A stretch of 64,000 nucleotides of DNA, taken from the NCBI GenBank assembly GCA_000091205.1, contig AP006497.2; one strand, given 5' to 3'. Below the pieces are notes generated by a model, which ran no database searches, was not told where the DNA came from, and saw only the letters and a program-made list of their open reading frames with translations. Of this stretch, positions 1 through 64,000 are shown in pieces; positions within the stretch are counted from its first letter, which is position 1; each line of letters starts with the position of its first letter. The stretch comes from Cyanidioschyzon merolae (Eukaryota). Both the position numbers and the translations under genes were made by a program.

Positions 1-16
1 AACGGGTATGCCAACA

Positions 17-53
17 GTGGTGCTGGTGCTGGTGCTGGTGCTGGTGCTGGTGC
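17..53. repeat. (GGTGCT)n hexanucleotide microsatellite, about 6 units
   Basis: Direct read: ggtgctggtgctggtgctggtgctggtgctggtgc at the window start. Confidence 0.9.
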
Positions 54-134
54 AACGGGACTGGAACGTCTAGGTTTCAGGGGACACGAATGCACGTTCA
101 TTAAACGTCTGTCCTTCCTGAACCGGGATACACT

Positions 135-2281
135 GTGAAAGCAAAAGCCATGTCGAGGACCACAAGGCGTTCCAATAGACGCAAGTCCGAAGCGACTGTG
201 CGGATCGCGTCTCCGCAGTCGACCCTTGTCAGAAGCAGTGCCACACCGAGTACTGGAAGCGACACCCAGCCTGATCGACAACGTACGCCCTCCATAACCA
301 GCGATCGTACGCAAGAGACGTGCAAGGAAGCAGCACGCCGCTCGCAGCAGTGGAGCGACCTGCTCAACGTCATCAGCCTCTGTCTGGCAAAGCGAACAGA
401 CCGGGTGCTCTGCTTCCTGGCGCTCCCGTTGACAGTTGTCGTTTCGCTGTGGCTGTCGCATCGGCTCGTAGTGCAAACAGCGGTTCTTTCTGCGGTGCTT
501 TGGTCTCGCGATGTACAACGCATGCAGGATGAGCTGCGGCATCTACTGGTGCTGTCGCTCTGCCTCAGCGTCTGGCGTATCCTTCGTGCTGCCTTGAACG
601 AGTTTATCGCGATTCGCTGGCGTAGGGCGCTCTCAGAAAAGCTCCATAGCATCCTGGTTGCACCAGCGAGGATTACGGCGGAGGTGTCGCAGTCGTCGTC
701 CGACGAGCACAGGGAAGCAACGCGTCCATTGACGACTGGGCTGCATCGGGGTCGCTTTCCGCTGATGAGGATTGCGTCGGAGCGAGCCTGCTGCCAATTG
801 TACGAACAAGTAACCACATCGAGTCTTCGTATGCTCAGCGTGGACCTGATTTCCCTCGTATCCGGAGGTACAGGCGGCGCTGGCGGTCTCGTGGAGAATG
901 CCGGCACCGTGTTCTGGCAGTTTGCACGGACGTATCAGCGTCTGCCGCTTCTACCGCTGCTGTTGGGTCTCGGATTCGTGCTCGGCTCCTATACGCTAAT
1001 CTGGTTACTAGCGTTTCGGGTAGAGCGCGTCAATGTTCAGCTGGATGCGGCGGAAACTGCCCTGCGAACAGAGTACATGACGCTGGTGGAGCAGGCGGAG
1101 ACACACGCCCTGCACAGCTGCGGCTGTGATGCGTTACTGGCCCTGGAAACGCATGTAGACGCGTGCTGCCGTGGGATGCGTCAACTTGGGCTGTCGCGTC
1201 TCCCTCTGGTTTTCATGCAACACATCACGGGGTACGGTAGTGCGTGGTTGGCGTACGCTGCCGCCGTTGTTGTCGTCTTGAAGCGCGCTTCCAGCGACAT
1301 CGACGAGCATGGGATCGCTTCGGGTGCTAAGGAGGAGCTCATGCGCTGGACCTCGCAGTTTATCGCGGAGCTTTTGCAGCTGCTGGGCTCGCTTGTCGGT
1401 CTTCTGCAGCTATGCACCGACATGCGCGCTCATGCTCTGCAGGCGAACCGGGTGCTTTCGCTCTGCCGCCTGGTGCACACGCGACGCGTCGCGTAGGAGG
1501 CAGCGCCCGGCCGACTCCCGAAGCTTCGCAATCCTACCTGCTTCGACTCGAGCACGTCCATCTGTCGATACCCGGAAGCGAACGGCTTCTCCTCAGAGAC
1601 CTGACTCTACATGTACATCGTGGTGAGCACACGCTCATCGAGGCACCGAGCGGTGCTGGCAAGAGCGCCTTGGTGCGAGCGCTCCGCGGTAACTGGTAGT
1701 TCCAAGTGACCGCTGATCAGCGCCCGTACTGTTTGCAGCTCCCTCGCAGTGCACTGTTCCTGAATGAGGCGTCAGGATTGCACCCCGATCGTGTCGCTTT
1801 TCGACGATCCGAATACCTGGGATACGGCTGTGCTGGAAACCTGGGCCAATGCCTGGCTGGGAGCCACACAGCACCAGCAGATCCGGAACCTATGTGGAAC
1901 GCGCTTGCACAACTGGGACTCGCAACCCAGCTCCGCTGCACCGGAGACCTGGAAAGCAACATCCATTGGCACCAGCAGTTATCACGAGTCGCACGGGTTC
2001 AGCTCAGCGTTGCTCGCGTGCTCTATCAACGACCCGCGCTCGTTGTCATGGATGATGCACTGCACGCTGTGTACAGCTGTAACAACAACAACAATGGCAT
2101 GTGTGATAATATCGAGGGCTCTGCGGACGACCTGGCTACGATGCTGCTTCGGGCCTGTTTCGCGCAGGGGATTACCGTGCTCTACCTCCGTCCTCCTGCA
2201 GACAATTGGATGTATTTATTTAAGCAGCATTCCATGATTGATGCTCGCGGAAGGTTACGGAAGCGTTGCCTGCCCGCATGA
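135..2281 (+). CDS. ABC half-transporter (TMD-NBD order, ABCD/peroxisomal-type-like). The frame is interrupted, so this is a possible pseudogene or a sequencing-error locus.
   Basis: ORF 135..1496 has several hydrophobic TM-like segments. The overlapping frame 1412..1699 carries a Walker A (IEAPSGAGKSALV). After an in-frame TAG at 1697-1699 the same frame continues (1706..2281) with a QRPYC motif, a degenerate signature (LSRVARVQLSVARVLYQRP), a Walker B (LVVMDDA) and an H-loop region (YLRPPA). All of this is colinear with ABCD-family NBDs. There is a frame shift between 1490 and 1510. Confidence 0.5.
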
Positions 2282-2893
2282 CTTGCGTGGACGCTTTCTC
2301 AGCATCTCGCGGCAGCTGCTGACAGGTGCCAGTATCGACACCAGTCGCATGCTCCGGACTCGAGACCGCCGTCCCTGAAATACACCAGAAAAAAATCGCT
2401 TCCCTTCCCGACAAGTGTAAAGCGTATACACACAAGGCGGTAGTTGATGCCTCGCATTCGACGATGGAACGGTTTACCCGGTGAGATGCCGCCTGATACA
2501 CCAGGAAGCGTCGTTTTCCTTCGGTGCGATGCAAGCAGCGCGCTGCTCTCGTTAAATAGAGCACGAAACCTCCAGAGTGCGCGCATCACCTAGGCGATAA
2601 CGTGGTCTTTTTGATCCAGGGATACGTGAAAACTGCCCTATTTGAGGTCCAGTTGCGACCTGCCCAGTTTCCAGTGCAGTGTGTAGGCTCGAACAACCAC
2701 TGTGGTGTTCCCGGCCGACTTTTCACTCAGGCCTTCCCGAATCTTCCATTCATATTCATCTATCATACCATTTTTGATCTGAAGGGAAGCACCCCCTGAT
2801 ATCCATTGCACAGCTCAAACCAATCTGCCGGATTCGGGGAAAGGTCATCGCTTCGTACCGGAGCGTTGCTATTGGAATACTGGCACCGCTTGG

Positions 2894-2924
2894 GGTGGTG
2901 GTGGTGGTGGTGGTGGTGGTGGTG
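2894..2924. repeat. (GTG)n microsatellite in the 3' flank of the tRNase Z gene
   Basis: ggtggtggtggtggtggtggtggtggtg read directly. Confidence 0.9.
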
Positions 2925-2925
2925 C

Positions 2926-5343
2926 TCAGCCCTCTGAACTCGCCAACTCAGCGTCTAATTCGGAATCAGCAATCTCCAGCGGCTCCTCGAACTCGGATGC
3001 AAACTCCGTCAGCAGCCTCTGCAGGAACAGGGACACAACGTCGCTGTTCGCGACTGCCGGCGGTGTCGTCGTCAGGGTCCTGCTTCCCGCCTGTTCGCCG
3101 TCCTTCGAAAACCAAGGCAGACGCATCAGGTCCCAGGCCAGGAGACAAGAATTCGCCTTCAACCGCTGCTGAGTCTCTGCACTCGATATCAGCGGCAGCT
3201 TTGGATAGCGCTGCGAAAAGTGGGTCAATACTGCTCGCTGTGGCTGCATGCTCTCAATGGTACCCAGAGCTTGGCCAATGGTAGAGTGCTTGCGCAACAA
3301 TGCTTCCGCTTCCTTGCCGTCCTCGAAGGTTGCTTCGTGAATCACTAGTGTCGCTCCTCGTGCAGCTGCAATGAGACCCGCATCATACGGCAGCGTATCC
3401 CCGGAATAGACGAGCTTCCACGAAGCAGCAGCTGCAGCGTTATCGCTACTCCGCGCCGTACTTGGTGCGCTTGTTGGCACAGGAAGCGCTTGCTGCTCCT
3501 TAGAGCCGTTCTGATCCCAACCGGCTGCAAGCGCGCTCTCCAAGACCAGACCGTACGCCTCAGGGCAGTGATCCACCGGCAGCGTCCTCAGATGGATACC
3601 CAGCGTCTGTGGGAAATACTCACTCAATGGAGACGTATCCGATTGCAGCAACGCAGCATTATCCAGAAAAATGTACGACATGGGCTCGAGCTCCGCCAAT
3701 GCCTCCAGCCAACGTCCCAGCAGTCGTGGTCCGAGCACCATCAGCGGCATCATCGCTGTTCCGAGTCGCTCAGATTGCGGAAGTTCCCTCGCTAGTCGCG
3801 TCCGTAACGCGACCAACGAACCAACGCCCAGATGATGATCGGCATGCATATGAGATATCCATATGCAACGCACGCGGTGCAACAGCATCGCCTTGGCAGT
3901 ATCAAGCCCGACAGCTCGAACCAGTTGACCAAAAGTGCCTTCACCGGCGTCAAGGAAGAGTGCATGATCCACGAGATCCACGAGAATCGCGCTCACATTA
4001 CGATATCGACTGGGAAGTGCGCTGCCGGTTCCCAGAAACAACACGGAATACGTCTTGGAATCGTTGTTGCTTGACGTTCGCTTGAGGGTATCCGGCTCTC
4101 GGGGAACGTTCAACCTCGACCATCCATGGTTTGCAGCAGCGTGCGATTCGGGTAACGCCCAACCAAGTGTTGTTCGCGGGGCAGCGTTGAAACGCAGGAG
4201 CGGCTGCGCAAGCTGCCATGTCGCAGGCAGTGCCGACGTAGTACGGGCTCGTGGATCCGCTGGGGCCGTCCACGGCTCGAGAAACCAGTTCCAGTCTACG
4301 AATTTGAGTCGTTCGAGCATTGCCGCTTGGCCCCGGAAGGTGATACGCTGGTTACTGAACGATTCACAGGCCACTGAGTGGTACGCGTCCGCACCGAACA
4401 CGTCCAGAGCCCACTCCTGATATTGAGGATCGCTGAACACTTCCGCACAGAGGAAATGAAAGACGCATACTGGTCGTTTTTGTCTGTGCGTTGGCGTCGA
4501 TGCAGCAAGCCGCTGAAACCATTGCTTGAGACGTTGACGACCGCTGGGTGCCTGCATCTGTGATACCAGGTCCGGGGAGGAGGCACAGAGCATCACGAGG
4601 AGTGGTCCCGGACTCGAAGGTTCCATAACGTCAGTTGGATGCACTGTTCGGCGGGTTCCATCAGGTTGCTCCACTTCAATGGACTCGCCTCTCTGAAGTC
4701 GACCGTAGAGCGGCCCCCGAGGAATCCCCAAGGCTGCTGCACGCTCGGTCACAAAACGACCCTTCTGGTCAGCGACGCGTACTGCATATGTTACGAAAAT
4801 TCGCTCAGCGACTTCGTTCTTCGACGACGAGGATAGGGCTTCCGGAACCTCCTCATCTCGTCGTTCCCCGCAGTGTCGTTTCACTTGATCCTTTTGGGTG
4901 GCCAGTGAGCGCTGCAGCTGTTCATCGACAAGCCAAGGCAACGCATACACGGCAAACAAGGGATTCTGAACGAGCGGATCTGAAGGCTCGTCCTCGCCCA
5001 GTTCGTGAACATGCAGCGGATACTGGGGTCTACTGGCAAAGCGCTTCGCCGTGGAGAGGGTTTTCTCTAGTCCCCGCGGTGCGAACATCGTCAACCCTGC
5101 ATGCCCGGCATCCGCCAGGGAAAGCATCAGACCCAGGAATCCGGCGCAGGTGTCGGCATCCAGTCTACTGAGAAAAACATGGGACAGTTTTCCCAATCGC
5201 ACTTTATACTCAATGCAGAGTCGCTGGGTGCCTTCGCTGCAGTTAAAGAGCAGCCGACGCTCTTCCGAGTGGAATACCACCGACGCTGCCGCATCAGCAG
5301 CACCGTTCCCGAGCCACTCTGCAAACGCTCGCATCAAGAACAA
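2926..5343 (-). CDS. ELAC2: tRNase Z (ribonuclease Z), long form: a pseudo-MBL N-terminal half plus a catalytic metallo-beta-lactamase C-terminal half
   Basis: A continuous 805-aa ORF. N-terminal block RLLFNCSEGTQRL...HVFLSRLDAD and mid-protein block LFLGTGSALPSRYRNVSAILV match ELAC2. Metal-binding motif is HMHADHHLG. C-terminal motifs are SGDT...HEATF and AVLTHFSQRYPK. Confidence 0.85.
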   Translation of the reverse strand: MFLMRAFAEWLGNGAADAAASVVFHSEERRLLFNCSEGTQRLCIEYKVRLGKLSHVFLSRLDADTCAGFLGLMLSLADAGHAGLTMFAPRGLEKTLSTAKRFASRPQYPLHVHELGEDEPSDPLVQNPLFAVYALPWLVDEQLQRSLATQKDQVKRHCGERRDEEVPEALSSSSKNEVAERIFVTYAVRVADQKGRFVTERAAALGIPRGPLYGRLQRGESIEVEQPDGTRRTVHPTDVMEPSSPGPLLVMLCASSPDLVSQMQAPSGRQRLKQWFQRLAASTPTHRQKRPVCVFHFLCAEVFSDPQYQEWALDVFGADAYHSVACESFSNQRITFRGQAAMLERLKFVDWNWFLEPWTAPADPRARTTSALPATWQLAQPLLRFNAAPRTTLGWALPESHAAANHGWSRLNVPREPDTLKRTSSNNDSKTYSVLFLGTGSALPSRYRNVSAILVDLVDHALFLDAGEGTFGQLVRAVGLDTAKAMLLHRVRCIWISHMHADHHLGVGSLVALRTRLARELPQSERLGTAMMPLMVLGPRLLGRWLEALAELEPMSYIFLDNAALLQSDTSPLSEYFPQTLGIHLRTLPVDHCPEAYGLVLESALAAGWDQNGSKEQQALPVPTSAPSTARSSDNAAAAASWKLVYSGDTLPYDAGLIAAARGATLVIHEATFEDGKEAEALLRKHSTIGQALGTIESMQPQRAVLTHFSQRYPKLPLISSAETQQRLKANSCLLAWDLMRLPWFSKDGEQAGSRTLTTTPPAVANSDVVSLFLQRLLTEFASEFEEPLEIADSELDAELASSEG

Positions 5344-6631
5344 GAGCTACCAACCGTTTCCAACGCGGACACTCACAGCACGCGTCCCGGAGAGTCGCTG
5401 CTGGCTCGGGTAGCGGTAGCCGCGTTAGACGCTAGTCCTGGTATGTCACCAGGCGAAGGTATCGCCGCAAAAAAAAACAACGTGCTACGCAGTCCACACA
5501 CCGTGTACTGTGAGCGCGGTTTGGGTGCTGGTCACTGTAAGGCGCGAAAATCCGGAGACTCGAGGAGCTGCTCCACAACCGCTAAACGAATGAGTACAGG
5601 GTGCGCCTCGTTGACAGCTGAGCCTTTCACCAAAGGCGCCCGCGTTCAAGCGACGTCCGGCGAGAGCGTTGTACACTTCCAGACAGAAACACCGTTCACT
5701 CGGCACTGTCGTCTGCACTTGCAATCCGGTCTAAAAGCGTCCCCGACTAACCAGAACCCTAACAAGAGACGCTGAGTGTGCCGGCAACGACGCCTTGCTG
5801 ACGACGTAGAGCCGTTGTATCGCCGCCGGCGTCCGCATTATAGGCGACGGACGTCGCAGCGATAGCCCTTAAGAGACGTGATAAGAGGAAGGAGGTTACT
5901 TTCCCGACGGGGTATCCAAGTGAGGCCTGTTTGGGTACTGTGCCGGTTCATTGGACTCGATCAAGCATCGTGATAAGAGGAAGGAGGTTACTTTCCCGAC
6001 GGGGTATCCAAGTGAGGCTTGTTTGGGTACTGTACGTGTTCATTGGACTCGATCAAGCATCGTGATACGAGTGAGGAGGTTACTTTCCCGACGGGGTATC
6101 CAAGTGAGGCTTGTTTGGGTACTGTGCCGGTTCATTGGACTCGATCAAGCATCGTGATACGAGTGAGGAGGTTACTTTCCCGACGGGGTATCCAAGTGAG
6201 GCTTGTTTGGGTACTGTACGTGTTCATTGGACTCGATCAAGCATCGTGATAAGAGGAAGGAGGTTACTTTCCCGACGGGGTATCCAAGTGAGGCTTGTTT
6301 GGGTACTGTGCCGGTTCATTGGACTCGATCAAGCATCGTGATACGAGTGAGGAGGTTACTTTCCCGGCGGGGTATCCAAGTGAGGCTTGTTTGGGTACTG
6401 TACGTGTTCATTGGACTCGATCAAGCATCGTGATACGAGTGAGGAGGTTACTTTCCCGACGGGGTATCCAAGTGAGGCTTGTTTGGGTACTGTGCCGGTT
6501 CATTGGACTCGATCAAGCATCGTGATACGAGTGAGGAGGTTACTTTCCCGACGGGGTATCCAAGTGAGGCTTGTTCAGGTGCCCTATCGATTATATCGTA
6601 TTCATCACGAATCTCTGCGGTCACTTGGAAC
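5344..6631. promoter_or_regulatory. Divergent (head-to-head) intergenic region between tRNase Z and UTP10. About 55% of it is minisatellite.
   Basis: It lies between the start codons of two oppositely oriented genes and contains an A9 run at about 5465 and the 92-bp tandem array. Confidence 0.4.
5877..6575. repeat. 92-bp tandem minisatellite, about 7.6 copies, with 184-bp higher-order structure
   Basis: Units start at 5877, 5969, 6061, 6153, 6245, 6337 and 6429, with a partial unit at 6521. The unit is cgtgataagaggaaggaggttactttcccgacggggtatccaagtgaggcttgtttgggtactgtgccggttcattggactcgatcaagcat. The subsequence tgtgccggttc versus tgtacgtgttc alternates strictly in every other unit. The subsequence aagaggaagg versus acgagtgagg follows the pattern AABBABBB. 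Confidence 0.95.
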
Positions 6632-9600
6632 ATGAGTCGGCTGCAGGAACAACTACGAATCATTCGCGAACGAGAAGAGGCACATCGCATCCTCGGAGCG
6701 AGTCGCTGTACGGTGCTGTTTCCTGACGAAACTATTGCCTCCCGAGTCTCCTGGTCCGAGTTGGCTGCGCTCGCTCGCAATGGACTCGAACAGCTCATCA
6801 AGTTCGACCAGCGGTTTGCATCATTTCTCGACAGCGACCTGTTTCACCACCGCTACGTTATCGAGGGAGCGACAGCACTTCCAGCACTCGATCGCGGCCA
6901 AGAGTCAGCAGCAGCGAACGCGGAGACCCAACAGCTCATTCAACACTTCTGTTACCTCTTGGTGCCGTATTTTACCACGAGACCTGGACAAAAGTGCGTT
7001 GAATGGCTGCTTCGTGCGCACTCAGCAGGAGCACTGGACCCCGCGTCGCTGGTGGTCGCCGCCCTGCCCTATATTGGGACGGAGGCATTTGAGCGGCTCG
7101 TTGCGGCCTTGCACCTAGCGCAGCATGGTGTAGCAAAAGTGCGCTGGCACTGGCTAGAGCGAGTACACTCCTTGGACCACCTAGTAGAACAGAGCAGCGA
7201 ACTCAACTGGTTCGTGCCGTTTCTCCTGGACACCGCAGAAGCGCTCGTGCGTGCACGCGTTTCGGCCGAGGGCTGGCATCGACTGCTTCTCTGCTATGGC
7301 AGCACGCTGGTAGCCAAACATCCGCTACGAGCCGGAAGCGTCATTCGCTTGGTTACCTTGAGCCTATCTCGTGTTGGACAGGCAGCAGAGCGCGACAAGC
7401 ATCTGTGGCAAGCGTTCTGGTATGCTGCATTAGGGATGCTGGTCGCAGCCTATCGTGCCGTCGGTGCCGCAGTCCGCAGCGATGTATTTTCGGCGACTGT
7501 ACGAGCGCTGCTGCGACTTTATGTGCGCACGCGGACATGGTATTCCGGGGACCCAGCCTGGTGTCGAAGACTCACCCTTGTACTGGCCAACCTCTATGCC
7601 GGGTCTCCGCACCAGCCGTTTCCACATGAGTGCCTGGAGACGCTCTCCAGTTGCACAGATGAATGGTATAGGGTGCTGGGAGCCTTGGATGCGTCAGAAA
7701 CGGAGTCTTTGCGCACGGCTTACAGTTTAGCGCTGTTGGAATACTGCTGGCACCAGCAGGACGCTGATGATGATTGCTGGCACCAACTGGTTGCACGCTT
7801 GCCTCCATCCCCTTCGGGATGTAGCGCTTTGATCGGGCGCCTGTTGGAACTTTTCGACGCGACAGTGGCATCGGAGTCAGCTGATGCCACTAAGGTGCAT
7901 TCTGCAGCAGATGCGCAGATGATGCGGTCACAAAGGATGATGGACGCAAGCACTGAGACGCGGGCTTCACTATCTGCAGATCATGCGAATGCGAACTTGG
8001 AGACTCCTGGCTCTCCATGCAGCGCAACCGAGATGCAAGCTCCTGCTGAATGGCATGAAACAACGTCACATGGTCCGGAAGTGTTATTATCCAAGGTGTC
8101 GTGCAAGCGGGGAGGTCGCACCACGACCCATCCACCAAGTGATTCGGACGCTGATCGGGAACGCTTCCGGTCTGCAGCACCGACGACTGAAACGGCATCT
8201 TCGACGCTTGCAGCGACGCCTTCGGGGTCACTGGACGCCAAGCATAGAGCGCAGCCTGCTGGGATGCTCCCGGGGACGCGTGCACCATCAGCGTCTGCCC
8301 TGACGAGGGCAACGGTGGAGCCTGGAGACGCCTCAGCAGCCGACGCAGCATCCGGCGCAAGAGTCGTTTCCGCAGGCATCGGGGCGGAGGCGCCTCCAGA
8401 GGATACCTCTACTGCGCCGCACTCGCTTCGTCGTCGACAGGTACCCAGCGAGGTCGCAGCGCTCGATAGATCTCAACGCATATTGCGCCCGCTGGTAGCG
8501 CATGTCGATCCGGTTACGTTCTGGGAAGCGCTCTACGCTCATGAGCGTCGTTTTCGCGGCAGGGCCAGGTCGTGGACCCTGCTGTGCGAACGCTGCATTG
8601 CGGCGAGCAGCCCGCTTCGAAGCCTGCAGCATCCGGATCCCCGAGTGCGTACTCGGACCCTCCATGCGCTCAGCCAGGCGCCATCTGCAGTACAGGAGCA
8701 GGCGCTTCCCATCATCCTGGAGCTGCTCCAACAGCCGAACGGCTTCGAGGATGATGTGCAGCGAGCTCTCTGCGCACCTGATGACGCTACTTGTGGTGAC
8801 GTATTATGGTTGCGAGATCAACTGGTGCGGGTGGGTGCTCCAGCACTCGAATCCCTCCTACCGCGCGCGATGCTTCTGTATCTGCGCGCTGTAGGGGCGT
8901 GCCCTGTACGAGCGCTCGTGCGATGCTACCGACTGGCGAGTCGGTATCGCCACGGAATGAGTGCCTCGCCAAAGGAAGCCGATGAAATTCATAGCCGTGG
9001 ATTGGCCGAGGGCGTCATTGTCTGGGAGGCAGCGTTTGAACAACTCTGTGCACACTGGAAACTAGCCCCCGAGACGAATGCCGAGCGAGCTGCACGCCGG
9101 GCAGAGCCGGCTGAAATGTGGTTCAGGCGTCTAGGCGAACGCTTTGGACGCTCCAGAGGCGCCGAGGCTTTCACTGCGCTTCTGGAGCAGCTCGTCGACT
9201 TGACGATGAATGAGGATGAGAACGGCGTTACCGCATGTACTTTGCTACTCGAATGGCTTCGCACAGGCGCTGACTTGCTCGATGAGGTGACCATTTGGCG
9301 TTTCCTGGCGAGCATTGTGCATCGACTTGCCGCTGTCCATTGGCTAGCGCCCGTGTCGCGGATACTGCACACCCTCAACGATCGACTTGCACAGACAAAG
9401 CCGATCACGGATCCAATGTTGGTTATGCCTCATGTTCAGCGGATTCTAGAGGCGATTGCTTCGGTACTGGCTCGTGCGCCGCACCCGAGTGCCATCACCG
9501 TGCTGGCGGAAACGTTCATTTGGCTGGCGACGCAATCGAGTCCCATGGAATGCGAGGCGGTGTGCTATGCCCTGCAGCTTGACACTTACCGCGAACAAGT

Positions 9601-12600
9601 GCTCGAGTTTTTGGCCAACGCTGGTGTACAGGCGGCGCGCTGGCTCGCAGTCGGAGCGATTGAGCCGGTCGATGTGCCCGCTGCGCTCGCACTGCTGGAC
9701 ACGTGCTCTGCAAACCTGGGTGTCGCTGGTACAACTGCACTCTTGGAGCATTTATTCAGAGCCTGCGCAACGGATGCAACCTGGTCGGCCCAGTTGCGGC
9801 AACAAACGCGGCGCTTGCTGCACCAGATCGTGCACGAGCATCCCGAAAACGATCATCGAGAGCACCTCCTGGACCGCCACACTGCTCAACTGGTTGCGAC
9901 CTGTATACGACTACTGAAACCGCTCGACGATTCCGACTGGTGCGTGGTTGAACCGTTGTGGGCAGTATCCAAGGCGTCGACGGGTCTCGCAGTCATCCGA
10001 GCGCTCCTCGACGCCTTGCAGGAGCGGGCGACGGACGCAAGCATACCCCAAGCACCGTTGTCGCGCCCGCTTATCACAGCGCTGATCGCGGCCTGCCGCT
10101 GGCTCGCCACCGGACCAACGGAGCAGCCAGCGTTCACGCTCGTTGTACCACGCTCATGGTTAGTGGACCTGCTCCAAAGCAGTGCCTTCCACGCAGACAA
10201 CCAGAAGAGCTTGTGGTTACTGGAGGCTATCGACCTCGGACGTCTTGACTGGAAACCAGAGCCTCCTGCTGCATCCAATGAACACGTATCGACAACACCA
10301 ACAACAGCGACACGCTCCGATTCAGACCCATGGATGAGGTTCATTCAAGAACAGTTCGACCTGGCATGCAGCGGGACGCTCGATACGAATCGCCTCAGCT
10401 GTGTGCTGTGCGTGGCGCTCAGAGATGGAACAGCGCGTGCAGCGCTCCAAGCGCGCCACGTGGCAGCACTGCTGAACGCCAACAAAGCATCGACATGCAC
10501 GCATGTGCCGCAGGGTGATCACCAGCGATGGCGGCGACACGCAGCGCGCCTCCTGATCCAGTGCCTGCACGATGCGGGCACGCGTGGATCGGGGCTCCAC
10601 GGCGAGCTCCTGGAGGCGCTCCTGGGAGCTCTCTGCCAGCACCATGAATGGCTCCCTGCATCGGAACGGCCTGCGTATCGGGTGACGGTTGTCAGGGGCC
10701 TGGTGTGTTATGCGCAGAGCCTTCGGAGCGGGGACGCTGTGCACGCGATGTGGAACGTGGTATGCTTGACCGCGAGTCGCGATCTGCCTTTGGATGCAGT
10801 GCGCGATCTGTTTAGGGAGGTCATTGGGCAGGATGAGGCTGCGCTAGAGCCGGTGTTTCGGGCGCTTCGTGATGCGCGGCGCATACGCGCTGGTACGCTG
10901 GCGCCTGTGCACGCTCCGGGGGCAGCTCGGCGAGGCGATGCGACGCTGTCCGAGCATCGCTCGTCATTGTCGTCGTCGTCGTCGTCGTCGTCAACAACAA
11001 CAACAACAACAGCAACATCGCCGGTATCCGCAACTGCGATGGATCGCTTATGGCTACAGCTGTTGCAGGATGCGGCGGCTTGTGCGCCGAGGCACGTGCG
11101 CCGGCTGCTCTCGGAAGCGTCCGGGATTGCGCCGGCGGTACTCCAGCGTCTGCCTGAGTATCTGGATATGGGGCGCGTCTTCGGAAATGACAGCACCGAA
11201 GATATATTGAGCTTTTTAGAGACGCGGCATTTGCCAGTAGCGCTTGTGCAACACCTGGTGACGCAAGTATGGCCCTTGACGCGCATTCGTGAAGCGCTTG
11301 AGAAACGCGCACAGCCAGTCGTCATGGCGATTCTGGTGGAGCATCTGGTACGCGTGGCGCGGGCGGATGTACCGCGCAAACAGCATCACCAACGTCGGGA
11401 GCTGCAGGAGACGTTACGGGTGCTCGGCCGGCTCTTGCTGGAACAAAACGCTGATCCTGTGCTGGTGCGGCGCTGGCTCGAGCATCCGTATACGCGGACG
11501 CTGGGGCCGGGTATGTTGCCGCTGCTGGCCGCACATGCGGATCCTGTTTGTGTCGCATGCGCTGTTCGGACGTTTGGGCACAAAATGGTACCGCATTTGC
11601 CGCGCGTGTTGGCGCACTGGCCAGCACCGCCTGTTGTGCAAGCGCTCCTGGAGACGCTTCCCGAGTTCGTATCAGCGCCGTACATCCGCCAGCTTTGGGC
11701 GAGCATGTCGGAAAGCTTTCCCGACGATCGGGAGGCGGCAGCGATGCGTTCGCTGCTGGTTGAAGCGGCTCCACCGATGTCGATCCTGGAAGCGCTGAAA
11801 GCGGAAACGCAGCACCTGGCATGTTTGAGCGGCTGGAAAATGATGCACACGGAACCGTTCCAGAGTTTAACAGCGGCGCTTTCGAGCTGGGATTCAACTT
11901 TGGTCCAGCGCTCTTCCGAGCAAATTTTAGCTGTGATCTGGCGAGGTCTGGAAAGTCGTGAACGCATCATGATGAAAGCATTCTATGCAGGACGCGAAAC
12001 AGAGCCGTCCATAAGCGAGCAGCTCGAGCAGCTCGAGACGCATTGTATGGAAGCGTTGGTTACCATGGTGCTGGTGCTGCCACACCCGGCTTGTGGCGAG
12101 ATCCTCTACCGCAGCTTGCTCTGGTGCCAGTCGTTCGCAGCGGATGAGGACAGCGCGGGCGGAGATATCGCTAGCGAGCGCCCAGCGCGTCCGACAAAAC
12201 GACAACGAAGCAGCAGCAGCAGCAGCAGCAGCACTAGTAGTAGTAGTACTATCGGTAGTGACCCTGATGAAGCAGCACCTCTTGGAAGAGCGCACATGCG
12301 TCGCGCGTCTCATTGGCGACGCATCGTCTGGTTCAAACTTATAACAAAGTTCGCATCGCGTCTCGGTAGTCGCTTCCAGGAGTATGTCGAACTCGTCTGG
12401 GATACGATTGCGGAACACGCTCAGCTGGACGCGGCTGGTGCGGCGACACCAGACCCGACGCCCAGCGAGGCGGCTGAGGTACGAGTTGCAGCGCTCGAGA
12501 CGCTTGCGGTGTGCCTCGAAGCAGCGACACCATCGTGTGCGCAACTATCGAGCTCGCAATGCGAAACATGTCTGGATATCCTCGCCCAGTGGCTGTCCGA

Positions 12601-13012
12601 GGCGCACATGGCATCGCCGGTGGCAGCCACTGCCCTAGAGCGTCTGGTAGCGGCGCTGGCGCGCAGCGGCCTGTCCCAGCGAGTCACAACAGTGTCGACG
12701 ACGTCCGGCACGTCTTCGCCGCTGGTGCGCCTCGGACGTCTCATTCTGGTCATGCCTGAGGTTCGTCGAGTGCCGGCTTCGTCGGCAGCGGCAGCCTTGC
12801 GCTTACGGGTGCGCCTGGTGCGCGTCCTCATCGAAACGCTGGACGAGGCGTATCTGCCGCCGCTGCTGCCGCGAACCCTATCGTGGCTCGCCGAAGTGCT
12901 CGATAACCCCGACAGTGCCGTTGAAGAGATGGCACGAGATATTGCAAACCGCCTGAGTCGAATTTCGGGCGAAGATATCTTGACGCAGTTGCGCGAAACG
13001 CCAGCGATTTAG
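6632..13012 (+). CDS. UTP10: U3 snoRNP / SSU processome HEAT-repeat protein UTP10 (HEATR1), 2126 aa
   Basis: N-terminus MSRLQEQLRII is colinear with the HEATR1 N-terminus MTSLAQQLQRL. The block YFTTRPGQKCVEWLLRAH...VVAALPY matches HEATR1 YFLLKPAQKCLEWLIHRF...IACVLPY. The C-terminal HEAT repeat LPRTLSWLAEVLDNPDSAVEEMARDIANRLSRISGEDI matches the BP28CT end. The maximal ORF begins at 6479 inside the minisatellite, so I chose the first Met that aligns with homologs. Confidence 0.85.
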   Translation: MSRLQEQLRIIREREEAHRILGASRCTVLFPDETIASRVSWSELAALARNGLEQLIKFDQRFASFLDSDLFHHRYVIEGATALPALDRGQESAAANAETQQLIQHFCYLLVPYFTTRPGQKCVEWLLRAHSAGALDPASLVVAALPYIGTEAFERLVAALHLAQHGVAKVRWHWLERVHSLDHLVEQSSELNWFVPFLLDTAEALVRARVSAEGWHRLLLCYGSTLVAKHPLRAGSVIRLVTLSLSRVGQAAERDKHLWQAFWYAALGMLVAAYRAVGAAVRSDVFSATVRALLRLYVRTRTWYSGDPAWCRRLTLVLANLYAGSPHQPFPHECLETLSSCTDEWYRVLGALDASETESLRTAYSLALLEYCWHQQDADDDCWHQLVARLPPSPSGCSALIGRLLELFDATVASESADATKVHSAADAQMMRSQRMMDASTETRASLSADHANANLETPGSPCSATEMQAPAEWHETTSHGPEVLLSKVSCKRGGRTTTHPPSDSDADRERFRSAAPTTETASSTLAATPSGSLDAKHRAQPAGMLPGTRAPSASALTRATVEPGDASAADAASGARVVSAGIGAEAPPEDTSTAPHSLRRRQVPSEVAALDRSQRILRPLVAHVDPVTFWEALYAHERRFRGRARSWTLLCERCIAASSPLRSLQHPDPRVRTRTLHALSQAPSAVQEQALPIILELLQQPNGFEDDVQRALCAPDDATCGDVLWLRDQLVRVGAPALESLLPRAMLLYLRAVGACPVRALVRCYRLASRYRHGMSASPKEADEIHSRGLAEGVIVWEAAFEQLCAHWKLAPETNAERAARRAEPAEMWFRRLGERFGRSRGAEAFTALLEQLVDLTMNEDENGVTACTLLLEWLRTGADLLDEVTIWRFLASIVHRLAAVHWLAPVSRILHTLNDRLAQTKPITDPMLVMPHVQRILEAIASVLARAPHPSAITVLAETFIWLATQSSPMECEAVCYALQLDTYREQVLEFLANAGVQAARWLAVGAIEPVDVPAALALLDTCSANLGVAGTTALLEHLFRACATDATWSAQLRQQTRRLLHQIVHEHPENDHREHLLDRHTAQLVATCIRLLKPLDDSDWCVVEPLWAVSKASTGLAVIRALLDALQERATDASIPQAPLSRPLITALIAACRWLATGPTEQPAFTLVVPRSWLVDLLQSSAFHADNQKSLWLLEAIDLGRLDWKPEPPAASNEHVSTTPTTATRSDSDPWMRFIQEQFDLACSGTLDTNRLSCVLCVALRDGTARAALQARHVAALLNANKASTCTHVPQGDHQRWRRHAARLLIQCLHDAGTRGSGLHGELLEALLGALCQHHEWLPASERPAYRVTVVRGLVCYAQSLRSGDAVHAMWNVVCLTASRDLPLDAVRDLFREVIGQDEAALEPVFRALRDARRIRAGTLAPVHAPGAARRGDATLSEHRSSLSSSSSSSSTTTTTTATSPVSATAMDRLWLQLLQDAAACAPRHVRRLLSEASGIAPAVLQRLPEYLDMGRVFGNDSTEDILSFLETRHLPVALVQHLVTQVWPLTRIREALEKRAQPVVMAILVEHLVRVARADVPRKQHHQRRELQETLRVLGRLLLEQNADPVLVRRWLEHPYTRTLGPGMLPLLAAHADPVCVACAVRTFGHKMVPHLPRVLAHWPAPPVVQALLETLPEFVSAPYIRQLWASMSESFPDDREAAAMRSLLVEAAPPMSILEALKAETQHLACLSGWKMMHTEPFQSLTAALSSWDSTLVQRSSEQILAVIWRGLESRERIMMKAFYAGRETEPSISEQLEQLETHCMEALVTMVLVLPHPACGEILYRSLLWCQSFAADEDSAGGDIASERPARPTKRQRSSSSSSSSTSSSSTIGSDPDEAAPLGRAHMRRASHWRRIVWFKLITKFASRLGSRFQEYVELVWDTIAEHAQLDAAGAATPDPTPSEAAEVRVAALETLAVCLEAATPSCAQLSSSQCETCLDILAQWLSEAHMASPVAATALERLVAALARSGLSQRVTTVSTTSGTSSPLVRLGRLILVMPEVRRVPASSAAAALRLRVRLVRVLIETLDEAYLPPLLPRTLSWLAEVLDNPDSAVEEMARDIANRLSRISGEDILTQLRETPAI

Positions 13013-13188
13013 GTCTCGAAACGCGACGAGTACCGGTGAGCCGACGATGAAGTGGAAAACGCATGATGCTTCTGCGTGATCGACGGTTGCCAGGTACCGA
13101 TGCTATACGACGTGTACCCAGACACAAGTAGTGCATCCAGTGTTGTCGAGTTCAGCGCCGGCTGTGGCTCGCGAGCACCTCGGCTGTA

Positions 13189-14157
13189 TTAGACACGCGC
13201 GAGCATCCACGGGTTTGCACCAGCACCAGCATCCGCGTATATGTCTTCATGAATGCCGCCAATGGCGAGTCGCCACGCCTCCAACAGAAGCGTCACCAGC
13301 ATGGCAGCGGCGAGCGCATCCAACGCCACCTGGCTGAGCGTCCAACGCGTGGCAGATGCAGGCCGCTTCTTCCCCTGTGCCGGTCGACGGTATTCGTCGA
13401 AGCGCACCGCCGGCACCTCATCCTCGTCTATTCGATAGTACATCGGAAATGAGACGACAAAGTAAAGTCCGTAGAATGCGGATCCGATCCATACCATACG
13501 CCTCCAGTCTCGGAAACGGTAATGCGGAAACGCGGCAATGGTGACGGTTTCCGCGAAAGCGGTGCCGTACGCGAGCACCAACACGACCAGGACTCGCTGA
13601 AGACGCGTCCAGCGCTGCGATCCGAGCCTCAGCACCAACGTCACAAGCGTATGGTACATGCAAAAGTACGGCTGTGTGGCTAGATAACAGGGTATGGGTA
13701 CGTCATTGAGCCGCCAGCTTGGAAAGGTGTACTCGGCGCCGAGCAACCGGTAGAAATAGTGCGTCCATAAATAGTTCCCGATGAATCCGAAGACCCCGTT
13801 CCAGACGTTCGCTTTGAAGATGAAGCGCTCCTGCCAGGGCAAGGTGCGGTCGGGTGTTCCCGGGAACAGCACCGGCGGCAGCACGCACACCAGCGCCATA
13901 GCCAGTGACACGAGTGCGTAACCGAGTGCGTCTAGTCGCTGGTACCAGCCGGTGGCAACGACCGCACCTAGCAAAAAGCCGACGGCAACCGGGCAAACGA
14001 GCAGGAGATAGCGTTCGGCCCAGGCCTTGGACGGGTTCCGTGCCCAGACAGGCATCCGGACGTTGAACGACTGTTGGTGCTGGTCGTAGACAACGAACGT
14101 CGTGCTGCTGCTGCTGTTGTTGTTGTTGTTGCGGACGTTTGTTCGCTGCAAGGACAA
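13189..14157 (-). CDS. Polytopic membrane protein, cycloeucalenol cycloisomerase (CPI1)-like
   Basis: A 322-aa ORF with at least 6 hydrophobic helices. The block KANVWNGVFGFIGNYLWTHYFYRLLGAEYTFPSWRLNDVP resembles, from memory, the conserved core of plant CPI1. It has an N-terminal poly-N/poly-S tract encoded by (GTT)n(GCT)n. The family assignment comes from recall and not from a search. Confidence 0.45.
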   Translation of the reverse strand: MSLQRTNVRNNNNNSSSSTTFVVYDQHQQSFNVRMPVWARNPSKAWAERYLLLVCPVAVGFLLGAVVATGWYQRLDALGYALVSLAMALVCVLPPVLFPGTPDRTLPWQERFIFKANVWNGVFGFIGNYLWTHYFYRLLGAEYTFPSWRLNDVPIPCYLATQPYFCMYHTLVTLVLRLGSQRWTRLQRVLVVLVLAYGTAFAETVTIAAFPHYRFRDWRRMVWIGSAFYGLYFVVSFPMYYRIDEDEVPAVRFDEYRRPAQGKKRPASATRWTLSQVALDALAAAMLVTLLLEAWRLAIGGIHEDIYADAGAGANPWMLARV

Positions 14158-16176
14158 TGCATTGCAGGGATTGGATAGATGGACGGATGGATGAAGGGTT
14201 TCATAGGATCCATCGATGCCCGTGAACTAGTGTACGCTGGATCATTTGTGGATGCTCTTGATAGACCCCGGGTATTGATTCACTTGGTTAGAGGTCGATT
14301 GCCGAGTCATCGATGGAGATCGAGCACCACTCAGAACCTCTGTTGGTGTCGGTTCCGCGAGCTCACCCTGTATACCACGTTTCGCTAGCATATGCACTGA
14401 CAACACGGTGCTCTCGGAGTGCATATGAAACCGCTGACGCCTGGTTCCTGCTCTGAGCCGTCCATATCGTCGCTTCGCTATGGGACGAACGCGGAGTCGA
14501 TATCGACCCAGCGGGACGTTGCCTGGGGTGTCTGCGCCTCGGTCGCTGCTGCTCGCAGTGCAGTGCTCGTAGCGCTCGTACGGCAGTACGTCTGGGACGG
14601 GTTACGTTCGTGCGTGGCGCAGACGTGGTATCGGTGCTCGTGTGTGTGTATGACGGTGAAAAGAACGCGCTTGACGTCCAGATGGTGCTTTACAGTGCAT
14701 GACGCCAGGAGGTACGCTCGATGCTCCTGAGGTCGTCGCGCCAACCGACGCAGGATTACCGACTCGGTTCATGGAGTGTCCGGCTGGATGCGTACTCTGG
14801 AAGGAACAACACCCGAGTCAGAATGAAATGGAGCAGGTCCTCGAACGGGAGCGCAAACGCACATGTTTGAGCATCGTCTCGTTGTCCTGCATCGCGAACG
14901 TTTTCCGGCTTTTCCCGGTACGGATTCATGCGTCTCTTGTCCCTTACTTCGGGGCGTCAACTACGCGAGCCCTCTCATGCCGCCAGCGCCGTTACCTGCA
15001 GTCGAAAGACGATCGTGGAAGCGTGATCCTTCCGATATTGCCGATTTTTCGGCTGCTGTGGACGCGTTTCATGCACAGGCGGAGTACCCGACCTGCGCTT
15101 TGCTGGTCATTTTCATCCTGATGAGTACCGCCTCGGTGCACGCTCTACAGTCGTCATCGTCGACTGTGGTCAGGTATTCCCGTAGTAGATCGATCAAACT
15201 GCCTCCGGAGAGCGCTCGTTTGGTTATTCGGCAGAGAGGCCCCTGACGCGTACGGTAAGCTCGCCTCGATGTGCGCTTTCGTCTCCGTGCCCAGTGCCGT
15301 ACGCTAGGATCACGGGCTTGTTCTGGGCAATGCCCTCAGCGAGCAGACGACGCACTGTAATCACACATGTGATCCCTGGGCCATTCGATAGAGGATTCTG
15401 CAGAACGCAATATCTTCCGTGATGCATCGTAGAGCGCAAGGAAAATCCAGGTCGCGGATGCAGTTGAGAAATGTCGATAACGTTGACGCTGGTGCCATGC
15501 AAACCAGTGATGCATTCGGCACATCCAAGTGACCGCCATCATGACTCACATCCGAATCCGATATACGTTTTCATTGAAAAAGAACAGGCATGAGCCTCCT
15601 GTACCCGAATCGGATGCTCTTGTCGTCGAGTCCCGTTTCGTCGATGACAGCCCAGAGAGGATGATGTATCTTTCTAACGGAATCAGTAGTTGGACAAGTT
15701 GCGTGATCTTGCTCTGAACCGCACCTGAAAAGGAATTCGTCAAGCGACGTTGTCGAAGAGCGTGCCGCGAAACCCAACCATCGAAACCTCGAAACATGCG
15801 TTATTCCAGCGTGCTCCAAGAAAAAGCACGGTATAGATTCTGGAGTAGTAGATATGATTTGGATCATGATATTCGTGGGTTCACGAACGACATTTCGAAG
15901 GTGTTCGGTGCTGCGATGATTCCGGTGACGTGACGAGTTCCGGTGCCAATGAGTCCACGGAGATACATCTGAGGTTCGATCAAGAACCATGAAACGAAAT
16001 ATGCGTCTGGAACACCACATACCTATACTTTGATTGTCTAGGTTTTCATACAAAATTTTGCAAAGAGGAGCAAGATCGAACCATGCTGTTTCCTTTTTGT
16101 CATCTGCGACGGTGGTACTCCTGCTCTGCATTGTTGTGATCGTTGTTGTCGACATCGACGGCGACAAGTTGCTTGT

Positions 16177-19100
16177 TTACGCGTTGCGCTGGCGGTGCGC
16201 GCGCAAACGAGCCAGACGTTCACGTATCTGTTGAGTTTGCAGCGTAGGTGCACTGGTTGGTGGTGGTGGCGATGCTTCACTGCGTGGTGCTGCTGTTCCA
16301 GATGACGGAAGCGCTTCTAATGGAGTTGCAGGCGCGATAAGTGGAATCCGCTCCCAGTCTGTGTCCTGACGAGCCAACGCGTCCACAAGGCGAACGAGGA
16401 AAGGCTGCACAGCTACGGGAACGAGTCGCAAGTGACTGCGAACGGTGTCGATACCGCAGTGGTGGCAGAGTGCGCGAACCAAAAGACGGGCTTCGTCGCA
16501 GGTCTGTTGCACCCGATCTGCCGGCAAAGTGGCACACATCGTAAACAGTACGTGCAGTTCGTAGAGAAGCAGGTCCAAGTGTGTTTCCAGTAAAGGCGAG
16601 GTCGCACCAGTGACAGTTTTTTCAGTATTCGGGCCACTTGTGAGCACCTGGTTGCAAAGGCGATGTAAACACTTTTGCAGCATGACGATGCGGCTGGGCG
16701 TGGTTTCTTTCGAGGACGTTGGCGCTTGTGACACGGGCACTGTCTGGACGGAGCGCACCGCCGCACGAAGCGCCCGAACCAGCGCTCTGCTTAATACAAG
16801 CACGGGCGCGTGCTCCAGCGTCTTCAGCATGAGCAAGTTGTAGGCGCGGAGTAGCTGGGGTCCCTCAGGATACGCGGGTACTCGATGATCAAGAAGGCGA
16901 TCACAGACTTCAGTGATGAGTAGCTCCAGCGCCGCGAGAGAGAGCAGGCAAGCGAGTTCTCGTTTCATGATCAAGTGCATGAGCGCGTTGAGTAAGTACT
17001 TGACGATGCGCATTCCAGCAGCGTCGACTGGCGATGCCTCGGCTGCTGCAGCCAGCACCGACCGTATGCCTTGCGTCAGACCGAGGCACAGGTCTGCAGC
17101 GTGATGCTGGAGTGAGCGTTCCTGACCTGCTTTCATCATCGCTGAAAGCTCCTTGGCCGCCTGAATTCGTTCCTCTGCCGACGCTGACTCGCCGAGCAGC
17201 GTATGGCTGAGTCGTCGGACCTGCTGCTCGGCGGAATCCGCAGCAGCAGCAGCGCCAGAAGCAGCAGCACCAGAAGCAGCGACTGCTGTTGCGGTGACGC
17301 CTGCGCCAGCGGCGGGCACTGCGGTACGTCTCCAAAAACGACCTTCCGGGAGGCACGGGGTCGGTGCGATCGGCGGCTCGAAGCTGGTGTGCCTGTTTGC
17401 CGTCTCATCGAGACGGATGGCGCGCTCTGGGGGCAGCTGCAGGGACGGCACTGCAGACAGCGCTCGAGGCTCGCTCAATCCATCGATTGGTGGCTGCACG
17501 GGCCTCCGCCCGGTTGGCACCTGCGAGTCCAAGGCCGCTGTGCCCGTACCTACCACCACAGCGGTGTCTGCTTTGGCCCGAGCGAGCATCGCAGCAAATT
17601 GGGTATCACTGTGTTGCATGTCGGCGTCGAGTTGGAAGGCGTCCCTGCTGACCGGGACTGCTCCCAATGGGCTGCCATCACCAGCATTCAGGGTGTCTGC
17701 CTGCTCCGCATGCAAACGTCGCTCAGAGACATCGGATGCAGGTGTCTGCGGGGCCGATGCACCCCCCGGGGACGCCTGCGGAGACGACACAATGGAGCGA
17801 TTCGATCGTGCCGGTGACATGCTCCGAAACTTTTCAGTTCTGGTGAGAACGTCTTTGCGAACTTGTTCGTTGCTGATATCCCGAATTTGAGCTGCGATTG
17901 GAGCGTACCCAATGAGCCGAACGATAACTTCAACAAGTCGCTCTGCGAGCTGTCTCACGTGGCCATTTTTATCGCGAAAGCAGAGCAGGACCGGCTCCAG
18001 CACGAGGCGAGCTTCTGCCTCAGAGGGTGTTCTCTGCTCAGCGCCGCGAGACCAGCGTTCACATAGCCACTGCAGTGTCTCGAGACGAGCGGCGGGCAGC
18101 TCGAGGCTCAACGCTGCTGCGATGTAGCGCGCGAAGCTTGGCCTGCTATCTGTGTTATCACGTTCTACAGCAGGATACCACGCGCTCATGCACTGTAAAG
18201 CTGCCTCGCGTACCATTCTCTTGTTGTCGTTGACTCCATGCTGAATGACGGAACCCAGAAACAGGCGTAGAATCGAGTCATCCGCTCCGGGTAGTCGTTG
18301 CGTCTTCATACTTTCCACCGTTGCTTCGCCCAGGTGCGTGAGCACGTTCAGCGCGCATACCCCGAGGTTACGGTTTGTATCCGCAATGCGACTGGCTAGT
18401 GCTTTGAGTAGCTCAGGCGAGATGGTGCGAATATCCACCACAAGATCCGGCTCGGCGAGCTTTCGAAGTAAATCCTGGAGAGCCTCTTGGCGTAGTTTCC
18501 AGTTCGCGCTCTCCAGGTTTCGAAGCACGGGCTGGATCCGATCCAACACGAGCGTCCTTGTGGTGCCAGAGTGCCGTTCAGCGGGTGATGACCAAGCAGT
18601 CGAACCACAATTCGTTGGCATGCTGGACATGGTGCAGTTCGTGTAGCGCGACCCGCGTACCGACTTGAGCGGATTCTGCTCAGAACCTGCACCAGATTTT
18701 TCGACATCACCGCTCATGGGACCGTTGCAGTTCACCACTGATGGTGCGGCATTTTCCTGATCCAAATGTTCCAGTTGTGCCCGATAAGCGGCAGGAATAC
18801 CGAGTTCGACGAGTCCGCGCTGCATCTCAGTGCCATATTTGCTTCGTACAAGCGAAGCAATGACTCGCAAAACAACATCAGCACAAGCTGGTGGCTGCTC
18901 CGGAAGCAGCGGTCTGGTCATGTCGAGCACAGCTCCCATGGGCAACGAGTCCATTCCGAAACGCTCTACCAGCTGGTACTGAATGAATTCCAACGCCAAG
19001 ATTCGAGCACGTAAATCCGGAATATCCCTGCATACTCGTTCGAAACAGGCGAACACAAGAGCGGGCGTCCCCAAGCTCGCTAGTTCGAGTAGAAGCTGGG

Positions 19101-21330
19101 AGCACTCGGTCAGGCCGGGTGCCTGAATCAACAAATAGGCAATCGTTTCCGCAAGGGAAGCGACACGTGCAGTACGAAGACTTGTCTGCGGACACTGCGC
19201 AATCGTCGTATGTATTCGTTGCACGAGCGCTCGACATCGTCCAAGCGCTCCGTGATCATCGGATTCAACCGCTTGTTCCACGAGTTGCTCAAGCGCCTTG
19301 CATTCCTGTTCTAGGAGCGCCCCCGAGTATACACTTGAATGGTCCTCATCGTTCCCAGCTACGAGCATGTCCTTTGCGATCGGTGTTCTGCGGGATCCCG
19401 CGGCTGCGTCAGCCAGCACGATGCCTTCTCCATCCGATGCCTTGCGAAGCATTCGCTCAGGGCCCGCCCCAGCCGTTGACGCTATCCGTTCGTGAGCGTC
19501 ATGCGCTGCTGCTGCTCCTGCTGCTGCTGCTGCTGATACCGGAGCGTCCATCTTGCCAGGGCGTTTCGGCGGCACTGCAAAGGAGTCCTCGATGATACTA
19601 CTGGAGAGGTAAGATGCAGCATTCGGTTTTCGCCCGGGCTGCGCGCTAGACACTTGTTGTGCAGGAGATGCAGGTTTGGCACGCAGCTCTTTGCTTTCAT
19701 CTGCCACAATTTTCTGAATCTTGTCCAACTTGCTCTTCTCGAGACCTTCGATAAGCGACGAAACGGCGTTCGTGCCACATTGAACTTGCAATAGTGCGAC
19801 GCACTCGAGAGCTGCCTCCCGTACATCTGCAGCGGCATCAGCCGTGGTCTGCGCAAGCATCAGTTTGAGCTCGCGCAGCGCCGGACGCAAGTCTTGGGCG
19901 CTACATTGGCGAATGAGTCGGGAACACCATTGCAGTGCGATGGTGCGGCTCCCAGGCACTTTTGCAGTTGCAGCTTCTATGATTGCTGGAGTCACTTCGG
20001 AAAACTCAACAGCTCTGCTTGCTGCCAGAGCATCCAAAGCCGCGCGCAACGCCTCTACCAGAATGCGATTCTTCTCCTTGAGGCGACTCAGGGCTACGAT
20101 AGCGAGCATTTTGCCGTATGCACGGAAGTTCTTGTCCGACTTGGTCGCCAACTGAGCGATGACGCGTGCGGCCGCTGTTGCTACCGCAACATTCGCGTCT
20201 TTTCCGATCAGTCTCTGAATCTCTGCGGCTAACTGGCTTCCTCGAGTGGTGTCAATATGCGAGGCTGCCTGCAGCTTCTCCAAAAAGTTATCCAAAGCAC
20301 TCTTACGTACACTCCATTTTTGATGACCTAAAGCCTGAAAAAAGTCCAGTGTCTGTTGTGACTTACCTTCATCCTCTGCATCCACCCGAACCTGTACCGC
20401 GTCTACGAGGCTACCGATGCATACACCCGGATCAGCGTCCGCCCTACAGGCCAGAGAAGGGTCCCTTTCGGGTATCGCCTTGGTCGAAGCGCGAGGTGCA
20501 CCTGCGCTCTCCTCCCGCGGTTGCTGTGACCTGACTCTTTGCGTTCGTTCCAGGCGACGCGTTAGACGCGGCGGCTTTCGCTTCTGGCCTGGAACATGGG
20601 TGGCGTGCTCCGCTAGGTTCCGACAGGCCTCGGTGAGCTCCGCCTTCATGACTGGTTTGATGTCCACTTGCTTTAAGATGCGCTCTAGGAAGGATTGTCC
20701 CAGCCATGAGTAGATTTCAAGAAGCAGTGCTTTGCCGGCTGATCGAACTTCCTGATTGGAATGGTCGAGGAGCTTGTCGAGCCCTTTGCTTGCTGCGTTC
20801 GCAGAAATCGCAGCTTCGCCGTTGCTACCACAACCGAACTCCCTGATGCATGTCCGCAGGATATCAGCTGCTGCAGATACCACTTTTGGTAACCGGTTTT
20901 CATAGCCCACGTCGCAAAGAACGGTGACTAGGTCATCACCGGCATCGCAGGAAACGAGCCCCAAAGCAGCGTCAAGGGCTCTTGCTCGGTTCTGGGGCCG
21001 CCCCGCAAGGCACTTTTCGGCTATGCCTCGAGCAATAGCCGCAGCGGCACCGGTTTTCCGCAGTACCGCACTAGCAGTCGCGTCATCCGCACAAGCATCA
21101 CATAGTGCAACCACAGCATCAAGTGCAGCGAGTTGCACTGCTGCATTCGCATCCCGAACTGCCCCTGCAAGCAGGTTCGCATCAGAGGCACTCGGCGCCG
21201 TGCTACCGTTGGCAATCGCCTCTCGTACCTTTCGCAAGGCTGCCTCGCGAACACGCCAAAGTTTATGGCAAACCTGTTCAGGAATCGGGAGTTTCTTTGC
21301 TTCCTCTATCAGCTGATCTTCGTCAGTCAT
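16177..21330 (-). CDS. CKAP5: XMAP215/Dis1/ch-TOG family microtubule polymerase (TOG-domain protein)
   Basis: A 1717-aa uninterrupted ORF. N-terminus MTDEDQLIEEAKKLPIPEQVCHKLWRVREAAL matches the XMAP215 N-terminus (KLPIDQKCEHKVWKAR). HEAT/TOG-like helical repeats run throughout and there are poly-A/Q/S low-complexity linkers. The maximal ORF starts 8 codons upstream at 21354. Confidence 0.8.
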   Translation of the reverse strand: MTDEDQLIEEAKKLPIPEQVCHKLWRVREAALRKVREAIANGSTAPSASDANLLAGAVRDANAAVQLAALDAVVALCDACADDATASAVLRKTGAAAAIARGIAEKCLAGRPQNRARALDAALGLVSCDAGDDLVTVLCDVGYENRLPKVVSAAADILRTCIREFGCGSNGEAAISANAASKGLDKLLDHSNQEVRSAGKALLLEIYSWLGQSFLERILKQVDIKPVMKAELTEACRNLAEHATHVPGQKRKPPRLTRRLERTQRVRSQQPREESAGAPRASTKAIPERDPSLACRADADPGVCIGSLVDAVQVRVDAEDEGKSQQTLDFFQALGHQKWSVRKSALDNFLEKLQAASHIDTTRGSQLAAEIQRLIGKDANVAVATAAARVIAQLATKSDKNFRAYGKMLAIVALSRLKEKNRILVEALRAALDALAASRAVEFSEVTPAIIEAATAKVPGSRTIALQWCSRLIRQCSAQDLRPALRELKLMLAQTTADAAADVREAALECVALLQVQCGTNAVSSLIEGLEKSKLDKIQKIVADESKELRAKPASPAQQVSSAQPGRKPNAASYLSSSIIEDSFAVPPKRPGKMDAPVSAAAAAGAAAAHDAHERIASTAGAGPERMLRKASDGEGIVLADAAAGSRRTPIAKDMLVAGNDEDHSSVYSGALLEQECKALEQLVEQAVESDDHGALGRCRALVQRIHTTIAQCPQTSLRTARVASLAETIAYLLIQAPGLTECSQLLLELASLGTPALVFACFERVCRDIPDLRARILALEFIQYQLVERFGMDSLPMGAVLDMTRPLLPEQPPACADVVLRVIASLVRSKYGTEMQRGLVELGIPAAYRAQLEHLDQENAAPSVVNCNGPMSGDVEKSGAGSEQNPLKSVRGSRYTNCTMSSMPTNCGSTAWSSPAERHSGTTRTLVLDRIQPVLRNLESANWKLRQEALQDLLRKLAEPDLVVDIRTISPELLKALASRIADTNRNLGVCALNVLTHLGEATVESMKTQRLPGADDSILRLFLGSVIQHGVNDNKRMVREAALQCMSAWYPAVERDNTDSRPSFARYIAAALSLELPAARLETLQWLCERWSRGAEQRTPSEAEARLVLEPVLLCFRDKNGHVRQLAERLVEVIVRLIGYAPIAAQIRDISNEQVRKDVLTRTEKFRSMSPARSNRSIVSSPQASPGGASAPQTPASDVSERRLHAEQADTLNAGDGSPLGAVPVSRDAFQLDADMQHSDTQFAAMLARAKADTAVVVGTGTAALDSQVPTGRRPVQPPIDGLSEPRALSAVPSLQLPPERAIRLDETANRHTSFEPPIAPTPCLPEGRFWRRTAVPAAGAGVTATAVAASGAAASGAAAAADSAEQQVRRLSHTLLGESASAEERIQAAKELSAMMKAGQERSLQHHAADLCLGLTQGIRSVLAAAAEASPVDAAGMRIVKYLLNALMHLIMKRELACLLSLAALELLITEVCDRLLDHRVPAYPEGPQLLRAYNLLMLKTLEHAPVLVLSRALVRALRAAVRSVQTVPVSQAPTSSKETTPSRIVMLQKCLHRLCNQVLTSGPNTEKTVTGATSPLLETHLDLLLYELHVLFTMCATLPADRVQQTCDEARLLVRALCHHCGIDTVRSHLRLVPVAVQPFLVRLVDALARQDTDWERIPLIAPATPLEALPSSGTAAPRSEASPPPPTSAPTLQTQQIRERLARLRAHRQRNA

Positions 21331-23043
21331 GACGACGAGACCCAGCTGCAGCAACAGCAGTAACTACAAAAGCTTGACGGCAGCGTTGCGCTTCGCGTGA
21401 TCAGCAACGAAGTCGCCACGGCAGAAAAATTCAAAATGGCGAGCGGGCTTTGGGCCGCCCTTTCATGAAGGCGCGCAGTGGCAGCAGCGAGGATGGCCCG
21501 CTGATGCTGTGGTCATATATGGATATAATGTACTAATTAGTACAGACTGCATCGGGTATCCCTAGACCCCCTGCTACGCAATCACGCAAATGCTTTGATC
21601 GCTTCGCAGTCCGGAAAAGTCAGGGCGCCACGTATACATCCATGTCTCGCGAATGATGCTCCTGGACAATTGATGAACGATAATGGTGTTTCAGCATTCG
21701 ATTCTACCGAATTTATGATCCAGATACGTTGATTCCATACGAGGGAAAAGCTGCTATCATGACTAAGCGCTGAGAGCTACGAGCGCGCTTTCTTGCCAAA
21801 AAGTTCCGTTTCATGTTCAGGCTGCATTCTTCAGCTCGGATTCCTGATGACGCAGGTATCCGTTCGATGGTAATGCCGTATGGTATCCCGTAAATGGCCT
21901 TTCTGGTCTGGGCCTCATGCGCAGGGCTCGGTACCCACCGATGATCGAGTCGCAGGTCACCCGATCCATTTTCTCGATAGCGGAAGGAGGAAGTGTTCGC
22001 GGCCTATATGCACGTACATCGACAGCGATGCCGCTGCTTCTTGAGCAGTTTCCTCTTGTATGGAGCATTTTAGCGCTTGTGTGTATGGACCGGAGCTCTC
22101 GAAAGTACGGAAATACTTCCCGAAAATTTGCGGCTTGTGGAACACATCCGGCTCGTGCACCATCGTTGACGTGCCCTGGTGCCGTAAGCGAGGCTTTAGT
22201 GCCGGTCCGGTGCGTTTCCGGGACCCTCCACGACAACGGAACTGTTCCCGTATATGTCCGTAAAACGCCATAGCCGTGAATGGAAGTGCTGTCTCTGACG
22301 TCTTTTATCTAGGTCTGCGGCGTACCGATGACGATCTTGACAGAATCCACAGGGATGAACGGTGCATCGTCGACACGGATTCTAGTTTGGTGCACGTGCA
22401 TGAGCAGGAACTAGGGATCGATGCACCGCATGATGCTCCAATTGGAAATGTTGTGTCCGACACTCCCTATGCATGCGTTTGAATGTGTCCAAATTCTAGA
22501 CGCTTATTGTCGATGACGATCACGTATCCATGGAAACCCGCCTAGATGCGCCTACCTTGCAGCATGAAATGCCCCGGCAACATTTTGCCTCGGTGCAATC
22601 CTAAAACCCATGCAGTTTTTTGGTCCTGACCCTGAAGCAAAGAACCTGCTCGGTAACGCTCCTGCAATAGACACATCTGACACGTTCCTCGCGTTTGCGC
22701 CATACGGAAATCCATCGATGCCAACTGAGACGCGATCCCCAGCTTCATCTATATCCATCCTTGGCAAAGTGCTGATCGGCTCCATAAATACTCGCACCGC
22801 GTCGAAAACTGCACCTGCCTGCTTAACGTCTCTATTTGTGGTCAGCTACTGTCATCCGTCTGCAGGAGCTTGCAGCGATGAACCGCACGGAAACGCAGCA
22901 GAGGCCGGTACGACCCGCCGCACGCGTCCAGGACGAACTGCACCAGCCGCATCGCGCGCTACGCGCCGTCGGTCTGCTGAAACTGCTCGTGCCGTGCAGC
23001 TTCTACACAGTCACGGGTTTGGTGTGCACTACGGCCTCCAGGT
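21331..23043. promoter_or_regulatory. Divergent intergenic region between the TOG protein gene and the proteasome alpha-3 gene, 1.7 kb, with an AT-rich core
   Basis: It sits between two start codons on opposite strands. A lower-GC stretch lies at about 21480-21800. Confidence 0.35.
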
Positions 23044-23862
23044 ATGGCCGGTGTTGGATCAGGTTATGATCTCACGACGACAACGTTTTCACCAGAGGGT
23101 CGCGTTTATCAAGTGGAGTATGCGACCAAGGCTGTTGAACAAAGTGGCACGGTGATCGGCATTCGCTGCGTGGACGGTGTGGTGCTCGCTGTCGAGAATC
23201 TGCGCGGTGTCAAACTATTACGTCCAGACTCGCTCCGCCGAATTTTCGCAGTGGATCGTCATATTGGCATAGCAGTTGCGGGTATCGGCCCTGATGGCCG
23301 GCACATGGTCGGCCGAGCGCGCAGCGAAGCACAGAACTACCGTTCCGTTTATGCGGAGGAAATTCCCCCGAGCCTGCTCGCAGAGCGTTTAGCGAGCTAT
23401 GCGCACGTGTACTCACTTTATTGGCACGTGCGGCCTTTTGGTTGCACCATCCTCATAGGCGGTTGGGATGCTTCTCAAGGACCCTGTCTATACGTTGTCG
23501 AGCCTGACGGTAGCGGATACAAATACCGGGCATATGCAAACGGCAAGGGTCGCACCGCAGTGCGCACAGCGCTGAATAAACTCAACTTTGAGCAGCTCAC
23601 TTGCACCTCAGCAGTTCAAGAGATAGCGCGTATGATTCATCAGTCTCGGGATATCGCTAAAGATAAACCGTACGAGCTAGAGATGGCTTGGATCAGCGAG
23701 GCCAGCGATCACAAGTTCGCTCGCGTCCCAGGGGCACTTGTCGTCAGTTCTCGACAAGCGGTTGAGGAGGAGCCTCAACAGATGGAGACCGGTGGAAGCA
23801 CTGCCTCGGCGGATAGAGGTGAAACCCCGTCAACATCAACACACATCATGGAAGAGAGCTAA
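23044..23862 (+). CDS. PSMA3: 20S proteasome subunit alpha type-3
   Basis: 272 aa. MAGVGSGYDLTTTTFSPEGRVYQVEYATKAVE is the alpha-subunit signature. The full length is colinear with human PSMA3 (GIRCVDGVVLAVE, RPFGC, acidic C-terminal tail). Confidence 0.92.
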   Translation: MAGVGSGYDLTTTTFSPEGRVYQVEYATKAVEQSGTVIGIRCVDGVVLAVENLRGVKLLRPDSLRRIFAVDRHIGIAVAGIGPDGRHMVGRARSEAQNYRSVYAEEIPPSLLAERLASYAHVYSLYWHVRPFGCTILIGGWDASQGPCLYVVEPDGSGYKYRAYANGKGRTAVRTALNKLNFEQLTCTSAVQEIARMIHQSRDIAKDKPYELEMAWISEASDHKFARVPGALVVSSRQAVEEEPQQMETGGSTASADRGETPSTSTHIMEES

Positions 23863-26533
23863 ATGAATGTCGGTGTGATGCTGGTACTCGGTTTTGCTGA
23901 TGGCAGCAACGCCCTGGTGTTCGTATTCACCAGCTTGGTTCTTGGAGAGTGTCTCTGCGCTGTATCGAATGCTCTTCGGTTTTAGACTGGGCCGGGTGAC
24001 GCATTTTCAGCGTAAGCGCATGAAATGCTCGAAAATGTAGCTGTTGCCTTGTTTCTGCGTGACATGCTTCTCGAATTCCTGCACGGAGACTACTCTGTCC
24101 GTGACCATATTGACAGCGTTTCCTCGCTAGGATACTGTCAGGCACCAATTCGAGCGAAACAGTGCACGTCGAGAACCTCTGGCATCTCGGTTGTCCCTGG
24201 GGATTCCAGTGAGGATCGTTGCTTCCATGGAGAGGTCGTGTGGGTACATCAAGAAAATTCTTCCTATCAAGATGCCAGTTGCGTACTAGCTGGAGTTCAT
24301 GAAATTTAGTTCTTGAAAAAGGGCAACAACGTGCATGAAATGCGTTACCTACACGTCATTCGTTGCCCATGGCTTATTGTTGTCCATGCCCTGCTGCATG
24401 CGGGCACCGGAAGCGCTCTAGATCGGTTATCGGGGAGAACACGTCCTGGATCAGGGAGTGCTCCTCTGTGGATACGCGTCTCGCGCACTGGGCGGTAATC
24501 GCTTTCACCGGCATGCCATTTTTATGATCCCTCAATGGGTACCATGCGTGATGGCAAATTTTGCATGCCTGGAGCCCCGGTACATCCATCCGTTCTTTTC
24601 ACACGAGTTTCGCATCCGTGTCTTTGCCAGACAAAACACATGGCACATGGAACTCTTGACGCAATGTGGTTCTCTCTACCAAAACAGTCAGCTGGTATCC
24701 ATTGGCTGCGTGGATATCCCCGACCGACGAGCATACGTGCGCACCAGCGTCCGCTTCACGTGACGTGCACGCTGTCGAGGCCACTGCACGCCGCCTATTC
24801 TATGGCGTTGTTTTAGATGCTTTCTGCGTATTACAGGCAAATGCGCTTCAAGCAAATTGCGTTTAGATGAATTCTTGAGCAGCTCTGACAGTCTTCCGTT
24901 TCCGATGTATGCTAAAAAACGTGTCCAACTCGTGCCATACTTCAGAGTTGAAACACCATGGCTCAGGAGGCTCCGCAGCTGCCGTTTTCGTGTAGAGCCT
25001 CGTTCCAGAAAGGCCGTGCGCATGCATTATGGAGGCTTCACACCCGGCTGTTTCGTAGCAGCGTCGCTCACACAGAGCGCCTCGAACCGCCCTGCCTCGA
25101 CCCTATCCGCTGTGACACGGCTGACGCAGCCGTTCGCTCGCCGTCAAGCCGCGCTTCCTGTCACGAGTTTCGCATCCAGTCACCGCTTCTGCAACATGCG
25201 TGCGTCCGTTTGAAATGAAGTGAGTCTAAGGAAAGAACGTACGGAAAAATCTGTAGCGACAAGCCCTAGACATACTCTAACAGCTTGATCCATAAGTCGC
25301 GCGTGTTGCGAAACGTGCAGATAGCAACTCGGTAAATGCGTGTGCACGCACGCATCCGGTTCATCGCATCTGTGCTGAACTGACACAGCCGATTCCTTTA
25401 TATACTGATTTATGCAGGAAATAACTACTGCGCGCGTGGCCTAACACGCTGCGCCTCACGGCATGACACCGATGGGGGCGGTTGGGCCCGATGGAGAAGG
25501 CGTTGGACTTCGGCTTCAGTTTGGAATCCATCCAAAGATTGGGGGTTCAAGTCCCCCCGCGCGTGTTGTTTTGTACCGGATTCCACGGAGGTGATGGAAC
25601 GAGACGCACTGTCTGGACAACACTTATGCGGTGCTCAACACAACGGCTGAGTGATTCCCAGCACGAACGCGTACAGGTACCGCTGGTTGTGACCGAACGC
25701 TGTAGACTCGGGATCCGGGTTGTCCGTTGAACTGCCGGGATGCGCCTCGCGACAACGAGTCCCAAGTTTGGAAAACGTCCACGAATATCACTCGCTGTCG
25801 ATAGCGGCTTGCGAGTCGCTTCCGCTTGCCGAAGAAAGTACCGACACTGCACCAGTGACTTTCGCACCAGACTAGAGGTGCTCCAAAGGCGCTGCAGCCT
25901 AGTTTATGAGATGGTTATCCCTAGAAAATTGGGCAGAACCTGGAATCTCCCTGGACGTCACGGCGTTTGAGCATCGCATGCAGCTGATCACGTTTCACCG
26001 AGGCGTAACTGAGCGTACGCTCGAACTGGGAAACCAAAACGAAACGACGACTAAACTCGGATACGAAACGTTTTGGCAAAAGCGTGCCAGGCAAGCCGCC
26101 TCTCTATCCTACGAAACCAAACGCACACGACTGCTATTCTCGGACTCGGAATTTTTTCAGAAACGCGTACCGGACGATTACCCGCGTGCTCCGGGTCCAG
26201 GAAAAGTCACACACTCGTTGTTTCCGCGTTGCAGATTCCGCATCGATAGTCTCACCAGGGCACGGTTCCCTTCCGATGGGTATCGAAGCGATCATTCTTT
26301 GTGATCTGCGGTACGCTTACAAAGTCCGTGAATGCGCGGAGGAAGCACGTACAGCTTCTCGAGTTGATCAGCGGACGGCAGCGCCACACGCAAGCACATA
26401 CACACCGAGAGAGACACCATGGCGACAGCGTTCGCCATTTCGTCGTACCGTGCCACCACGTCGTCCAGTCGGACACGAGTCATTCATGTCCAGCGCATGT
26501 ATGCCGAGTCGATATCGAAGTATTTTCATCGCT

Positions 26534-28945
26534 TTAAGAAAGATGCACGTTTGCCTTAGTATCAATAGCCATGGCATCTGGTTCCGTTTCACCGTCTTCA
26601 TCAAGGTGAAATTCGAGCAGAATGTCGTCGGTTTGTGCCAACAGCTCATCCGTGACACGTAGATGGTCACGAGGTTGCTCCTCGGTGTGCGCTGCTGGTG
26701 ACTCTGACGCCATCGAATCTGGCTCGGGGATGATGATCCCCGTCGGCTGAACACGCGCGCGTTTTTCACGCTCTGCGGCTAGCAACTGCTCCAGACGAAT
26801 GACTACAAAATTCGGTACCTTCATGGCGGCTCCGACGTCGTTGGCTTGGCGCCAGTTCGAAATCGCAGCGATGTCGTCCTTCAGGCGTGCAACCAAAACA
26901 ACGAGGCGTTCGCGCAGGAATCTCGATTTGCTGGAACGCAGTAAGCGAATGAGCTGCTTCTGGATTGGGAAGGCCAACTCGGGAAACGCCGATTCTCGTA
27001 CGTAGAGCGTCAACCAATTCAAGAGCGAGTAGACAACTTCGTCTACAACAGCTTCACCGAAATTGCTGCTTTGAAGCACCGCATCCTGGATGCGAAGCAG
27101 ACGAGGCCAGTCGATGACGGGCACCTCGCGCCGGGCTGCGCCCTTTGTCGTTCGATCACATTCAACTTGGCCGAGCATTTCGAGCAAGGACGCGCAGAGT
27201 GGGACATAGCTATGCACCTCTCCAGCGAGACGAAGAAGCGCACGTATGCAGGCAAAGCGTGCCCCGAATAGGCGCGCGCTCCGCAGGCCGTCAATCAGAA
27301 TGAGCACGATTTGCAGGTACGGGAAGCGAAGCGATGCCAGTTGCTCGTGAACGGCAAGAACATGGGACCACCATTCAACAGCATGGATGAAGGACCAGTT
27401 CAGAATGGCCTCGCAATCGCAACCTCGACCAGATGACAGTGCTTTGCGCACCTGGAAACCCAGTTCCTGAACTTCACCGAATGCAACGCGGTAGGATGCA
27501 TCACCGGACTCGGCGAAAAGCTCCCGTGCGCTTTGTAGGCAGAAATCCATCGACGCTGCTGTTCGCGGATTCCGGCTCTTAAATGTTTGCGTGAACGTCC
27601 GATAGCATTCCCGCAGTACGACCTGTGCGATACACGGTTGAAGGTTGCCGAGCAAGGCGCGTAGCGTCGCATGCACCTGCGAGCGAATCATGATGAGCTC
27701 CTCAGGGCGAGCCCAGATGATAGTGAGATCGCGGATCAGGGTCTTGCTCCACTTGGGCAAGAGTGGTAGAAAATGTGCAAGCTTTTCAATTCGACGAATC
27801 AAGTAGCACTTGGTCAGTGGATCCCGAACCAGCGCGAACAAGGAAGAAAAGCACATTCCATATGAGAGCATGAGCCGCCGGTATCGCTGCCACTCTGGAT
27901 CGTTGGGATCCAGGTCACGCAGTTTGGCTCCCAGGTGGCGCTGCAGCACAGCGGGCACTGCTACAATAGCGAAGAGCATGACACGATGTCTTGCATCAGC
28001 ATCAGCAAACGATCCGATCCGCGCCTGGTCGCTGTTCCCAGCTGGTACATCCCGTTCACGCACCAGGTGAGAGAGCACGCTGACCAGCCTTCGCAAGGCG
28101 GCCATGCGTTTCGACGGGCGCATAAGTTCGCGGCGTATGCGCTGTATCCAGGATACGTCGAGGCGCAATCGTTTGGCGTCATGTCGCGTGGGACGTGTCG
28201 CAGACTGCTCTAGAGCATCGAGGCGATGCGCTTCGTATGTGTCGCTTGTGGCATGATCTGCAGGTCCCGATGCCGAGCTGGACGCGTCTGACGCTGCGCT
28301 CGCCTGGTCGGATTCGGCACTGCTGCTAGCGTTCCCATCGGCCACGGTTGCCTTGCTTGCCTCACTTTCGCCGAACCGCAACAGCGCATCGTCATGTGAT
28401 CGCAAATAGGCATAGAATTCAGGGTCCTGCTTCTGAAGGTTGACCAGCTCTTGCTGATGTGCCGCGACTGGATCCAAGTCCACGAGACTGGTTTCAGTCT
28501 CGTAGTCTTCAGAGAGTCCCGAAGTGCCCGAGGCATTTCTGGAGTTGTTGTTGCGTTGGCGAGCTGCCGGCGCTTCTAGAGCTCTTGTTGCACCAGCGAA
28601 GGCGCCACCATCGGCCGCAAGTCGGCGTCGTTTGTGGCCTGTGTGGTCTCGTTTTAACTCGCGCTTGCGTCGAGCGTCCAACGAGCCTTTTTGCGGTGCA
28701 TCCGAGGACAGCGTACGCTTGGAGGCTGAGTGGCGACGCTTCGGTTCCTGCCACGCCACACGTCCAGAGCGTTTATAGAGTTCTTGAGGAGGATGCTTCG
28801 ATCCCATCGGCGAGCTTTCTCCTTCAAGTTTTAGAAGTGCAAGACAAAAATCTTGTTTGTGACGTCGTTTGATCCAACCTAGTGCACGGCGGGAGAAACA
28901 ATATTCCCTGTCACCCGAGCGGAGCTCCGCAGAAAACTGACTCAC
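26534..28945 (-). CDS. NOC2: Nucleolar complex protein 2 (Noc2 family ribosome biogenesis factor)
   Basis: LVNLQKQDPEFYAYLRSHDDALLRFGESEA matches the NOC2L block [21 protein letters not shown]. An acidic Ser-rich stretch is followed by a long helical repeat domain. The true start may be an internal Met, for example at 28810. Confidence 0.75.
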   Translation of the reverse strand: MSQFSAELRSGDREYCFSRRALGWIKRRHKQDFCLALLKLEGESSPMGSKHPPQELYKRSGRVAWQEPKRRHSASKRTLSSDAPQKGSLDARRKRELKRDHTGHKRRRLAADGGAFAGATRALEAPAARQRNNNSRNASGTSGLSEDYETETSLVDLDPVAAHQQELVNLQKQDPEFYAYLRSHDDALLRFGESEASKATVADGNASSSAESDQASAASDASSSASGPADHATSDTYEAHRLDALEQSATRPTRHDAKRLRLDVSWIQRIRRELMRPSKRMAALRRLVSVLSHLVRERDVPAGNSDQARIGSFADADARHRVMLFAIVAVPAVLQRHLGAKLRDLDPNDPEWQRYRRLMLSYGMCFSSLFALVRDPLTKCYLIRRIEKLAHFLPLLPKWSKTLIRDLTIIWARPEELIMIRSQVHATLRALLGNLQPCIAQVVLRECYRTFTQTFKSRNPRTAASMDFCLQSARELFAESGDASYRVAFGEVQELGFQVRKALSSGRGCDCEAILNWSFIHAVEWWSHVLAVHEQLASLRFPYLQIVLILIDGLRSARLFGARFACIRALLRLAGEVHSYVPLCASLLEMLGQVECDRTTKGAARREVPVIDWPRLLRIQDAVLQSSNFGEAVVDEVVYSLLNWLTLYVRESAFPELAFPIQKQLIRLLRSSKSRFLRERLVVLVARLKDDIAAISNWRQANDVGAAMKVPNFVVIRLEQLLAAEREKRARVQPTGIIIPEPDSMASESPAAHTEEQPRDHLRVTDELLAQTDDILLEFHLDEDGETEPDAMAIDTKANVHLS

Positions 28946-31218
28946 TTTGATCTGAGGCTAACAACGGTGCCTTGCCTACAGGTATAATCCGTGACCTGCG
29001 AGGTTCTCGCGAGAGCCTGATCGCGCCTGGTGACTCGATTCTCTTCGGGCCCTGGTGAGGCCGCCTCACAGACTCGCCGCGCTCACTGCTCCGGAGTGAT
29101 CAACGACGATGCGGTAAGACTCTTATGCGACTTCTTCAAACCGTACAGCACTCAATCCCTCTGAAAAATTATCGCACCAGAGCTGCAGCCCGTAGGAAAG
29201 CAACGTGGCGAGCACCGACCCTAAACGGCCAGGTCTAGCGAAAACACCGTGGTTTGCGGCGCTATGGCTTGGGCGCTTCCGCGTTCGGGTTTAGGCATTT
29301 CGCCGTTGTCGCTTCTGCGGAAGCGCTTTTGCCAAGCACCAATTGTTCCCGGGGAAACGCGCTAAGCGTTGCACTTGCCACGCCAGCTTCACTCGGGCGA
29401 GTACCTGGAATCGGAACACCAGTCACGTTGAGCACGGTCACAAACGAATACTGCAGGTAAAGACTTTGGGTTCTTTGCACAAGATTGCGTTGCTTGGGTC
29501 AGTCATGCGTCGCTGACGCCGTTCCTCCATAGACGCAGCAGTCGAGGCGTTTAGCCCAGTGCAGAGCAGCTCCCCAACGATCGAGAAACAAAACCTCTGT
29601 ACTTCTTCGCAGAAGAAGAAAAGCGCGCAATGTCCCGTTTCTGCTGTCGAAGGCGAGAGCTCGCACGCTCATATTGGGTTGCCCCGGCGAGCGTTCACGT
29701 GCTGCCATTAAGCGCTGGATGACCACACGGGGGTTCGTGCGTCGACGTACGGTTACGTCACAGGGCGAACATCCGTAGACGTCGTCTCTGATCCTTAGCA
29801 GAGCGGCTGGTATTTTAGAACTCGTTCACCACGATTGACATCTAGTAAGGATTCAACGGCTCACGTGTGTGGCTGGGATGCGTCCTGCGTGCTTCGGGCT
29901 AGCGCGAAGCCTACCATCCGCCTCAGCGTTTTGGAATCGCCGCTTGCTGCGACCTGTTTCCGAACGAATGAATCCGCGGCGACGTATCGCGACCGGGGTG
30001 TTTTCAGGTTACCAACGAGGAGCCGCAAGTAGCCAAAGATGGTATCATAGAGTGCGCTTCGGATGCCTGTGTATCGTCGAGCGCATCGGCGAACTGGCAC
30101 CGTTCTGCATTCAGGCTAATGCCGAGCTGCACATTCTCCGAGACCTTCAGGTCTACGTACCACGAGGTCTTGCGAACCACCAGGAATCCTCTTTCTCATC
30201 AGATGAACTCAACATGGACTTTGGCTTTAGCGATCGATCCATCTTATCCGGCGATGGCTCTTCGGCGAGCGGCACTGAGGTCCTCTCTTCGCGTGGTGTC
30301 AAGACGAAGAGTCCAACAAGCTGGCCAGGGGTTTCGGGACGATCCATGGCCCTTCATCTTAAGAGCGACTCGTCAGCGGCATTGCCATTCGAAAAGGGAG
30401 CGTGCGCTTTTGCCGAATGCTTGCGTACCTCTATCGAAGGTCTGTGTGCATGTGACGCAACCTCGCGGATCCGCCACAGCGCCACGACCCGATGCACTCA
30501 TGGAGTGATTTCTACTCGTACTTCCAGGCAAAAGTGCGGACAGGAACCCATGCGTCCCATTTTCTTGGCGATCATCCCATTCGGTGACCGTTACCACTCG
30601 GCTGAGAAAACCGGATGCGAGCACCAAAACCGCCTCCTATCGAGTGCATGAACAGATGTAAATGTGCGGATGACGTAGACCCCGCCCAAACAACCCATAC
30701 CATCGACAAGAGAACAGATATGAGGATGGTGAAACGCCCTATTCTGTGGAGAAGAACGGTGGTGGTCGCTTCCCTGGTTTCCGCGAGCGGTCGTGTCTCC
30801 GGGGGCATCCGCTGAGACGCGACAATCCTCCACTACGGAAAACAAAGCATTGGTGCCCCGGTGAATCGCGTGCGCCACAGCGCGCGTCATGAGCCGGTTC
30901 GATGTGCACACAGATCCCAAGTCTCCTTTTGATCCAATTTTACCCAGCAGGAGCGGTGGGTACTGCACCTCCCTATGCACATGGGTCCAGTTTCGTCATG
31001 CACTTTCAGGGCGGATAAGCAAAGCTCGCTTCCGTAGTCGCTCTGCGTTTGCTACGCTTCAGGTACAAGTAGCGTGCAAGCTGTCTGATCCCGTCATGTT
31101 TCTGGTGACAAAAAATTATCTAGCAGTACGCTTGTCGATCCGTGCAGAGGGAAACGCAGCGTTCACTCGAACGGTTTCGCAGAGAGGCAGGCTTCGAAGC
31201 GAACGTAACCGCTGGAGT

Positions 31219-31854
31219 ATGCACCACAGAGGCAGCGGCTTTGGGGCTAGGGCGCCAGTCACTGCAGACAGCTCCTCACGTAAAGAGCGAAACGTGCTGC
31301 GTTCTTTCGCCACTGCAGCGCTGGTAGCGCTGATGGCCGTTTCCAGTTTCAACTCGCCACTGAAACTTTACCGGCCGGCGTTCGCTGAGGAGGTTTTCAA
31401 GGTACCCGGAGGTGGTGCCTCTACTCTCGCAACAGGCACCTCAAAAATCGTCACAAGAGGCGTCAACTTGGAAGGAGCAAACTTTGCAAAGCAAGACTTA
31501 CACGGGGTCTCGTTTCAGCAGAGCATTGTGCGGGATGTCGACTTTTCCGGAAGCAACCTGCAGGATGCTTCGTTTTTTGATGCGGACTGTAGCGGAGCAA
31601 ACTTTCAGAATGCCAACCTCTCGCGAGCAAATCTGGAGCTCGCAAACTTACGCAAGGCGGATCTCAGAAACGCAATACTCACGAATGCCTATGTCGTTGG
31701 GCAGACCAAACTCGAAGGCATACAGATCGAGGGTTCCGACTGGACCGATGTTCTGCTTCGACCCGATCAACGACGGTTGCTATGTAAGCGAGCCTCCGGG
31801 GAGAACCCTGTGACACACATTGCGACCAAAGACTCGCTCGGTTGCGCGGATTAG
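31219..31854 (+). CDS. Pentapeptide-repeat protein with a bipartite transit peptide (thylakoid-lumen TL15/TL17-like)
   Basis: Tandem A(D/N)LXX pentapeptides ([69 protein letters not shown]). These are preceded by a hydroxylated/basic presequence, a hydrophobic stretch [11 protein letters not shown] and an AxA site (PAFA/EE). The open frame extends upstream to 30889, and alternative starts are 30889 and 31096. Confidence 0.6.
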
Positions 31855-32793
31855 GTAGGTGCATGCTCTGGGGAGTGATTTGGAGTAGGTATGTGCCTTG
31901 TCGTCAACCAGACAATCCGACACCAGTCGGTTTAGAGCTGACGCAGAATGTTTTTGCAAATGTCGCTCGTCGGAATACTAGGAAAGTTGCCGGCGTTTCA
32001 TTTTGCGTTTAGGGCGGGTATTCACGGGAGCGACAAGCCTAGATGCAACATTGCAGGGTAGCGTGTTCGTACCTAGAATGTCGAGGTCGTCTGCGCGCCA
32101 TTTCGGTCCGCAAGCTAGCCTTTGCATCGTTGCTGATTAAAGCGCAAGGCGCTTGTTTGTTGATAAAGGCTGATGCAACGTCAACATCGGCCGTTGGCGG
32201 TATTCCCGGCCCACCGCTTCTCGACAGCAGTGTTGGAAGAGCGGGATCGTTGTATTGCTAAACTCACTTAACTCCCCCATGGATCCGTGTCTACTAGGAA
32301 AGCCCTATGGGCATCAGATATGAGGTGTGCCAGCACGTGCATTGGAGATAGTGGAAACGCCAAACGCCGAATAAATCAGCTTCTCCAGGAGAGTTCCGCC
32401 CATGGGTGATGAAAGTGTCACCATCTCGTCTGGCGGTAAGTTCATGAAGAACCCCGTACTTGCATCGCAGTCGCTATGGCATCGTCTAGAACGCACAGCC
32501 AGCTCATCGAATACGCAACTCAATAGGGAAATGCAGTCGCGATATGAAAACAAAGGTTATGTGGCGGGGAAGTCACTTATCCTAGGTAGAGCCCGAGTGG
32601 CGCCCCAGTCTGGCTCTAGAACTCAAAGTGCAGCATTCTCATTTTTTCTCGCCGGCACGCCAGCTCTAACTTGTTCTCGAACCAGCGAAGATAGAAACGA
32701 TATGACAGCATAGATGCGTTTGCAGACAACAAAGTCTGACGGAGTGCTATTTTTTAAAGCTCGTACCATTTTCAGCATAAAATGGATCAGGTC

Positions 32794-34156
32794 ATCGAAA
32801 ACGGGCTCACACACGACACTTTGGGTCACTTGCCAGAGCAATCAGCACCGGCCTCTGCGACGTATTTCTCTGGTGGCTTGCTTTCCCTCCATCTGATCTC
32901 CAGCTTCAAATACACCGGTCGCTCGTCACGCTCCAGCTCCATGCACAGCAGTCGACGGTTGTCGATGGCAGCGTTCAAGACCCGATCTCGCTGGCTGCAG
33001 CTGTTGTTTACGCATTTCATGCCGAGGCAAAGGTCGCGATCTGCGCCTCGCTTGCCAGGCTCCTCCTCTATGTGTACGGCGTCCGCGCGCCCCGAACAGC
33101 CACGACACGTGGCAACGGCGAGTCGTTCCCGTAGGCACACACGACGACCCCGCCGCCGACTGCCGGCCTGCGGTGCACGACCGCCCGCTTCATCGCCCGG
33201 GACATGCCCTTGACGGGTCCGGAGAGCTCCGGTCGATGCCGGCCACGGTTTTGCCGCGCCCGATGCCCTACTCCTCGATCAAGCACGTCGTCGGGACGAC
33301 GCTTTTGCTGAATGCACTGCCCGCTGCACGCCCGAGCACACGCGCTTCCATTGGATGAGGGATCCGTGGAATGCGATGTGGTCCCATGAAGAAACAAGCA
33401 CCAGAGACAGAATCCTGGCTCGGGAACGGGTCGAGGGATTTCCACTCGCCGACGCTGCCGTTGTGCGAAACGGCTAGGCATGCTGGAATGGACACGATCG
33501 CTGCGATAGTTCAGGCCAGAGTGCAGCACCCGTTTCGGTGCGAGCGGCACCGCCGGGAGCCTGCTGGAGCGTATCCCGCGAGACGTATCCTGTTGCTGTC
33601 GAATGCAGCTTCATCGATAGTCGGGAAGACAGCAGGGTTTTTGTTTTGAGGGGAATCGATTCGCGAACGTTTGACGGGTCATTGGGTTTGGATGTGAGCT
33701 TTTGAATGGATCTTCAAGAAGCGACGACAAGTTTTGACCGCCGTCAACGCAGTGGCGCAGGTTGCTGTGCCCCGCCTACACGGCGTCCAGTAGGTCGATC
33801 GATGACTTGAGGAATGCGTCGTTTGCATATGCTAAACGCAGGGAGCGGAGAAACGCGAGTGCTTTTGCCCATGCATTCGATCATCATACAGGTATTTACG
33901 AATCCCAGTGTTATCGTGTGTCGCGAATTCGCTTGATCCTGGTGAAGAACCGATGTTGAGCGGCAAAGCGCCGAGGGCGTCATTCGAAGCCCTCGACCAA
34001 GCATCTTAGAACTACACATGACTCCGCAAATTCCCGGTGATGCATCTTGAATGTCGAATCTGTGCATCCTGATCAAGTTGGAATTGAATCGGAAGGCAGT
34101 AATAGGGGGCAAGCAGTTCAGTGTTCCAGTTTTATCTGACACTGCAGCCGAGCCGC
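32794..34156. repeat. Left arm of a 1.36-kb inverted repeat (element R1)
   Basis: It is the reverse complement of 36539..37896 at about 97-98% identity, checked on several stretches such as ccttccgattcaattccaacttgatcagg. The mirrored ORF pairs in the track (32782/37478, 33068/37141, 33371/37042, 33744/36459, 33762/36732) trace the same relationship. Confidence 0.9.
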
Positions 34157-34342
34157 GCGATGACGCACGATGCTCCAAATCGTCGCCCGCTCTACTCGTG
34201 CACTGGTGATACGACAAGAGGCGCTGAGTCGGAGACCGAGAAGCATAGCCATTGACTGCGCCTACGCAAAAACCTCTTGGGACTTTATCCTTTTCTCGAG
34301 CACCTTCCTGGAATAAAGCTGCTGTTGAACAGTTACGAAAGG

Positions 34343-36145
34343 ATGGTGGTTCTCGCGATCGCTATTTTGAACAAGCTCGGCCGGCTACTGATTTCTCGTC
34401 AGTTTCGTGAGATGCAGCGGACCCGCGTCGAAGGTCTACTCGCCGCTTTTCCGAAACTTTTGGAAAACGAGATGACACGGAGTGGGGAGAATCGCCAACA
34501 CACGTTCCTCGAGTCGGACACGGTTCGCTACGTATACCAGCCAGTGGAAAATCTCTATGTGGTGTTAATCACGAACAAGACGAGCAATATCGTCCAAGAT
34601 CTTGAGACGCTTCGTTTGGTCAGCAAGTTGCTCGCAGAGCTCAGCCCGATCGTGGGAGTGATCGATGAAACCGCCGTATACGAAGCAGCTTTCGACTTGA
34701 TCTTTGCCTTTGATGAGGTCATCGACTGGGGCGGCTACGCAGAGGCCGTGAACGTGCCTCAGATTCGTCAGTATCTCGAAATGTATAGCCACGAGGAGCG
34801 CTTAGCAAAAATGATCAAAGAGAGCAAAATGCATGAGGCGAAAGAGGAGATGCGTCGAAAGGCGAATCTCATTGAGAAACAGAAGCAAGACCTTGCGAAA
34901 CTGCCGCCCGAGATACGACGCCTCATGGGCCTTGAAGGGAGCTCAGTTTCGGCAGGCTCTGGCGCGCCTGCAGTGTCTACCGGTGCGTATTCAACGGGGA
35001 ATATGCGAGGATTCGGGCCCCAAGACTTTTCTGGTGCTCTCGGAGGCAGCACTCTGCTTGGCGATGTTGGACCTGCTCCGTCCTTGACGCTGGGCGCCAC
35101 CAGAATAGCAGCGGACCAGTCGGCAAGCATCACGGTTTCAGCCGGAGGCCGGGGTCTGTCTCTCGGGAAGCCAAAGGCTCGCACCGAGGACTGGATGGCG
35201 CACCTGCATGCTGAGAGTGAAACATCTTCCGCAGATGCGCAACGCTCGCGCGTTACTCCCGATCATACGGAGCCTACAGCGTCGCAACGAGCTGCGAAGA
35301 CAGTCCCGTCCGAATCCGCCACTCGAGCGGTTGCAACATCTTCAATCCCTGCGTCTGATTTCCATCTAACGACCGAGGAGAAGCTGAGTATATCACTCAC
35401 TCGTGACGGTCGACTCGAGAGCTTTCAAGTACACGGCGAGCTTCTCCTTCAGATACGCGATCAAAAGCGGGCACACGCTCGCATCCGGCTGAAACCGCTT
35501 CCGGAATCGATGATGCAAAAGGTGCAGCTGCGACTGCATCCGATGTTGGATCGTTCGCTTTGGCAACAGTCGTGGGTGCTCGCACAACGCAACGCGGAGC
35601 GCCCGTTTCCCTATGGTAGCCCGACGCCAATGAGCCTGATCAAGTGGCGTTTTCAGTCCACTGATGAGAGTCTGCTGCCTGTGCTTCTGACCTGTTGGCC
35701 AACAGTCTCCAGTGATGAGACGTCGATGACGATCGAGTATGAGATGATGTCTCGCGCATCGGTTTCCTCAGACTTGTGTCCTCCGTCATCGCTGTCTTCC
35801 GTGCAGGTGCACGTACCGTTGCCGCGAACAGCAGTACAGCCTGGATTCTTCCAGTTGACACGTGTGGACGGCCGTGCAACGCTGGATGAAGCCGCCGCTG
35901 CCGTGCTTTGGACGTTGCCTCCGCTGGAGGCGCCCTGTAGCGGTGCGCTAGAGTTTACGATTGCAGCTGTAGAAAATCCCGAGCGTATGTTTCCGATTCA
36001 AATACAGATATCGGCCACAGAGGTTTATACGAAGCTTGAAATTTTGCGGGTGGAGGTGGCGACATCCCCAGAGTCGGTGCCAACGGAGGAGACGGCGTTC
36101 ACGCAGGAGCATCGCCTGCTCACCGATCGATTCGAGATTGTATGA
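34343..36145 (+). CDS. ARCN1: Coatomer (COPI) subunit delta, with a longin-like N-terminus and a mu-homology C-terminus
   Basis: [39 protein letters not shown] matches human ARCN1 [39 protein letters not shown]. Further matches are ...[16 protein letters not shown]...LETLRL...[10 protein letters not shown]...AKEEMRRKA. The maximal ORF starts at 34277, and I chose the homolog-aligned Met. Confidence 0.92.
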   Translation: [600 protein letters not shown]

Positions 36146-36538
36146 GAAAGCACCTGCCTGGTGTAAGCGTTTTTTTTTGCATTCGCGTGGTCTCGTAGAA
36201 ATATGCCTCCGTGGACGCCAGTATGCGTCATGTTGGGCGCGTCGATATTTTGCGGCAAAGTGCGGCTCGATCGCCAGTCTGGGAAGCTGATGCACCAACG
36301 CACTAGTAGTGGATGCTGCGATTCAGAATAAGCGCCTTTTATATCGGTGGATCGATGCTTGGTAGCCGCATAGGGGTTCCGCTTCGTATACCAGGTGGGT
36401 CTGATTCACCTCCGGAAACCAGAGCAGGATCTACACGAAATCATGTAGGAGGATTACCGTGGACATTACGATCCAGAAGAATTCTGCACGTATTCCCCAT
36501 GATTCAGGGATGAGTGCGAATGTACCCGACCCGGATGC

Positions 36539-37896
36539 CTCGGCTGCAGTGTCAGATAAAACTGGAACACTGAACTGCTTGCCCCCTATTACTGCCTTCC
36601 GATTCAATTCCAACTTGATCAGGATGCACAGATTCGACATTCGAGATGCATCACCGGGAATTTCCGGAGTCATGTGTAGTTCTAAGATGCTTGGTCGAGG
36701 GCTTCGAATGACGCCCTCGGCGCTTTGCCGCTCAACATCGGTTCTTCACCAGGATCAAGCGAATTCGCGACACACGATAACACTGGGATTCGTAAATACC
36801 TGTATGATGATCGAATGCATGGGCAAAAGCACTCGCGTTTCTCCGCTCCCTGCGTTTAGCATATGCAAACGACGCATTCCTCAAGTCATCGATCGACCTA
36901 CTGGACGCCGTGTAGGCGGGGCACAGCAACCTGCGCCACTGCGTTGACGGCGGTCAAAACTTGTCGTCGCTTCTTGAAGATCCATTCAAAAGCTCACATC
37001 CAAACCCAATGACCCGTCAAACGTTCGCGAATCGATTCCCCTCAAAACAAAAACCCTGCTGTCTTCCCGACTATCGATGAAGCTGCATTCGACAGCAACA
37101 GGATACGTCTCGCGGGATACGCTCCAGCAGGCTCCCGGCGGTGCCGCTCGCACCGAAACGGGTGCTGCACTCTGGCCTGAACTATCGCAGCGATCGTGTC
37201 CATTCCAGCATGCCTAGCCGTTTCGCACAACGGCAGCGTCGGCGAGTGGAAATCCCTCGACCCGTTCCCGAGCCAGGATTCTGTCTCTGGTGCTTGTTTC
37301 TTCATGGGACCACATCGCATTCCACGGATCCCTCATCCAATGGAAGCGCGTGTGCTCGGGCGTGCAGCGGGCAGTGCATTCGGCAAAAGCGTCGTCCCGA
37401 CGACGTGCTTGATCGAGGAGTACGGCATCGGGCGCGGCAAAACCGTGGCCGGCATCGACCGGAGCTCTCCGGACCCGTCAAGGGCATGTCCCGGGCGATG
37501 AAGCGGACGGTCGTGCACCGCAGGCCGGCAGTCGGCGACGGGGTCGTCGTGTGTGCCAACGGGAACGACTCGCCGTTGCCACGTGTCGTGGCTGTTCGGG
37601 GCGCGCGGACGCCGTACACATAGAGGAGGAGCCTGGCAAGCGAGGCGCAGATCGCGACCTTTGCCTCGGCATGAAATGCGTAAACAACAGCTGCAGCCAG
37701 CGAGATCGGGTCTTGAACGCTGCCATCGACAACCGTCGACTGCTGTGCATGGAGCTGGAGCGTGACCAGCGACCGGCGTATTTGAAGCTGGAGATCAGAT
37801 GGAGGGAAAGCAAGCCACCAGAGAAATACGTCGCAGAGGCCGGTGCTGATTGCTCTGGCAAGTGACCCAAAGTGTCGTGTGTGGGCCCGTTTTCGA
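36539..37896. repeat. Right arm of the 1.36-kb inverted repeat (element R1)
   Basis: See the left arm. The two arms flank a unique 2.38-kb spacer that contains the complete coatomer delta CDS. Confidence 0.9.
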
Positions 37897-38237
37897 TCAG
37901 CCGGGATACCGTTCTTCGCTTTCCGACATTGATGTGAAAAGCGCGTACCGTTCCGTTCTTTCTTGCCCAGATATCGGTGACGATGCGTCCATAAGATGAC
38001 ACCCGTAGAGACCAGATACGATCACAATATCCGGTTGGCATGGGCCCCCACATCTCGCACAAACGCCCCCTGATGTTACTGGGTCGTTCTTTGAGCGCTG
38101 CAGCGCTGACGACCGGCTCCACCCGGAAACCGGCATTGCCTCTTTGCCGATGTTTATCGTTCGTGTGAGACGCTCTTCCAAAAAGCCGTAGGTGTTCTGG
38201 ACACGCGTCCCAGCCTAACACGCGATTTTGATAGAGA

Positions 38238-41024
38238 ATGGAGCGGTTGCTGACCGCCATTTCAAGATTGAAGCTGGGCACGCATCCCCAGGTCAGTTCG
38301 GTGGCTGACCACCAGCTGAAGTCTTCGGCAGCGGCGCTTTCGCGGACGCTATGCAGTACCAGTGACGGTACGCGCCTTTTCTTGCTTGGGGCAGACGGCG
38401 GGCTCTGGCTGACGAATGCCGAGGAACTGTGGCGTTCTGCACAGCGGCTCGGCGAAGAGTCGCGAACGGAGTTCTTCGTGAGCAGCTCTGGAACGCTGGG
38501 GACTCCCGTACACTTGACTCCAGCGTTACGCTTCAAGCCGATCGCTTGCGCGCTTTCGAGCTCGGATCGATTTCTTGCTCTTTATGACGAGGAGTTTTGC
38601 GCGGTTGTGGACCTCCAAACAGTGCCGAGTTCGCAGACTTGGCTGGATCAAATAGCCCCCGCACCTGTGACTGCACCCGCTGTGCTACTAGGTAGTCGAA
38701 CTAGTCAGAGGGCTGCTTTCACGCTACGAAGCATTCGCCAGGTAAGTTGGCATCCCTGGAGTGATGGACGCCTCGCTATCCTCTACGATGATGGCATGCT
38801 GGAGCTTTACGATACCTTGGAAGCTACGCTACCGGAGCAGACCTTGCGCATTCGCTTGCCGCTGTCGGGGAGTGAAGCACCTGCCGCAACAGGCGTCGAA
38901 GACACCACTGTTGCATCAGTCAGTATCCAGAACGTCTCTGGTGCGCTGGAGCAAACCGCAGGACAGCGCACATTGGTCAAAACTGAAGCTCCAGCGGCAT
39001 TCGCTTTCGGCCCATTAACGGAACCATCGGAATATCCTTGGGAGCTTGTCACGCTGTATTTGTTGCGAGAGTCTGATGGAGCGCTGTTTATTCTCTGTCC
39101 GTTTGCTCCTACTGGACTGCGCTTGCCCGCAGTGTGGGTAGAAGCTGTTCATGGTCAGCTGGAGACTGGAGCGCTCGCGGATACAGCAACTTCTTCGGCA
39201 GCAGACGCGACCACATGGGCCGAACTACAGATGCGTTTACGACGAGAATGGCTGGCACTCTGCACCAGTCGGCAAGCTCGTATGGATCTCGAGAGCCACC
39301 GCGCAGACTCCGAAAAAGCGCCTCCCGTATATCGTTTGCTTCGACCTCCACGCACCTTTAACATGCAATGGACGCCGCTTCTGCAGGGCCCGGTCCATAT
39401 CGAGCATGATGCTGCAACAGCAGCGAGTCATTGGGCACCCGCGTGCGGCATCCAGGTTCTTCCGAGCCCGCTAGGTCCGCTCCTGCTCCGTACCTGGTGG
39501 CACGGTGTTCTAGACGTGCTTGTCACTATGGAAAAGGTGGAACCTGTCTGGGCCCCGTCGTCAGAGTGTTCAGAACAGCTGCCCGCAGAGGAGGATGTTG
39601 CGCCATCGCTGCTTCTCTATGAGCGCATCTTCACGGGCGCTCCCTGTGCTCATTCGATCGTTGGCGAGAGCCCCACAGGGCTCTCCACGTCCTGTGCAGC
39701 AAACGATGAGCATTTACCACTTCCATGGGTGTCACCTGCGCAGACAGTGCCCCGTCTGCAACGCAGTGTGCTGCTCATACGCAGCCACCAGGGCGTCTCG
39801 GCCCTCTATTTGACGTGGCTGGATATGATCAGCCACGTGCTTTCCCCGAGAAGTTGGCCGTCTAGCTCGCTTTTCCATTCCGAACCGGATTCCAATGACG
39901 AGTTTATGGAAAGTGAGCAGCTTGAACAGCTGTTGGAGCAGTTGCCATGCTCCACGCTTGTGCAGTCGCTGGCGTCAGAGGCGGCTCCGCTGGGCCTCGC
40001 AGAGCTGCGCCTCCCCAGTACAGTGACACTTGTGAATGGCCCAGCCGCGAACCTGCTGCTTGCAATGGATGCTGATGGAGAGCACTTGCGAGCAGCGGCA
40101 TTGCACTGGTGGCGCTTACCGAGCGTGGGCGCGAGCCTCCGTTTCCCGCGCTCTTCCATGACTACGCGGGAACTCGAATACACGGATCTGGTGCACGCAT
40201 GTTCGCCGGCGGTGAAAGCAGGAGCAGCAGCAGCATCAACAACAACAACAACAACAGTAGCGACGAAAATACGTTCAGCATCGGGGCTAACGCCTTTGGA
40301 GCAAAAGCTCACGCAGGTATTCGGTTCCCTGGTGCCATGGCACACGTCCGGAGTCAGTCATGCTGCAGCGACAGGCGACGCGCAAGAACTTTGGGAACAG
40401 ACGCGAACGCTCGTTCTCCTTTGGCAGATGATACAGACGATTATCCAGCCGCTGCGACTTTTCTATGCACAAACGCTATCATCGACTATAGAACAGCTTC
40501 CTCTGAGACTGGAAACGAACGCACGTCAGTACAGCTACCTCCAACACCGCCTAGAAATGCTGCAAAGTCGAGCAAGAGACTTGGATCATCGCATTCGTAT
40601 CCTGGCGACAGGAATGAATGAAAATCTCCAAAAGCGCGCTGCAGGTCTATCGGAGCTGCTGCTGCATCGGAAACCTATGATCACTCCGCTGGAGCGCCAG
40701 TGTTTTCGCCAGCTCGAGCGCTATCGCGAACGCCTCTGCGAGTTCCAGCAGCGCCTTACGCAGTTACAACGGCAGGCTGCAGCGGCGCGGCAATCAGGAA
40801 GCAGGGCGCTGCCCGAGCTTGATATCAGGGAAGACTGGTCGCTGTTACGAAAAACCCAACAGCGTGAGATTCGTCAAGCTATCGAAGAGAACACCCGTCG
40901 TTTGGAACGGCTTTGCCAGGTTTCGCAGGAAACACGAGCGTCGATCGAGCGACTTGTGCATATGCACGACATGCGGTTCTCGTCGTTAACGGGAACGTGC
41001 AAAGACGACACTCGGATTCTCTAG
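38238..41024 (+). CDS. Nup88/Nup82-like nucleoporin, with an N-terminal beta-propeller-like region and a C-terminal coiled coil
   Basis: A 928-aa ORF. SIRQVSWHPWSDGRLAILYDDGMLELYD resembles the Nup88 block [28 protein letters not shown]. The C-terminal coiled coil ...PMITPLERQCFRQLERYRERL resembles the Nup88 C-terminus [24 protein letters not shown]. It contains a poly-T/A insertion. The assignment is from recall and is tentative. Confidence 0.5.
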   Translation: MERLLTAISRLKLGTHPQVSSVADHQLKSSAAALSRTLCSTSDGTRLFLLGADGGLWLTNAEELWRSAQRLGEESRTEFFVSSSGTLGTPVHLTPALRFKPIACALSSSDRFLALYDEEFCAVVDLQTVPSSQTWLDQIAPAPVTAPAVLLGSRTSQRAAFTLRSIRQVSWHPWSDGRLAILYDDGMLELYDTLEATLPEQTLRIRLPLSGSEAPAATGVEDTTVASVSIQNVSGALEQTAGQRTLVKTEAPAAFAFGPLTEPSEYPWELVTLYLLRESDGALFILCPFAPTGLRLPAVWVEAVHGQLETGALADTATSSAADATTWAELQMRLRREWLALCTSRQARMDLESHRADSEKAPPVYRLLRPPRTFNMQWTPLLQGPVHIEHDAATAASHWAPACGIQVLPSPLGPLLLRTWWHGVLDVLVTMEKVEPVWAPSSECSEQLPAEEDVAPSLLLYERIFTGAPCAHSIVGESPTGLSTSCAANDEHLPLPWVSPAQTVPRLQRSVLLIRSHQGVSALYLTWLDMISHVLSPRSWPSSSLFHSEPDSNDEFMESEQLEQLLEQLPCSTLVQSLASEAAPLGLAELRLPSTVTLVNGPAANLLLAMDADGEHLRAAALHWWRLPSVGASLRFPRSSMTTRELEYTDLVHACSPAVKAGAAAASTTTTTTVATKIRSASGLTPLEQKLTQVFGSLVPWHTSGVSHAAATGDAQELWEQTRTLVLLWQMIQTIIQPLRLFYAQTLSSTIEQLPLRLETNARQYSYLQHRLEMLQSRARDLDHRIRILATGMNENLQKRAAGLSELLLHRKPMITPLERQCFRQLERYRERLCEFQQRLTQLQRQAAAARQSGSRALPELDIREDWSLLRKTQQREIRQAIEENTRRLERLCQVSQETRASIERLVHMHDMRFSSLTGTCKDDTRIL

Positions 41025-41444
41025 CAGTGCTTTATGTAAGTTGCAGATGCGAGCGGGGAAGGCACGCACCAAGCGAGCAAGTGGGTAAACCCTGCGCTTC
41101 CGTTTGCCGCGGACGCGAGTTCTTAGACGACTCCACCGGTGTTCGCGTCGAGCCGCTCTCGAAGAAATTTCTACGCCCTGAAAAGCTCCGTATAGATGAA
41201 GCGCCGGCCCTATGCTTATCCAGCTGGGGGTCGCTTCCATGCAGCACTGCTCACGACAGTGCCTGCTCACCGCTGAGTGGCCATGCGTGACCAGCACCGA
41301 AGGCGTCCCAAATTTTATGTGTTCACGGTTGGTGAAGCACAGAGAAGTGACCTCGGAACTTGCTATCGTGGATGAGTTGTCCGTGATGCTTTCGTGAGCA
41401 TAATCGTGATCTGCGGCTCGAAAATCATGGATAGGTGCGTTCTG

Positions 41445-43619
41445 CTACCGCCAAGCCGACAACGAATCATCGCATGCGCGGAAAATCGTGGTTGACTCGT
41501 TCCAATAACGTAGAAGACGACCAAGCAGTCTCGCTGGTGGCAGATGACTGACCACCAACATGGGTAACTGTTGATGTTGCTGTTGACGCGCGGGCGCATC
41601 CTCCTGGTCGACAGGATCAGAGTGCTGGTCGTAAGGCCGGCATGCTTCGCGCTGACACTCAGTTCGGGGCGGCATCAGCACTCCCGAAGCAAATTCCGCG
41701 TGACACGGAACCATGAGATGTTCTTCACAGCGAATACCCTTGACGAGATTGCCTTCGAACTCCAAACACTCAAGACAGATGGCGAAATTGATGCCACAAG
41801 CTGCTCTGCATACACTACAGAACAGCGTCGAAACACAGATTGCCTCTTGCCACCAGCTGTGCCCTGCGACAAGTCGATCGATTGCCATTCGCGGAAATCG
41901 CCAAACCTGCGCATTGGCTAGGGTATTCGTCACGCTATTCCAAGCCCGCTGTCGCGTGGTCGTCCACGAGCGATGCAGGCGTTCAAGGCGCAACTTTCGT
42001 CGCCAGTGATGCAGCACAGCTGCAGCCTCCAAGCACGCTGCACTGGAACGAATCCAGTACACGAGAAAGCAACTTGCAGGATTGTCTGCTCGGCATTTTA
42101 GAGTCTGCTCTCGCCGAAACAGTTCAATGAGAAGCAGGTTGGCACGAACACAGGGACACAGCGCTTGCCGCAGCAGACTGCGTTCCCGATTGCTCCAAAG
42201 CGCAGCACCCGCCTGATTCAGCGCAGCCAGCATCTGCACAAATCCAAGTAACACGTCATTCACGGTTCCTGTTTTCTGGAGCGCACGTTCCCAGCCGATG
42301 GCTCTGCGGCTGAAAGCAAGCCACTCCAGTGGTGCCCAGTTGACTGCCTCTGCCACATTCCAGCCACAATTGAAACCGCAGTGATAGGCTCGCGGCATGG
42401 TCAGCACGATTTGACCCGGTACTTGCACTGCACGATACACGGGAATGCCGTGCTGAGCCAATGACGCCGGCGATATCAACAGCGACTTGCTCGTTAGAGC
42501 CCAGGGCAGGGTGTGCGGGGTGCGCAGCGCCCCCGAGCACGAAGCGTTGGCCCCGCTCAAGGACGCCGCGCTCCAGCGCTCCATGATCAGGTGCTCGACA
42601 CGATCCGCGAAACTTGCTGGTATCGCGTACCAAACTTTGGGTTCACCGAACCAGAGCATCGATAACGAGCACAGATGCATATCCTCGACGTGTAAACCGA
42701 AACGAGTGAACAACCCCCCCAAATACGCCATAGGTACGTTGATCCCTCCTGCTCGTGGCCAAAAGCGCAACAGGGAGAGAGGTTTCAGGGGTACTGCCTG
42801 CCCCCCGGGCGACGTACCCGCGCCTGTGCATCCCTCGCAACTTGTTGCCTGATGATGGTGGCGATGATAATGCAGGCCCTGCGGTAACCATGGTGGAAGT
42901 TCAGTGTCGCTGACACTACCCGAGAGGCCAACAATATCTATTGCGTACTGGACAGAGCGAGGATGACCTGCAAAGCCGTGCTCCAGCGCTTCCCAGAAAC
43001 AAGCCTCGAGCCATTGCACCCGTTCGGGGATGATACTTTTCTGCCACTTCAGTCTGGTTTCTAGTGGGATGCTCTTCGTTTCTGGCTCGCTCGTTGCGGG
43101 GAGCGAAGCACGCGCGTGCGTCTGCAGCCAATCCACGAGCTGGGCATCGAGTGCTCGCACTTGATCGCGAAACGCTGCTGCACTCATGGAGCGATTGCTC
43201 TCGGGAAAGCAGGGCCAACCAGCGTTAGACCATGTTCGACGGACTCTTTTCTGCGGTGAACGTTGGCTACGCTCGCTGGGTGCGAACTGCGGGAAGCGTT
43301 GCACGCGAGGCTGCACCATGGTCTGATGCAGCGCCTCGGTAAGCTCCATTTCGGAGACGCCGTATTTTTCCAGACAAGCCGGTGGAATCGAAAGCACCAC
43401 GATACCGTGGCTTTCCCATTCGGTGAAAGAACGATGGACATAATTCACAAAGTTTTCGAGGTCCTGCGGTGACGGGCGATAGACCGGTGCGTCTGCAGCA
43501 AACGCCGCGGGGGCTGCTCGTTCGCTATGCGCTCCAGATGCAATAGAATGCTCTTTTTCAGCATAAACACCAGATTGGGCATCGTCTGCTATACTTTGGT
43601 GAACGTTCTGCTGAGGCAT
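41445..43619 (-). CDS. JmjN/JmjC histone lysine demethylase (KDM4/KDM5-like) with a C-terminal Cys-rich zinc-finger region
   Basis: JmjN block PVYRPSPQDLENFVNYV. JmjC core HVEDMHLCSLSMLWFGEPKVWYAIP...LISPASLAQHGIPVYRAVQVPGQIVLTMPRAYHCGFNCGWNVAEAVNWAPLEW is colinear with KDM4A [25 protein letters not shown]...YHAGFNHGFNCAESTNFA. The Fe(II) ligands H-x-E and the distal His are retained. It is followed by a C/H-rich block CSVCRAACGINFAICLEC...C..H. Confidence 0.8.
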   Translation of the reverse strand: MPQQNVHQSIADDAQSGVYAEKEHSIASGAHSERAAPAAFAADAPVYRPSPQDLENFVNYVHRSFTEWESHGIVVLSIPPACLEKYGVSEMELTEALHQTMVQPRVQRFPQFAPSERSQRSPQKRVRRTWSNAGWPCFPESNRSMSAAAFRDQVRALDAQLVDWLQTHARASLPATSEPETKSIPLETRLKWQKSIIPERVQWLEACFWEALEHGFAGHPRSVQYAIDIVGLSGSVSDTELPPWLPQGLHYHRHHHQATSCEGCTGAGTSPGGQAVPLKPLSLLRFWPRAGGINVPMAYLGGLFTRFGLHVEDMHLCSLSMLWFGEPKVWYAIPASFADRVEHLIMERWSAASLSGANASCSGALRTPHTLPWALTSKSLLISPASLAQHGIPVYRAVQVPGQIVLTMPRAYHCGFNCGWNVAEAVNWAPLEWLAFSRRAIGWERALQKTGTVNDVLLGFVQMLAALNQAGAALWSNRERSLLRQALCPCVRANLLLIELFRREQTLKCRADNPASCFLVYWIRSSAACLEAAAVLHHWRRKLRLERLHRSWTTTRQRAWNSVTNTLANAQVWRFPRMAIDRLVAGHSWWQEAICVSTLFCSVCRAACGINFAICLECLEFEGNLVKGIRCEEHLMVPCHAEFASGVLMPPRTECQREACRPYDQHSDPVDQEDAPARQQQHQQLPMLVVSHLPPARLLGRLLRYWNESTTIFRACDDSLSAWR

Positions 43620-44779
43620 GGCGGCTGGTGCTGCTGTCGCTGATACGACTGCAGGAGGCCGTTAGCGAGCAGGCGAGCGCCGGTCTCAGCAGGTCGCTGT
43701 GTTGACGGCAACGCGTTTCTTGCCCCGTTCAAATATGAAAGCCGCTATCCAGCACCTTTCAGGTGCACAAACTCTTCATCAAACTCGCATAAAGTTCAGT
43801 ATACTGGAACTGGAAACTCCGTTGCGGCACGTTGCGTCTGGTACGAACGGCCCAAGGCGTGCAACGCTGCTTCGATTCCGTTGCCATGGGGTGGCGATCG
43901 CTCGCCACGTCGCGCTCTTGTAGGCTCGTATCCAATGAACGTGTCACTCTGAACTGATCGCACTGATCTTGCTTTTCGATTTTGTTTCCGAACCTTTTCC
44001 TAGACGTAAAGCATCGCTATTCGGAGTACGTCAATACGGGCTTATGGATTCATGTGTAGTTATAGGGAGTCATGGTCGTCATTTACGAATGGCTTCTTTG
44101 GATCTCTGCTGCTGGAAATGATGAACACAACAGAATCAAGATGATCCGCAACGTACCCCTACAAGAGTTCGTGAAATACCTGAGATCACTATCAGATTTT
44201 AATGTACAAGCGTCCAGTCTGCTCCTTTCCGTACGGGTATGGCATGTTCAAATCATGCATTTTCCAAGTTCCTCTTTCGTTCTGTTTCAAGGCATCTCTT
44301 GGACGCTGCAATTCGGGTCGCCTTATTGACGAGAAAACATCCACGATATCGTATCTTGACAGCATTCGCACCTGCTTACGCCGAAATGTGAGTCAACTTC
44401 TGACGCTAAATAATCGATCCGGCTCGAAGGATAAATCTGGGTACCTTCGTGGTCATCGATGAAATGGCCTCCAACAGCACTTGGGTATCTCTCAAGGCAG
44501 ATGCTGCCCGGTGCTTCCATCTCTTCTGTTTGCCTGGAAATGCGCGTCGGGCCCGGACATGAGTCATCGGAGCGAGCGCGTCGAGTGCAGCGTACGTCAC
44601 TGCCTTGCACAAAGGGAACCTAGAAGCATCGACATTGCTCGACGTGCTCCCCGGCCTGGATATTCCTTCCCGTGCTGTGTTTCATCACGGGCAACGCCAT
44701 GCCCTGCACATCCTCTACCGAACCGTGTTGCGTGCGCTCGCAAGTGCAGCCGACCGAGTACTTGCCGAACGTAGCGATT

Positions 44780-45320
44780 AGAGGAGGCCGCAGAACGCGG
44801 GGTGCGGCACCAGACGCCGATGCAGAAAGCGCGCCCAACCTATCGTCAGGCACCCGTCGAGGGAATGTAACGTGCGGTAAAGTAAGCGTTTGTGGGCCAC
44901 ATGGCGGAACTCGGAGGAGGACCTTTTATGGACAGATGGGAACACCTGATCACAGTCAACTGCCACCACTGCCAAGGGTTCACCGAGCATGCATACAAAG
45001 GAGATGAAAAAAAACAAGCGAAATATAGATCGCAACTTCCGCCTCTGCATGAAATGCGTTGAAAACAGATCGAAGCTACGAAAACGGAGCTTGAACGCTG
45101 ACATCAGCATCCTGCAACTGCTTATCACGAAGCGGGACGGAGACGAGCGACCAGCATATTTAAAGCCGGTGATCCGAGAGAATAAAACGAAGCAGTCATG
45201 GCAAAAGTTCGCACGAAGCTGATGATGACGACACACAGAGGAGACCCGGAACTTTAGTATGCATACACGAGTTACTGAACCCGTTCCATTTCTTATTCTG
45301 ACATGGATGCAGGCTAGCAA
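44780..45320. repeat. Diverged partial third copy of IR element R1, corresponding to the outer part of the arms
   Basis: Translations from both strands (44778..45320 minus, ...ITGFKYAGRSS...MSAFKLRFRS...THFMQRRKLRS; 44989..45222 plus, LCMKCVENRS...LNADI...DERPAYLKPVIRENK) parallel the arm ORFs (ISSFKYTGRSS...MAAFKTRSRW...THFMPRQRSRS and LGMKCVNNSC...LNAAI...DERPVYLKLEIRWRESK) at about 50% aa identity in both frames. That pattern means DNA-level homology and not coding conservation. Confidence 0.5.
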
Positions 45321-46270
45321 TATGGGAGCTACGATTCGGATTGTCCAAAGCTGGTCTGCGACGACGAGCCTGAAACAAGATATTCGGACGACAACGCCAT
45401 AGGATCAAGATGTGTCAGGCGAGGATGTGGCGACGCGTCATCGATAAAATACGCTTCGTCTATTCGCGCTAGACCCACGGTTCTTTAAAAGGAGTAGCGC
45501 ATATAGCTGCTTGAAAATCTTACCTAGCCTGAACTCATTCATTTGCTTTACAATATGTAACCGCTGGACCTGATATCCCTGATTCCCTAGCTATCGTGCT
45601 TCGAATGTTGCGAGCAGCTCAGCCGGCCGCTGCTCTCGTAAAAAACAGAGCAGAGCAACTGGACAAGAGCATCCTCCACCGACTGTTTACTGGTCGCTAG
45701 CTAGTGCACAGGTTGGTTTCGGCGAGTTGACGCTAGCAAGCCCGGAACGCTGCCGGCGTTGACAACTACCACGCTTGGCACTTTGACCTTAAAGAGAAGC
45801 TCCAGCCTCGCGCCCCCAGCTCCAAACCCGTTCGCTGCGCTACGCTCTGTAACCGACAAACTGGACTGCTTTAGCTGACTCGGCCGTATTCACCGTGATT
45901 TCAGGATCAGCTCTGTGTTCATCTGCTCTCTCTGCCGGCAGAAAGCCTGACTGGTATCCTCGCGCTAGACATGGGTTCAGGGCGCAGCGCACGACCATGA
46001 CCTTAGAAGCGCTTCAACGATCAGCGCAGCTATCGCGGAACACCATTTTCTGACCAGGTTTTCTGGCGTGTGTTTTCGAGCCAGCTAGACATAAGGCCAA
46101 GTCTCGACAGCCACGCACCGACTCTAACGAAAGAAGTACCACCAAGGCAAGTTCATCGCGAAAGGTTCGCTAAAGACCTGCAAGGAAAACTCACACACGT
46201 AGGCGTGTCGCTGTTGCGGTACGCTGTGAGCTAGCAGCTCGCGCAGCGAGCTACGCATATCTTCAGGCTC

Positions 46271-46657
46271 TTGATGGCAAAGAATGTGAATGATCAAACA
46301 GAGCTCCGGATCGGACACGAGGGGAACCAACAGATAGAGGCCCTGCTCAAAGAGCGGAACGAACTCTCCGAGGCACTCGCACAGACACAGGCCCAGCTTG
46401 CTGCAGCGCTCATGCGGGTCGAGGCCGCAACTCGTGTGATAGAACGCCTCCTTCGTGAACGCCAACCACTGCCTCAGGAAGAGTCGAGCCCATCACCGTC
46501 ACCTACTTTATCGAAAGAATCCGTGGGTGCGGCAGAGCCCGCGTCATCGACGACGAGTCGCGCAGGGTCCAACACCCGTGGCCGTCGTACCCGGAGCTGT
46601 GTGCGCCGCGGAGGTTCCTTCCAGGACCTACCGGAGCGCTCCGCTAAAAAGCGATGA
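46271..46657 (+). CDS. Hypothetical coiled-coil protein, possibly the first segment of a larger frameshifted or spliced gene continuing to about 47140
   Basis: ORF MMAKNVNDQTELRIGHEGNQQIEALLKERNELSEALAQTQAQLAAALMRVEAATRVIERLLRERQ has a heptad-like character. Adjacent ORFs 46455..46901 and 46856..47140 in other frames have protein-like composition. I recognised no homolog. Confidence 0.25.
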   Translation: MMAKNVNDQTELRIGHEGNQQIEALLKERNELSEALAQTQAQLAAALMRVEAATRVIERLLRERQPLPQEESSPSPSPTLSKESVGAAEPASSTTSRAGSNTRGRRTRSCVRRGGSFQDLPERSAKKR

Positions 46658-48469
46658 CTCTCCGAGGCCTCCAATGATTTTCCGCCACATATGGATGCAA
46701 CACCATTCGCTTGAAGCGCTTCTTATGAGAGATTACGCGGATAGCTTGGTGGCGCTTTTCTTCACCAGCGGTTTCCCGCGCAATGACTTTGAGCCACAGA
46801 CATCGAAATCTCCGGAAGCAGGAAGCAATGCAGAAATGCAGGTCCATCGTCCTATATGGATGGATTATATCGGCTTGCTTCCAATGATGGAGCACGATTG
46901 ACGAATGCACGGATATGGATGGCAGCGCTTGAGCCGTCCCATTGTGATCCAGATCATTACCCGGAAAGATGCGCGCTGCTTTCACTGTTAATGTCGAAGC
47001 AGCGCGCTGTTTGGCACGTGGCTGCTTTCATTTTCCAAGAAGATATTCGTGGCTTGCGCTTTCGTTTTTCGAAAAACGTGCAATCCCGAAATCCGCACAT
47101 GGATAAGGACCTCGAGCAGGCAATGCTGAGCGTATGCTGAAGCCATCCTCTCTTCATATGGCGACTGCAAAAGGTACGGTATTCGGCAGGTAACCAGATC
47201 GATCGAGTGCCTTGGATGAAGCGCAGCAATCCGCTGGGACACCTAGTCCAGTTTGCGCAACGCTGCAGTGATGTAGAGACTGTACATATGCAGAGATCGG
47301 GTTCTCAGTGAACAGCAACCGAGCAGTATTCACTGGCATCTCGAGCTCGTATGCAGAGCCCAGGGTCGTGTTTTGCGGGCAGCGCTTCAACCGAGCGCAT
47401 GGAACGCTGCGGTGCGAGTGCTGCGACATGAATATGGTCATGGAGCAGGCGAGCTCTTCACCAGACTACGGGCATTTTTTTCCGCAAAAGGGTACATTCT
47501 GGTGGATGCTGCGGCACCATGTCACGGAAATTCGAACAGCTTTTCAGAGAGATAGGCATTCATCGTAAACGTCATTGCGCGGACTAAGTGGCGGGCGTTG
47601 TCCAGATACGTGACGAAACGCAAGGCGAGTGGGAGCTATTAATGGCAGGCAGGGCTCGAATCTCACCTTCGTGACTGAATATGGAGTCGCTGAGCGGACG
47701 TTTTGCGACGAGTTTACATGATCGCCCTTAGACGACGATGAATCAGAGATCGCCAGGTACAAGCGTTCCACCAAAGACGAAAATATCTGTGATGACGCTG
47801 CCGGATGCGCAGTGCTCTCACAAGGCCATGTGCAAGCGCTCCATAAAACAGACCCAAATCGCTGATGATCCGGTTGCATCGTCAGCGCTTCCAACAGGTA
47901 GCGTGGTCTCCGAATCAAGCCCCGATTCACCAAGATACGATGCCGAACAACAACACGTCGCTCCAGTGCCGATGCTTCAGTGGTGCTAGAGCCAACAACA
48001 AAGTCCTCAACCAATAACGCACGGGCACTTTTGCTAGTTTGTCACTTTGGGGCTAAAAGAAAAACTTGCCAGTGAAGGACTGCTTTGTCACGTGCTGTGT
48101 TCGCGTGAACAGGTTCCGGCCTTTTGGTGGAGGTCACACCACCTCCACCTGAGACGTCTACGATGCCCGTGGGTTCAGGAGATCACGACTCCGACCAAAA
48201 AAAACAGGCCGATTCAGGTCCTTCGACCCAGGACCAGCGGCCCGTCTGGCGGCGACAGCTTCACAGTTTTACGTGCGTAGCGGCAAACCGTACGCACCGG
48301 AGCCAGTCTGCGCGTTCGTGCGCCGGACGAATGGGCAACGGGTCAGACTCAGCATGACTCCAGGATAAACGGCATGAAGGTATTTCGGACATGATCTGCG
48401 TACCGAATCCGTCCCATTTCGAACCGGAGGAAGTATATACGCCCTCCAGGCGCGATGTCGTGGCACCAA

Positions 48470-49411
48470 TCACGCTGTGAACCAAGCACTCGTTGCTGAT
48501 GGCTTCTTCTCGCCAAGCTGTGCCACAAGTTGCTCGCGCAGAATGGGATACATAGCAACTGCAGCCTGTTGCGCACAGCAAAATGCCTTTGAGAAGCTCT
48601 CCGGAGCACGAATATCGTCGACTGTGCTGTCATCCCGACGTCGTTGGCTCGTGGCACCACGCCACTGCAGATCTGCAGTTAGGCCCAGATTCGGCAACAG
48701 AGCAACCCATAGACGCCCTTCGTGGGCGCTGGCTTCCTCTTCCGATGTTGGAAAAGCGATGCAGGTCTGCTCTGTGCCTGCATACCCCGGTGTCGCGTTA
48801 ACGGCGACAGAGACGCCGACAAGTGCATCAACGAGCGCGACCCCGGCATCTAGACAAGCGGCCCAGGCCGCGGTTGTTGCAAGCGCAAGTTCACTGCCAC
48901 CCTCCTCCAGAACCCAGATATATACCCAGAACTGTAGTCGTGGGTATTCAGTGCGAGCGATGACACACTCGAGGGAGCGCGTTAGCGCCGCTGCGAACCT
49001 TCGCTCCGTTTCGCTGAGCGTAGCGCGTCCGCGCGAGGGTGCCCAGCGCTGCTCGTCCGATTCTCCACCGGCAAACTGGAGTCCAGTGGATATCGTATCT
49101 GATTCTAGCGTCTGTATTGATAACGGGCGGCTTGAGAGCCCCTGGCGGTACTCCACGACCACGGTTGCCAGCTCAGTGTCGGTGTCGGTGCTCCCCTGGG
49201 GCGGCCGCGGTCCGAATACCGCAGCCACGACTTTTGTCTTCCCTAACTGGCAAACAGCGCTGCCCTCGGGCCTGGAAAGAACGCCCAACTGGCAGCGGAA
49301 CGACTTCATCGCATACTTACGTACTTGGCACGCGTCCTTGAAGGCACGGCGAAGGCCTGGAGCGCTATGTACTTGGGCGGCGGTTGGTACAACCACGAGC
49401 ATTTTTTTCAT
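48470..49411 (-). CDS. Exosome complex RNase PH-like subunit (Rrp41/Rrp46/Mtr3 family)
   Basis: FRCQLGVLSRPEGSAVCQLGKTKVVAAVFGPR matches the RNase PH N-terminal motif (DGRxxxElR...dGSa.ve.GnTkvl.av.GP). ...VLEEGGSELALATTAAWAACLDAGVALVDALVGVSVAV matches Rrp41 [38 protein letters not shown]. Confidence 0.65.
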   Translation of the reverse strand: MKKMLVVVPTAAQVHSAPGLRRAFKDACQVRKYAMKSFRCQLGVLSRPEGSAVCQLGKTKVVAAVFGPRPPQGSTDTDTELATVVVEYRQGLSSRPLSIQTLESDTISTGLQFAGGESDEQRWAPSRGRATLSETERRFAAALTRSLECVIARTEYPRLQFWVYIWVLEEGGSELALATTAAWAACLDAGVALVDALVGVSVAVNATPGYAGTEQTCIAFPTSEEEASAHEGRLWVALLPNLGLTADLQWRGATSQRRRDDSTVDDIRAPESFSKAFCCAQQAAVAMYPILREQLVAQLGEKKPSATSAWFTA

Positions 49412-49736
49412 TTTTTCTCGATTTCACGAGATGTTGACATAGGCCAGCGTTCCTCGACGGTGCGCCTGATATCAGCGCGCGGTAAAGCATCCATTGATCC
49501 AACTACTTCCAGGTTCAATATTCTATACTTCATCTCGGATATACTAGTCGTCTCATACGTACTATCGTGTGCCGCGTGCCTGGCGTAATCGTCCGCGATA
49601 TAGCGCCCGTACCGTCGGTGCGGATGCAGCACGGAGACAGAACGACTCTGGCGCGCCCCAGAGTGCGTCAGCTCGAGCGCGTAAACTGATACCCACTCAC
49701 TGGCGCTTCTCCGGTTTTGTTGACCCGCAGACTGCA

Positions 49737-49852
49737 GTCGGTTTCAGTTTGTCCTGGCAAACTTCGAGACTGGAAGGCTGCCCCACGAAGATGGCTAGCA
49801 TCAGCTCCGCAGGTCTTTTCTTCAGCACTGCACATCGCCTGATATTGATGGC
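49737..49852 (+). repeat. Short dispersed element R2, copy 1, about 300 bp upstream of the exosome-subunit start codon
   Basis: A 116-bp gap-free alignment to 61719..61834 at about 75% identity overall and about 85% over the last 52 bp. The shared core is tcagctc[ct]gcaggt...cctgatattgatgg. Confidence 0.5.
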
Positions 49853-52093
49853 GGTATTAAAGCCCCGGCTAGAGAATTCCATGTGTTGATTGTCGCTGGT
49901 GGAACTCATGAATGCGAGAATTGCGAGAACTCGTGCCCGCTGTGCCGTTTTCTGCTCTGTAAGCGCCACCTGCTTTTCTATCGTTGAGGCACTCCGCTGG
50001 CTTTTCTCCATCTCGAATTTCTGAAGTGTGCGCCCCAGCTCATCCCTCGGATTTTAGGTTTCTTTGAAAGCAATGAAATTGTTTATGGCCTTAGGTGAGG
50101 ACCGTCCCCGAGGGAGAGCGACTGGAAGAAGAAAGACGACACGTGTCCAGGTGTCACCGTGTGCTGAACACTTCAGCGAATCACTCTGTGTAGCGATCAT
50201 TATATTTCACGATAGAAATCACTCCGCTTTATTGGGTTGAATCACGCAGAGCATGTGAGAATGAAAAGCAGATCTACCCCGGAAAGAATCAGCAAAAGCC
50301 CAAACGCACGGGGGATGGTGAAACGCCACGTTGTCCAGTAGAAGGACGTCGTTAGACATCGAGGAATAGTCTTCAATGATTGGACAAAGTGCGTGCCGTC
50401 GTTTGAGCCTTCTCCACGAGCGAAACCGAGGCCACGAAATGAATCCATTGCCGCTCGAACAGAGGATGTCGTCGTTCTATTCGAGTTCGATCGTACATAC
50501 AACATGCTTCCTCGCCGCGAATCCCCATGTACGCTCCGACACTTTCGTCCGAAGCAAGTCCCATTGACTGAAACAAAATACCAACATCGCTGTGCGTCAT
50601 AACGATCGCGACATTCCAGGAACGCTGTCGTTGCGACCTCGGTGAAAGATGGCTGTGAATGAACGAGGACTCTTTTTTTGCGACTGTTTCCGAGTGATTT
50701 CAGGACCATACGAATAAGGTGCACCGGAACGGAAATGGCCTTGGATGCGACGATTGTCGCATTTGCTCTCCGTTACCTGTTCAAAGGATCGTTTCCCGCC
50801 ATTGACATCAAGCGCGCTTTGAGAGTGTCGGTTTGTTTTTCGCGGAACGCATATCTTTCTTTCTTTCAGTGTTCCTAAACCACATGAGTACGGTCGTATG
50901 AATAACCGAAGAGGAATGCAGTCCTCCTTACATTCTTCAGTAAAGAATATATCCTAAAGGCAAATCGTGAGCAATCTATACGGCACATTGCATCGTGAGT
51001 AAACCGAATTCAGTTGTAAGGCTATACCGCATTTGGATTATACACCTCGTTCGATTCACGGATCATCATGTACCACTGCAACGGGCGGCGGTTTTCTCAC
51101 CGCCACGAGAAAATGGTATCCGTGCCAAAAGACAGTCCAAAAGGATGCTTCCTTCAGATACTCGGCGCGCCTTTGTTCTACAGAGTTGTCCATGTCGCGT
51201 ACTATTCCGCCTCTGTGCCGAGTCCCGCGGCCATTTTCTTGAAGAGGGATTCTGGAATAGCGCCTGGCTCTCGCACCGATGCATCGCAGCGCTGGAACAA
51301 TGCCATCGGTGACGCTGTTGGACGCAGAGGTGCCCCGAGTATGCACACTGCTGCTCATATTTCTTGAGTCTGTCAGCTGTTTTAGGTGCTTCACATGTAA
51401 TCTAAATGCACATCGATTGATGCGCACGCAGATGCCAGAGACACGGAAATTCGATGTTTATTCCGCGTGCGATTATGGAGCCTGTCCAGAGATCTACTGG
51501 ATGCACGGGCGTTACTGGTCGGAAAATTGATGGACCCTGCTTGCGTCTGGGACACGGCCCGCAACACACTTTTCTCTGGTGTGGAACGCCCACATTTGCA
51601 TGTGAGTTGTCCTTTCAGGTCCAGCGTGCGTAGCGCTCGACGCCTGGTTCATTTCATGTACAGGGGCGTCTCTGGTGGCCGCTACAGACTCCAGTGACTG
51701 CGTTAGGATGCCTCCCGGCCGCGATACGCAACCTGTTTACATCGGCGCCAGCGTCTCCAGATGAACGACATGCCGGATGCTCGGCAATCGATTCGAGTAG
51801 CGAGGTGCTTGCACGCTCTGCACGGCAACGCTCGACACTGAAGCAAGCGGTTTGCGTAGAAGTTTCCGTGCGCGCACCAGTCTCAGATAAGTGTATCCGT
51901 GGCGGCTGCTACAGTTGCTGAAGCATCGCGCACAGGAATGATGTCTCTTTGTCATGTACGACTGGAAGCGATGACTCTCAAATAACGCTCCTCTGGGACG
52001 CGGCGAACCGACAGAAACCAAGACACTTGTGTATCGCTACCAAATCGGCATCTGTTCCCACCTGGTGCGATTGTATTCTCAGGGCATCAATGA

Positions 52094-52114
52094 CACCACA
52101 CACACACACACACG
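52094..52114. repeat. (CA)n dinucleotide microsatellite
   Basis: caccacacacacacacacacacg read directly. Confidence 0.85.
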
Positions 52115-52828
52115 AGACCAGCTCGGATGATATGGAGCCTCAGGCGGGCGCAGGTGCACCCATGATGCTGGAGAGGTCTCAGCGTCTGCTGTACGACTGC
52201 CAGCTACAGCATGCGTCCCGCAAAGGCATGACACATTCTAGACGGCGTCTGCGTCCCGAAATCGTGATCGAGTCACGCGCCCAGCTTTGCCAGCGCAGAG
52301 ACCTAGTGGTCGACGTCGCTCGCGGACTGCGCGCCATCCAGCGCAGTGCACGCTCCATTTGATCCTTACATGCGTACACGGCACGTACCGTAGATCCTGC
52401 AACGCCTCGCATGCCCCATGAAATGCTTATCATAGCAGTGAGAAGCCAGCACGTGTATCGAAATCGCTGCCTGTACCGCGATACATGCGACGGATAACGC
52501 CATAAAGCGCCGCAACAGACCTTGCAGATCCAAGGTCTACGCGAACATCGCAAAGTATCCCCTCTATACATGGCGTCCAAAGGAGAAAATGAAGCGTGCC
52601 CTTATGACCCGTAGAGCCGATGCCCTGCGTGTCGGGATTCACCACACCATCCGTGGAGGAACGGCAGGCGCATCCCTGGTCACCAGCTGTTCGAGCGCAG
52701 CACGCACGTATCGATGGGATTCCTCACCGATCCGCGACACACAAACATCCGTGCCGCGCACGCTGTGATCTGGCGAACATCGCCCTCGAGATACGCAAGG
52801 CGCATGCGCGCTGCGTGTTAACGCTGTA

Positions 52829-52873
52829 TGCGTGCGTGCATGCGTGCGTGCGTGCGTGCGTGCATGCGTGCGC
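52829..52873. repeat. (TGCG)n-like alternating purine/pyrimidine tetranucleotide tract about 35 bp upstream of the kinase ORF
   Basis: tgcgtgcgtgcatgcgtgcgtgcgtgcgtgcgtgcatgcgtgcgc. Confidence 0.85.
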
Positions 52874-53006
52874 AGCGCTTCGAGGCACGCACACGCCCCA
52901 GCAGTGATTGCTGTGCATTGCCGGGACGACAGCGCTGCGCCCAGTACCAACGGTGAGCGTTGCGCCTGAGTTCACAAAGACCCGTTTGTTTAGAGCGTTC
53001 CAGAGC

Positions 53007-54923
53007 ATGTCGAGTTCATCTGCAGAGCTTTTTGTGCGGGATCAGGCTGAGGAAGATGGTGCCTCGTCCCAGGGCGCGAATGTGGCTACGCGCTCGATTC
53101 CAAGGGCGCACGCCGGCATGAGCCTCGGCCCTATGATCGGACCCTACAGCCTTGGCCGAACACTGGGCGTCGGCTCTACTGGCAAAGTTAAGCTGGGTGT
53201 TCACGTGGAAACTGGTGAACTAGTTGCAATAAAAGTGATCCGAAAAGAGTTCATTGAGCGAAAGGAGTCGCTAAAGAAGAAGATGCAGCGCGAGATCGCT
53301 GTTATGAAACTGTGCGACCATCCTAATGTGCTGCGCCTGCTCGAAGTCTTTGAAACGAATACGCACCTTTTCCTGGTAACAGAGTACGCGGACGGTGGCG
53401 AGCTCTTCGACTATCTGGTCAAGCGAGGGAGCCTCGAACCAGACGAGGCGCGGCTATTTTTTCGTCAGATAATCGAGGGCGTCGACTACTGTCACCAGCG
53501 ATACATCGTTCACCGTGACTTGAAACCAGAGAACCTCTTGCTGGATAAGGAACATCGAATCAAAATAGCTGATTTTGGGATGGCAAGTATGCTGCCGCCG
53601 GGGAGTATGCTGGAAACAAGTTGCGGGTCGCCTCATTACGCCGCACCGGAGATTATCAGTGGTGAAATGTACAGTGGTTTTGAAAGCGATGTCTGGAGTT
53701 GCGGTGTGATTCTGTACGCGCTGGTTACGGGTAAGTTGCCATTCGATGATGATAATCTGCAGAGGTTGCTGCAAAAAGTGAGATGTGGGCTATACCATCT
53801 GCCGAGTTATCTGCCTCCTCAGCTCCGCTCTCTGATCCACTGCATGCTCACAGTGGACCCGAAGCGGCGAATTACCGTCGAAGGCATCAAAGCGCATCCC
53901 TGGTATCTGGGGAAGGGCGAGAAAGGTAGCGGACCACATCACTCGCAATCGACCGCAAGCGATGGGGCAACAGCTGAAGGCGCTGACGCCAGGGAATCGA
54001 GAACCATACCGCAGTCGCTGGAACCAGCGGCGCCGTTGTATCGAGAGCCGGTGCTGGATCCAGTTCCTGCGATCCTGCAGTCTTTAGTTGATCTCGGTTG
54101 GGGTGATTCGGACTCTTTGCGAGCGATTCTAGCGAGTGAGCAACCGAGTTTAGAGCGTGTCTTCTACCGGCAGCTCGAAATTCGCGAGCGCGAGATGAAA
54201 CAACAATCTGCGAATGATAGCGACGAGGGCGAAAGCGGAACTCCGAGCCCGCGCGCTGGAAGTGCAGCTGAGAAAGCCGCGGATATGTCATCGGCAATAG
54301 CTGCATTATCGAACGCAGAAGCGACGTCAGCGGTACGGACGCGAACGCGCCGACCGCAATGGTTTCCACCAGAGTGGTCGAATGCAACCGATGTGCCTGC
54401 TGGTGCTGGTGGTGGTGGTGGTGGTGGTGCTCCTGTTCAAGCCGCTGATCAGACCAATGACATACAGCATCGGCTCGCGCAAACGCACATCGGAGCTGAG
54501 GACGCAACCAAGGCAGCAGCGTCCACCGAGGCGGGCAATGCCGGTGTCCTTTGGGAGCGTCCGACAGTTGCCTCTGCGCCGCAGCGCATTCCGCGCGGTA
54601 CTGGAACGCATCACGGGGCGCACGAGAAGGAGAGCATATCGGGTGACACTGGGGAGCAGCCATCGGATGGTGCTGAAGCCCAGAATGCTGACGAGGACAT
54701 GTTCCTGGCCGACCTGTCAGGTCCGAAGAAGAATTGGTTCGATAGCCTCGGTCGCTACTTCTACTCGCGCCAGCGACGTCGCAGCCGAGGTCCCCCGTCG
54801 TCTCACTCGCAGAGCACGGACCAGACACCGAAAAACCCTACAACTTCAAGTAGCGATAACGGGAGCACGGCGACTGAGCAGAGTGCGGATACGCCCGTCA
54901 GCGCAGCGCACCTCTCATCCTAG
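53007..54923 (+). CDS. AMPK-related Ser/Thr protein kinase (BRSK/SAD- or MARK-like) with a UBA domain after the kinase domain
   Basis: Motifs LGVGSTGKVKLG (Gly loop), AIK, HRDLKPENLLLD, IADFGMAS (BRSK/SAD-type DFG+1 context), SCGSPHYAAPE and DVWSCGVILYALVTGKLPFDDDNLQRLLQKV. This is followed by a UBA-like block ILQSLVDLGWGDSDSLRAILASE. There is a poly-Gly insert encoded by (GGT)n at about 54389-54421. The maximal ORF starts at 52908, and an alternative start is at 53118. Confidence 0.85.
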   Translation: MSSSSAELFVRDQAEEDGASSQGANVATRSIPRAHAGMSLGPMIGPYSLGRTLGVGSTGKVKLGVHVETGELVAIKVIRKEFIERKESLKKKMQREIAVMKLCDHPNVLRLLEVFETNTHLFLVTEYADGGELFDYLVKRGSLEPDEARLFFRQIIEGVDYCHQRYIVHRDLKPENLLLDKEHRIKIADFGMASMLPPGSMLETSCGSPHYAAPEIISGEMYSGFESDVWSCGVILYALVTGKLPFDDDNLQRLLQKVRCGLYHLPSYLPPQLRSLIHCMLTVDPKRRITVEGIKAHPWYLGKGEKGSGPHHSQSTASDGATAEGADARESRTIPQSLEPAAPLYREPVLDPVPAILQSLVDLGWGDSDSLRAILASEQPSLERVFYRQLEIREREMKQQSANDSDEGESGTPSPRAGSAAEKAADMSSAIAALSNAEATSAVRTRTRRPQWFPPEWSNATDVPAGAGGGGGGGAPVQAADQTNDIQHRLAQTHIGAEDATKAAASTEAGNAGVLWERPTVASAPQRIPRGTGTHHGAHEKESISGDTGEQPSDGAEAQNADEDMFLADLSGPKKNWFDSLGRYFYSRQRRRSRGPPSSHSQSTDQTPKNPTTSSSDNGSTATEQSADTPVSAAHLSS

Positions 54924-55447
54924 CAGTCAGGGTAAAATCCGGTTGTTCAGTGTGTGTGAGTGTGTGGCATGCTTCATGGGATACATTGCACAAGTCGTGT
55001 GGCTTGGCGCGGTATCGTGGCCCCGATGTCGACTCGGTGACCAGCTTCGGCTGAGAAGCATCGCTCCCGGCCGCAACCGGTGCCGGCAGCGCCCTGCCCC
55101 CCGTTTCTCGAACCCGAAAGCACTGGTAATCCGCGCGTTTACCTGATCCGTCTTTCGGAGGTTACTTGGCTGCGCAAGTGCAGCCAAACAACCTCCGAAC
55201 CGCACCGTCATTGGACGTGAATCGTAACGCTGCCTCTGTTCATGCATCCCGCGTACGTGCGTCGGATGCATCCTACATGCCTCCGACACTGGATTCTTCC
55301 GACATGTGAACGCATGTCCATATACTTCAACAGTGTGTATGTGTGTGTGTCTCGATCTATGCAATTGCATCGTATATGCTTCACATGACTGCATGCCTCA
55401 TCCATGTGCATATGTTTGAACGCGAATGACCCTCTTGGGAATGCATT

Positions 55448-57796
55448 TCACGCGACAGCCTGTGACGCTCGAGCCGGATCCAAATGCAGCGCATATTCGA
55501 GTCCATCTACCAGGGCATTCACAGATGCAACGATAATATTCGTATCCGCTGATACGGTCGTAAATCGTAGACCGCGTTTTCGGTCATGGAAAGAAACCAA
55601 GACTCTAGTGGTTGCGGCTGTCGCCGATTCCGAGTCCAAGATCCTGACTTTGTAGTCTTCTAGACTGATATGCTCGAGCTCGGGGAACGATCCCAGAAGC
55701 GCTCGACGCATTGCCGCGTTGACCGCGTCTACCGGGCCGTTGCCTTCCGCACACTCGAGCGTTGGTGCAGCACCATGCACGAGTACCTTCACAACAGCAT
55801 GGGTGTGCGTCTCGTTCCGCCAGACGGCCACAGAGGGATCTCGAGCAAGTGCCCTACGGCTATTTCTTTCGGGTATCTGAGCGCTCGGCAGAGGTGTTAC
55901 GAATAGTGGACCACCCGTTACCGGTGCCGCAGTACCATCGCGGGCGCCTTCCGAGAGCGATCGGGCAAGCGGTTCCGAAAACCAGCTATCTTCAGCATCC
56001 TCTGGGTCTTCGGGTGTAAAACAACCCTCCTGGTTCACATACAAAACGCGTTTGTTACCAGTGAAGACGGAAAAATCGACAAGTTCGAACGGCGCCACAT
56101 AATTGGGAACCGCTCGACGCCACATCATCGCTAGCGATGCCTCGGCGCCTTCGAACGTGAATCCCTTGTTCTCCAGCGCCTTGATACGCTCGAGTATCTT
56201 GGTAATACGCGCCTTCCAAACCGGATCGCGTTCATCAAAGGCGAGGTTCAAGGAGCGCAGTTTCGATTGAATGTTACCGCGTCCGCTGAGTTCGCTAACG
56301 AGTACTCGTGGCCGATTGCCCACCAAAGCGGGATCAATGAACTGGTAGCTGCGAGGGTCTTTCAGCATAGCGGCCACGTGGAGACCGCCTTTGTGCGCAA
56401 AAGCGCTCTCACCAACGAATGCACGCCATGGAACGTGCGGGCGATTCGCAATTTCGTCCACGAAGCGAGACACTGCCGTCAAATTCTGCAAGTGCGTCGT
56501 TGAGGCTACTACGGAATACCCCAGTCGCAGCTGCAAGATCGGGATAATCGACATGAGGTTGGCATTGCCAGTACGCTCACCGTAGCCGTTGACGCAGCCT
56601 TGGAGCAGCGTGGCGCCCCCGCGCACAGCTGCAATGGAATTCGCTACCGCCAGTTCCATATCGTTATGGCAATGGATACCCAAACGAACACCAGGTGACG
56701 ACTCAAATCGAGACTGCACCACACGCATAACATTTTCGACGACCCAGGGTGTAGCAGCGCCATTCGTGTCGCAAAGCACAAGGACGTCTGCGCCGGCCTC
56801 TACTGCCGCTTCCAAGCACTGCATCGCGTACGAAGCGTTCGCTTCATAGGCATCGAAAAAGTGCTCTGCGTCGAGCATGACCTCCCGTCCAGCTGCTTTG
56901 AGATACGAGACGGTGTCCCGAATCATCCGGATGTTTTCATCCAGACTCGTGCCGAGCACCTGCAGAACCTGAAAATCCCAGGTCTTGGCGACTATGGTTA
57001 CGGTGGGCGTTTCAGCGCGCAGCAGCGACCCTAGTTGCGGGTCCGCGTCGCAGGGAGTCCCTTTGTGTCGCGTTGCACCGAAAGCCACCAACTTTGCGTT
57101 ACGCATGCGCGGCAACAGTTCCTGCTTTGCCCGCAGGAAGAATTGTTCGTCCTTGGGATTGGATCCGGGCCAACCAGCTTCGATATACGCCACGCCAAGT
57201 TTCGCATCAAGCTCCGCAGCGATGCGCAATTTATCTTGGCAGGAGAGCGATATACCTTCGCCCTGGGTGCCGTCGCGGAGTGTGGTGTCGTAGATCTGGA
57301 TGTTCAAACCAGCGGTAGGTTGATCTAACGCATCCTTCCGGCCTTGGTCAACGTGCATGCAAGGCTGCCTAAGCAGAGACTCGGAGGCGTACTCGAACGC
57401 GGCACGTCGGCTTGTGCGTTGTATTCGATTGCGAATAGTCGAGCGACGCTTTCCGTGATTCCACTTCCCGGTATCGAAAGAAGAAAGCGCGACAGGTTCT
57501 GCTGAGAGGCCACGCCAGCGCCAGTAGACCGGAAGGCAGAACGCAGTTGCAGGGCGATGGTGATGAGTGCGCACACGCGCACGCGGCTGAGCGCACTGAG
57601 CCCAGCCAAGACCGAGTCCGTCACGACCTCCGCCGCTCGATCCAGAACGACACCACATCCCGGTCAGCAGCAGCATCAGTAGCAGCAGCCGTAGGAGTGG
57701 TCGTGCGCAAACAAACACAAACACACGAGAGAACGGTACACCCGAGAAACGTGTCGTGCGGCCACGAGTCCCAGGGAGTCGACGAGTTTCCAGCAA
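55448..57796 (-). CDS. cimA: (R)-citramalate synthase CimA (LeuA-related, Geobacter/cyanobacterial type) with a long N-terminal extension
   Basis: The catalytic core IQIYDTTLRDGTQGEGISLSCQDKLRIAAELDAKLGVAYIEAGWPGSNPKDEQFF...LVAFGATR...HCHNDMELAVANS...GCVNGYGERTGNANL...AFAHKGGLHVAA...VSELSGRGNI...GFTFEGAEASL...EGNGPVDA is colinear with Geobacter CimA (LYDTTLRDGTQAEDISF...IEGGWPGSNPKD...). Upstream of an internal Met at 57358 the ORF encodes about 146 aa rich in R/S/T, including (CTG)n-encoded LLLLMLLL. The start is uncertain (57796, 57676, 57658 or 57358). Confidence 0.8.
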   Translation of the reverse strand: MLETRRLPGTRGRTTRFSGVPFSRVFVFVCARPLLRLLLLMLLLTGMWCRSGSSGGGRDGLGLGWAQCAQPRARVRTHHHRPATAFCLPVYWRWRGLSAEPVALSSFDTGKWNHGKRRSTIRNRIQRTSRRAAFEYASESLLRQPCMHVDQGRKDALDQPTAGLNIQIYDTTLRDGTQGEGISLSCQDKLRIAAELDAKLGVAYIEAGWPGSNPKDEQFFLRAKQELLPRMRNAKLVAFGATRHKGTPCDADPQLGSLLRAETPTVTIVAKTWDFQVLQVLGTSLDENIRMIRDTVSYLKAAGREVMLDAEHFFDAYEANASYAMQCLEAAVEAGADVLVLCDTNGAATPWVVENVMRVVQSRFESSPGVRLGIHCHNDMELAVANSIAAVRGGATLLQGCVNGYGERTGNANLMSIIPILQLRLGYSVVASTTHLQNLTAVSRFVDEIANRPHVPWRAFVGESAFAHKGGLHVAAMLKDPRSYQFIDPALVGNRPRVLVSELSGRGNIQSKLRSLNLAFDERDPVWKARITKILERIKALENKGFTFEGAEASLAMMWRRAVPNYVAPFELVDFSVFTGNKRVLYVNQEGCFTPEDPEDAEDSWFSEPLARSLSEGARDGTAAPVTGGPLFVTPLPSAQIPERNSRRALARDPSVAVWRNETHTHAVVKVLVHGAAPTLECAEGNGPVDAVNAAMRRALLGSFPELEHISLEDYKVRILDSESATAATTRVLVSFHDRKRGLRFTTVSADTNIIVASVNALVDGLEYALHLDPARASQAVA

Positions 57797-58056
57797 TAGC
57801 TTTCGTCACGATCGCACCCAAAGGTAGATGTTGGCCAGCTGCGTCCAATCCTTTACAAAACCTTCACGTTTTAGACTATCCGCGTACACCGCACCGCCCT
57901 AGAGGCTGCTCGTACGCACCGCAACTCTTCCGTCGAAGCGAAAAGCACTACCACTACTACCACCACCACCAAAGAATCTCGCAGTCAAGGTGCTCGATGC
58001 AGGTACAAGTGCCCGGCGGCGCCGGCGTGCTACCCGAAAGCCTGGATCACAGCGCG

Positions 58057-58089
58057 CCTGCCTGCCTGCCTGGCTGCCTGCCTGCCTGG

Positions 58090-58124
<35 letters not shown>

Positions 58125-58192
58125 GCTGCCTGCCTGTCTGCCTGGCTGCCTGCCTGCCTGCCTGCCTGCCTGTCTGCCTGCCGGCGCGCCGC
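58057..58192. repeat. (CTGC)n tetranucleotide microsatellite with CTGG/CTGT variants, about 34 units
   Basis: cctgcctgcctggctgcctgcctgcctgg... read directly over about 136 bp. Confidence 0.95.
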
Positions 58193-58244
58193 GCACCCCC
58201 GTCGCGCACAATCGCAGCAGCGATACGCTGCCGCCCCTGAATTG

Positions 58245-58272
58245 CGTGTGTGTGTGTGTGCGCGCGCGCGCG
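58245..58272. repeat. (GT)7(GC)6 alternating purine-pyrimidine tract with Z-DNA-forming potential
   Basis: gtgtgtgtgtgtgtgtgcgcgcgcgcgcg. Confidence 0.9.
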
Positions 58273-58339
58273 ACGGGCGGGTATCGCGGCGTCGACGACG
58301 CAGTCACCGGCCCGGGCATCGCGTTCATGGACACGAGGC

Positions 58340-58365
58340 CGCTGCTGCTGCTGCTGCTGCTGCTG
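58340..58365. repeat. (GCT)n trinucleotide microsatellite
   Basis: gctgctgctgctgctgctgctgctg. Confidence 0.9.
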
Positions 58366-58472
58366 GGATGCGCACGCGCAATCATCCACGGTGGGTGCGG
58401 AGAGGCAGCGCGTTTGCGTCCATGCTTCAGGGGTTGTTCAGCGACGCAGAATTCCCGTAGGTTACAGCCGGG

Positions 58473-59894
58473 TTGGTTACGGAGATTAGCTGCACTACTG
58501 AAGGAGGCATGGGGCAGTCGAGTGTCTACAAGGAGGCGTTTGTAACTGCTTTGAATTGCGGTGGAGGAGTTGCGAACGGTATCCAAGGTGAAAAACCCTC
58601 AGCAGGCGTCAGGAGGAAAGAGTCGCTGACGACGACGACGTGCCCTCGAACCAGTGCACCCACTTTTAAAAGCGGAGAGCGAAGATCTAGAACAGCCATT
58701 TGCCTTGAGTCTCGCTTTAAAACGCAGATAAATGATGGACGATGCGACTCGCCGTCGTGGGTCCAGGGAACGGTGCAGGCGTGCGGCCTGGCAGCGCACA
58801 CGCGGCTATGTTTCTGGTCGTATAGGCGAACGCAGGGTCGCCTTACACGACGCATGGCGCGCTCTAGTATACAAGGTTTGCGGGACCGATGGAGCATTTC
58901 GCCGGTGCGTCTGTATGACGCATCGTTATGGGTGGCAAGCGCAGGCGCGGTCGAGACCACCCTCTTAACGCTGTGGAAGGTACTGCGCAGCGAGGTGACC
59001 TGCGCTATGCGCGGCTGCAGTGACGTTCTCTCGAGTCCATATGCTAGTTTATTGGGCATTCCCCTGACTTTTTTCGGGGCGCTAACCTATTCCCTTCTTG
59101 CATTCTTTACGTTTCAGGCTCGGCGGGAAAGAGTGTCCAGAATGACATCCGGGGCTAGTGCGCAGAACGGTACTGCTCCAGTGGCCGATGCCGTCGACGC
59201 TATCCCGCTCGATGCAATATCTTTCCGATTGTTTGGGCGACAAGTTCGACTGCAGGGGATATCGTACCAAGATCTTATGTTTGGTGCGTCGACCTTTATG
59301 CTGGTATTCAGCGGCTACCTTGTATGGTTGCTGGTCTTCGAACTGCAAGCAGTTTGCCCGTGGTGCATATTCTCCGCCGCGAGCTCCGTCATCCTCTTTA
59401 CGCTCGCCTGTGCGATCGAGAATGCTTTTTATCAAGGTGAACGTTATCGAAGATGGAGCCGACTCTTCTGGGTCGCCGGATGCTCCACTGTGCTTTCGCT
59501 TTCAAGTGCAGCAGCTGCCTACGCAGCTGCACAGTGGAGTATGCGAGTGACAGCTACGGTTTCCGCGAGTGAGCTGTATGCGCCGCCACCAATCGAAAGC
59601 CATTCTTCTGAGTCGGCTGTGGCGCTCGCGAAACACCTCAGGTCCCTGGGCGCCCGAATGTACGGTGCGTACTGGTGCGAGCACTGCCACGCACAAAAAG
59701 AGCTTTTCGGCCGCGAAGCCTTCTCTCACATCGAGTACATAGAATGTTCCAAGTACGGGGTGAACGGAAAAATGAATCTGTGCAGAAAGCGGCACGTTCC
59801 GGGATATCCAACGTGGGAAATCCGCGGGGAGCTGTATCCGGGAAAGAAATCCCTCGATGAGCTCAAGGAAATCAGCGGGTACACTGGCCCGTAG
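58473..59894 (+). CDS. LTO1: VKOR (vitamin K epoxide reductase) membrane domain fused to a C-terminal thioredoxin-like domain (plant LTO1 / cyanobacterial VKOR type)
   Basis: VKOR loop cysteines and the TM1 motif (CAMRGCSDVLSSPYASLLGIPLTFFGALTY). Membrane CXXC active site (AVCPWCIFSAASSVILF). C-terminal Trx-like CXXC (ARMYGAYWCEHCHAQKELFG), which from memory is very close to the Arabidopsis LTO1 block MYGAFWCSHC. An N-terminal presequence of about 150 aa precedes the VKOR domain. Confidence 0.75.
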   Translation: MVTEISCTTEGGMGQSSVYKEAFVTALNCGGGVANGIQGEKPSAGVRRKESLTTTTCPRTSAPTFKSGERRSRTAICLESRFKTQINDGRCDSPSWVQGTVQACGLAAHTRLCFWSYRRTQGRLTRRMARSSIQGLRDRWSISPVRLYDASLWVASAGAVETTLLTLWKVLRSEVTCAMRGCSDVLSSPYASLLGIPLTFFGALTYSLLAFFTFQARRERVSRMTSGASAQNGTAPVADAVDAIPLDAISFRLFGRQVRLQGISYQDLMFGASTFMLVFSGYLVWLLVFELQAVCPWCIFSAASSVILFTLACAIENAFYQGERYRRWSRLFWVAGCSTVLSLSSAAAAYAAAQWSMRVTATVSASELYAPPPIESHSSESAVALAKHLRSLGARMYGAYWCEHCHAQKELFGREAFSHIEYIECSKYGVNGKMNLCRKRHVPGYPTWEIRGELYPGKKSLDELKEISGYTGP

Positions 59895-61718
59895 CTACAC
59901 GAGCATACGCGCTTTTGACCTGCATGGATCCATGCAGTACTGGATCGTCAATGATGACACGCCCTATGTTGTCCAGATAAATGCTCGAGGCCCATAAAGG
60001 CAGGCGCCTAGCCCAAGCAGGTACCGCCTGGACATGCATGCCTCGCGAATGCTTCGTGTTTGATGAGTACACAAGTGGCGTTTCGTATGCGGCAGGCAGG
60101 TCGATGCGCTCGCTAGCCGCGGACGTTGTGCCTTATCTTCCATGTGGACGGGCGTAGAGAAAACCACACCACGTATCTCGATCGAATAGCTCGAGCTGCC
60201 TGATTCTGCGTTCAGCATGTTTCCCAGATACCATGCGCGTGAAACCGGGCTCATTGCTGAGTCCCATATGTGCTGTGCACCCGATCATGGGAGAATCCGC
60301 GCTGCGCAAAAAACTAGCCACAGTGCTTGTACGACCGCGGTGATCGAGCTTGCGCGTCATTCTCTTTCGGGGCTGGGTGATTTTGATCCATATCACCAGC
60401 GACTCGGGCACCGTTATGTGCGTAGGCGAGCACGTGACGGAAGCGATCCAGCATCGCAGCACTCGTGACTCTGTCGCTCACGTTTCCTCCGTCGATCACG
60501 TGGCTGGGTCGATTCGCGTGTGTAGCGCTTGTCCGGCGACGATGACCGGAATCGAATGGCCAGTACGATTGCTCTGGTTCCTACTCGCCGCTTTGCACCA
60601 CACCGATATAAAGAGGGCTCATAGTGTCCGTTCTGCACATGCAGTCGCCATACTCTGGCTGTCTGATTGGTTGGTTGGCTTTACGGCTGATGCGCACGGT
60701 TCAGGCAGTTGCGGTATGCGTCCCATACGCGGACTCGACCTGCGCTTGCCCTGCCCCACCGTCAAACAAATCCACGAGCATCGCATGCCTAGCGCTGCCT
60801 GCGTAACCGGGGCTACGCTCGCGGCAACGCCCGTCGGTATTTCGCATCAGGAGGCCTCCGGTGTGAAGGGCACGCGATTTCACCCCTGAATCCGATCCGG
60901 ATCCAATGTGGTACATTCGCGAGCGATACCATCCAAACAGCAAGGGAGATTGACTACATGGGATCATGCGTGCGTGGAATCCTCGGGATGCAGCAGCTGG
61001 CGTCGCGGCAACGTCCCGTTCAGCTCCAATGCAGTGCAGACGTAGCGCTGAAAGAGGCATGCCTTCGGCGAAGTCTGCTTCACCAATGCTGCGATCGCAT
61101 GTGATGAACGGGATCACTCTAGCACACGCGATGATGACTTCCTCGTACTACGCGCAACAGCAGTGACACAGGCCTGCGTTGATGACTCCAAAACACCGCT
61201 GAGAGCGCTGGAAGAACGCATGATCATGAGACGGCCATACAGATGACCCTTGTTTGACGGCAACAGGCTTCCTTTCAAAGCCATCCGTGCAATGAAACAA
61301 AATAGGATCTCTGACATGGTTTGACCCCAAACGAAGTCACCCAGAACCTCCAGTGAGGCATCGGTGTCGCGGTGCACAGCACACGCGTTGCATGTCGCAC
61401 TTTTCGGATAACGGGGTTTATCAATATTTGCGCATGATTCGCTGCACTGTATCCAGTGCTTCACATATGGATCATGCGCGCGTTCAGCGGAGAACCCGCC
61501 ATGATGGAAAAATTCCGTGAGTGCCGCACCTGGAATCCGTTTCGATATCCTCTGAAAACTTAGCCTCGTGCTCTGCACATAAAACTTAGGATGCATGGTC
61601 ATAAGCACGCATGCTAGGCTAGTCAGTAAAACAAAAAAAAAGTTTAACGTCCATGGACTAGAAGTATATCTACCCAATGCAGACGCCTCCCAGCCTTTTC
61701 TGACTTCCAGAATGCTAT

Positions 61719-61834
61719 CGATTTCAGTTTCTGCTTGTACACTTCGAGCATCAGACGCTACCTCACAAGCTTCGATCGCGTCAGCTCTGCAGGTTTCCTC
61801 TTCAATACTCCACATTTCCTGATATTGATGGTAG
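61719..61834 (+). repeat. Short dispersed element R2, copy 2, about 650 bp upstream of the MFSD5 start codon
   Basis: See copy 1 at 49737..49852. Confidence 0.5.
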
Positions 61835-62478
61835 CGGGAAGTCTTGGCACACGAACGACATCCGTTTATTGCCGCTGTTTGAACACATTAATCCAAGGTT
61901 CCTCGAACTCGTGCCCCGTTTACCACGAAACTCTCGTCGTCGTCTCGACGTGCGAACACTTTTTCTCGCCCATAGCCGCTATGTTTCTTCTCCTTCGTCA
62001 TTTGCGCTTCTTCGCTCGATGATAGGCAACAAGCGGATTTTTCTTTTTTTCAGGCACACGGCGACACCAAGCCCGCAGGCTCTCCGCCTTCCATGCCCAC
62101 ACCGTCGCCTTGGGTTCTGTACTTTAGAGACTTAGCGCACTTGGAACGCTTCTCCTATAAATTGCGAGAAAGCGTTGCAACGCAGGCATCCACGCGCGTG
62201 GAACCCAGCCGTGCTGAAATCGAGTGTTGCGCGTGACGGCGAACGCACGCCATGCGATGCTGCTGCTGCTGCTGCTGCACCGGTAATCTCGTACGCGACG
62301 CTAGTTTCTACGAACCAACGCGATATTCTGCTGCGCTGTTGGTTTTGGTTGCAGTTTCGTTACGTATTTTTGAGCTAGATCGAGTTTGGTTGCACCTGAA
62401 CCTCACGTCGTGATACCCTGAGCGCCGTCCGTGGTGTCCTAGGGAGAGGCCTCTCGGATTCCGTGGCTTTCACACGCC

Positions 62479-63894
62479 ATGGATCTCGTGTACCTGCTGA
62501 CGTTCCTCACGTTATGCTTGACACTCACAGCGCTGCAAGTGGACAAGTCGTCTGCAGCGTTGTCAATCCAAAAGCTCATCATTCGTAAAGAACAACGAAA
62601 TGTTGTTGATGAATCTGGTGCTGATGATCAAATAAAGACACAACGGTTAGGTTTTTGCTCGTTTCAACGCACGTACCTAAGTGTGTACTTCCTTGCTGTA
62701 GCAGCGGACTGGCTGCAGGGGCCCATGGTGTATGCGCTCTATGATGCCTACGGGTTTTCAAAGCACGAAATTGCAGCCCTATTCATCGCTGGTTTCGGTT
62801 CAAGTATGGTTCTAGGTACGTATGCTGGAGCACTGGCTGACAACTTTGGGAGAAAGCGTCTCGCCTTGGTGTACTGTGCGTTTTACACAGTCTCCTGTCT
62901 GACGAAGCATTTTCCTCACTTTGGTGTGCTGCTCGTCGGTCGTTTACTCGGTGGCATGGCGACGTCGCTGCTTTTCTCTGTGTTTGAGGCATGGTACGTG
63001 AATGAGCACGAATCACGAGGCTTTCCGGCGGAATGGTTGAGCGAGTCGTTTTCGCGAGCATCTTTTGGTAATGGTCTCGTGGCCATCTTATGTGGACAGC
63101 TTGCGGGGTTGGTGGCGGGACCATTTGGCTTTGTGGCGCCCTTTGACGTGGCCATTGGCGTCCTGGTGCTTGTTGCTGTCCTGATCCATCACAACTGGAC
63201 CGAAAACTACGGCATGCGGGGTGAGCACGTCAGCCGAGGACTCCAGCGAGCGCTGAGGCACACACTCCGCGACTCGAAAATGCGCTGGCTGGGGATTCTC
63301 CAATCCTGTTTTGAAGCAGCAATGTATATTTTCGTGTTTTTATGGACGCCGGCGCTACAGGGCGCTCAAGAGAATCCCACGAATCCCATTCCGCATGGGA
63401 TGATCTTTTCGACGTTCATGGTTGCGCTGATGCTTGGTAGCGTTCTCTTCGATCGCATCCTTCGGCGCATCACACGCGAAGAAAAGGACGCATCCGCCGT
63501 GAAAACCATGAACAACGCGGTGCTTTGGCTTATGCAAATCCTTGTGGCGATCAGTATATGCAGTTTTGTGGTTGCCGCAGTCGGCGATCGCCTCCACTGG
63601 AGCGCAGCTTATCTTGCCATGATCGGCTTCGAAGTCACGTGTGGCCTCTATTTTCCAGCCATGGGGTGCCTGCGAGGTATCCTCATCCCTGAGGAATGTC
63701 GAGCCGCAGTTATGAATCTGTTTCGGGTGCCGATGAATTTGCTGGTGGTTCTTATTCTCGCTTATGTGGATCGATTTACGAACCGCTCCGTTTTCTTCGC
63801 GGCGGCAGGGCTGAACGCGATTGCCCTTCTCGCGCTAGTCCGTCTGAAGGCTGCGAAACCGGAGCCAGACACGACTGGGGAAGCTCACGCATGA
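62479..63894 (+). CDS. MFSD5: MFS transporter of the MFSD5 / molybdate-anion transporter (MOT2) family
   Basis: YFLAVAADWLQGPMVYALY matches human MFSD5 YFLALAADWLQAPYLYKLY. LLVGRLLGGMATSLLFSVFEAWYVNEHESRGFPAEWL matches LLVGRALGGLSTALLFSAFEAWYIHEHVERHDFPAEWI. IFVFLWTPAL matches IFIFVFLWTPVL. GLYFPAMGCLRGILIPEE matches GLYFPSMSFLRRKVIPET. It has 12 predicted TM helices. Confidence 0.88.
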   Translation: MDLVYLLTFLTLCLTLTALQVDKSSAALSIQKLIIRKEQRNVVDESGADDQIKTQRLGFCSFQRTYLSVYFLAVAADWLQGPMVYALYDAYGFSKHEIAALFIAGFGSSMVLGTYAGALADNFGRKRLALVYCAFYTVSCLTKHFPHFGVLLVGRLLGGMATSLLFSVFEAWYVNEHESRGFPAEWLSESFSRASFGNGLVAILCGQLAGLVAGPFGFVAPFDVAIGVLVLVAVLIHHNWTENYGMRGEHVSRGLQRALRHTLRDSKMRWLGILQSCFEAAMYIFVFLWTPALQGAQENPTNPIPHGMIFSTFMVALMLGSVLFDRILRRITREEKDASAVKTMNNAVLWLMQILVAISICSFVVAAVGDRLHWSAAYLAMIGFEVTCGLYFPAMGCLRGILIPEECRAAVMNLFRVPMNLLVVLILAYVDRFTNRSVFFAAAGLNAIALLALVRLKAAKPEPDTTGEAHA

Positions 63895-64000
63895 GCCTGC
63901 ACACCTGTCATATTGACGTCCCTGAATACTTGTGTGTGAGTGTGTATGTCGCTTGCGCGCCGGGCGTGGTGGAGTTGGCGGCGGCAGTGCCGGCTCGCGC

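Follow-up and report, generated by a model that had tools for sequence, protein, structure and literature searches.

The genes predicted to encode tRNase Z and UTP10 in Cyanidioschyzon merolae point away from each other, and 54% of the 1297 bp between their start codons is taken up by tandem copies of a 92-bp unit (Table 1). This arrangement raises the question of whether the copies are a regulatory device of the flanking genes, a row of small non-coding RNA genes, a product of misassembly or a repeat that grew there with little consequence. We favour the last answer, with a probability of roughly 0.68: the array would be a minisatellite (VNTR) of recent origin, confined to one lineage and one locus, that occupies the spacer between two genes with a conserved head-to-head arrangement, has been remodelled at the DNA level and is near-neutral. 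The array had been described in an earlier note made from the sequence alone, whose claims are taken up where results bear on them. The window denotes the whole stretch of 64,000 nt that was analysed.

Table 1. Features of the tRNase Z/UTP10 locus, in coordinates of the window
Feature	Coordinates	Strand	Basis
CDS of tRNase Z (ELAC2-type, long form, 802 aa), pointing away from the array; ATG at 5334	2926..5334	-	Pfam matches and homologues
Unique 542-nt left spacer from the tRNase Z ATG to the array; near-identical in conspecific contigs	5335..5876	-	
92-bp minisatellite, seven full units and a 55-nt terminal partial unit	5877..6575	.	Tandem Repeats Finder, register, core matches
Units 1-4, with all four block combinations (A/G, A/A, C/G, C/A); candidate 368-bp higher-order block	5877..6244	.	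Haplotype table and lag analysis
Units 5-7, closely resembling units 1-3; unit 6 departs in block 1 and has G at column 31	6245..6520	.	
Terminal 55-nt partial unit, 57-112 nt upstream of the UTP10 ATG	6521..6575	.	
Right flank, 56 nt of unique sequence that ends just before the UTP10 ATG; has ATTATAT at 6590-6596, TATA-like by inspection	6576..6631	+	
CDS of the UTP10/HEATR1 homologue (2126 aa), pointing away from the array; ATG at 6632	6632..13012	+	Structure-chain and Pfam matches

The names that the two flanking genes had been given were upheld. The tRNase Z product matches the Pfam families Lactamase_B_4 (E = 1.7e-12) and Lactamase_B_2 (E = 5.3e-15) and has homologues: an identical protein is present in the database, the 90% cluster of this protein includes BAM81548.1 of C. 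merolae 10D, from which the window's protein differs, and the next relatives, at 62-63% identity, are those of Cyanidiococcus yangmingshanensis and of the lineage represented by metagenome contig L003. The N-terminus of the UTP10 product matches human HEATR1 of the SSU processome (7mq8, chain 7mq8_LM; E = 3e-11), which is of similar length, and its C-terminus has a weak match to BP28CT (E = 5e-4) that does not reach the Pfam cut-off.

Tandem Repeats Finder returned positions 5877-6575 as one tandem array with a period of 92, 7.6 copies, 95% matches and no indels (score 1258), in agreement with the ~7.6 tandem 92-bp copies that had been reported between the two divergent genes. This is the sole repeat with a period >15 bp in the 64-kb window. 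The units are arranged head-to-tail and in register, seven of them complete. The array had been said to end 57 bp before the UTP10 ATG; with the ATG at 6632, the gap is 56 nt. Eight columns vary across the units. Those at 66, 68 and 69 (GCCGG versus ACGTG) read G,A,G,A,G,A,G along the window allele, which is the perfect alternation that had been claimed for this block; for four units of one type and three of the other it is expected by chance in 1/35 of cases, a value that is noteworthy albeit not overwhelming. The second block, formed by columns 8, 12 and 13 (AAGAGGAAGG versus ACGAGTGAGG), reads A,A,C,C,A,C,C,C and is indeed in another phase. The singleton variants are column 31 in unit 6 (A to G) and column 51 in unit 1. 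Each block consists of three differing positions within 4-6 nt, and ~80 other positions are identical; this pattern suggests that the blocks may have arisen by single multi-nucleotide events rather than by long divergence. A 30-nt core had also been described as invariant. It is exact in seven of the eight copies, unit 6 carrying the change at column 31, and its conservation is no better than that of the remainder of the unit; the only 30-nt stretch free of any variation is made up of columns 70-92 and 1-7. Matches to the core number eight in the 64-kb window (expected, 0) and all of them lie within the array.

The relationships among the units were analysed by counting mismatches at increasing distance. 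Among the seven full units, the mean numbers of mismatches at lags 1, 2, 3 and 4 are 5.0, 2.8, 4.25 and 1.67, respectively. Units two or four positions apart are more alike than neighbours, the behaviour of a higher-order repeat, observed here in the window allele and on seven units only; across alleles this higher-order period is not stable (contigs L009 and L010). Units 1 and 5 have one difference, units 3 and 7 are identical, unit 4 is identical to unit 8 over 55 nt, and units 2 and 6 have four differences. With block 1 of unit 6 as the exception, units 5-8 repeat the block combinations of units 1-4. A history in which a 368-bp tetramer was duplicated once, with one short conversion and two point changes, is no less economical an account of the array than growth by 184-bp dimers. 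The expansion by 184-bp dimers that had been read from the alternation is therefore one reading and not the sole one, since the lag 4 value (1.67) is below the lag 2 value (2.8) and adjacent GCCGG units occur in L009 and L010. The accompanying proposal of recombination or conversion between units stands, because exchange or conversion is needed to explain two blocks that are out of phase.

The earlier note had proposed a search for the unit at other places. As far as could be tested, i.e. in the 64-kb window and with a 26-nt core pattern in JGI metagenome contigs, the unit is single-locus and not a dispersed satellite family. Three metagenome contigs match the degenerate 26-nt core pattern exactly, and all of them align to the tRNase Z/UTP10 locus. 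In the rest of the 64-kb window, k-mers of the unit are not enriched, and the single 12-mer that recurs belongs to the two arms of an unrelated inverted repeat described below. No matches to the unit were found in the viral and prokaryotic collections, and an origin of the unit from either source was rejected on that basis. One recurrent motif, CTCGATCAAGCA, was also set aside: its two extra matches (33274 and 37406) count as one chance event because both are arms of a single, unrelated inverted repeat. That repeat (32794-34152 and 36539-37897) has arms of 1359 nt that are 99% complementary and are separated by 2386 nt, and it lies around an ORF at 34277-36145 (+); an inverted segmental duplication and a structure akin to a mobile element are both conceivable. 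A further observation concerns the exact 15-mer TACGTGTTCATTGGA, which corresponds to columns 64-78 of the ACGTG-type unit and is present in inverted orientation at 10274-10288 (-), inside the UTP10 CDS. It has one occurrence (naive expectation ~0.02) with no extension on either side, and it may be due to chance or date from the origin of the unit, as a remnant of templated filler DNA.

Two outgroups were available for comparison, a 226-kb metagenome contig (L003) and the Cyanidiococcus genome GCA_013995675.1 (L004). The divergent UTP10/tRNase Z pair is kept in both and in all conspecific spanning contigs. The two outgroup tRNase Z proteins are 62-63% identical to that of the window and 73% identical to each other, and the UTP10 N-terminus MSRLQ(E/Q)QL is kept in both. 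The distance from ATG to ATG is 656 bp in L003 and 521 bp in L004, compared with 1297 bp in the window. No tandem repeat was found in either of these spacers, and comparison of the unit with them gave only 7-9-mer matches at chance level (E 0.6-2.4). As the array is absent from these two more remote cyanidialean lineages, it is lineage-specific. When the 120-135 nt next to UTP10 were aligned among the window, L003 and L004, no convincing conservation was seen upstream of the start codon, with the exception of CCCGACGG.GT. This 8-11-nt match is located upstream of the ATG at ~85 nt in the last unit of the window and at ~112 nt in L003; an old cis-element may make up part of the unit, which we treat as a lead only. 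As to the neighbouring gene, tRNase Z is a single ORF of 786-802 aa in C. merolae and L003 and is annotated in L004 as two gene models, one at 9303-9821 (the 172-aa N-terminal Lactamase_B_4 part) and the other at 10001-11632 (the 543-aa C-terminal part); the split is probably due to a frameshift, an intron or mis-annotation in that assembly.

Variation within the species group was analysed in 13 contigs that encode an identical or near-identical tRNase Z. Among these contigs and the window, the gene and the left spacer diverge by 0.03-0.7%. All conspecific contigs that extend as far as the array site carry the 92-bp unit. The majority of the short-read contigs stop at the array edge or close to it, as expected for a multi-copy array. 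In the contigs that span the site, the array measures 55 bp (L012; 0.6 unit), 147 bp (L018; 1.6 units), 239 bp (L016; 2.6 units) or 360 bp (L009 and L017; ~3.9 units, one of them an aberrant unit of 29 nt), against 699 bp and 7.6 units in the window; short-read assemblers can collapse arrays, and these short copy numbers may reflect such collapse, or be lower bounds, rather than represent real alleles. Contig L010 enters the array for at least four units, and L005, which encodes the 10D-identical tRNase Z, has at least two. The unit that adjoins the unique flank is of type AGA/GCG in the window, L001, L009 and L018, AGA/AGT in L016 and L010, and CTG/GCG in L005. There are also variants private to the edges, namely G at column 5 in several first units and C at column 39 in several last units. 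First units differ in this way among contigs with flanks that are at least 99.3% identical, and collapse by an assembler cannot account for such flank-anchored differences. Adjacent GCCGG-GCCGG (GCG-GCG) units are present in L009 and L010, so that strict alternation is a property of the window allele and not of the locus. Polymorphism of the array, which had been anticipated with respect to its length, was found in the order and the variants of the units, which differ among conspecific haplotypes; polymorphism in length is only probable, given short-read collapse. The 0.6-unit form of L012 was considered as a candidate for the ancestral state and rejected. This contig is nested among array-bearing haplotypes (0.14-0.24% from L013, L014 and L001), and 0.6 of a unit cannot generate columns 56-92; the form is for these reasons a collapse, either biological or by the assembler. 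The terminal 55 nt are the only portion of the unit found in all conspecific contigs that span the site, including L012. On the other side of tRNase Z, the downstream region at 1-2925 is colinear among the window and the conspecific contigs L009, L010, L007 and L013; some haplotypes carry indels of 10-26 nt there and others none, and gene calls shift between them (453 aa versus 341 + 180 aa).

Taking the array as a young and near-neutral minisatellite, we infer the following course of events. A piece of ~92 bp from the UTP10-proximal spacer would have been duplicated in tandem, after which the array would have grown and been reshuffled by replication slippage, unequal sister-chromatid or homologous exchange and short-tract gene conversion. 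Most likely, the last large step in the window allele duplicated a block of four units (368 bp); a single conversion, affecting unit 6 (or unit 2), and two point changes would have come afterwards, and the period-2 alternation would be a by-product of this history. Tolerance of the array would be explained by its non-coding nature, its position upstream of both genes and the lack of any added ATG on the UTP10 strand. The array would set the two promoter sides ~640 bp further apart and supply extra copies of promoter or leader sequence from the UTP10 side. On present evidence, a small effect on expression is more probable than a large one; the array would not be a required regulatory device, nor is it a conserved one. 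There are counterpoints to this account. With 56 nt between the array and the UTP10 start codon, duplication of promoter-proximal sequence could easily have consequences, and the absence of ATG from the unit and right flank would fit selection on a transcribed leader. As to an origin from the spacer, neither flank resembles the unit (columns 56-92 included) above shuffled controls, and the possibility that the flanks are decayed units was rejected on the same grounds.

The ATG content of the spacer bears on the transcription of both genes. On the UTP10 strand (+), there is no ATG throughout 5877-6631; for one unit and the right flank together, this absence has P = 0.006 in comparison with dinucleotide shuffles. 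The opposite strand carries two ATGs per unit. These counts are compatible with the unit being derived from, or serving as, UTP10 leader or promoter sequence, and argue mildly against tRNase Z transcripts that start inside or beyond the array. The left spacer has a single ATG on the tRNase Z strand (5838), which lies within a TATA-like CTATAAT at 5843-5837, as read from the sequence. Depletion of upstream ATGs was tried as a proxy for a long tRNase Z leader and abandoned, since 1 ATG in 542 nt is not significant (P = 0.24 versus dinucleotide shuffles). In L003, the 656-nt spacer (9345-10000) has no ATG on the tRNase Z strand (P = 0.0015 versus dinucleotide shuffles), and the nearest ATG on that strand is at 337 nt in L004 and at 504 nt in the window. 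There are hints here that tRNase Z of the Cyanidiales may have an unusually long 5' leader, or a start site near UTP10. Transcript ends were also sought in three Logan contigs (L002, L008 and L015) that contain the tRNase Z gene only, have similar ends and give an apparent transcription start at ~5568, and this candidate was discarded because the ends are unitig breaks: the 3' ends stop in a (GGT)n microsatellite at 2894-2924 and the 5' ends at a polymorphic palindrome, T/A at ~5568. The polymorphism (GGAGCTGCTCC) is at the centre of this short palindrome of the left spacer, and two independent Logan contigs end there. The positions of TATA boxes and transcription start sites are unknown for all endogenous C. 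merolae promoters (2025 paper, PMC12770821). The spacer, which had been labelled a bidirectional promoter, is a putative one, judged from the orientation of the genes.

The alternative with most in its favour is a functional promoter VNTR, in which the units carry factor-binding sites, an activating region of UTP10 or its core promoter, and copy number tunes the expression of UTP10 and perhaps of tRNase Z. This is the possibility that the earlier note had raised, and we regard it as unlikely. The position of the array in the spacer of a conserved divergent pair, so close to the UTP10 ATG, is as such an arrangement would have it, and so are the retention of the promoter-proximal 55 nt of the unit in every spanning allele, the ATG-free UTP10 strand and the presence of CCCGACGG at a similar upstream distance in L003. 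The unit also contains sequences that we take to be putative sites: a GATA-like TGATAAG and an ACGT core would be gained or lost with the state of the variable blocks, and all units would share a minus-strand CCAAT and a near-E2F TTTCCCGA. That tandem sites can work in this organism is known from synthetic constructs, as transcription in C. merolae is driven by 12x ZFHD1 and 4x LexA sites placed ahead of a core promoter (PMC12770821). Against this, the unit is not conserved in two outgroup lineages that have the same gene pair, and the order and apparent number of units vary freely among strains that are >99.3% identical. Moreover, the core named in the earlier note is no more conserved than the rest of the unit, and the rest of the window shows no enrichment of any sub-motif of the unit. 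A bolder version, which we consider doubtful at best, is that of a natural copy-number dial: the units would duplicate an activating segment common to UTP10 and tRNase Z, and hot-spring alleles of 0.6 to >7 units would set different expression levels for the assembly of the translation machinery. If true, it would be a rare case of evolvability through a promoter VNTR in an otherwise almost repeat-free minimal eukaryotic genome.

That the array, or its copy number, results from misassembly of the source genome is very improbable. Tandem repeats are error-prone in assemblies, other assemblies differ in copy number and L009 has its aberrant 29-nt unit; yet at least seven independent assemblies contain the same unit in the same place with a multi-unit structure, and unit variants are common to several of them. 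The question of artefact touches only the exact count of 7.6 and the internal order of the units.

Tandem small non-coding RNA genes (snoRNAs, permuted or otherwise unusual tRNAs, or others), which the ~90-nt unit, the rRNA- and tRNA-processing neighbours and the permuted and disrupted tRNA genes for which C. merolae is known (PMC3728597) might have led one to expect, are largely refuted and extremely improbable, as there are no Rfam matches at E <= 10 on either strand, no tRNA was detected by ARAGORN in a tandem layout that offers every circular permutation of the unit, fold z-scores are -0.5 to +0.5 relative to shuffled sequences on both strands in three registers, inspection of both strands revealed no CUGA D box and no proper C box, and the unit is not conserved outside the species group. 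Nor is the array coding: the unit length of 92 is not divisible by 3, and no ORF runs through the whole array. A scan for sigma-70 promoters and terminators, irrelevant for a eukaryote, found nothing.

Considered as a near-neutral minisatellite, the array is an ordinary kind of tandem repeat that would not surprise a specialist. It resembles classical minisatellites (VNTRs with units of 10-100 bp) in unit size, head-to-tail arrangement, confinement to a single non-coding locus, interspersed variant units, allele-specific order and private edge variants. It differs from them in being short, whereas human minisatellites are typically also meiotic hotspots, and in residing in one of the most repeat-poor genomes known among eukaryotes. 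The simplicity of the C. merolae genome has been described by Nozaki (2007; PMC1955436). In alpha satellite and other higher-order repeats, as here, similarity at lags 2 and 4 exceeds that at lag 1; in contrast to alpha satellite, the array has only 7.6 units at one euchromatic locus, is neither dispersed nor centromeric, and does not keep its pattern in other alleles. Compared with bidirectional promoters of head-to-head housekeeping pairs, the locus has the conserved divergent pair of RNA-processing and ribosome-biogenesis genes, with a spacer of 0.5-0.65 kb in relatives; it differs in that the spacer of the window is doubled to 1297 bp by the array, and shared promoter activity is an assumption.

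Promoter repeats that alter expression are said to have been described in yeast by Vinces et al. in 2009. Other such repeats are TR34 and TR46 of Aspergillus fumigatus cyp51A and the fivefold 126-bp repeat of Penicillium digitatum CYP51. Like these, the array is a promoter-proximal tandem duplication just upstream of a gene, with a copy number that probably varies among strains. In the yeast, cyp51A and CYP51 cases, however, copy number has been tied experimentally to expression or phenotype and the repeats lie upstream of one gene, whereas the C. merolae array is known from sequence alone and lies between two. The literature search found no paper on this repeat or on promoter repeats of C. 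merolae. What is unusual about this otherwise ordinary minisatellite is its setting, directly upstream of a ribosome-biogenesis gene in a minimal, repeat-poor model genome. It could serve as a hypervariable marker for Cyanidioschyzon strains and hot-spring populations that differ elsewhere by <1%, and as a natural allelic series for promoter dissection in C. merolae; short-read assemblies of this species also break there repeatedly. Should the expression of UTP10 or tRNase Z depend on copy number, the locus would provide a simple case of repeat-driven expression variation in an extremophile alga.

Simple repeats of shorter period were also observed in the window. Two long tetranucleotide microsatellites are (GCCT)n, with 31.8 copies at 58056-58182, and (TGCG)n, with 11 copies at 52829-52872. 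Coding regions contain many in-frame trinucleotide runs, and the (GGT)n tract at which Logan contigs break is situated just beyond the stop codon of tRNase Z.

What the first reader, a model, noticed from the sequence alone, without database searches (positions are those of the whole stretch)
32794..37896. Complete coatomer delta (ARCN1) gene sits in the 2.4-kb spacer of a near-perfect 1.36-kb inverted-repeat pair
Sequences 32794..34156 and 36539..37896 are reverse complements at about 97-98% identity. The arms appear non-coding: their mirrored ORFs are R/S/P-rich with no recognisable homology. The unique spacer 34157..36538 carries the entire essential COPI delta-subunit CDS, so its promoter must lie within or within 190 bp of the left arm. 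The structure could be two oppositely oriented insertions of a dispersed element (R1), because a third diverged copy exists at 44.8-45.3 kb, or a TIR-bounded composite element that captured or bracketed a housekeeping gene. Read-through transcription across the locus would give an RNA with a 1.36-kb perfect stem, a potent dsRNA/siRNA substrate. The high arm identity implies a recent insertion or ongoing gene conversion.
Basis: seen in the sequence. Interest (0 to 1): 0.8.

Follow-up and report, generated by a model that had tools for sequence, protein, structure and literature searches.

The report
Inverted repeat pair bracketing delta-COP gene

Summary
Window 32794-34152 and 36539-37897 are reverse complements over 1359 nt, with 10 mismatches and no gaps (99.26%). 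They bracket a 2386-nt spacer holding the complete delta-COP CDS (34343-36145).

The window is C. merolae 10D chromosome 15. Independent environmental assemblies about 99% identical to it reproduce all four arm/unique-sequence junctions, so this is not an assembly artefact.

The arms are non-coding by every test run. They are two members of a dispersed, roughly 1.39-kb repeat family (R1). Two more full-length copies, only 50-56% identical, lie at 43.9-45.3 kb and 14.8-16.1 kb.

Three related genera keep the same gene order without the repeat, so delta-COP was not captured or moved. The two 10D arms differ at 10 sites but differ from wild-strain arms at 14-29 sites. They are also GC-enriched relative to the solitary copies. 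Both facts point to gene conversion between the arms.

Contigs that cross a whole arm show the spacer in both orientations. Short-read path ambiguity cannot be excluded, so inversion is plausible but unproven.

The composite-transposon and siRNA readings are not supported; published work reports that C. merolae lacks RNAi. Interest is modest.

The parts
32794..34152 (+). Left arm of the inverted repeat; an R1 repeat copy read from its outer end to its inner end
   Evidence: 1359 nt, 10 mismatches against the right arm. No Pfam hit in any of six frames. No codon-usage signal. No Rfam hit.
32762..32793 (+). About 30 nt of R1 family homology lying just outside the IR boundary in the left flank (conserved ...TCAG.AT.AAATGGA.CAGGTC)
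   Evidence: left flank versus copy c4 z = 8.2, versus c3 z = 4.2 (against shuffles). Alignment shown.
34153..36538 (.). Unique spacer (2386 nt), the segment that would invert
   Evidence: Short metagenome contigs L005-L008 break essentially at the arms' inner boundaries (L007 exactly at 34153 and 36538; the others within about 10 nt, or carrying up to 56 nt of arm).
34343..36145 (+). Delta-COP (coatomer delta, ARCN1 orthologue) CDS, 600 aa
   Evidence: Adap_comp_sub 3.5e-19; longin-like N-terminus, Clat_adaptor_s, E = 0.001, below the Pfam cutoff. (64% identity to Cyanidiococcus coatomer delta). (same 90% cluster as BAM81555.1, 600 aa).
36539..37897 (-). Right arm of the inverted repeat; an R1 copy without clear family homology beyond its outer end
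   Evidence: right flank versus c3 z = 3.6, but no match to c4 or to the left flank.
43918..45309 (-). Solitary diverged full-length R1 copy (c3), between the JmjC gene and the Prp19-like region
   Evidence: nhmmer E = 3e-83. Three-copy HMM hit 43905-45289. 55.8% identical to the arm. GC 50.6%.
14808..16115 (+). Solitary diverged R1 copy (c4), ending about 60 nt from the 3' end of the TOG/XMAP215 gene
   Evidence: nhmmer E = 8e-39. HMM hit 14844-16101. 49.9% identical to the arm. GC 51.7%.
30889..31854 (+). Left flanking gene: pentapeptide-repeat protein
   Evidence: Pentapeptide 6.8e-18. Same position and orientation in relatives.
38238..41024 (+). Right flanking gene: Nup88/Nup82-like protein CYME_CMO203C
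   Evidence: 100% identical to BAM81556.1 of C. merolae 10D, on a 902,900-bp contig.

Best explanation
The arms are two oppositely oriented copies of R1, an old non-coding dispersed repeat of about 1.39 kb that is specific to the C. merolae lineage. They sit in the two intergenic regions around delta-COP, which itself remains at its ancestral position. Other R1 copies have drifted to 50-56% identity. This pair lies only 2.4 kb apart in an organism with efficient homologous recombination, and recurrent intrachromosomal gene conversion keeps it near-identical (shown by comparison with wild strains). Conversion covers the whole element except its outermost ~30 nt. The same recombination, when resolved as a crossover, would invert the 2.4-kb spacer (inferred, not proven). 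Inversion should be nearly neutral, because each end of the spacer would still adjoin the same arm sequence (same inner end, 99.3% identical) for 1.36 kb. The arms have no demonstrated function of their own.
For: The IR is exact and sharply bounded. R1 family: nhmmer finds full-length copies at 43.9-45.3 kb (E = 3e-83) and 14.8-16.1 kb (E = 8e-39). phmmer of an arm ORF finds five further unnamed ORF clusters, all from metagenome or read-archive assemblies. The arms appear non-coding. There are no Pfam hits in six frames, no codon-usage signal and no Rfam hit. The 42 polymorphic sites show no 3-periodicity (17/13/12, p = 0.61). Between strains the arms diverge 1.0-2.1%, against about 0.5-1.3% for the longer single-copy intergenic stretches and 0.1-0.4% for most CDS. 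Ancestral locus: Cyanidiococcus (L010), a third cyanidiophyte (L011-14) and Cyanidium (L015) share the same gene order and orientation, with no IR and no R1. Concerted evolution: the IR is present in all wild haplotypes, and the 10D arms differ at 10 sites while each differs at 14-29 sites from every wild arm. GC-biased conversion signature: arm GC is 57.6-57.8% against 50.6% and 51.7% in the solitary copies. Weak-to-strong versus strong-to-weak changes are 99:57 on the arm lineage against 151:208 on c3 plus c4 (Fisher p = 9e-6). Both spacer orientations occur among arm-crossing contigs. Reference-like: L023, L025, L044. Flipped: L001, L002 (+5 similar), L019, L035-37, L041. HR-based gene targeting is routine in C. 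merolae (PMC8642924).
Against: The orientation evidence comes from short-read metagenome assemblies. Such assemblers can choose either path through a collapsed 1.36-kb repeat. One contig of the same series (L045) is plainly chimeric. In the samples that yield flipped contigs, the right-flank contigs stop at or before the arm boundary, which would force the assembler onto the left-flank path. The GC-bias signal weakens to p = 0.05 in the 633 best-aligned columns. Whether the right arm is an independent old insertion or a later 5'-truncated duplicate of the left copy is unresolved. No TSDs or other transposon hallmarks were found, so how R1 spread is unknown.
Confidence: 0.72

Rival explanations
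1. A single, fairly recent inverted duplication. The left copy is the only original R1 member here. A DNA-repair or replication template switch copied 1359 nt of it, minus its first ~30 nt, in inverse orientation downstream of delta-COP. High identity then mainly reflects youth.
For: Family homology continues ~30 nt beyond the IR boundary on the left flank (z = 8.2 and 4.2). It is absent or marginal on the right flank (z = 3.6 to c3, none to c4 or to the left flank). No other young copy exists: the 27-mer occurs only at this locus.
Against: The IR, with identical boundaries, is present in every wild haplotype. Orthologous arm divergence (14-29 differences) exceeds paralogous divergence (10), so conversion has acted since the strains split, however the pair arose. 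The GC enrichment of the arm lineage suggests long-term conversion. The junctions show no microhomology. This rival concerns origin only and is compatible with the main explanation.
Confidence: 0.35
2. A composite or TIR-bounded mobile element that captured or brackets delta-COP and can move as a unit.
For: Two copies of the same repeat in inverted orientation flank a gene.
Against: Gene order and orientation around delta-COP are identical in three other genera that lack the repeat. There is no TSD around either arm or around the 5.1-kb unit, and no TIR within the arms. There are no transposase or RT domains. The arm 27-mer is found nowhere else.
Confidence: 0.03
3. A functional hairpin or regulatory locus. 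The arms would be selected, for example as a source of long dsRNA or small RNAs, or as shared regulatory modules for delta-COP and its neighbours.
For: Read-through transcription would give a 1.36-kb near-perfect stem. The left arm ends 190 nt upstream of the delta-COP ATG (sequence).
Against: The arms evolve faster than most single-copy intergenic DNA between strains, which argues against constraint. No Rfam family matches. C. merolae is reported to lack RNAi machinery (PMC11376382). Relatives run the same genes without the repeat.
Confidence: 0.05
4. An assembly artefact in the reference sequence.
For: None found.
Against: The window is the finished C. merolae 10D chromosome 15 (PMC1955436). 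Independent contigs reproduce left flank|arm, right flank|arm, arm|spacer-5' and arm|spacer-3'.
Confidence: 0.01

Closest known systems
Inverted segmental duplications that undergo concerted evolution and non-allelic homologous recombination, e.g. the 11.3-kb inverted repeats flanking FLNA-EMD on human Xq28 and the palindrome arms of sex chromosomes (from my own knowledge, not checked here)
   Same: Near-identical inverted arms flank single-copy housekeeping genes. Arm-to-arm identity exceeds orthologous identity because of gene conversion. There is a GC-biased substitution signature. The spacer is expected, and here possibly observed, in both orientations.
   Different: This example is much smaller (1.36-kb arms, 2.4-kb spacer). 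It lies in a haploid unicellular red alga. The arms derive from a dispersed repeat family. Inversion polymorphism is not yet proven.
Flip-flop isomerisation of plastid genomes through their large inverted repeats
   Same: Homologous recombination between long inverted repeats gives two isomers that differ only in the orientation of the single-copy segment. The arms are kept identical by copy correction.
   Different: That system is organellar and multicopy, and its arms carry rRNA genes. This one is a nuclear single-copy locus with non-coding arms.
Composite transposons or inverted transposon pairs flanking a gene
   Same: Two copies of a repeat family in opposite orientation bracket a gene.
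   Different: There is no transposase, TIR or TSD. The bracketed gene is at its ancestral syntenic position. There is no evidence that the unit moves.
Site-specific invertible segments (the yeast 2-micron FLP/FRT system, bacterial invertons)
   Same: A DNA segment bounded by inverted repeats that can invert.
   Different: No recombinase gene lies in or next to the segment, and the arms are long and generic. Any inversion here would use general homologous recombination and would not switch expression.

Membership tests
Inverted repeat pair under concerted evolution / NAHR | Two long arms in inverted orientation with high identity and sharp boundaries | tested here: met
   1359 nt, 99.26% identity; identity beyond the boundaries is random.
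Inverted repeat pair under concerted evolution / NAHR | Paralogous arms within a genome are more alike than orthologous arms between lineages that share the repeat | tested here: met
   The 10D arms differ at 10 sites. Each differs at 14-29 sites from every wild-strain arm. The IR is present in all strains.
Inverted repeat pair under concerted evolution / NAHR | The spacer is found in both orientations in a population | tested here: inconclusive
   Both junction sets appear among arm-crossing contigs (L023, L025, L044 versus L001, L002, L019, L035-37, L041). Short-read path ambiguity and a chimeric contig (L045) prevent a conclusion.
Inverted repeat pair under concerted evolution / NAHR | GC-biased substitution in the converting arms relative to non-converting relatives | tested here: inconclusive
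   GC is 57.7% against 50.6% and 51.7%. Weak-to-strong versus strong-to-weak changes are 99:57 against 151:208 (p = 9e-6). In the best-aligned columns p = 0.05.
Dispersed repeat / transposable element family (R1) | Several homologous copies at unrelated loci | tested here: met
   Four copies at three loci in 64 kb, plus five other ORF clusters in environmental contigs.
Dispersed repeat / transposable element family (R1) | Common element termini | tested here: met
   A conserved 5' terminal ~30 nt is shared by the left copy, c3 and c4. Homology ends at a common 3' end.
Dispersed repeat / transposable element family (R1) | Target-site duplications, TIRs, LTRs or a poly-A tail | tested here: not met
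   None found at the arm ends. The old copies are too diverged to judge.
Dispersed repeat / transposable element family (R1) | Encodes, or derives from, a transposase or reverse transcriptase | tested here: not met
   No Pfam hit in six frames at E <= 1. The six-frame protein search returned nothing, though its sensitivity is doubtful.
Composite transposon carrying a captured gene | The bracketed gene sits at a non-ancestral location, or the unit occurs at more than one locus | tested here: not met
   Synteny is conserved in three genera. The arm 27-mer occurs only at this locus.
Site-specific invertible switch | A dedicated recombinase gene in or beside the segment, with short specific sites | tested here: not met
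   The spacer's only recognisable gene is delta-COP. The flanking genes are a pentapeptide-repeat protein and a Nup88-like protein.
Hairpin dsRNA / siRNA locus | The host has Dicer/Argonaute, and small RNAs map to the arms | not testable with these tools
   The literature states that C. merolae lacks RNAi machinery (PMC11376382 abstract). No RNA data were available here.

The most novel reading that the evidence does not exclude
The delta-COP cassette would be a naturally flip-flopping nuclear segment. Both orientations would coexist or alternate among wild C. merolae populations through homologous recombination between two R1 copies that have co-evolved by GC-biased gene conversion for a long time. 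R1 itself would be an undescribed, ancient and possibly abundant repeat family in a genome famous for having almost no transposons.
Probability: 0.4. Interest if true: 0.5.

Novelty: new member of a known kind. Interest (0 to 1): 0.35.

Why it matters
C. merolae is a model alga valued for its finished, repeat-poor genome and for gene targeting by homologous recombination. This locus is a compact natural reporter of nuclear recombination. Arm differences record gene conversion, and spacer orientation would record crossovers. It also shows that very old repeat families, invisible to BLAST, exist in this 'simple' genome. Anyone engineering or assembling this region should expect misassembly, and ectopic recombination is a possible risk. 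The structure itself is a familiar type and has no demonstrated function.

Tried and rejected
- **Coding arms.** Rejected. Pfam found nothing on the individual ORFs or on all six frames. There is no codon-usage contrast and no 3-periodicity of polymorphisms. Periodicity between family copies is only weak and inconsistent.
- **RNA genes in the arms.** No Rfam hit at E <= 1 over 30-50 kb, and no tRNAs.
- **TSD, TIR, LTR or poly-A at the arm ends.** None found.
- **Arm homology at the orthologous loci of relatives.** None by blastn at word sizes 11 and 7, nor by nhmmer.
- **My own early conclusion that the third copy was only a 150-nt remnant**. This was wrong. nhmmer and translated searches showed full-length diverged copies.
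- **Six-frame concatenated protein search.** It returned nothing, not even the near-identical JGI ORFs, so I treat it as uninformative.
- **Exact look-ups of the arm ORFs and the 600-aa delta-COP.** These failed.
- **Prp19 check by tblastn.** No hits.
- **Literature.** Searches for CMO202C and for inverted repeats in C. merolae found no description of this structure.
Full report
**Observation**

Repeat finding and blastn agree. Window 32794-34152 and 36539-37897 are reverse complements over 1359 nt with 10 mismatches and no gaps (99.26%). They are separated by 2386 nt. Outside both boundaries, similarity is at chance level (11/40 and 10/40 matches).

The spacer holds one long ORF. Its 600-aa product from the ATG at 34343 has an Adap_comp_sub mu-homology domain (3.5e-19) and a longin-like N-terminus (Clat_adaptor_s, E = 0.001, below the Pfam cutoff). 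It is 64%, 60% and 48% identical to coatomer delta of Cyanidiococcus, a third cyanidiophyte and Cyanidium respectively.

The neighbouring 928-aa ORF is 100% identical to CYME_CMO203C of Cyanidioschyzon merolae 10D, on a 902,900-bp record. The window is therefore chromosome 15 of the finished 10D genome (PMC1955436). The delta-COP ORF falls in the same 90% cluster as the 600-aa NCBI protein BAM81555.1. That accession is adjacent to BAM81556.1 (CMO203C), which suggests that no CDS is annotated in the right arm.

**Not an artefact**

JGI metagenome contigs about 99% identical to the window cover the locus.

- Short contigs L005-L008 break essentially at the inner ends of the arms (L007 exactly at 34153 and 36538).
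- L003, L004 and L009 carry arm sequence on both sides of the spacer.
- Left-flank contigs (L018, L021, L022) and right-flank contigs (L016, L017, L020, L026-32, L042-43) run 68-367 nt into an arm and stop.

All four junctions between an arm and unique sequence are thus independently confirmed.

**What the arms are**

No test gave any sign of coding.

- No Pfam hit for the individual ORFs or for all six frames at E <= 1.
- No frame shows the codon-usage contrast that delta-COP shows.
- The 42 sites that vary among strains fall 17/13/12 over the three phases (p = 0.61) and are evenly spread along the arm.
- No Rfam family or tRNA is found.
- Between 10D and the wild haplotypes the arms differ by 1.0-2.1%. 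The longer single-copy intergenic stretches differ by about 0.5-1.3% and most coding regions by 0.1-0.4%. The arms are at least as free to change as other spacer DNA.

I first took the 'third copy' for a 150-nt remnant, because blastn gave only 149 nt at 74%. That was wrong. A phmmer search with an arm ORF found five other unnamed ORF clusters from environmental contigs. Translated hits then pointed back to 44.4-45.1 kb and 15.2-15.5 kb in the window.

nhmmer then aligned arm positions 28-1349 to 45249-43928 on the minus strand (E = 3e-83). It aligned positions 109-1264 to 14953-16040 on the plus strand (E = 8e-39). A three-copy profile extends these hits to 43905-45289 and 14844-16101 and finds nothing more in the window. 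It finds nothing at the orthologous loci of three related genera.

The arms are therefore two of at least four copies of a dispersed repeat of about 1.39 kb, here called R1. The solitary copies are only 50-56% identical to the arms and to each other.

The family's conserved 5' end (...TCAG.AT.AAATGGA.CAGGTC) continues about 30 nt beyond the IR boundary in the left flank (z = 8.2 and 4.2 against shuffles). The right flank matches only c3, and only marginally (z = 3.6). Nothing is shared beyond the inner boundary.

No TSD, TIR, LTR or poly-A tail was found. How R1 spread therefore remains unknown.

A 27-mer from the arm occurs in nine contigs of the metagenome collection, all at this locus. There is thus no other young copy.

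**The gene did not move**

Cyanidiococcus (L010), the third species (L011-14) and Cyanidium (L015) all show the same order and orientation: TOG - proteasome alpha - Noc2 - pentapeptide - delta-COP - Nup88-like - JmjC - Prp19. Their intergenic spacers around delta-COP are short, and they have no inverted repeat and no R1. The composite-element or capture idea is therefore rejected.

**Gene conversion**

The IR has the same boundaries in every wild haplotype. Yet the two 10D arms differ at 10 sites, while each differs at 14-29 sites from every wild arm. About 22 sites separate both 10D arms together from the commonest wild type.

If the arms had evolved independently since an IR older than the strain split, paralogues could not be closer than orthologues. 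The arms must therefore have been homogenised within lineages.

Alleles that distinguish left from right in 10D (for example T/A/C against C/G/G at positions 14, 121 and 131) are found next to the same flank in different samples. This fits exchange between the arms, although phasing in short-read contigs is unreliable.

The arm lineage is also GC-enriched, at 57.6-57.8% against 50.6% and 51.7% in the solitary copies. Weak-to-strong versus strong-to-weak changes are 99:57 on the arm lineage against 151:208 in c3 plus c4 (Fisher p = 9e-6). In the 633 best-aligned columns the counts are 47:32 against 69:83 (p = 0.05). This is the expected mark of long-running GC-biased conversion, and I rate it as moderate evidence.

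**Inversion**

Contigs that cross a whole arm give both arrangements.

| Arrangement | Contig | Junctions shown |
|---|---|---|
| Reference-like (also the arrangement in the relatives) | L023 | left flank - arm - spacer 5' end |
| Reference-like | L025, L044 | spacer 3' end - arm - right flank |
| Flipped | L001, L002 (+5 similar), L019, L035, L036, L037 | left flank - arm - spacer 3' end |
| Flipped | L041 | right flank - arm - spacer 5' end |

The two sets cannot coexist in one genome, so either both isomers exist in nature or the assemblers chose paths arbitrarily.

I cannot decide between these. A 1.36-kb collapsed repeat exceeds typical insert sizes. In the samples that yield flipped contigs, the right-flank contigs end at or before the arm, which leaves the left flank as the only exit from the arm. 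One contig of the series (L045) is an obvious chimera with foreign AT-rich DNA.

On general grounds, crossovers should accompany the conversions that are documented, because C. merolae recombines homologous DNA efficiently (PMC8642924). Inversion would also leave 1.36 kb of the same arm sequence on each side of the gene. I put about even odds on a real polymorphism.

- The siRNA idea is undercut by the reported absence of RNAi machinery in C. merolae (PMC11376382).
- The promoter inference (190 nt of unique sequence plus arm upstream of the ATG) is reasonable but untested.
- The genome paper reports only 26 non-LTR and 8 class II elements and does not mention this structure (PMC1955436).
- I found no paper describing it.

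**Verdict**

This is a real, well-defined inverted pair of an old non-coding repeat. It shows clear concerted evolution and possibly a flipping spacer. It is a new example of a known kind of structure, of modest interest, and useful mainly as a natural recombination reporter in a model alga.

Noticed in passing
window 43918-45309 (-) and 14808-16115 (+): Two solitary full-length copies of the same ~1.39-kb repeat family (R1), only 50-56% identical to the arms. They are undetectable by blastn apart from a 149-nt patch. Three R1 loci in 64 kb hint at a sizeable old family in a genome described as nearly transposon-free.
   Followed up: partly
window 5877-6575: A tandem array of 7.6 copies of a 92-nt unit (95% matches), lying upstream of and overlapping the start of the 2177-aa ORF at 6479-13012.
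   Followed up: no
window 58056-58182: A (GCCT)n microsatellite of about 32 units lying inside overlapping long ORFs (57547-58545).
   Followed up: no
L045:1-1578 (JGI Ga0506598_000161): The contig is chimeric. Its first 1578 nt are AT-rich (about 45% GC over the first 1.7 kb), carry ~180-nt internal repeats, and are unrelated to the window. They are joined 47 nt upstream of the Nup88-like ATG. This shows that these assemblies can make false joins.
   Followed up: partly
window 46271-48000: Only a 128-aa ORF with the Prp19 domain is open where relatives have a full Prp19 plus WD40 gene; downstream frames are broken. The third cyanidiophyte also splits this gene (94 + 408 aa). It may contain an intron or be degraded. 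tblastn with Cyanidium Prp19 gave no hit.
   Followed up: partly
window 48470-49411 (-) and 48477-49442 (+): An RNase PH-like gene has an equally long antisense ORF of 321 aa. This is probably a by-product of GC-rich coding sequence.
   Followed up: no
window 2896-2927 and 54401-54432: A 32-nt direct match with one mismatch between two distant sites. Its significance is unknown.
   Followed up: no
L010:9193-9486 (Cyanidiococcus): Three tandem 98-nt repeats lie in the pentapeptide/delta-COP intergenic region of Cyanidiococcus. They are unrelated to R1.
   Followed up: no

What the first reader, a model, noticed from the sequence alone, without database searches (positions are those of the whole stretch)
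44780..45320. Third, about 50%-diverged fragment of the R1 inverted-repeat element, 7 kb downstream
Both reading strands at 44.78-45.32 kb give translations that parallel the outer about 450 bp of the IR arms in two different frames at once (FKY[AT]GRSS..., ...THFM[PQ]R[QR]..., ...KCV[EN]N..., ...DERP[AV]YLK...). That pattern fits DNA homology of a non-coding repeat and argues against a conserved protein. R1 is therefore a dispersed repeat family with old and young copies, which supports a mobile-element origin for the arms around ARCN1.
Basis: partly seen in the sequence, partly recalled or inferred. Interest (0 to 1): 0.5.

Follow-up and report, generated by a model that had tools for sequence, protein, structure and literature searches.

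The report
Decayed mariner-Fanzor transposon copy, red alga
The flagged stretch is one full-length, long-dead copy of a small "cut-and-paste" DNA transposon, a deletion derivative of an element that once carried a transposase gene and a Fanzor RNA-guided nuclease gene; two other old copies form the inverted repeat around the delta-COP gene, so this is ordinary genomic fossil DNA with an instructive history.

Summary
The homology is real but under-measured. 43924-45310, not 44780-45320, is a complete 1.39 kb unit, 56-59% identical to the IR arms (E about 1e-65). A fourth copy lies at 16114-14809. A motif scan of metagenomes and protein look-ups raised the family to at least 9 full-length lineages in this cyanidiophycean red alga. 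All are colinear and star-like (51-61% pairwise, 65-76% to consensus), and none has an intact ORF. The consensus has 26-29 nt terminal inverted repeats with TA outside both ends. It restores an IS630/Tc1-mariner transposase (Pfam DDE_3, 40.7 bits) joined to the C-terminal third of a Fanzor1/TnpB nuclease (PF07282, 28.6 bits). A young 3476 bp relative in AT-richer contigs carries both genes intact. Its transposase matches the consensus from Met1 to the second catalytic Asp (E 5e-51), and its Fanzor1 matches only from about aa 523-540 to the end (E 5e-29). The family is therefore an internally deleted, non-autonomous mariner-Fanzor1 element that amplified once and now decays neutrally. The IR arms are best read as two old inverted copies kept 99% alike by gene conversion, though a recent duplication is not excluded. 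New member of a known kind; modest interest.

The parts
43924..45310 (+). Copy c3 (the finding): full-length decayed non-autonomous mariner-Fanzor1 element, about 1.39 kb, 74.7% identical to the family consensus
   Evidence: blastn and nhmmer homology to the arms; feature map; orthologues at 99% or more in metagenome loci L021, L023 and L028
43924..43949 (+). c3 5' terminal inverted repeat (badly decayed in this copy); TA precedes it (TGTA|GGCTCG...)
   Evidence: consensus TIR test 25/29, 0 of 1000 shuffles reach it; positions
44004..44780 (+). c3 remnant of the Tc1/IS630-type transposase: HTH region 44004-44449, DDE_3 core 44449-44780, ending just after the second catalytic Asp
   Evidence: consensus Pfam DDE_3 E 2.8e-10, 40.7 bits against cut-off 28.6; intact 317-aa transposase aa 1-253 aligns to consensus nt 80-862, E 5e-51; mapping to window
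44716..45255 (+). c3 remnant of the Fanzor1 C-terminal third: CxxC 44961-44972 and 45046-45057, RuvC-III motif NRDLNAAINIL 45082-45114, ERPAYLKP 45145-45168.
   Evidence: direct tblastn of intact Fanzor1 (765 aa) on c3: aa 541-621, E 7e-7; consensus PF07282 28.6 bits against cut-off 26.3; Fanzor1 aa 523-756 aligns to consensus nt 748-1312, E 5e-29
45283..45310 (+). c3 3' terminal inverted repeat (TTCCATTTCTTATTCTGACATGGATG), followed by CA at the TA position
32763..34146 (-). Arm L copy: complete element with both TIRs (5' TIR 34146-34121, 3' TIR 32788-32763, followed by TA); 71% identical to consensus
   Evidence: (3' tail aligns to the consensus, P 0.0005); tblastn transposase aa 142-184 and Fanzor aa 677-728
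36545..37936 (+). Arm R copy: identical-tract part 36545-37897, plus its own diverged 3' terminus, about 37907-37936 (core TTCCGACATTGATGTG at 37921-37936)
   Evidence: 12/16 match to the terminal TIR core plus TA, reached by only 2 of 1922 control 60-nt windows
14809..16114 (-). Copy c4: fourth full-length copy, the most decayed (65% to consensus), just downstream of the XMAP215/TOG-like gene
   Evidence: direct tblastn Fanzor1 aa 550-589, E 4e-8 to 8e-7
32794..34152 (.). Left arm of the 1359-nt, 99.3% inverted repeat (homogenised tract)
   Evidence: 10 differences between the arms; edges relative to the element ends
36539..37897 (.). Right arm of the inverted repeat (homogenised tract)
34343..36145 (+). 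Single-exon delta-COP (ARCN1) gene enclosed by the two inverted copies
   Evidence: 64% identical to Cyanidiococcus yangmingshanensis coatomer delta; PF00928

Best explanation
The flagged stretch is the 3' third of a complete, dead copy (43924-45310) of a non-autonomous DNA transposon of about 1.38 kb from the Tc1/mariner/IS630 superfamily. The ancestral master copy arose by an internal deletion of about 2.1 kb in a two-gene element with the layout TIR, Tc1/IS630-type DDE transposase, Fanzor1 RNA-guided nuclease, TIR. The deletion joined the first roughly 230 codons of the transposase (HTH domains plus the DDE core through the second Asp) to the last roughly 230 codons of Fanzor1 (RuvC-II region, zinc ribbon, RuvC-III). 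At consensus level the joint is out of frame. The deletion removed the third catalytic residue of the transposase and the RuvC-I Asp of Fanzor1. The derivative kept both TIRs, so an autonomous partner could mobilise it in trans. It inserted at TA sites in one old burst, leaving at least 9 full-length lineages, and has since decayed neutrally. Two copies landed in inverted orientation on either side of delta-COP. Gene conversion has kept their interiors 99% identical, and only their outermost 3' ends escaped. Shown directly: the homology, family size, TIRs, the two protein remnants, the intact two-gene relative, and the lack of present constraint. Inferred: trans-mobilisation, a single burst, and gene conversion.
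For: The motif scan found 4 matches in the window (0 expected) and 23 metagenome loci, all carrying units. Two further lineages came from protein look-ups. Pairwise identity is 51-61% and identity to the consensus is 65-76%. For p = 0.73, independent decay from one ancestor predicts 0.56 pairwise, which matches. Unit edges are sharp in all lineages. The consensus TIR matches 25/29, with 0 of 1000 shuffles reaching that score, and TA lies outside both ends. No lineage has an intact ORF, yet the consensus gives Pfam DDE_3 at 36.9 then 40.7 bits (cut-off 28.6) and PF07282 at 28.0 then 28.6 bits (cut-off 26.3). The intact relative is a 3476-bp element, 100% identical in 6 contexts, with ends TA|CAATCTTG...ACATAGGTG|TA, encoding a 317-aa DDE_3 protein followed by a 765-aa Fanzor1. 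Its transposase aa 1-253 aligns to consensus nt 80-862 (38% identity, E 5e-51). Its Fanzor1 aa 523-756 aligns to nt 748-1312 (E 5e-29). The window copies themselves give direct hits. P0122 is colinear with the C. merolae Fanzor1 protein CMe-1 (E 1e-13). Between strains the units diverge 0.9-2.1%, other intergenic DNA 0.6-1.7% and codon positions 0.1-0.8%, so there is no sign of constraint. The IR tract is confined to the element and arm R has its own 3' terminus. Published precedent: Fanzor1 genes captured by mariner elements with 24-33 bp TIRs and TA duplications, often as chimeric elements (PMC3627910; PMC10530073).
Against: The intact two-gene element is only 38% (transposase) and 30-56% (Fanzor1) identical to the consensus. 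It sits in AT-richer (43-45% GC) contigs of another, possibly viral, genome, so it is a relative and not the parent. No autonomous copy was found in this alga. TA flanks survive in only 4 of 10 copies on the left; on the right T is kept in 5 of 7 and A in 3 of 7. The TA duplication therefore rests on the consensus and on the young relative. The exact breakpoint and the frame relation at the joint are uncertain within about 100 nt (consensus nt 748-862), because the two protein alignments overlap there and the consensus itself has alignment-dependent frameshifts. The indel load is low (10 small gaps for 587 substitutions between arm L and c3), which I attribute to this genome's mutation spectrum without proof.
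Confidence: 0.85

Rival explanations
1. A purely non-coding dispersed repeat (MITE, foldback or other TIR element without coding ancestry).
For: No frame or strand preference and no 3-periodicity between copies. No ORF in any lineage. No Pfam hit on single-copy translations.
Against: The consensus restores two protein domains above Pfam's curated cut-offs. It aligns with intact proteins at E 5e-51 and 5e-29, starting from the transposase's first Met. At 1.38 kb it is too long for a MITE, and it has no long internal inverted repeat.
Confidence: 0.03
2. A family of functional non-coding RNA genes or regulatory modules kept colinear by selection.
For: All lineages are full length and colinear with few indels. 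Copies sit in intergenic regions next to gene starts (arm L before delta-COP, c3 before the JmjC gene).
Against: Units diverge between strains at least as fast as other intergenic DNA. Conservation along the unit is nearly uniform, as expected for neutral decay. There is no Rfam match. The consensus 3' end shows no excess folding energy (z 0.07 and -0.22). No copies occur at syntenic sites in related species.
Confidence: 0.04
3. The ancestor was a native single gene encoding a transposase-Fanzor fusion protein (or a domesticated host gene family), and the copies are its pseudogenes, so no deletion was involved.
For: In the 9-lineage consensus the transposase part and the distal zinc-ribbon part fall in the same frame. 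Both parts are RNase-H-like folds.
Against: The proximal Fanzor part is in another frame. The fusion would lack the third DDE residue and the RuvC-I Asp. The intact relative has two separate complete genes in the same order. The TIR and TA ends mark a transposon, not a host gene.
Confidence: 0.05
4. On the arms only: arm R is a recent segmental inverted duplication of arm L, not a second old insertion homogenised by gene conversion.
For: The arms are 99.3% identical while all other pairs are 51-61%. The tract runs 5 nt beyond the 5' end of the element. Relatives lack both copies.
Against: Both tract edges fall within 5 and 30 nt of the element's ends, as expected if homology was limited to the element. 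Arm R has a separately diverged 3' terminus at the right place (12/16; 2 of 1922 controls). The window's arms differ from each other at 10 sites but from the same arms in another strain at 27-29 sites, and the diagnostic sites are mosaic. This is concerted evolution.
Confidence: 0.2

Closest known systems
Fanzor1-carrying Tc1/mariner transposons (PUl-1, PUl-2, PUl-4 of Pythium ultimum; PGv-1 of Phaeocystis globosa virus; Bao & Jurka 2013, PMC3627910)
   Same: The ancestral plan is the same: TA target duplication, 24-33 bp TIRs (26-29 here), a mariner-type transposase at the 5' side and Fanzor1 at the 3' side on the same strand. These elements also tend to form chimeric and deleted derivatives, and they occur in algae and their large viruses.
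   Different: Those elements are 3.3-4.4 kb with intact genes and few copies. This family is a 1.38 kb deletion derivative with neither gene complete, at least 9 old lineages, in a cyanidiophycean red alga. Sequence similarity to PUl-1 transposase is marginal (E 0.02).
The 3476-bp two-gene element found here in metagenome contigs L047-L052 (317-aa DDE_3 transposase plus 765-aa Fanzor1, P0126)
   Same: It is the closest intact relative of both halves (E 5e-51 and 5e-29). It has the same gene order, the same TA flanks and a near-identical right terminus (ACATAGGTG|TA against ACATGGGTG|TA). The left TIR matches at 13 of 26 positions in register.
   Different: It is young (copies 100% identical) and complete, and it lies in 43-45% GC contigs of a different, possibly viral, genome. 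It is 38% (transposase) and 30-56% (Fanzor1) identical at protein level, so it is a cousin and not the parent.
CMe-1A, the old Fanzor1 family of Cyanidioschyzon merolae (about 3.2 kb, about 150 copies, about 80% identical to consensus; PMC3627910)
   Same: It is an old, decayed Fanzor1-derived repeat family in a cyanidiophycean nuclear genome. The Fanzor part here aligns with CMe-1 aa 544-681 (E 2e-4).
   Different: CMe-1A has no TIRs, is unclassified, and still has some intact Fanzor1 ORFs. This family has TIRs, TA flanks and a mariner transposase remnant, keeps only the Fanzor1 C-terminus, and is much closer to the metagenomic (virus-like) Fanzor1 proteins than to CMe-1.
Internally deleted non-autonomous DNA transposons (for example Ds from Ac, or deleted mariner/Tc1 copies)
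   Same: The mechanism is the same: an internal deletion keeps the TIRs, and the derivative is amplified by a transposase supplied in trans.
   Different: Here the deletion spans two genes and fuses fragments of a transposase and an RNA-guided nuclease.
Inverted repeats kept identical by gene conversion (plastid IRs; inverted transposon pairs that mediate inversions)
   Same: Two inverted copies 2.4 kb apart are 99% identical, while other family members are 51-61% identical. Both orientations of the enclosed segment appear in assemblies.
   Different: This pair is nuclear, encloses a single essential gene, and its flip-flop is not proven because short-read assemblers cannot phase a 1.36 kb repeat.

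Membership tests
Tc1/mariner/IS630 (ITm) superfamily DNA transposon | Transposase with a DDE/D RNase-H-like core of the Tc1/IS630 type (Pfam DDE_3) | tested here: met
   Consensus translation scores DDE_3 at 40.7 bits against cut-off 28.6, E 2.8e-10. It aligns with an intact 317-aa DDE_3 protein from Met1 to aa 253, E 5e-51.
Tc1/mariner/IS630 (ITm) superfamily DNA transposon | Terminal inverted repeats of roughly 20-40 bp | tested here: met
   Consensus ends match 25/29 in inverted orientation, and 0 of 1000 shuffles reach the score.
Tc1/mariner/IS630 (ITm) superfamily DNA transposon | TA target-site duplication | tested here: inconclusive
   TA lies outside both TIRs in the consensus and in 6 of 6 copies of the young relative. 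In the decayed copies TA survives in 4 of 10 on the left; on the right T is kept in 5 of 7 and A in 3 of 7.
Tc1/mariner/IS630 (ITm) superfamily DNA transposon | N-terminal paired-like HTH DNA-binding domains | tested here: inconclusive
   The Pfam hits are sub-threshold: HTH_Tnp_Tc3_2 E 1e-3, HTH_32 E 0.012, HTH_33 E 0.05. The region does align residue for residue with the N-terminus of the intact transposase.
Tc1/mariner/IS630 (ITm) superfamily DNA transposon | Complete catalytic triad (autonomous element) | tested here: not met
   The DDE_3 match stops at profile position 117 of 146. Solid homology ends at MDNIAFHKS, before the DPIE Glu of the intact protein. The family is therefore non-autonomous.
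Fanzor1 / TnpB RNA-guided nuclease | C-terminal signature [TS][TS]-x-x-C4 zinc finger-x(5,50)-RD (Bao & Jurka 2013) / Pfam PF07282 | tested here: met
   The consensus reads HLTTAKCHRC...LCMKC...NRDLNAAINIL. PF07282 scores 28.6 bits against cut-off 26.3. It aligns with Fanzor1 proteins P0126, P0122, P0121 and CMe-1.
Fanzor1 / TnpB RNA-guided nuclease | RuvC-I Asp (GxDxG) and the N-terminal WED/REC part, that is, a complete nuclease | tested here: not met
   Only Fanzor1 aa about 523-756 of 765 have a counterpart in the unit. The GLDPGR motif of P0122 and P0126 has none. The unit holds a fragment, not a Fanzor gene.
Fanzor1 / TnpB RNA-guided nuclease | omega-RNA encoded at the 3' end of the gene and the transposon end | tested here: inconclusive
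   The consensus 3' 146 and 123 nt fold no better than shuffles (z 0.07 and -0.22). No Rfam hit. No transcript data are available.
MITE | Short (under about 800 bp), no coding remnants, high copy number | tested here: not met
   The unit is 1.38 kb and about 90% of it derives from two genes.
Foldback element | Long internal inverted repeats making up most of the element | tested here: not met
   Only 26-29 nt TIRs are present. No internal inverted repeat was reported within a unit.

The most novel reading that the evidence does not exclude
The one deletion form that amplified kept exactly the two things needed to exploit both machines of its parent. It kept the TIRs, for the transposase, and it kept the 3' end of the Fanzor1 gene plus the right end, which is where TnpB/Fanzor systems encode their guide (omega) RNA. 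On this reading it would be a non-autonomous element that hijacked RNA-guided homing in trans as well as transposition. The slightly higher conservation of its 3' third would then be a trace of that past function.
Probability: 0.1. Interest if true: 0.6.

Novelty: new member of a known kind. Interest (0 to 1): 0.4.

Why it matters
Cyanidiophycean genomes are among the most compact and transposon-poor of free-living eukaryotes (0.7% in C. merolae, PMC1955436). Their long gene-less intergenic stretches are largely unexplained. This case shows that four such stretches in one 64 kb window are fossils of a single mariner-Fanzor1 derivative. It adds a classifiable (TIR/TA) Fanzor1-linked family to red algae, where the only described family, CMe-1A, is unclassified. 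It links that family to apparently active two-gene relatives on virus-like contigs, which fits the proposed viral spread of Fanzors. It also gives a clean example of concerted evolution between inverted transposon copies around an essential gene, with possible flip-flop inversion. In practical terms, it shows that a consensus of very diverged copies can recover coding ancestry that pairwise comparison cannot see.

Tried and rejected
Coding signal between pairs of copies: no 3-periodicity and no preferred frame or strand. This pointed to non-coding DNA until the consensus was built.

Pfam on single-copy six-frame translations of arm R: nothing.

Rfam (gathering threshold) and tRNA scans of the window: nothing.

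RIP-like hypermutation as the cause of divergence without indels: rejected, because ts/tv is 0.8-1.0 with no directional bias beyond a modest GC difference.

Orthologous copies at syntenic sites in Cyanidiococcus (L010) and another relative (L011-L014): none by blastn or by nhmmer with 3- and 7-lineage profiles.

Further, weaker copies in the window: none.

PDB sequence search with the stitched consensus: no meaningful hit.

Exact look-up of the 600-aa delta-COP: not on record; the 622-aa TTG-start version is.

Transposase next to the solitary Fanzor1 genes P0121 and P0122 (L038-L043): none.

omega-RNA-like structure at the consensus 3' end: no excess stability.

Similarity of the transposase part to PUl-1: marginal (E 0.02).

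Structure prediction and the representative-library search were not used. The sequence evidence was already decisive, and a consensus sequence is not an admissible input for those tools.

Full report
**1. The observation**

The window contains a 1359-nt inverted repeat (32794-34152 and 36539-37897, 99% identical) around a single-exon delta-COP gene. The flagged interval 44780-45320 does resemble the arms. blastn aligns 43928-45301 with both arms at 59% identity over 1333-1406 columns (E about 1e-63 to 1e-65), and nhmmer gives E 2e-84. Global identity is 55.6%, against 41% for shuffled sequence. That third coincides with a spurious 180-aa antisense ORF. A fourth copy lies at about 16114-14809 on the minus strand. 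A sensitive self-comparison finds no other dispersed family in the window except one 250-nt pair.

**2. Organism and neighbourhood**

The delta-COP protein is 64% identical to that of Cyanidiococcus yangmingshanensis and 48% to that of Cyanidium caldarium. An identical protein occurs in JGI metagenomes. The window is therefore nuclear DNA of a cyanidiophycean red alga. Gene order (TOG protein, proteasome alpha, Noc2, pentapeptide protein, delta-COP, a roughly 900-aa protein, JmjC, Prp19) matches the relatives. In those relatives the spacers beside delta-COP are 0.6-0.8 kb, too small to hold the element. Neither blastn nor nhmmer profiles detect any copy in their loci.

**3. A family, not a pair**

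Pairwise comparison shows no 3-periodicity of mismatches and no preferred frame or strand. Rfam and tRNA scans are empty, and Pfam finds nothing on single-copy translations. A 28-nt motif shared by arm, c3 and c4 occurs 4 times in the window (0 expected) and in 23 metagenome loci, and every one of those loci holds a unit. Clustering gives orthologues of the window's copies at 99% or more, plus four new lineages. Protein look-ups added two more lineages, and L015 holds a partial one.

At least 9 full-length lineages are all colinear at about 1.27-1.40 kb. They are 51-61% identical pairwise and 65-76% identical to their consensus. Independent decay from one ancestor predicts this relation: for p = 0.73 the expected pairwise identity is 0.56. 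Conservation rises and falls sharply at the same two points in every lineage and is nearly uniform in between. No lineage has an intact ORF in any frame.

**4. What it was**

The consensus ends are inverted copies of each other: CTACGCCCGTGTCAGATTAAAATGGAACA against the reverse complement of the right end, CTACACCCATGTCAGAATGAAATGGAACA. They match at 25 of 29 positions, and 0 of 1000 shuffles reach that score. TA lies immediately outside both ends.

Translating the consensus restores long open stretches on one strand. Pfam scores DDE_3 at 40.7 bits (cut-off 28.6), with sub-threshold Tc3/IS630-type HTH hits upstream of it. Pfam also scores PF07282, the zinc-ribbon/RuvC-III module of TnpB, Cas12f and Fanzor, at 28.6 bits (cut-off 26.3).

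A database search with the stitched consensus found two translations of further decayed copies and two intact Fanzor1-type proteins. The intact proteins match only consensus nt about 790-1286. One of them, P0122, is colinear with the published C. merolae Fanzor1 protein CMe-1 (E 1e-13).

**5. The intact relative and the deletion**

A 65%-identical relative of P0122, the 765-aa protein P0126, is in six different contexts preceded on the same strand by a 317-aa DDE_3 gene. The six copies are 100% identical over 3476 bp, with sharp ends TA|CAATCTTGTTATG...AACATAGGTG|TA. That is a young mariner-type element carrying a transposase and Fanzor1.

Its transposase aligns with the consensus from Met1 (MYPVPFRSAVLRAY against MYSLDIRSAAIRAY) through the second catalytic Asp (LMDNIAFHKS against IMDNIAFHKS), at 38% identity and E 5e-51. 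Its Fanzor1 aligns only from about aa 523-540 (RALARAAD, PVIIGYGTGRGNGGGH) to the C-terminus, at E 5e-29. The 1.38 kb family is therefore an internal-deletion derivative, missing about 2.1 kb, of such a two-gene element. It lacks the third DDE residue and the RuvC-I Asp, so it is non-autonomous.

The window's own copies give direct, colinear hits: c3 to Fanzor1 aa 541-621 (E 7e-7), c4 to aa 550-589 (E 4e-8), and the arms to transposase aa 142-184 and Fanzor1 aa 677-728 (E about 0.002-0.008). The other two are their antisense translations.

**6. Is it doing anything now?**

Between the window and metagenome strains, the units differ at 0.9-2.1% of sites. Other intergenic DNA differs at 0.6-1.7%, and codon positions at 0.1-0.8%. 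That gives no sign of constraint. The consensus 3' end, where a Fanzor guide RNA would be encoded, folds no better than shuffled sequence. I conclude that the copies are neutral fossils.

**7. The arms**

The 99% tract starts 5 nt outside the element's 5' TIR and stops 30 nt short of its 3' end. Arm L's untouched tail aligns with the consensus 3' TIR (P 0.0005). Arm R has a different, separately diverged tail at the expected place: TTCCGACATTGATGTG at 37921-37936 matches the terminal core plus TA at 12 of 16 positions, and only 2 of 1922 control windows do as well. The two arms differ from each other at 10 sites, but from the same arms in another strain at 27-29 sites, with mosaic diagnostic sites. 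The best reading is two old inverted insertions whose interiors have been homogenised by gene conversion. A recent segmental duplication is less likely (about 0.2).

Metagenome contigs show both orientations of the delta-COP segment relative to the flanks. L034 is like the window, while L025, L001 and L002 are flipped. Short-read assemblers cannot phase a 1.36 kb repeat, so real flip-flop is unproven.

**8. Comparison with what is known**

Bao & Jurka (2013, PMC3627910) described Fanzor1 genes captured by mariner elements: PUl-1 (3620 bp, 24-bp TIRs, TA), PUl-4 (3356 bp, 26-bp TIRs, TA) and PGv-1 (4442 bp, 29-bp TIRs, TA, in an algal virus). They noted frequent chimeric derivatives and proposed spread by viruses. 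They also described CMe-1A in C. merolae, an old, unclassified Fanzor1 family without TIRs. Later surveys list Fanzors in rhodophytes and autonomous Mariner/Tc1 associations (PMC10530073).

The present family is a new member of this known kind. It is a deleted, amplified and decayed mariner-Fanzor1 element in a different cyanidiophycean alga. Its Fanzor part is closer to metagenomic proteins than to CMe-1. Those proteins lie on contigs with virus-like gene content: Rpb2, RNA ligase, Peptidase_S74 and UvrD helicase.

**9. Verdict**

Novelty: new member of a known kind. Interest is about 0.4.

Noticed in passing
window 32505-38240; loci L034, L025, L001, L002: The delta-COP segment between the arms appears in both orientations relative to the flanks. 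L034 joins the left flank, the arm and the delta-COP 5' end, as in the window. L025, L001 and L002 join the left flank, the arm and the delta-COP 3' end. This is either real flip-flop inversion or short-read assembly ambiguity, since gaps between arm SNPs reach 718 nt.
   Followed up: partly
window 32794-34152 / 36539-37897 against L001-L003: Concerted evolution. The window's two arms differ at 10 sites, but each differs at 27-29 sites from the arm in the metagenome strain, and the 10 diagnostic sites are mosaic there.
   Followed up: partly
L047 431-3906 (also L048-L052; the index lists the Fanzor protein in 81 blocks): A 3476-bp mariner-type element encodes a 317-aa DDE_3 transposase and a 765-aa Fanzor1. 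It is 100% identical in at least 6 different insertion contexts and has TA flanks, so it looks currently active. L047 holds a second, diverged copy in the opposite orientation (803-aa and 320-aa genes). The host contigs are 43-45% GC and unidentified.
   Followed up: partly
L038, L039-L043, L053: Solitary Fanzor1-type genes (P0122, P0121, P0125) with no adjacent transposase lie on contigs with virus-like gene content: Rpb2, RNA ligase, 2H-SAK, Peptidase_S74 (including a 2625-aa protein), UvrD helicase and ATG8. P0122 (551 aa) looks N-terminally shorter than its 700-860-aa relatives.
   Followed up: no
L015 1-1323 and 11936-12181: Two family copies lie 10.5 kb apart on one contig. The second (L015b) is 71% identical to the L033 lineage, closer than any other inter-lineage pair, which hints at some substructure in the otherwise star-like family.
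   Followed up: no
window 5785-6728: A tandem array of about 8-10 copies of a 92-nt unit (83-98% identical in the core) overlaps the start of the 2177-aa ORF at 6479-13012.
   Followed up: no
window 58004-58210: A (GCCT)n / (GCCTGGCT) microsatellite of about 200 nt lies within overlapping long ORFs.
   Followed up: no
window 49690-49938 and 61671-61916: A second, short dispersed repeat: a direct pair of about 250 nt at 67% identity (E 1e-26). It is unrelated to the transposon family.
   Followed up: no
window 34277-36145: Metagenome gene calls give delta-COP a TTG start (622 aa, P0001). The conserved N-terminus (MVVLAIAILNK) suggests the ATG at 34343 (600 aa) is the real start.
   Followed up: no
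window 44001-46000: This is among the lowest-GC 2-kb bins in the window (51.6% against 54-61% for most bins). It coincides with copy c3, whose GC is 50.6%, against 57.6% for the arms. The homogenised arms are GC-richer than the solitary copies, as GC-biased gene conversion would predict.
   Followed up: no

Follow-up and report, generated by a model that had tools for sequence, protein, structure and literature searches.

A likely functional nuclear gene for a Geobacter-type (R)-citramalate synthase with a putative plastid transit peptide in a red alga of the Cyanidioschyzon/Cyanidiococcus clade

The Geobacter sulfurreducens type of citramalate synthase (CimA; EC 2.3.1.182) goes back to Risso et al. 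2008 (as cited by PMC3150298), and a citramalate pathway has been reported in Cyanothece (PMC4320622, PMC4693188). In apple, a citramalate synthase derived from plant 2-isopropylmalate synthase (IPMS) has been described (Sugimoto et al. 2021, as cited by PMC10341635). Transit peptides that contain phenylalanine are typical of Rhodophyta, C. merolae included, and this or another aromatic residue usually lies among the first few positions (PMC2222254, PMC9407449). Here we analysed a CimA-like gene in a stretch of 64 kb of Cyanidioschyzon merolae DNA (the window).

A 782-codon open reading frame (ORF) encoding an (R)-citramalate synthase was confirmed on the minus strand of the window at 55448..57796, exactly where an earlier note had placed it; the frame is unbroken, and no catalytic residue is missing. 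The features assigned to the locus were as follows.

55448..57658, minus strand: favoured coding sequence of a 736-aa citramalate synthase precursor, ATG 57658 through stop codon 55448-55450
57677..57796, minus strand: open frame 5' of the first ATG, most likely untranslated 5' UTR
57674..57676, minus strand: first in-frame ATG by sequence (M41 of the mechanical ORF), start of a 742-aa alternative
57302..57658, minus strand: putative plastid transit peptide, about 119 codons, arginine-rich and predicted to be disordered
57356..57358, minus strand: internal ATG (M147), 21 codons before IYDTT, start of a 636-aa form without presequence
56459..57301, minus strand: catalytic DRE-TIM barrel (HMGL-like), assigned from Pfam, metal and substrate motifs (next six entries), pLDDT and Foldseek
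57263-57295, minus strand: IYDTTLRDGTQ motif of the barrel, invariant in 58 homologues
57149-57175, minus strand: GWPGSNPKD motif of the barrel, invariant in 58 homologues
56852-56869, minus strand: AEHFFD motif of the barrel, invariant in 58 homologues
56759-56773, minus strand: CDTNG motif of the barrel, invariant in 58 homologues
56660-56674, minus strand: HCHND motif of the barrel, invariant in 58 homologues
56555-56590, minus strand: NGYGERTGNANL motif of the barrel, invariant in 58 homologues
56168..56416, minus strand: post-barrel helical subdomain (HCS_D2; Pfam, 6e-14), with FAHKGGLHV at 56375-56401
55871..56026, minus strand: insertion of about 55-70 residues in the C-terminal regulatory domain, from alignment A1
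55490..55819, minus strand: C-terminal LeuA_dimer allosteric/dimerisation domain (Pfam, 1.1e-20)
55727-55750 and 55634-55654, minus strand: LeuA_dimer motifs AEGNGPVD and YKVRILD, largely invariant across the alignment

In an HMM search, the protein scored 581.9 bits (E = 9.2e-175) against the NCBIfam equivalog model TIGR00977, "citramalate synthase," for which the cutoff is 450. The cutoffs of the Leptospira-type CimA model NF042433 (113.6 bits; cutoff, 950) and of the archaeal LEU1_arch model TIGR02090 (231 bits; cutoff, 484.75) were not reached. HMGL-like (PF00682; E = 1.6e-47), HCS_D2 (PF22617; E = 6e-14) and LeuA_dimer (PF08502; E = 1.1e-20) were each found above the gathering threshold, in the order barrel, post-barrel subdomain and LeuA_dimer, and the IYDTTLRDGTQ, GWPGSNPKD and HxH (HCHND) motifs and the C-terminal LeuA_dimer domain that had been noticed before were all located. 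The metal-binding and catalytic residues expected of the DRE-TIM metallolyase superfamily (RDG Asp, E-H and HxH) are present as R128/D129, E265/H266 and H329/H331 (736-aa numbering) and were invariant among the 58 homologues aligned. The AF2 model was confident over all three domains (barrel pLDDT above 95), and in Foldseek its catalytic domain matched homocitrate synthase (HCS), IPMS and citramalate synthase (CMS) structures. By family membership, the protein belongs with the Geobacter-type (TIGR00977) citramalate synthases and is full-length. Because the PDB holds no TIGR00977-type structure (nearest relatives, ≤29% identity) or specificity study for this subfamily, the one source of the predicted pyruvate specificity is the HMM equivalog.

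Colinearity with bacterial CimA, which had been claimed over the whole length, was found overall but is broken at the N-terminal extension and at the insertion in the regulatory domain, where LeuA_dimer is present but interrupted by this lineage-specific segment. Only four sequences in alignment A1 carry the insertion, namely, those of the window, Cyanidiococcus, P0003 and Cyanidium. Its residues 545-596 had a pLDDT of 32-49 and were predicted to be disordered; among the three closest lineages pN (0.21-0.35) was lower than pS (0.66-0.88), and the insertion is thus under purifying selection despite its predicted disorder.

The most likely translation start is ATG 57658 (or 57676). The TTG at 57796, with which the 782-codon ORF opens, is a product of the bacterial-code ORF rule (table 11) and a mechanical start only, and no ATG occurs within the 40 codons 57677-57796. 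The positions of the four N-termini listed in the earlier note were correct, but real ATGs are those at 57676, 57658 and 57358. ATG 57658 has a purine at -3, lines up in MAFFT with Met residues of the two closest lineages (MGFEGG for L002, MSLGGG for L003) and opens the 736-aa form that was also called by gene callers in metagenomes (P0122). As for the 742-aa form, one gene call (P0001) sits on an ENA contig, and a JGI metagenome contig encodes the same 742-aa product as the window.

The extension contains 20 R/K versus 8 D/E in 122 residues, and its S+T content (13%) is not enriched relative to that of the mature part (about 12%); of its proposed "basic/hydroxylated" (R/S/T-rich) character, the first half held, whereas the second did not. 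Its residues 1-109 had a pLDDT of about 30 and were predicted to be disordered. Upstream of the catalytic domain, no stop interrupts the frame for 125-171 codons in four Cyanidiales lineages, whereas the other five frames contain 1-8 stops. Amino-acid identity of the extension between lineages was 21-28%, with saturated synonymous sites. Since this saturation and low identity make dN/dS on the extension uninformative, maintenance of the open frame was taken as coding evidence. Disorder and a frame that four lineages have kept open although their divergence is saturated fit a plastid transit peptide and, with the plastid signals on homologues, make the organelle-targeting presequence suggested earlier plausible; judged from sequence and the structure model, plastid import is probable. 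A conserved A-F-C motif is located at 57530-57547, about 40 residues into the 57658 form; it was matched to the MAFV N-terminus of Cyanidium by eye, and MAFFT puts the two in different columns. The N-terminus from ATG 57658 reads MWCRSG..., in which W is the second residue and no F occurs before position 40, and relatives begin with MGF (L002), MKLF or MSL (L003) and MAFV (Cyanidium). Red-algal homologues begin with MAFV, MALFV or MSVAFVP, and in ochrophyte homologues an ASAFAP-type motif comes after a signal peptide, e.g., ...SHQASAFAP in Extubocellulus. In the window lineage, Cyanidiococcus and P0003, the Met directly before the AF motif has been lost, and the start lies about 20-40 residues further upstream.

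Translation could instead start at the internal ATG 57358, resulting in a 636-aa cytosolic enzyme and an untranslated upstream frame, or, in a variant of this reading, both starts could be used with dual localisation. A Met is present at about the same place in L002 and L003 (MAFFT) and hence in the three closest lineages, the NCBI Cyanidiococcus model (627 aa) and many metagenome calls (636 aa) begin at it, and the N-terminus from ATG 57658 lacks an early phenylalanine. However, one would not expect an untranslated leader to remain stop-free in one frame over 125-171 codons in four lineages with saturated synonymous sites (estimated chance, about 1e-4), and a scanning ribosome would reach two in-frame ATGs earlier. 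Moreover, Cyanidium has no Met at this place yet has a classical MAFV N-terminus, and a plastid-type presequence was seen on every other algal orthologue examined. We consider a start at 57358 unlikely and retain the ATG 57658 precursor with its putative transit peptide.

Orthologues of this precursor were found throughout red algae (Cyanidium caldarium, Galdieria spp., Porphyridium purpureum, Gracilariopsis chorda and Rhodosorus marinus) and among ochrophytes in brown algae, a xanthophyte and diatoms (Ectocarpus, Pylaiella, Tribonema and diatoms). Identity was 80% to Cyanidiococcus, 64% to Cyanidium and about 53% (aligned columns) to the most distant algal members. Several of these orthologues are already auto-named (R)-citramalate synthase in UniRef, and the rarity implied by the earlier note was overstated. 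The enzyme is real but fairly ordinary and little studied, belonging to a known family with algal orthologues that have been annotated automatically; in the literature searched, no report on activity, expression or localisation was found for any of them.

To place the algal proteins, a neighbour-joining tree (Kimura distances, 200 bootstraps) was built with 24 algal sequences, the bacterial sample consisting of the best matches to the window protein and the cyanobacterial sample of 12 named sequences plus 1, without early-branching lineages (Gloeobacter, Gloeomargarita). As the contig-scan pattern GWPGSNPK misses the cyanobacterial GWPGANPKD, a second protein search was seeded with a cyanobacterial sequence. 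The 24 algal sequences were monophyletic (100% bootstrap), with red algae at 95.5%. Cyanobacteria formed a separate clade (100% bootstrap) that was not sister to the algae, in a tree in which backbone bootstraps were 4-60%. Red algae and algae with red-derived plastids thus form one clade exclusive of bacteria, the ochrophyte members of which bear ASAFAP-type bipartite signals, and this single clade suggests that the gene was present in the red-algal ancestor and was passed on with the secondary plastid.

The first interpretation of this gene had included an endosymbiotic, cyanobacterial source, and in its strongest form this explanation holds that the gene was transferred from the ancestor of the primary plastid and that the relationship is hidden by fast evolution of modern cyanobacterial CimA. 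TIGR00977-type enzymes do occur in cyanobacteria, the product probably works in the plastid, and the cyanobacterial state is common to the algae at 3 of 22 cyanobacteria-diagnostic columns; in addition, distance methods could misplace cyanobacteria because of the long stem of their clade (0.213). The remaining observations argue against it. Red-algal identity to cyanobacteria was 47.6%, the lowest for any group compared, versus 53.2% to Chloroflexota (maximum, 61.4%), and was also lower than that between cyanobacteria and Chloroflexota (51.7%). Over the 22 columns, 370 of 528 algal cells had a non-cyanobacterial state, e.g., GWPGSNPKD rather than GWPGANPKD, versus 78 with the cyanobacterial one. 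No green-plant or glaucophyte sequence was present among the best 120 hits, and the algae were not sister to the sampled cyanobacteria. The origin does not look cyanobacterial on these comparisons, and we regard descent from the plastid ancestor as improbable. Tentatively, and as a reading that may well prove wrong, we propose one ancient transfer from a non-cyanobacterial bacterium (closest sampled, Chloroflexota/Anaerolineae), which would have given rise to a plastid-targeted enzyme that spread to ochrophytes; threonine-independent isoleucine synthesis would then take place in red-lineage plastids, unlike those of green plants, and brown algae would make their citramalate themselves.

JGI auto-names the protein and its relatives "2-isopropylmalate synthase," and the fold and domain set are common to LeuA, so that the protein could be the IPMS of the alga or a promiscuous IPMS/CMS. 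It missed all LeuA-type HMMs of the test set (TIGR00973, TIGR00970 and PRK00915 models, curated cutoffs), with 267 bits at best for a cutoff of 517, followed by 249.3 (532), 234.4 (598.7) and 47.1 (697.4), and every score against isopropylmalate and homocitrate synthase HMMs was far below the respective cutoff, whereas the citramalate equivalog was passed; the original assignment as CimA type rather than LeuA type was thus upheld. NCBI and UniRef likewise call the orthologues and bacterial relatives citramalate synthase. A separate homologue of canonical IPMS, matching the Phytophthora enzyme at 543 bits, is reported for red algae, as is a threonine ammonia-lyase homologue (PMC5592239, Table 1). 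Since this canonical IPMS is present, the citramalate synthase would be distinct from, and additional to, the LeuA of the alga, and the IPMS reading is very improbable.

Within the 64-kb window, the gene is surrounded by those for XMAP215/TOG, Noc2, an AP-complex mu subunit, JmjC, long-form tRNase Z and a protein kinase. The order VKOR-CimA-kinase(-RNase PH) is kept in Cyanidiococcus and in a JGI Cyanidiales contig, and CimA-kinase-RNase PH is kept in Cyanidium. GC and GC3 of the gene equal those of neighbouring genes, and the absence of introns from it fits a window in which other eukaryotic ORFs are also long and uninterrupted. A near-identical metagenome allele showed 9 synonymous versus 2 non-synonymous differences, and in the conserved domains pN was far below pS. 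The eukaryotic flanks, matching composition, conserved order and 9:2 changes therefore identify a resident gene under selection, in agreement with the eukaryotic nuclear context argued for at the outset. Bacterial contamination, recent transfer and a pseudogene in decay have virtually no probability left as explanations, for although the closest non-algal relatives of the gene are bacterial and it is intronless, contamination and recent transfer are ruled out by its place midway in a stretch of eukaryotic genes, by synteny in three other Cyanidiales assemblies and by composition, and a pseudogene by the intact frame, the invariant catalytic residues and the ratio of synonymous to non-synonymous changes. 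The exact protein is also carried by 3,548-nt JGI contigs, which were rejected as mRNA evidence; since they end within the poly-Gly-coding stretch of the kinase (near 54,410) on one side and some 100 nt from a (GCCT)n array on the other, as calculated from the contig coordinates, they were read as broken genomic contigs. We consider it likely that the locus is an intact, long-resident, functional nuclear gene of the Cyanidioschyzon/Cyanidiococcus clade, encoding a TIGR00977 (R)-citramalate synthase with a putative plastid transit peptide.

In the proposed role, the precursor would be made from ATG 57658 or 57676, and its basic, disordered N-terminus (about 110-120 residues) would direct it into the plastid as a transit peptide. 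Once in the stroma, the DRE-TIM barrel would condense pyruvate and acetyl-CoA to (R)-citramalate, which isopropylmalate isomerase and dehydrogenase of the leucine pathway would turn into 2-oxobutanoate, and from this isoleucine could be formed without threonine deaminase, under feedback control through the C-terminal LeuA_dimer domain. This threonine-independent role is predicted from the family, and the activity itself, import and regulation are likewise inferred. If the enzyme is active and plastid located, red algae, brown algae and diatoms would gain a second entry into isoleucine that bypasses threonine deaminase, which would be relevant to metabolic models and 13C-flux studies of red-lineage algae and would help explain the citramalate of brown seaweeds, the metabolomes of which contain it unexplained (PMC10341635). 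It would also be one more plastid amino-acid enzyme of non-cyanobacterial origin. No general principle would be changed; the citramalate synthase family is well known in bacteria.

Compared with Geobacter-type CimA, the window protein has the same three-domain architecture and catalytic motifs, but its gene is nuclear and adds the presequence of about 120 residues and the insertion of about 55-70 residues; the nearest bacterial proteins in the sample, mainly from Chloroflexota, are 51-58% identical to it. Cyanobacterial CimA belongs to the same subfamily (TIGR00977), with the same architecture and the same function in an oxygenic phototroph, but identity is 44-47% full-length (45-51% in trimmed columns), and GWPGANPKD and IHTHND are diagnostic of it. 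LeuA/IPMS (TIGR00973/TIGR00970) shares the DRE-TIM Claisen-condensing superfamily and LeuA_dimer with the window protein, which fails the LeuA models. The apple enzyme makes the same product as that predicted here, serving isoleucine and esters, but is reportedly a neofunctionalised plant IPMS in which the activity arose independently. Leptospira interrogans CimA (LiCMS; PDB 3BLE/3BLI) and methanogen CimA (TIGR02090 group) catalyse the same reaction with the same fold (target-normalised TM-score for the catalytic domain, about 0.85) but belong to other subfamilies, with identity of 20-23%. With the other algal orthologues the window protein shares one clade and an N-terminal targeting extension; conserved gene neighbours are a feature of Cyanidiales, whose regulatory-domain insertion is absent from the other algae.

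The gene is a real, correctly identified enzyme gene; the citramalate synthase (CimA) type and the motifs that the earlier note had ascribed to it were borne out by the following features, the motifs being read in translation, and by domain and family matches.

55448..57796, minus strand: citramalate synthase ORF, a 782-codon frame in the ORF list
57263-57295, minus strand: IYDTTLRDGTQ motif
57149-57175, minus strand: GWPGSNPKD motif
56660-56674, minus strand: HCHND motif
55871-56026, minus strand: insertion of ~55 to 70 residues in the regulatory domain

Pfam matches of the ORF comprised HMGL-like (1.6e-47), HCS_D2 (6e-14), and LeuA_dimer (1.1e-20), and the NCBIfam equivalog TIGR00977 ("citramalate synthase") scored 581.9 bits (curated cutoff, 450). 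The NCBIfam models for isopropylmalate synthase, homocitrate synthase, Leptospira-type CimA, and archaeal LEU1 all scored far below their cutoffs. Orthologs in Cyanidium, Galdieria, Porphyridium, Gracilariopsis, Rhodosorus, and Timspurckia are named (R)-citramalate synthase in UniRef, and the JGI label for the very protein encoded here is 2-isopropylmalate synthase. Algal CimA is a kind already known and automatically annotated, to which this gene adds one member.

An AlphaFold2 model of the 736-amino-acid form, built from a 58-sequence alignment, confirmed the fold, with pLDDT above 95 across the TIM barrel (residues 120 to 400), good confidence in the post-barrel subdomain and the regulatory domain, and values of ~30 for residues 1 to 109 and 32 to 49 for residues 545 to 596. 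Foldseek against the PDB retrieved the catalytic domains of homocitrate synthase, methylthioalkylmalate synthase, LeuA, and Leptospira CimA (all ≤29% identity), in agreement with a PDB sequence search. Since neither search found a solved structure of any TIGR00977 member in the PDB, the equivalog HMM is the basis for assigning substrate specificity. The internal stretch of low pLDDT coincides with the insertion at 55871-56026, which was common only to the Cyanidioschyzon-clade sequences and Cyanidium; among the three closest lineages its pN (0.21 to 0.35) was lower than its pS (0.66 to 0.88), indicating that it is coding and loosely constrained. The two bacterial sequences with the best tblastn E values (592 and 558 amino acids, from metagenome-assembled genomes L005 and L007, labeled Anaerolinea/Anaerolineae) carry their own insertion of ~30 to 40 residues at about the same place, which makes this loop a recurrent insertion site.

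Products of the large neighboring ORFs include a TOG protein of the XMAP215/CLASP type, Noc2, the mu subunit of an adaptor complex, a JmjC protein, long-form tRNase Z, a protein kinase, a member of the VKOR family, and an MFS transporter; none of these ORFs is interrupted, in line with an intron-poor eukaryote. The nearest matches to the protein were those of Cyanidiococcus yangmingshanensis (80%), a JGI/NCBI assembly (77%), and Cyanidium caldarium (64%), and metagenome contigs from JGI and ENA were the sole places where an identical protein was seen. The DNA is therefore that of a red alga in the Cyanidioschyzon/Cyanidiococcus clade. Both Cyanidiococcus and the JGI contig share the order VKOR-CimA-kinase(-RNase PH), and Cyanidium shares CimA-kinase-RNase PH. 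GC content (0.563) and GC3 (0.591) were like those of the neighbors. CimA has long been resident in the nuclear genome and evolves under purifying selection. Contamination, already judged unlikely from the eukaryotic surroundings, was ruled out by these neighbors, the kept gene order, and the matching base composition, and a pseudogene was rejected on the 9 synonymous versus 2 nonsynonymous substitutions that separate the gene from a near-identical metagenome allele.

The VKOR-family gene (58473-59894, plus strand) has a CxxC motif (WCEHC) in its C-terminal part, and its adjacency to CimA was kept in Cyanidiococcus and the JGI contig. The Ser/Thr kinase gene (52908-54923, plus strand) converges tail to tail with CimA, an adjacency kept as far as Cyanidium, and has a long, low-complexity C-terminal half with a poly-Gly run near 54,400. 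The divergent intergenic region between CimA and VKOR holds a (GCCT)n microsatellite of ~32 copies (58056-58182), the source of spurious ORFs (CLPACLPA and GRQAGRQA) on both strands. Elsewhere, a tandem repeat (5877-6575; 92-bp unit, 7.6 copies, 95% matches, score 1258) lies just upstream of, and extends into the start of, a 2,177-codon ORF (6479-13012, plus strand), which, like a 928-codon ORF (38238-41024, plus strand), matched no Pfam family at an E value of ≤1e-5.

The best 120 database matches were from red algae (Cyanidiophyceae, Galdieria, Porphyridium, Timspurckia, Rhodosorus, Rhodochaete, Gracilariopsis, Gracilaria, and Agarophyton), ochrophytes (Ectocarpus, Pylaiella, Discosporangium, Chrysoparadoxa, Tribonema, and the diatoms Extubocellulus and Arcocellulus), and then bacteria, Chloroflexota among them. 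When one genome was scanned for each prokaryotic species, 80 named loci emerged, mainly from Anaerolineae and other Chloroflexota; because one of the scan patterns, GWPGSNPK, leaves out cyanobacteria, which carry GWPGANPKD, 12 named cyanobacterial CimA sequences were added through a separate search. In a neighbor-joining tree (Kimura distances, 515 columns, 110 sequences, 200 bootstraps), which is solely distance based and has a bacterial sample biased to the best matches, all 24 algal sequences formed one clade (100% bootstrap) containing a red algal clade (95.5%), and a long stem led to a separate cyanobacterial clade (100%). The algae were not sister to cyanobacteria in this tree, and the rest of the backbone lacked resolution. 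Mean red algal identity was 47.6% to cyanobacteria, 53.2% (maximum, 61.4%) to Chloroflexota, and 50.4% to other bacteria, and of the 528 algal cells at 22 cyanobacteria-diagnostic columns, 370 had the state of other bacteria and 78 that of cyanobacteria. Together, these results leave the cyanobacterial, endosymbiotic origin proposed in the earlier note without support, and the evolutionary story is a different one: the sequence data favor one acquisition in the red algal ancestor from some non-cyanobacterial bacterium, and the gene would then have been inherited with the secondary red plastid.

Of the N termini listed previously, the ATGs at 57676, 57658, and 57358 are in frame, and 57796 is a TTG chosen by a bacterial ORF rule. 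Met 57658 (G at −3) aligned in MAFFT with the Met of the two closest lineages (MGFEGG in the JGI contig and MSLGGG in Cyanidiococcus). The extension, described as basic and hydroxylated, is indeed arginine rich (20 R/K versus 8 D/E in 122 residues), but Ser/Thr enrichment relative to the mature protein was not found. Upstream of YDTT the frame was open for 171 codons here, 131 in the JGI contig, 161 in Cyanidiococcus, and 125 in Cyanidium, and the other five frames had 1 to 8 stops each over the same spans; from that stop density, the chance of four such stretches was estimated at ~1e-4. As synonymous sites were saturated among these lineages and the extension was only 21 to 28% identical, the open frame is not mere inherited similarity. 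An A-F-C motif ~40 residues past Met 57658 was common to the three closest lineages; it can be lined up by eye with the Cyanidium MAFV N terminus, and MAFFT places the two in different columns. The deposited 627-amino-acid Cyanidiococcus model (L003, GCA_026122185.1, 3500-4000) starts at an internal Met, with the frame open ~140 codons further upstream, including the conserved Met and the AFC motif, and is probably 5' truncated.

Fast evolving, basic, and disordered yet frame preserved, the extension is what a transit peptide looks like, and the presequence suggested earlier stands as a putative one, in keeping with the frame held open in four lineages, the predicted disorder, and the signals of orthologs. 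Transit peptides that contain Phe are typical both of Rhodophyta, C. merolae among them, and of complex plastids derived from red algae (PMC9407449, PMC2222254). Red algal orthologs begin with MALFVG (Porphyridium), MVGFVQ (Rhodosorus), MSVAFVP, MSSLAFLAP, or MLEEAFVS, and in ochrophyte orthologs an ASAFAP-type motif comes after a signal peptide (SHQASAFAP in Extubocellulus, SQSAAAFRS in Tribonema, and VVRSAFGF in the ochrophyte homolog P0114); these plastid-type N termini further support the transit peptide reading. A short cytosolic form from 57358, or dual initiation, would accord with the Met there, which was present in the three closest lineages and begins the NCBI Cyanidiococcus model, and with the 57658 product (MWCRSG) having W instead of F near its start; given the open upstream frame, we consider it improbable.

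Judged by family membership, the putatively plastid-targeted CimA should form (R)-citramalate from pyruvate and acetyl-CoA, the reaction that opens a threonine-independent route to 2-oxobutanoate and isoleucine, known in Geobacter, methanogens, and cyanobacteria (references in PMC3150298; PMC4320622, PMC4693188). Red algae, in a set that includes C. merolae, have homologs of canonical IPMS (543 bits) and threonine ammonia-lyase (469 bits), each a best match to a Phytophthora protein (PMC5592239, Table 1); the alga's LeuA is thus a different protein, this enzyme being a further member of the family, and a citramalate route would run parallel to the threonine route. Full-text literature searches found no study of any algal citramalate synthase. 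Citramalate has been reported in brown algal metabolomics, its role still to be investigated and a fungal source being one suggested possibility (PMC10341635); the predicted plastid-targeted CimA orthologs of Ectocarpus and Pylaiella offer a simpler explanation.
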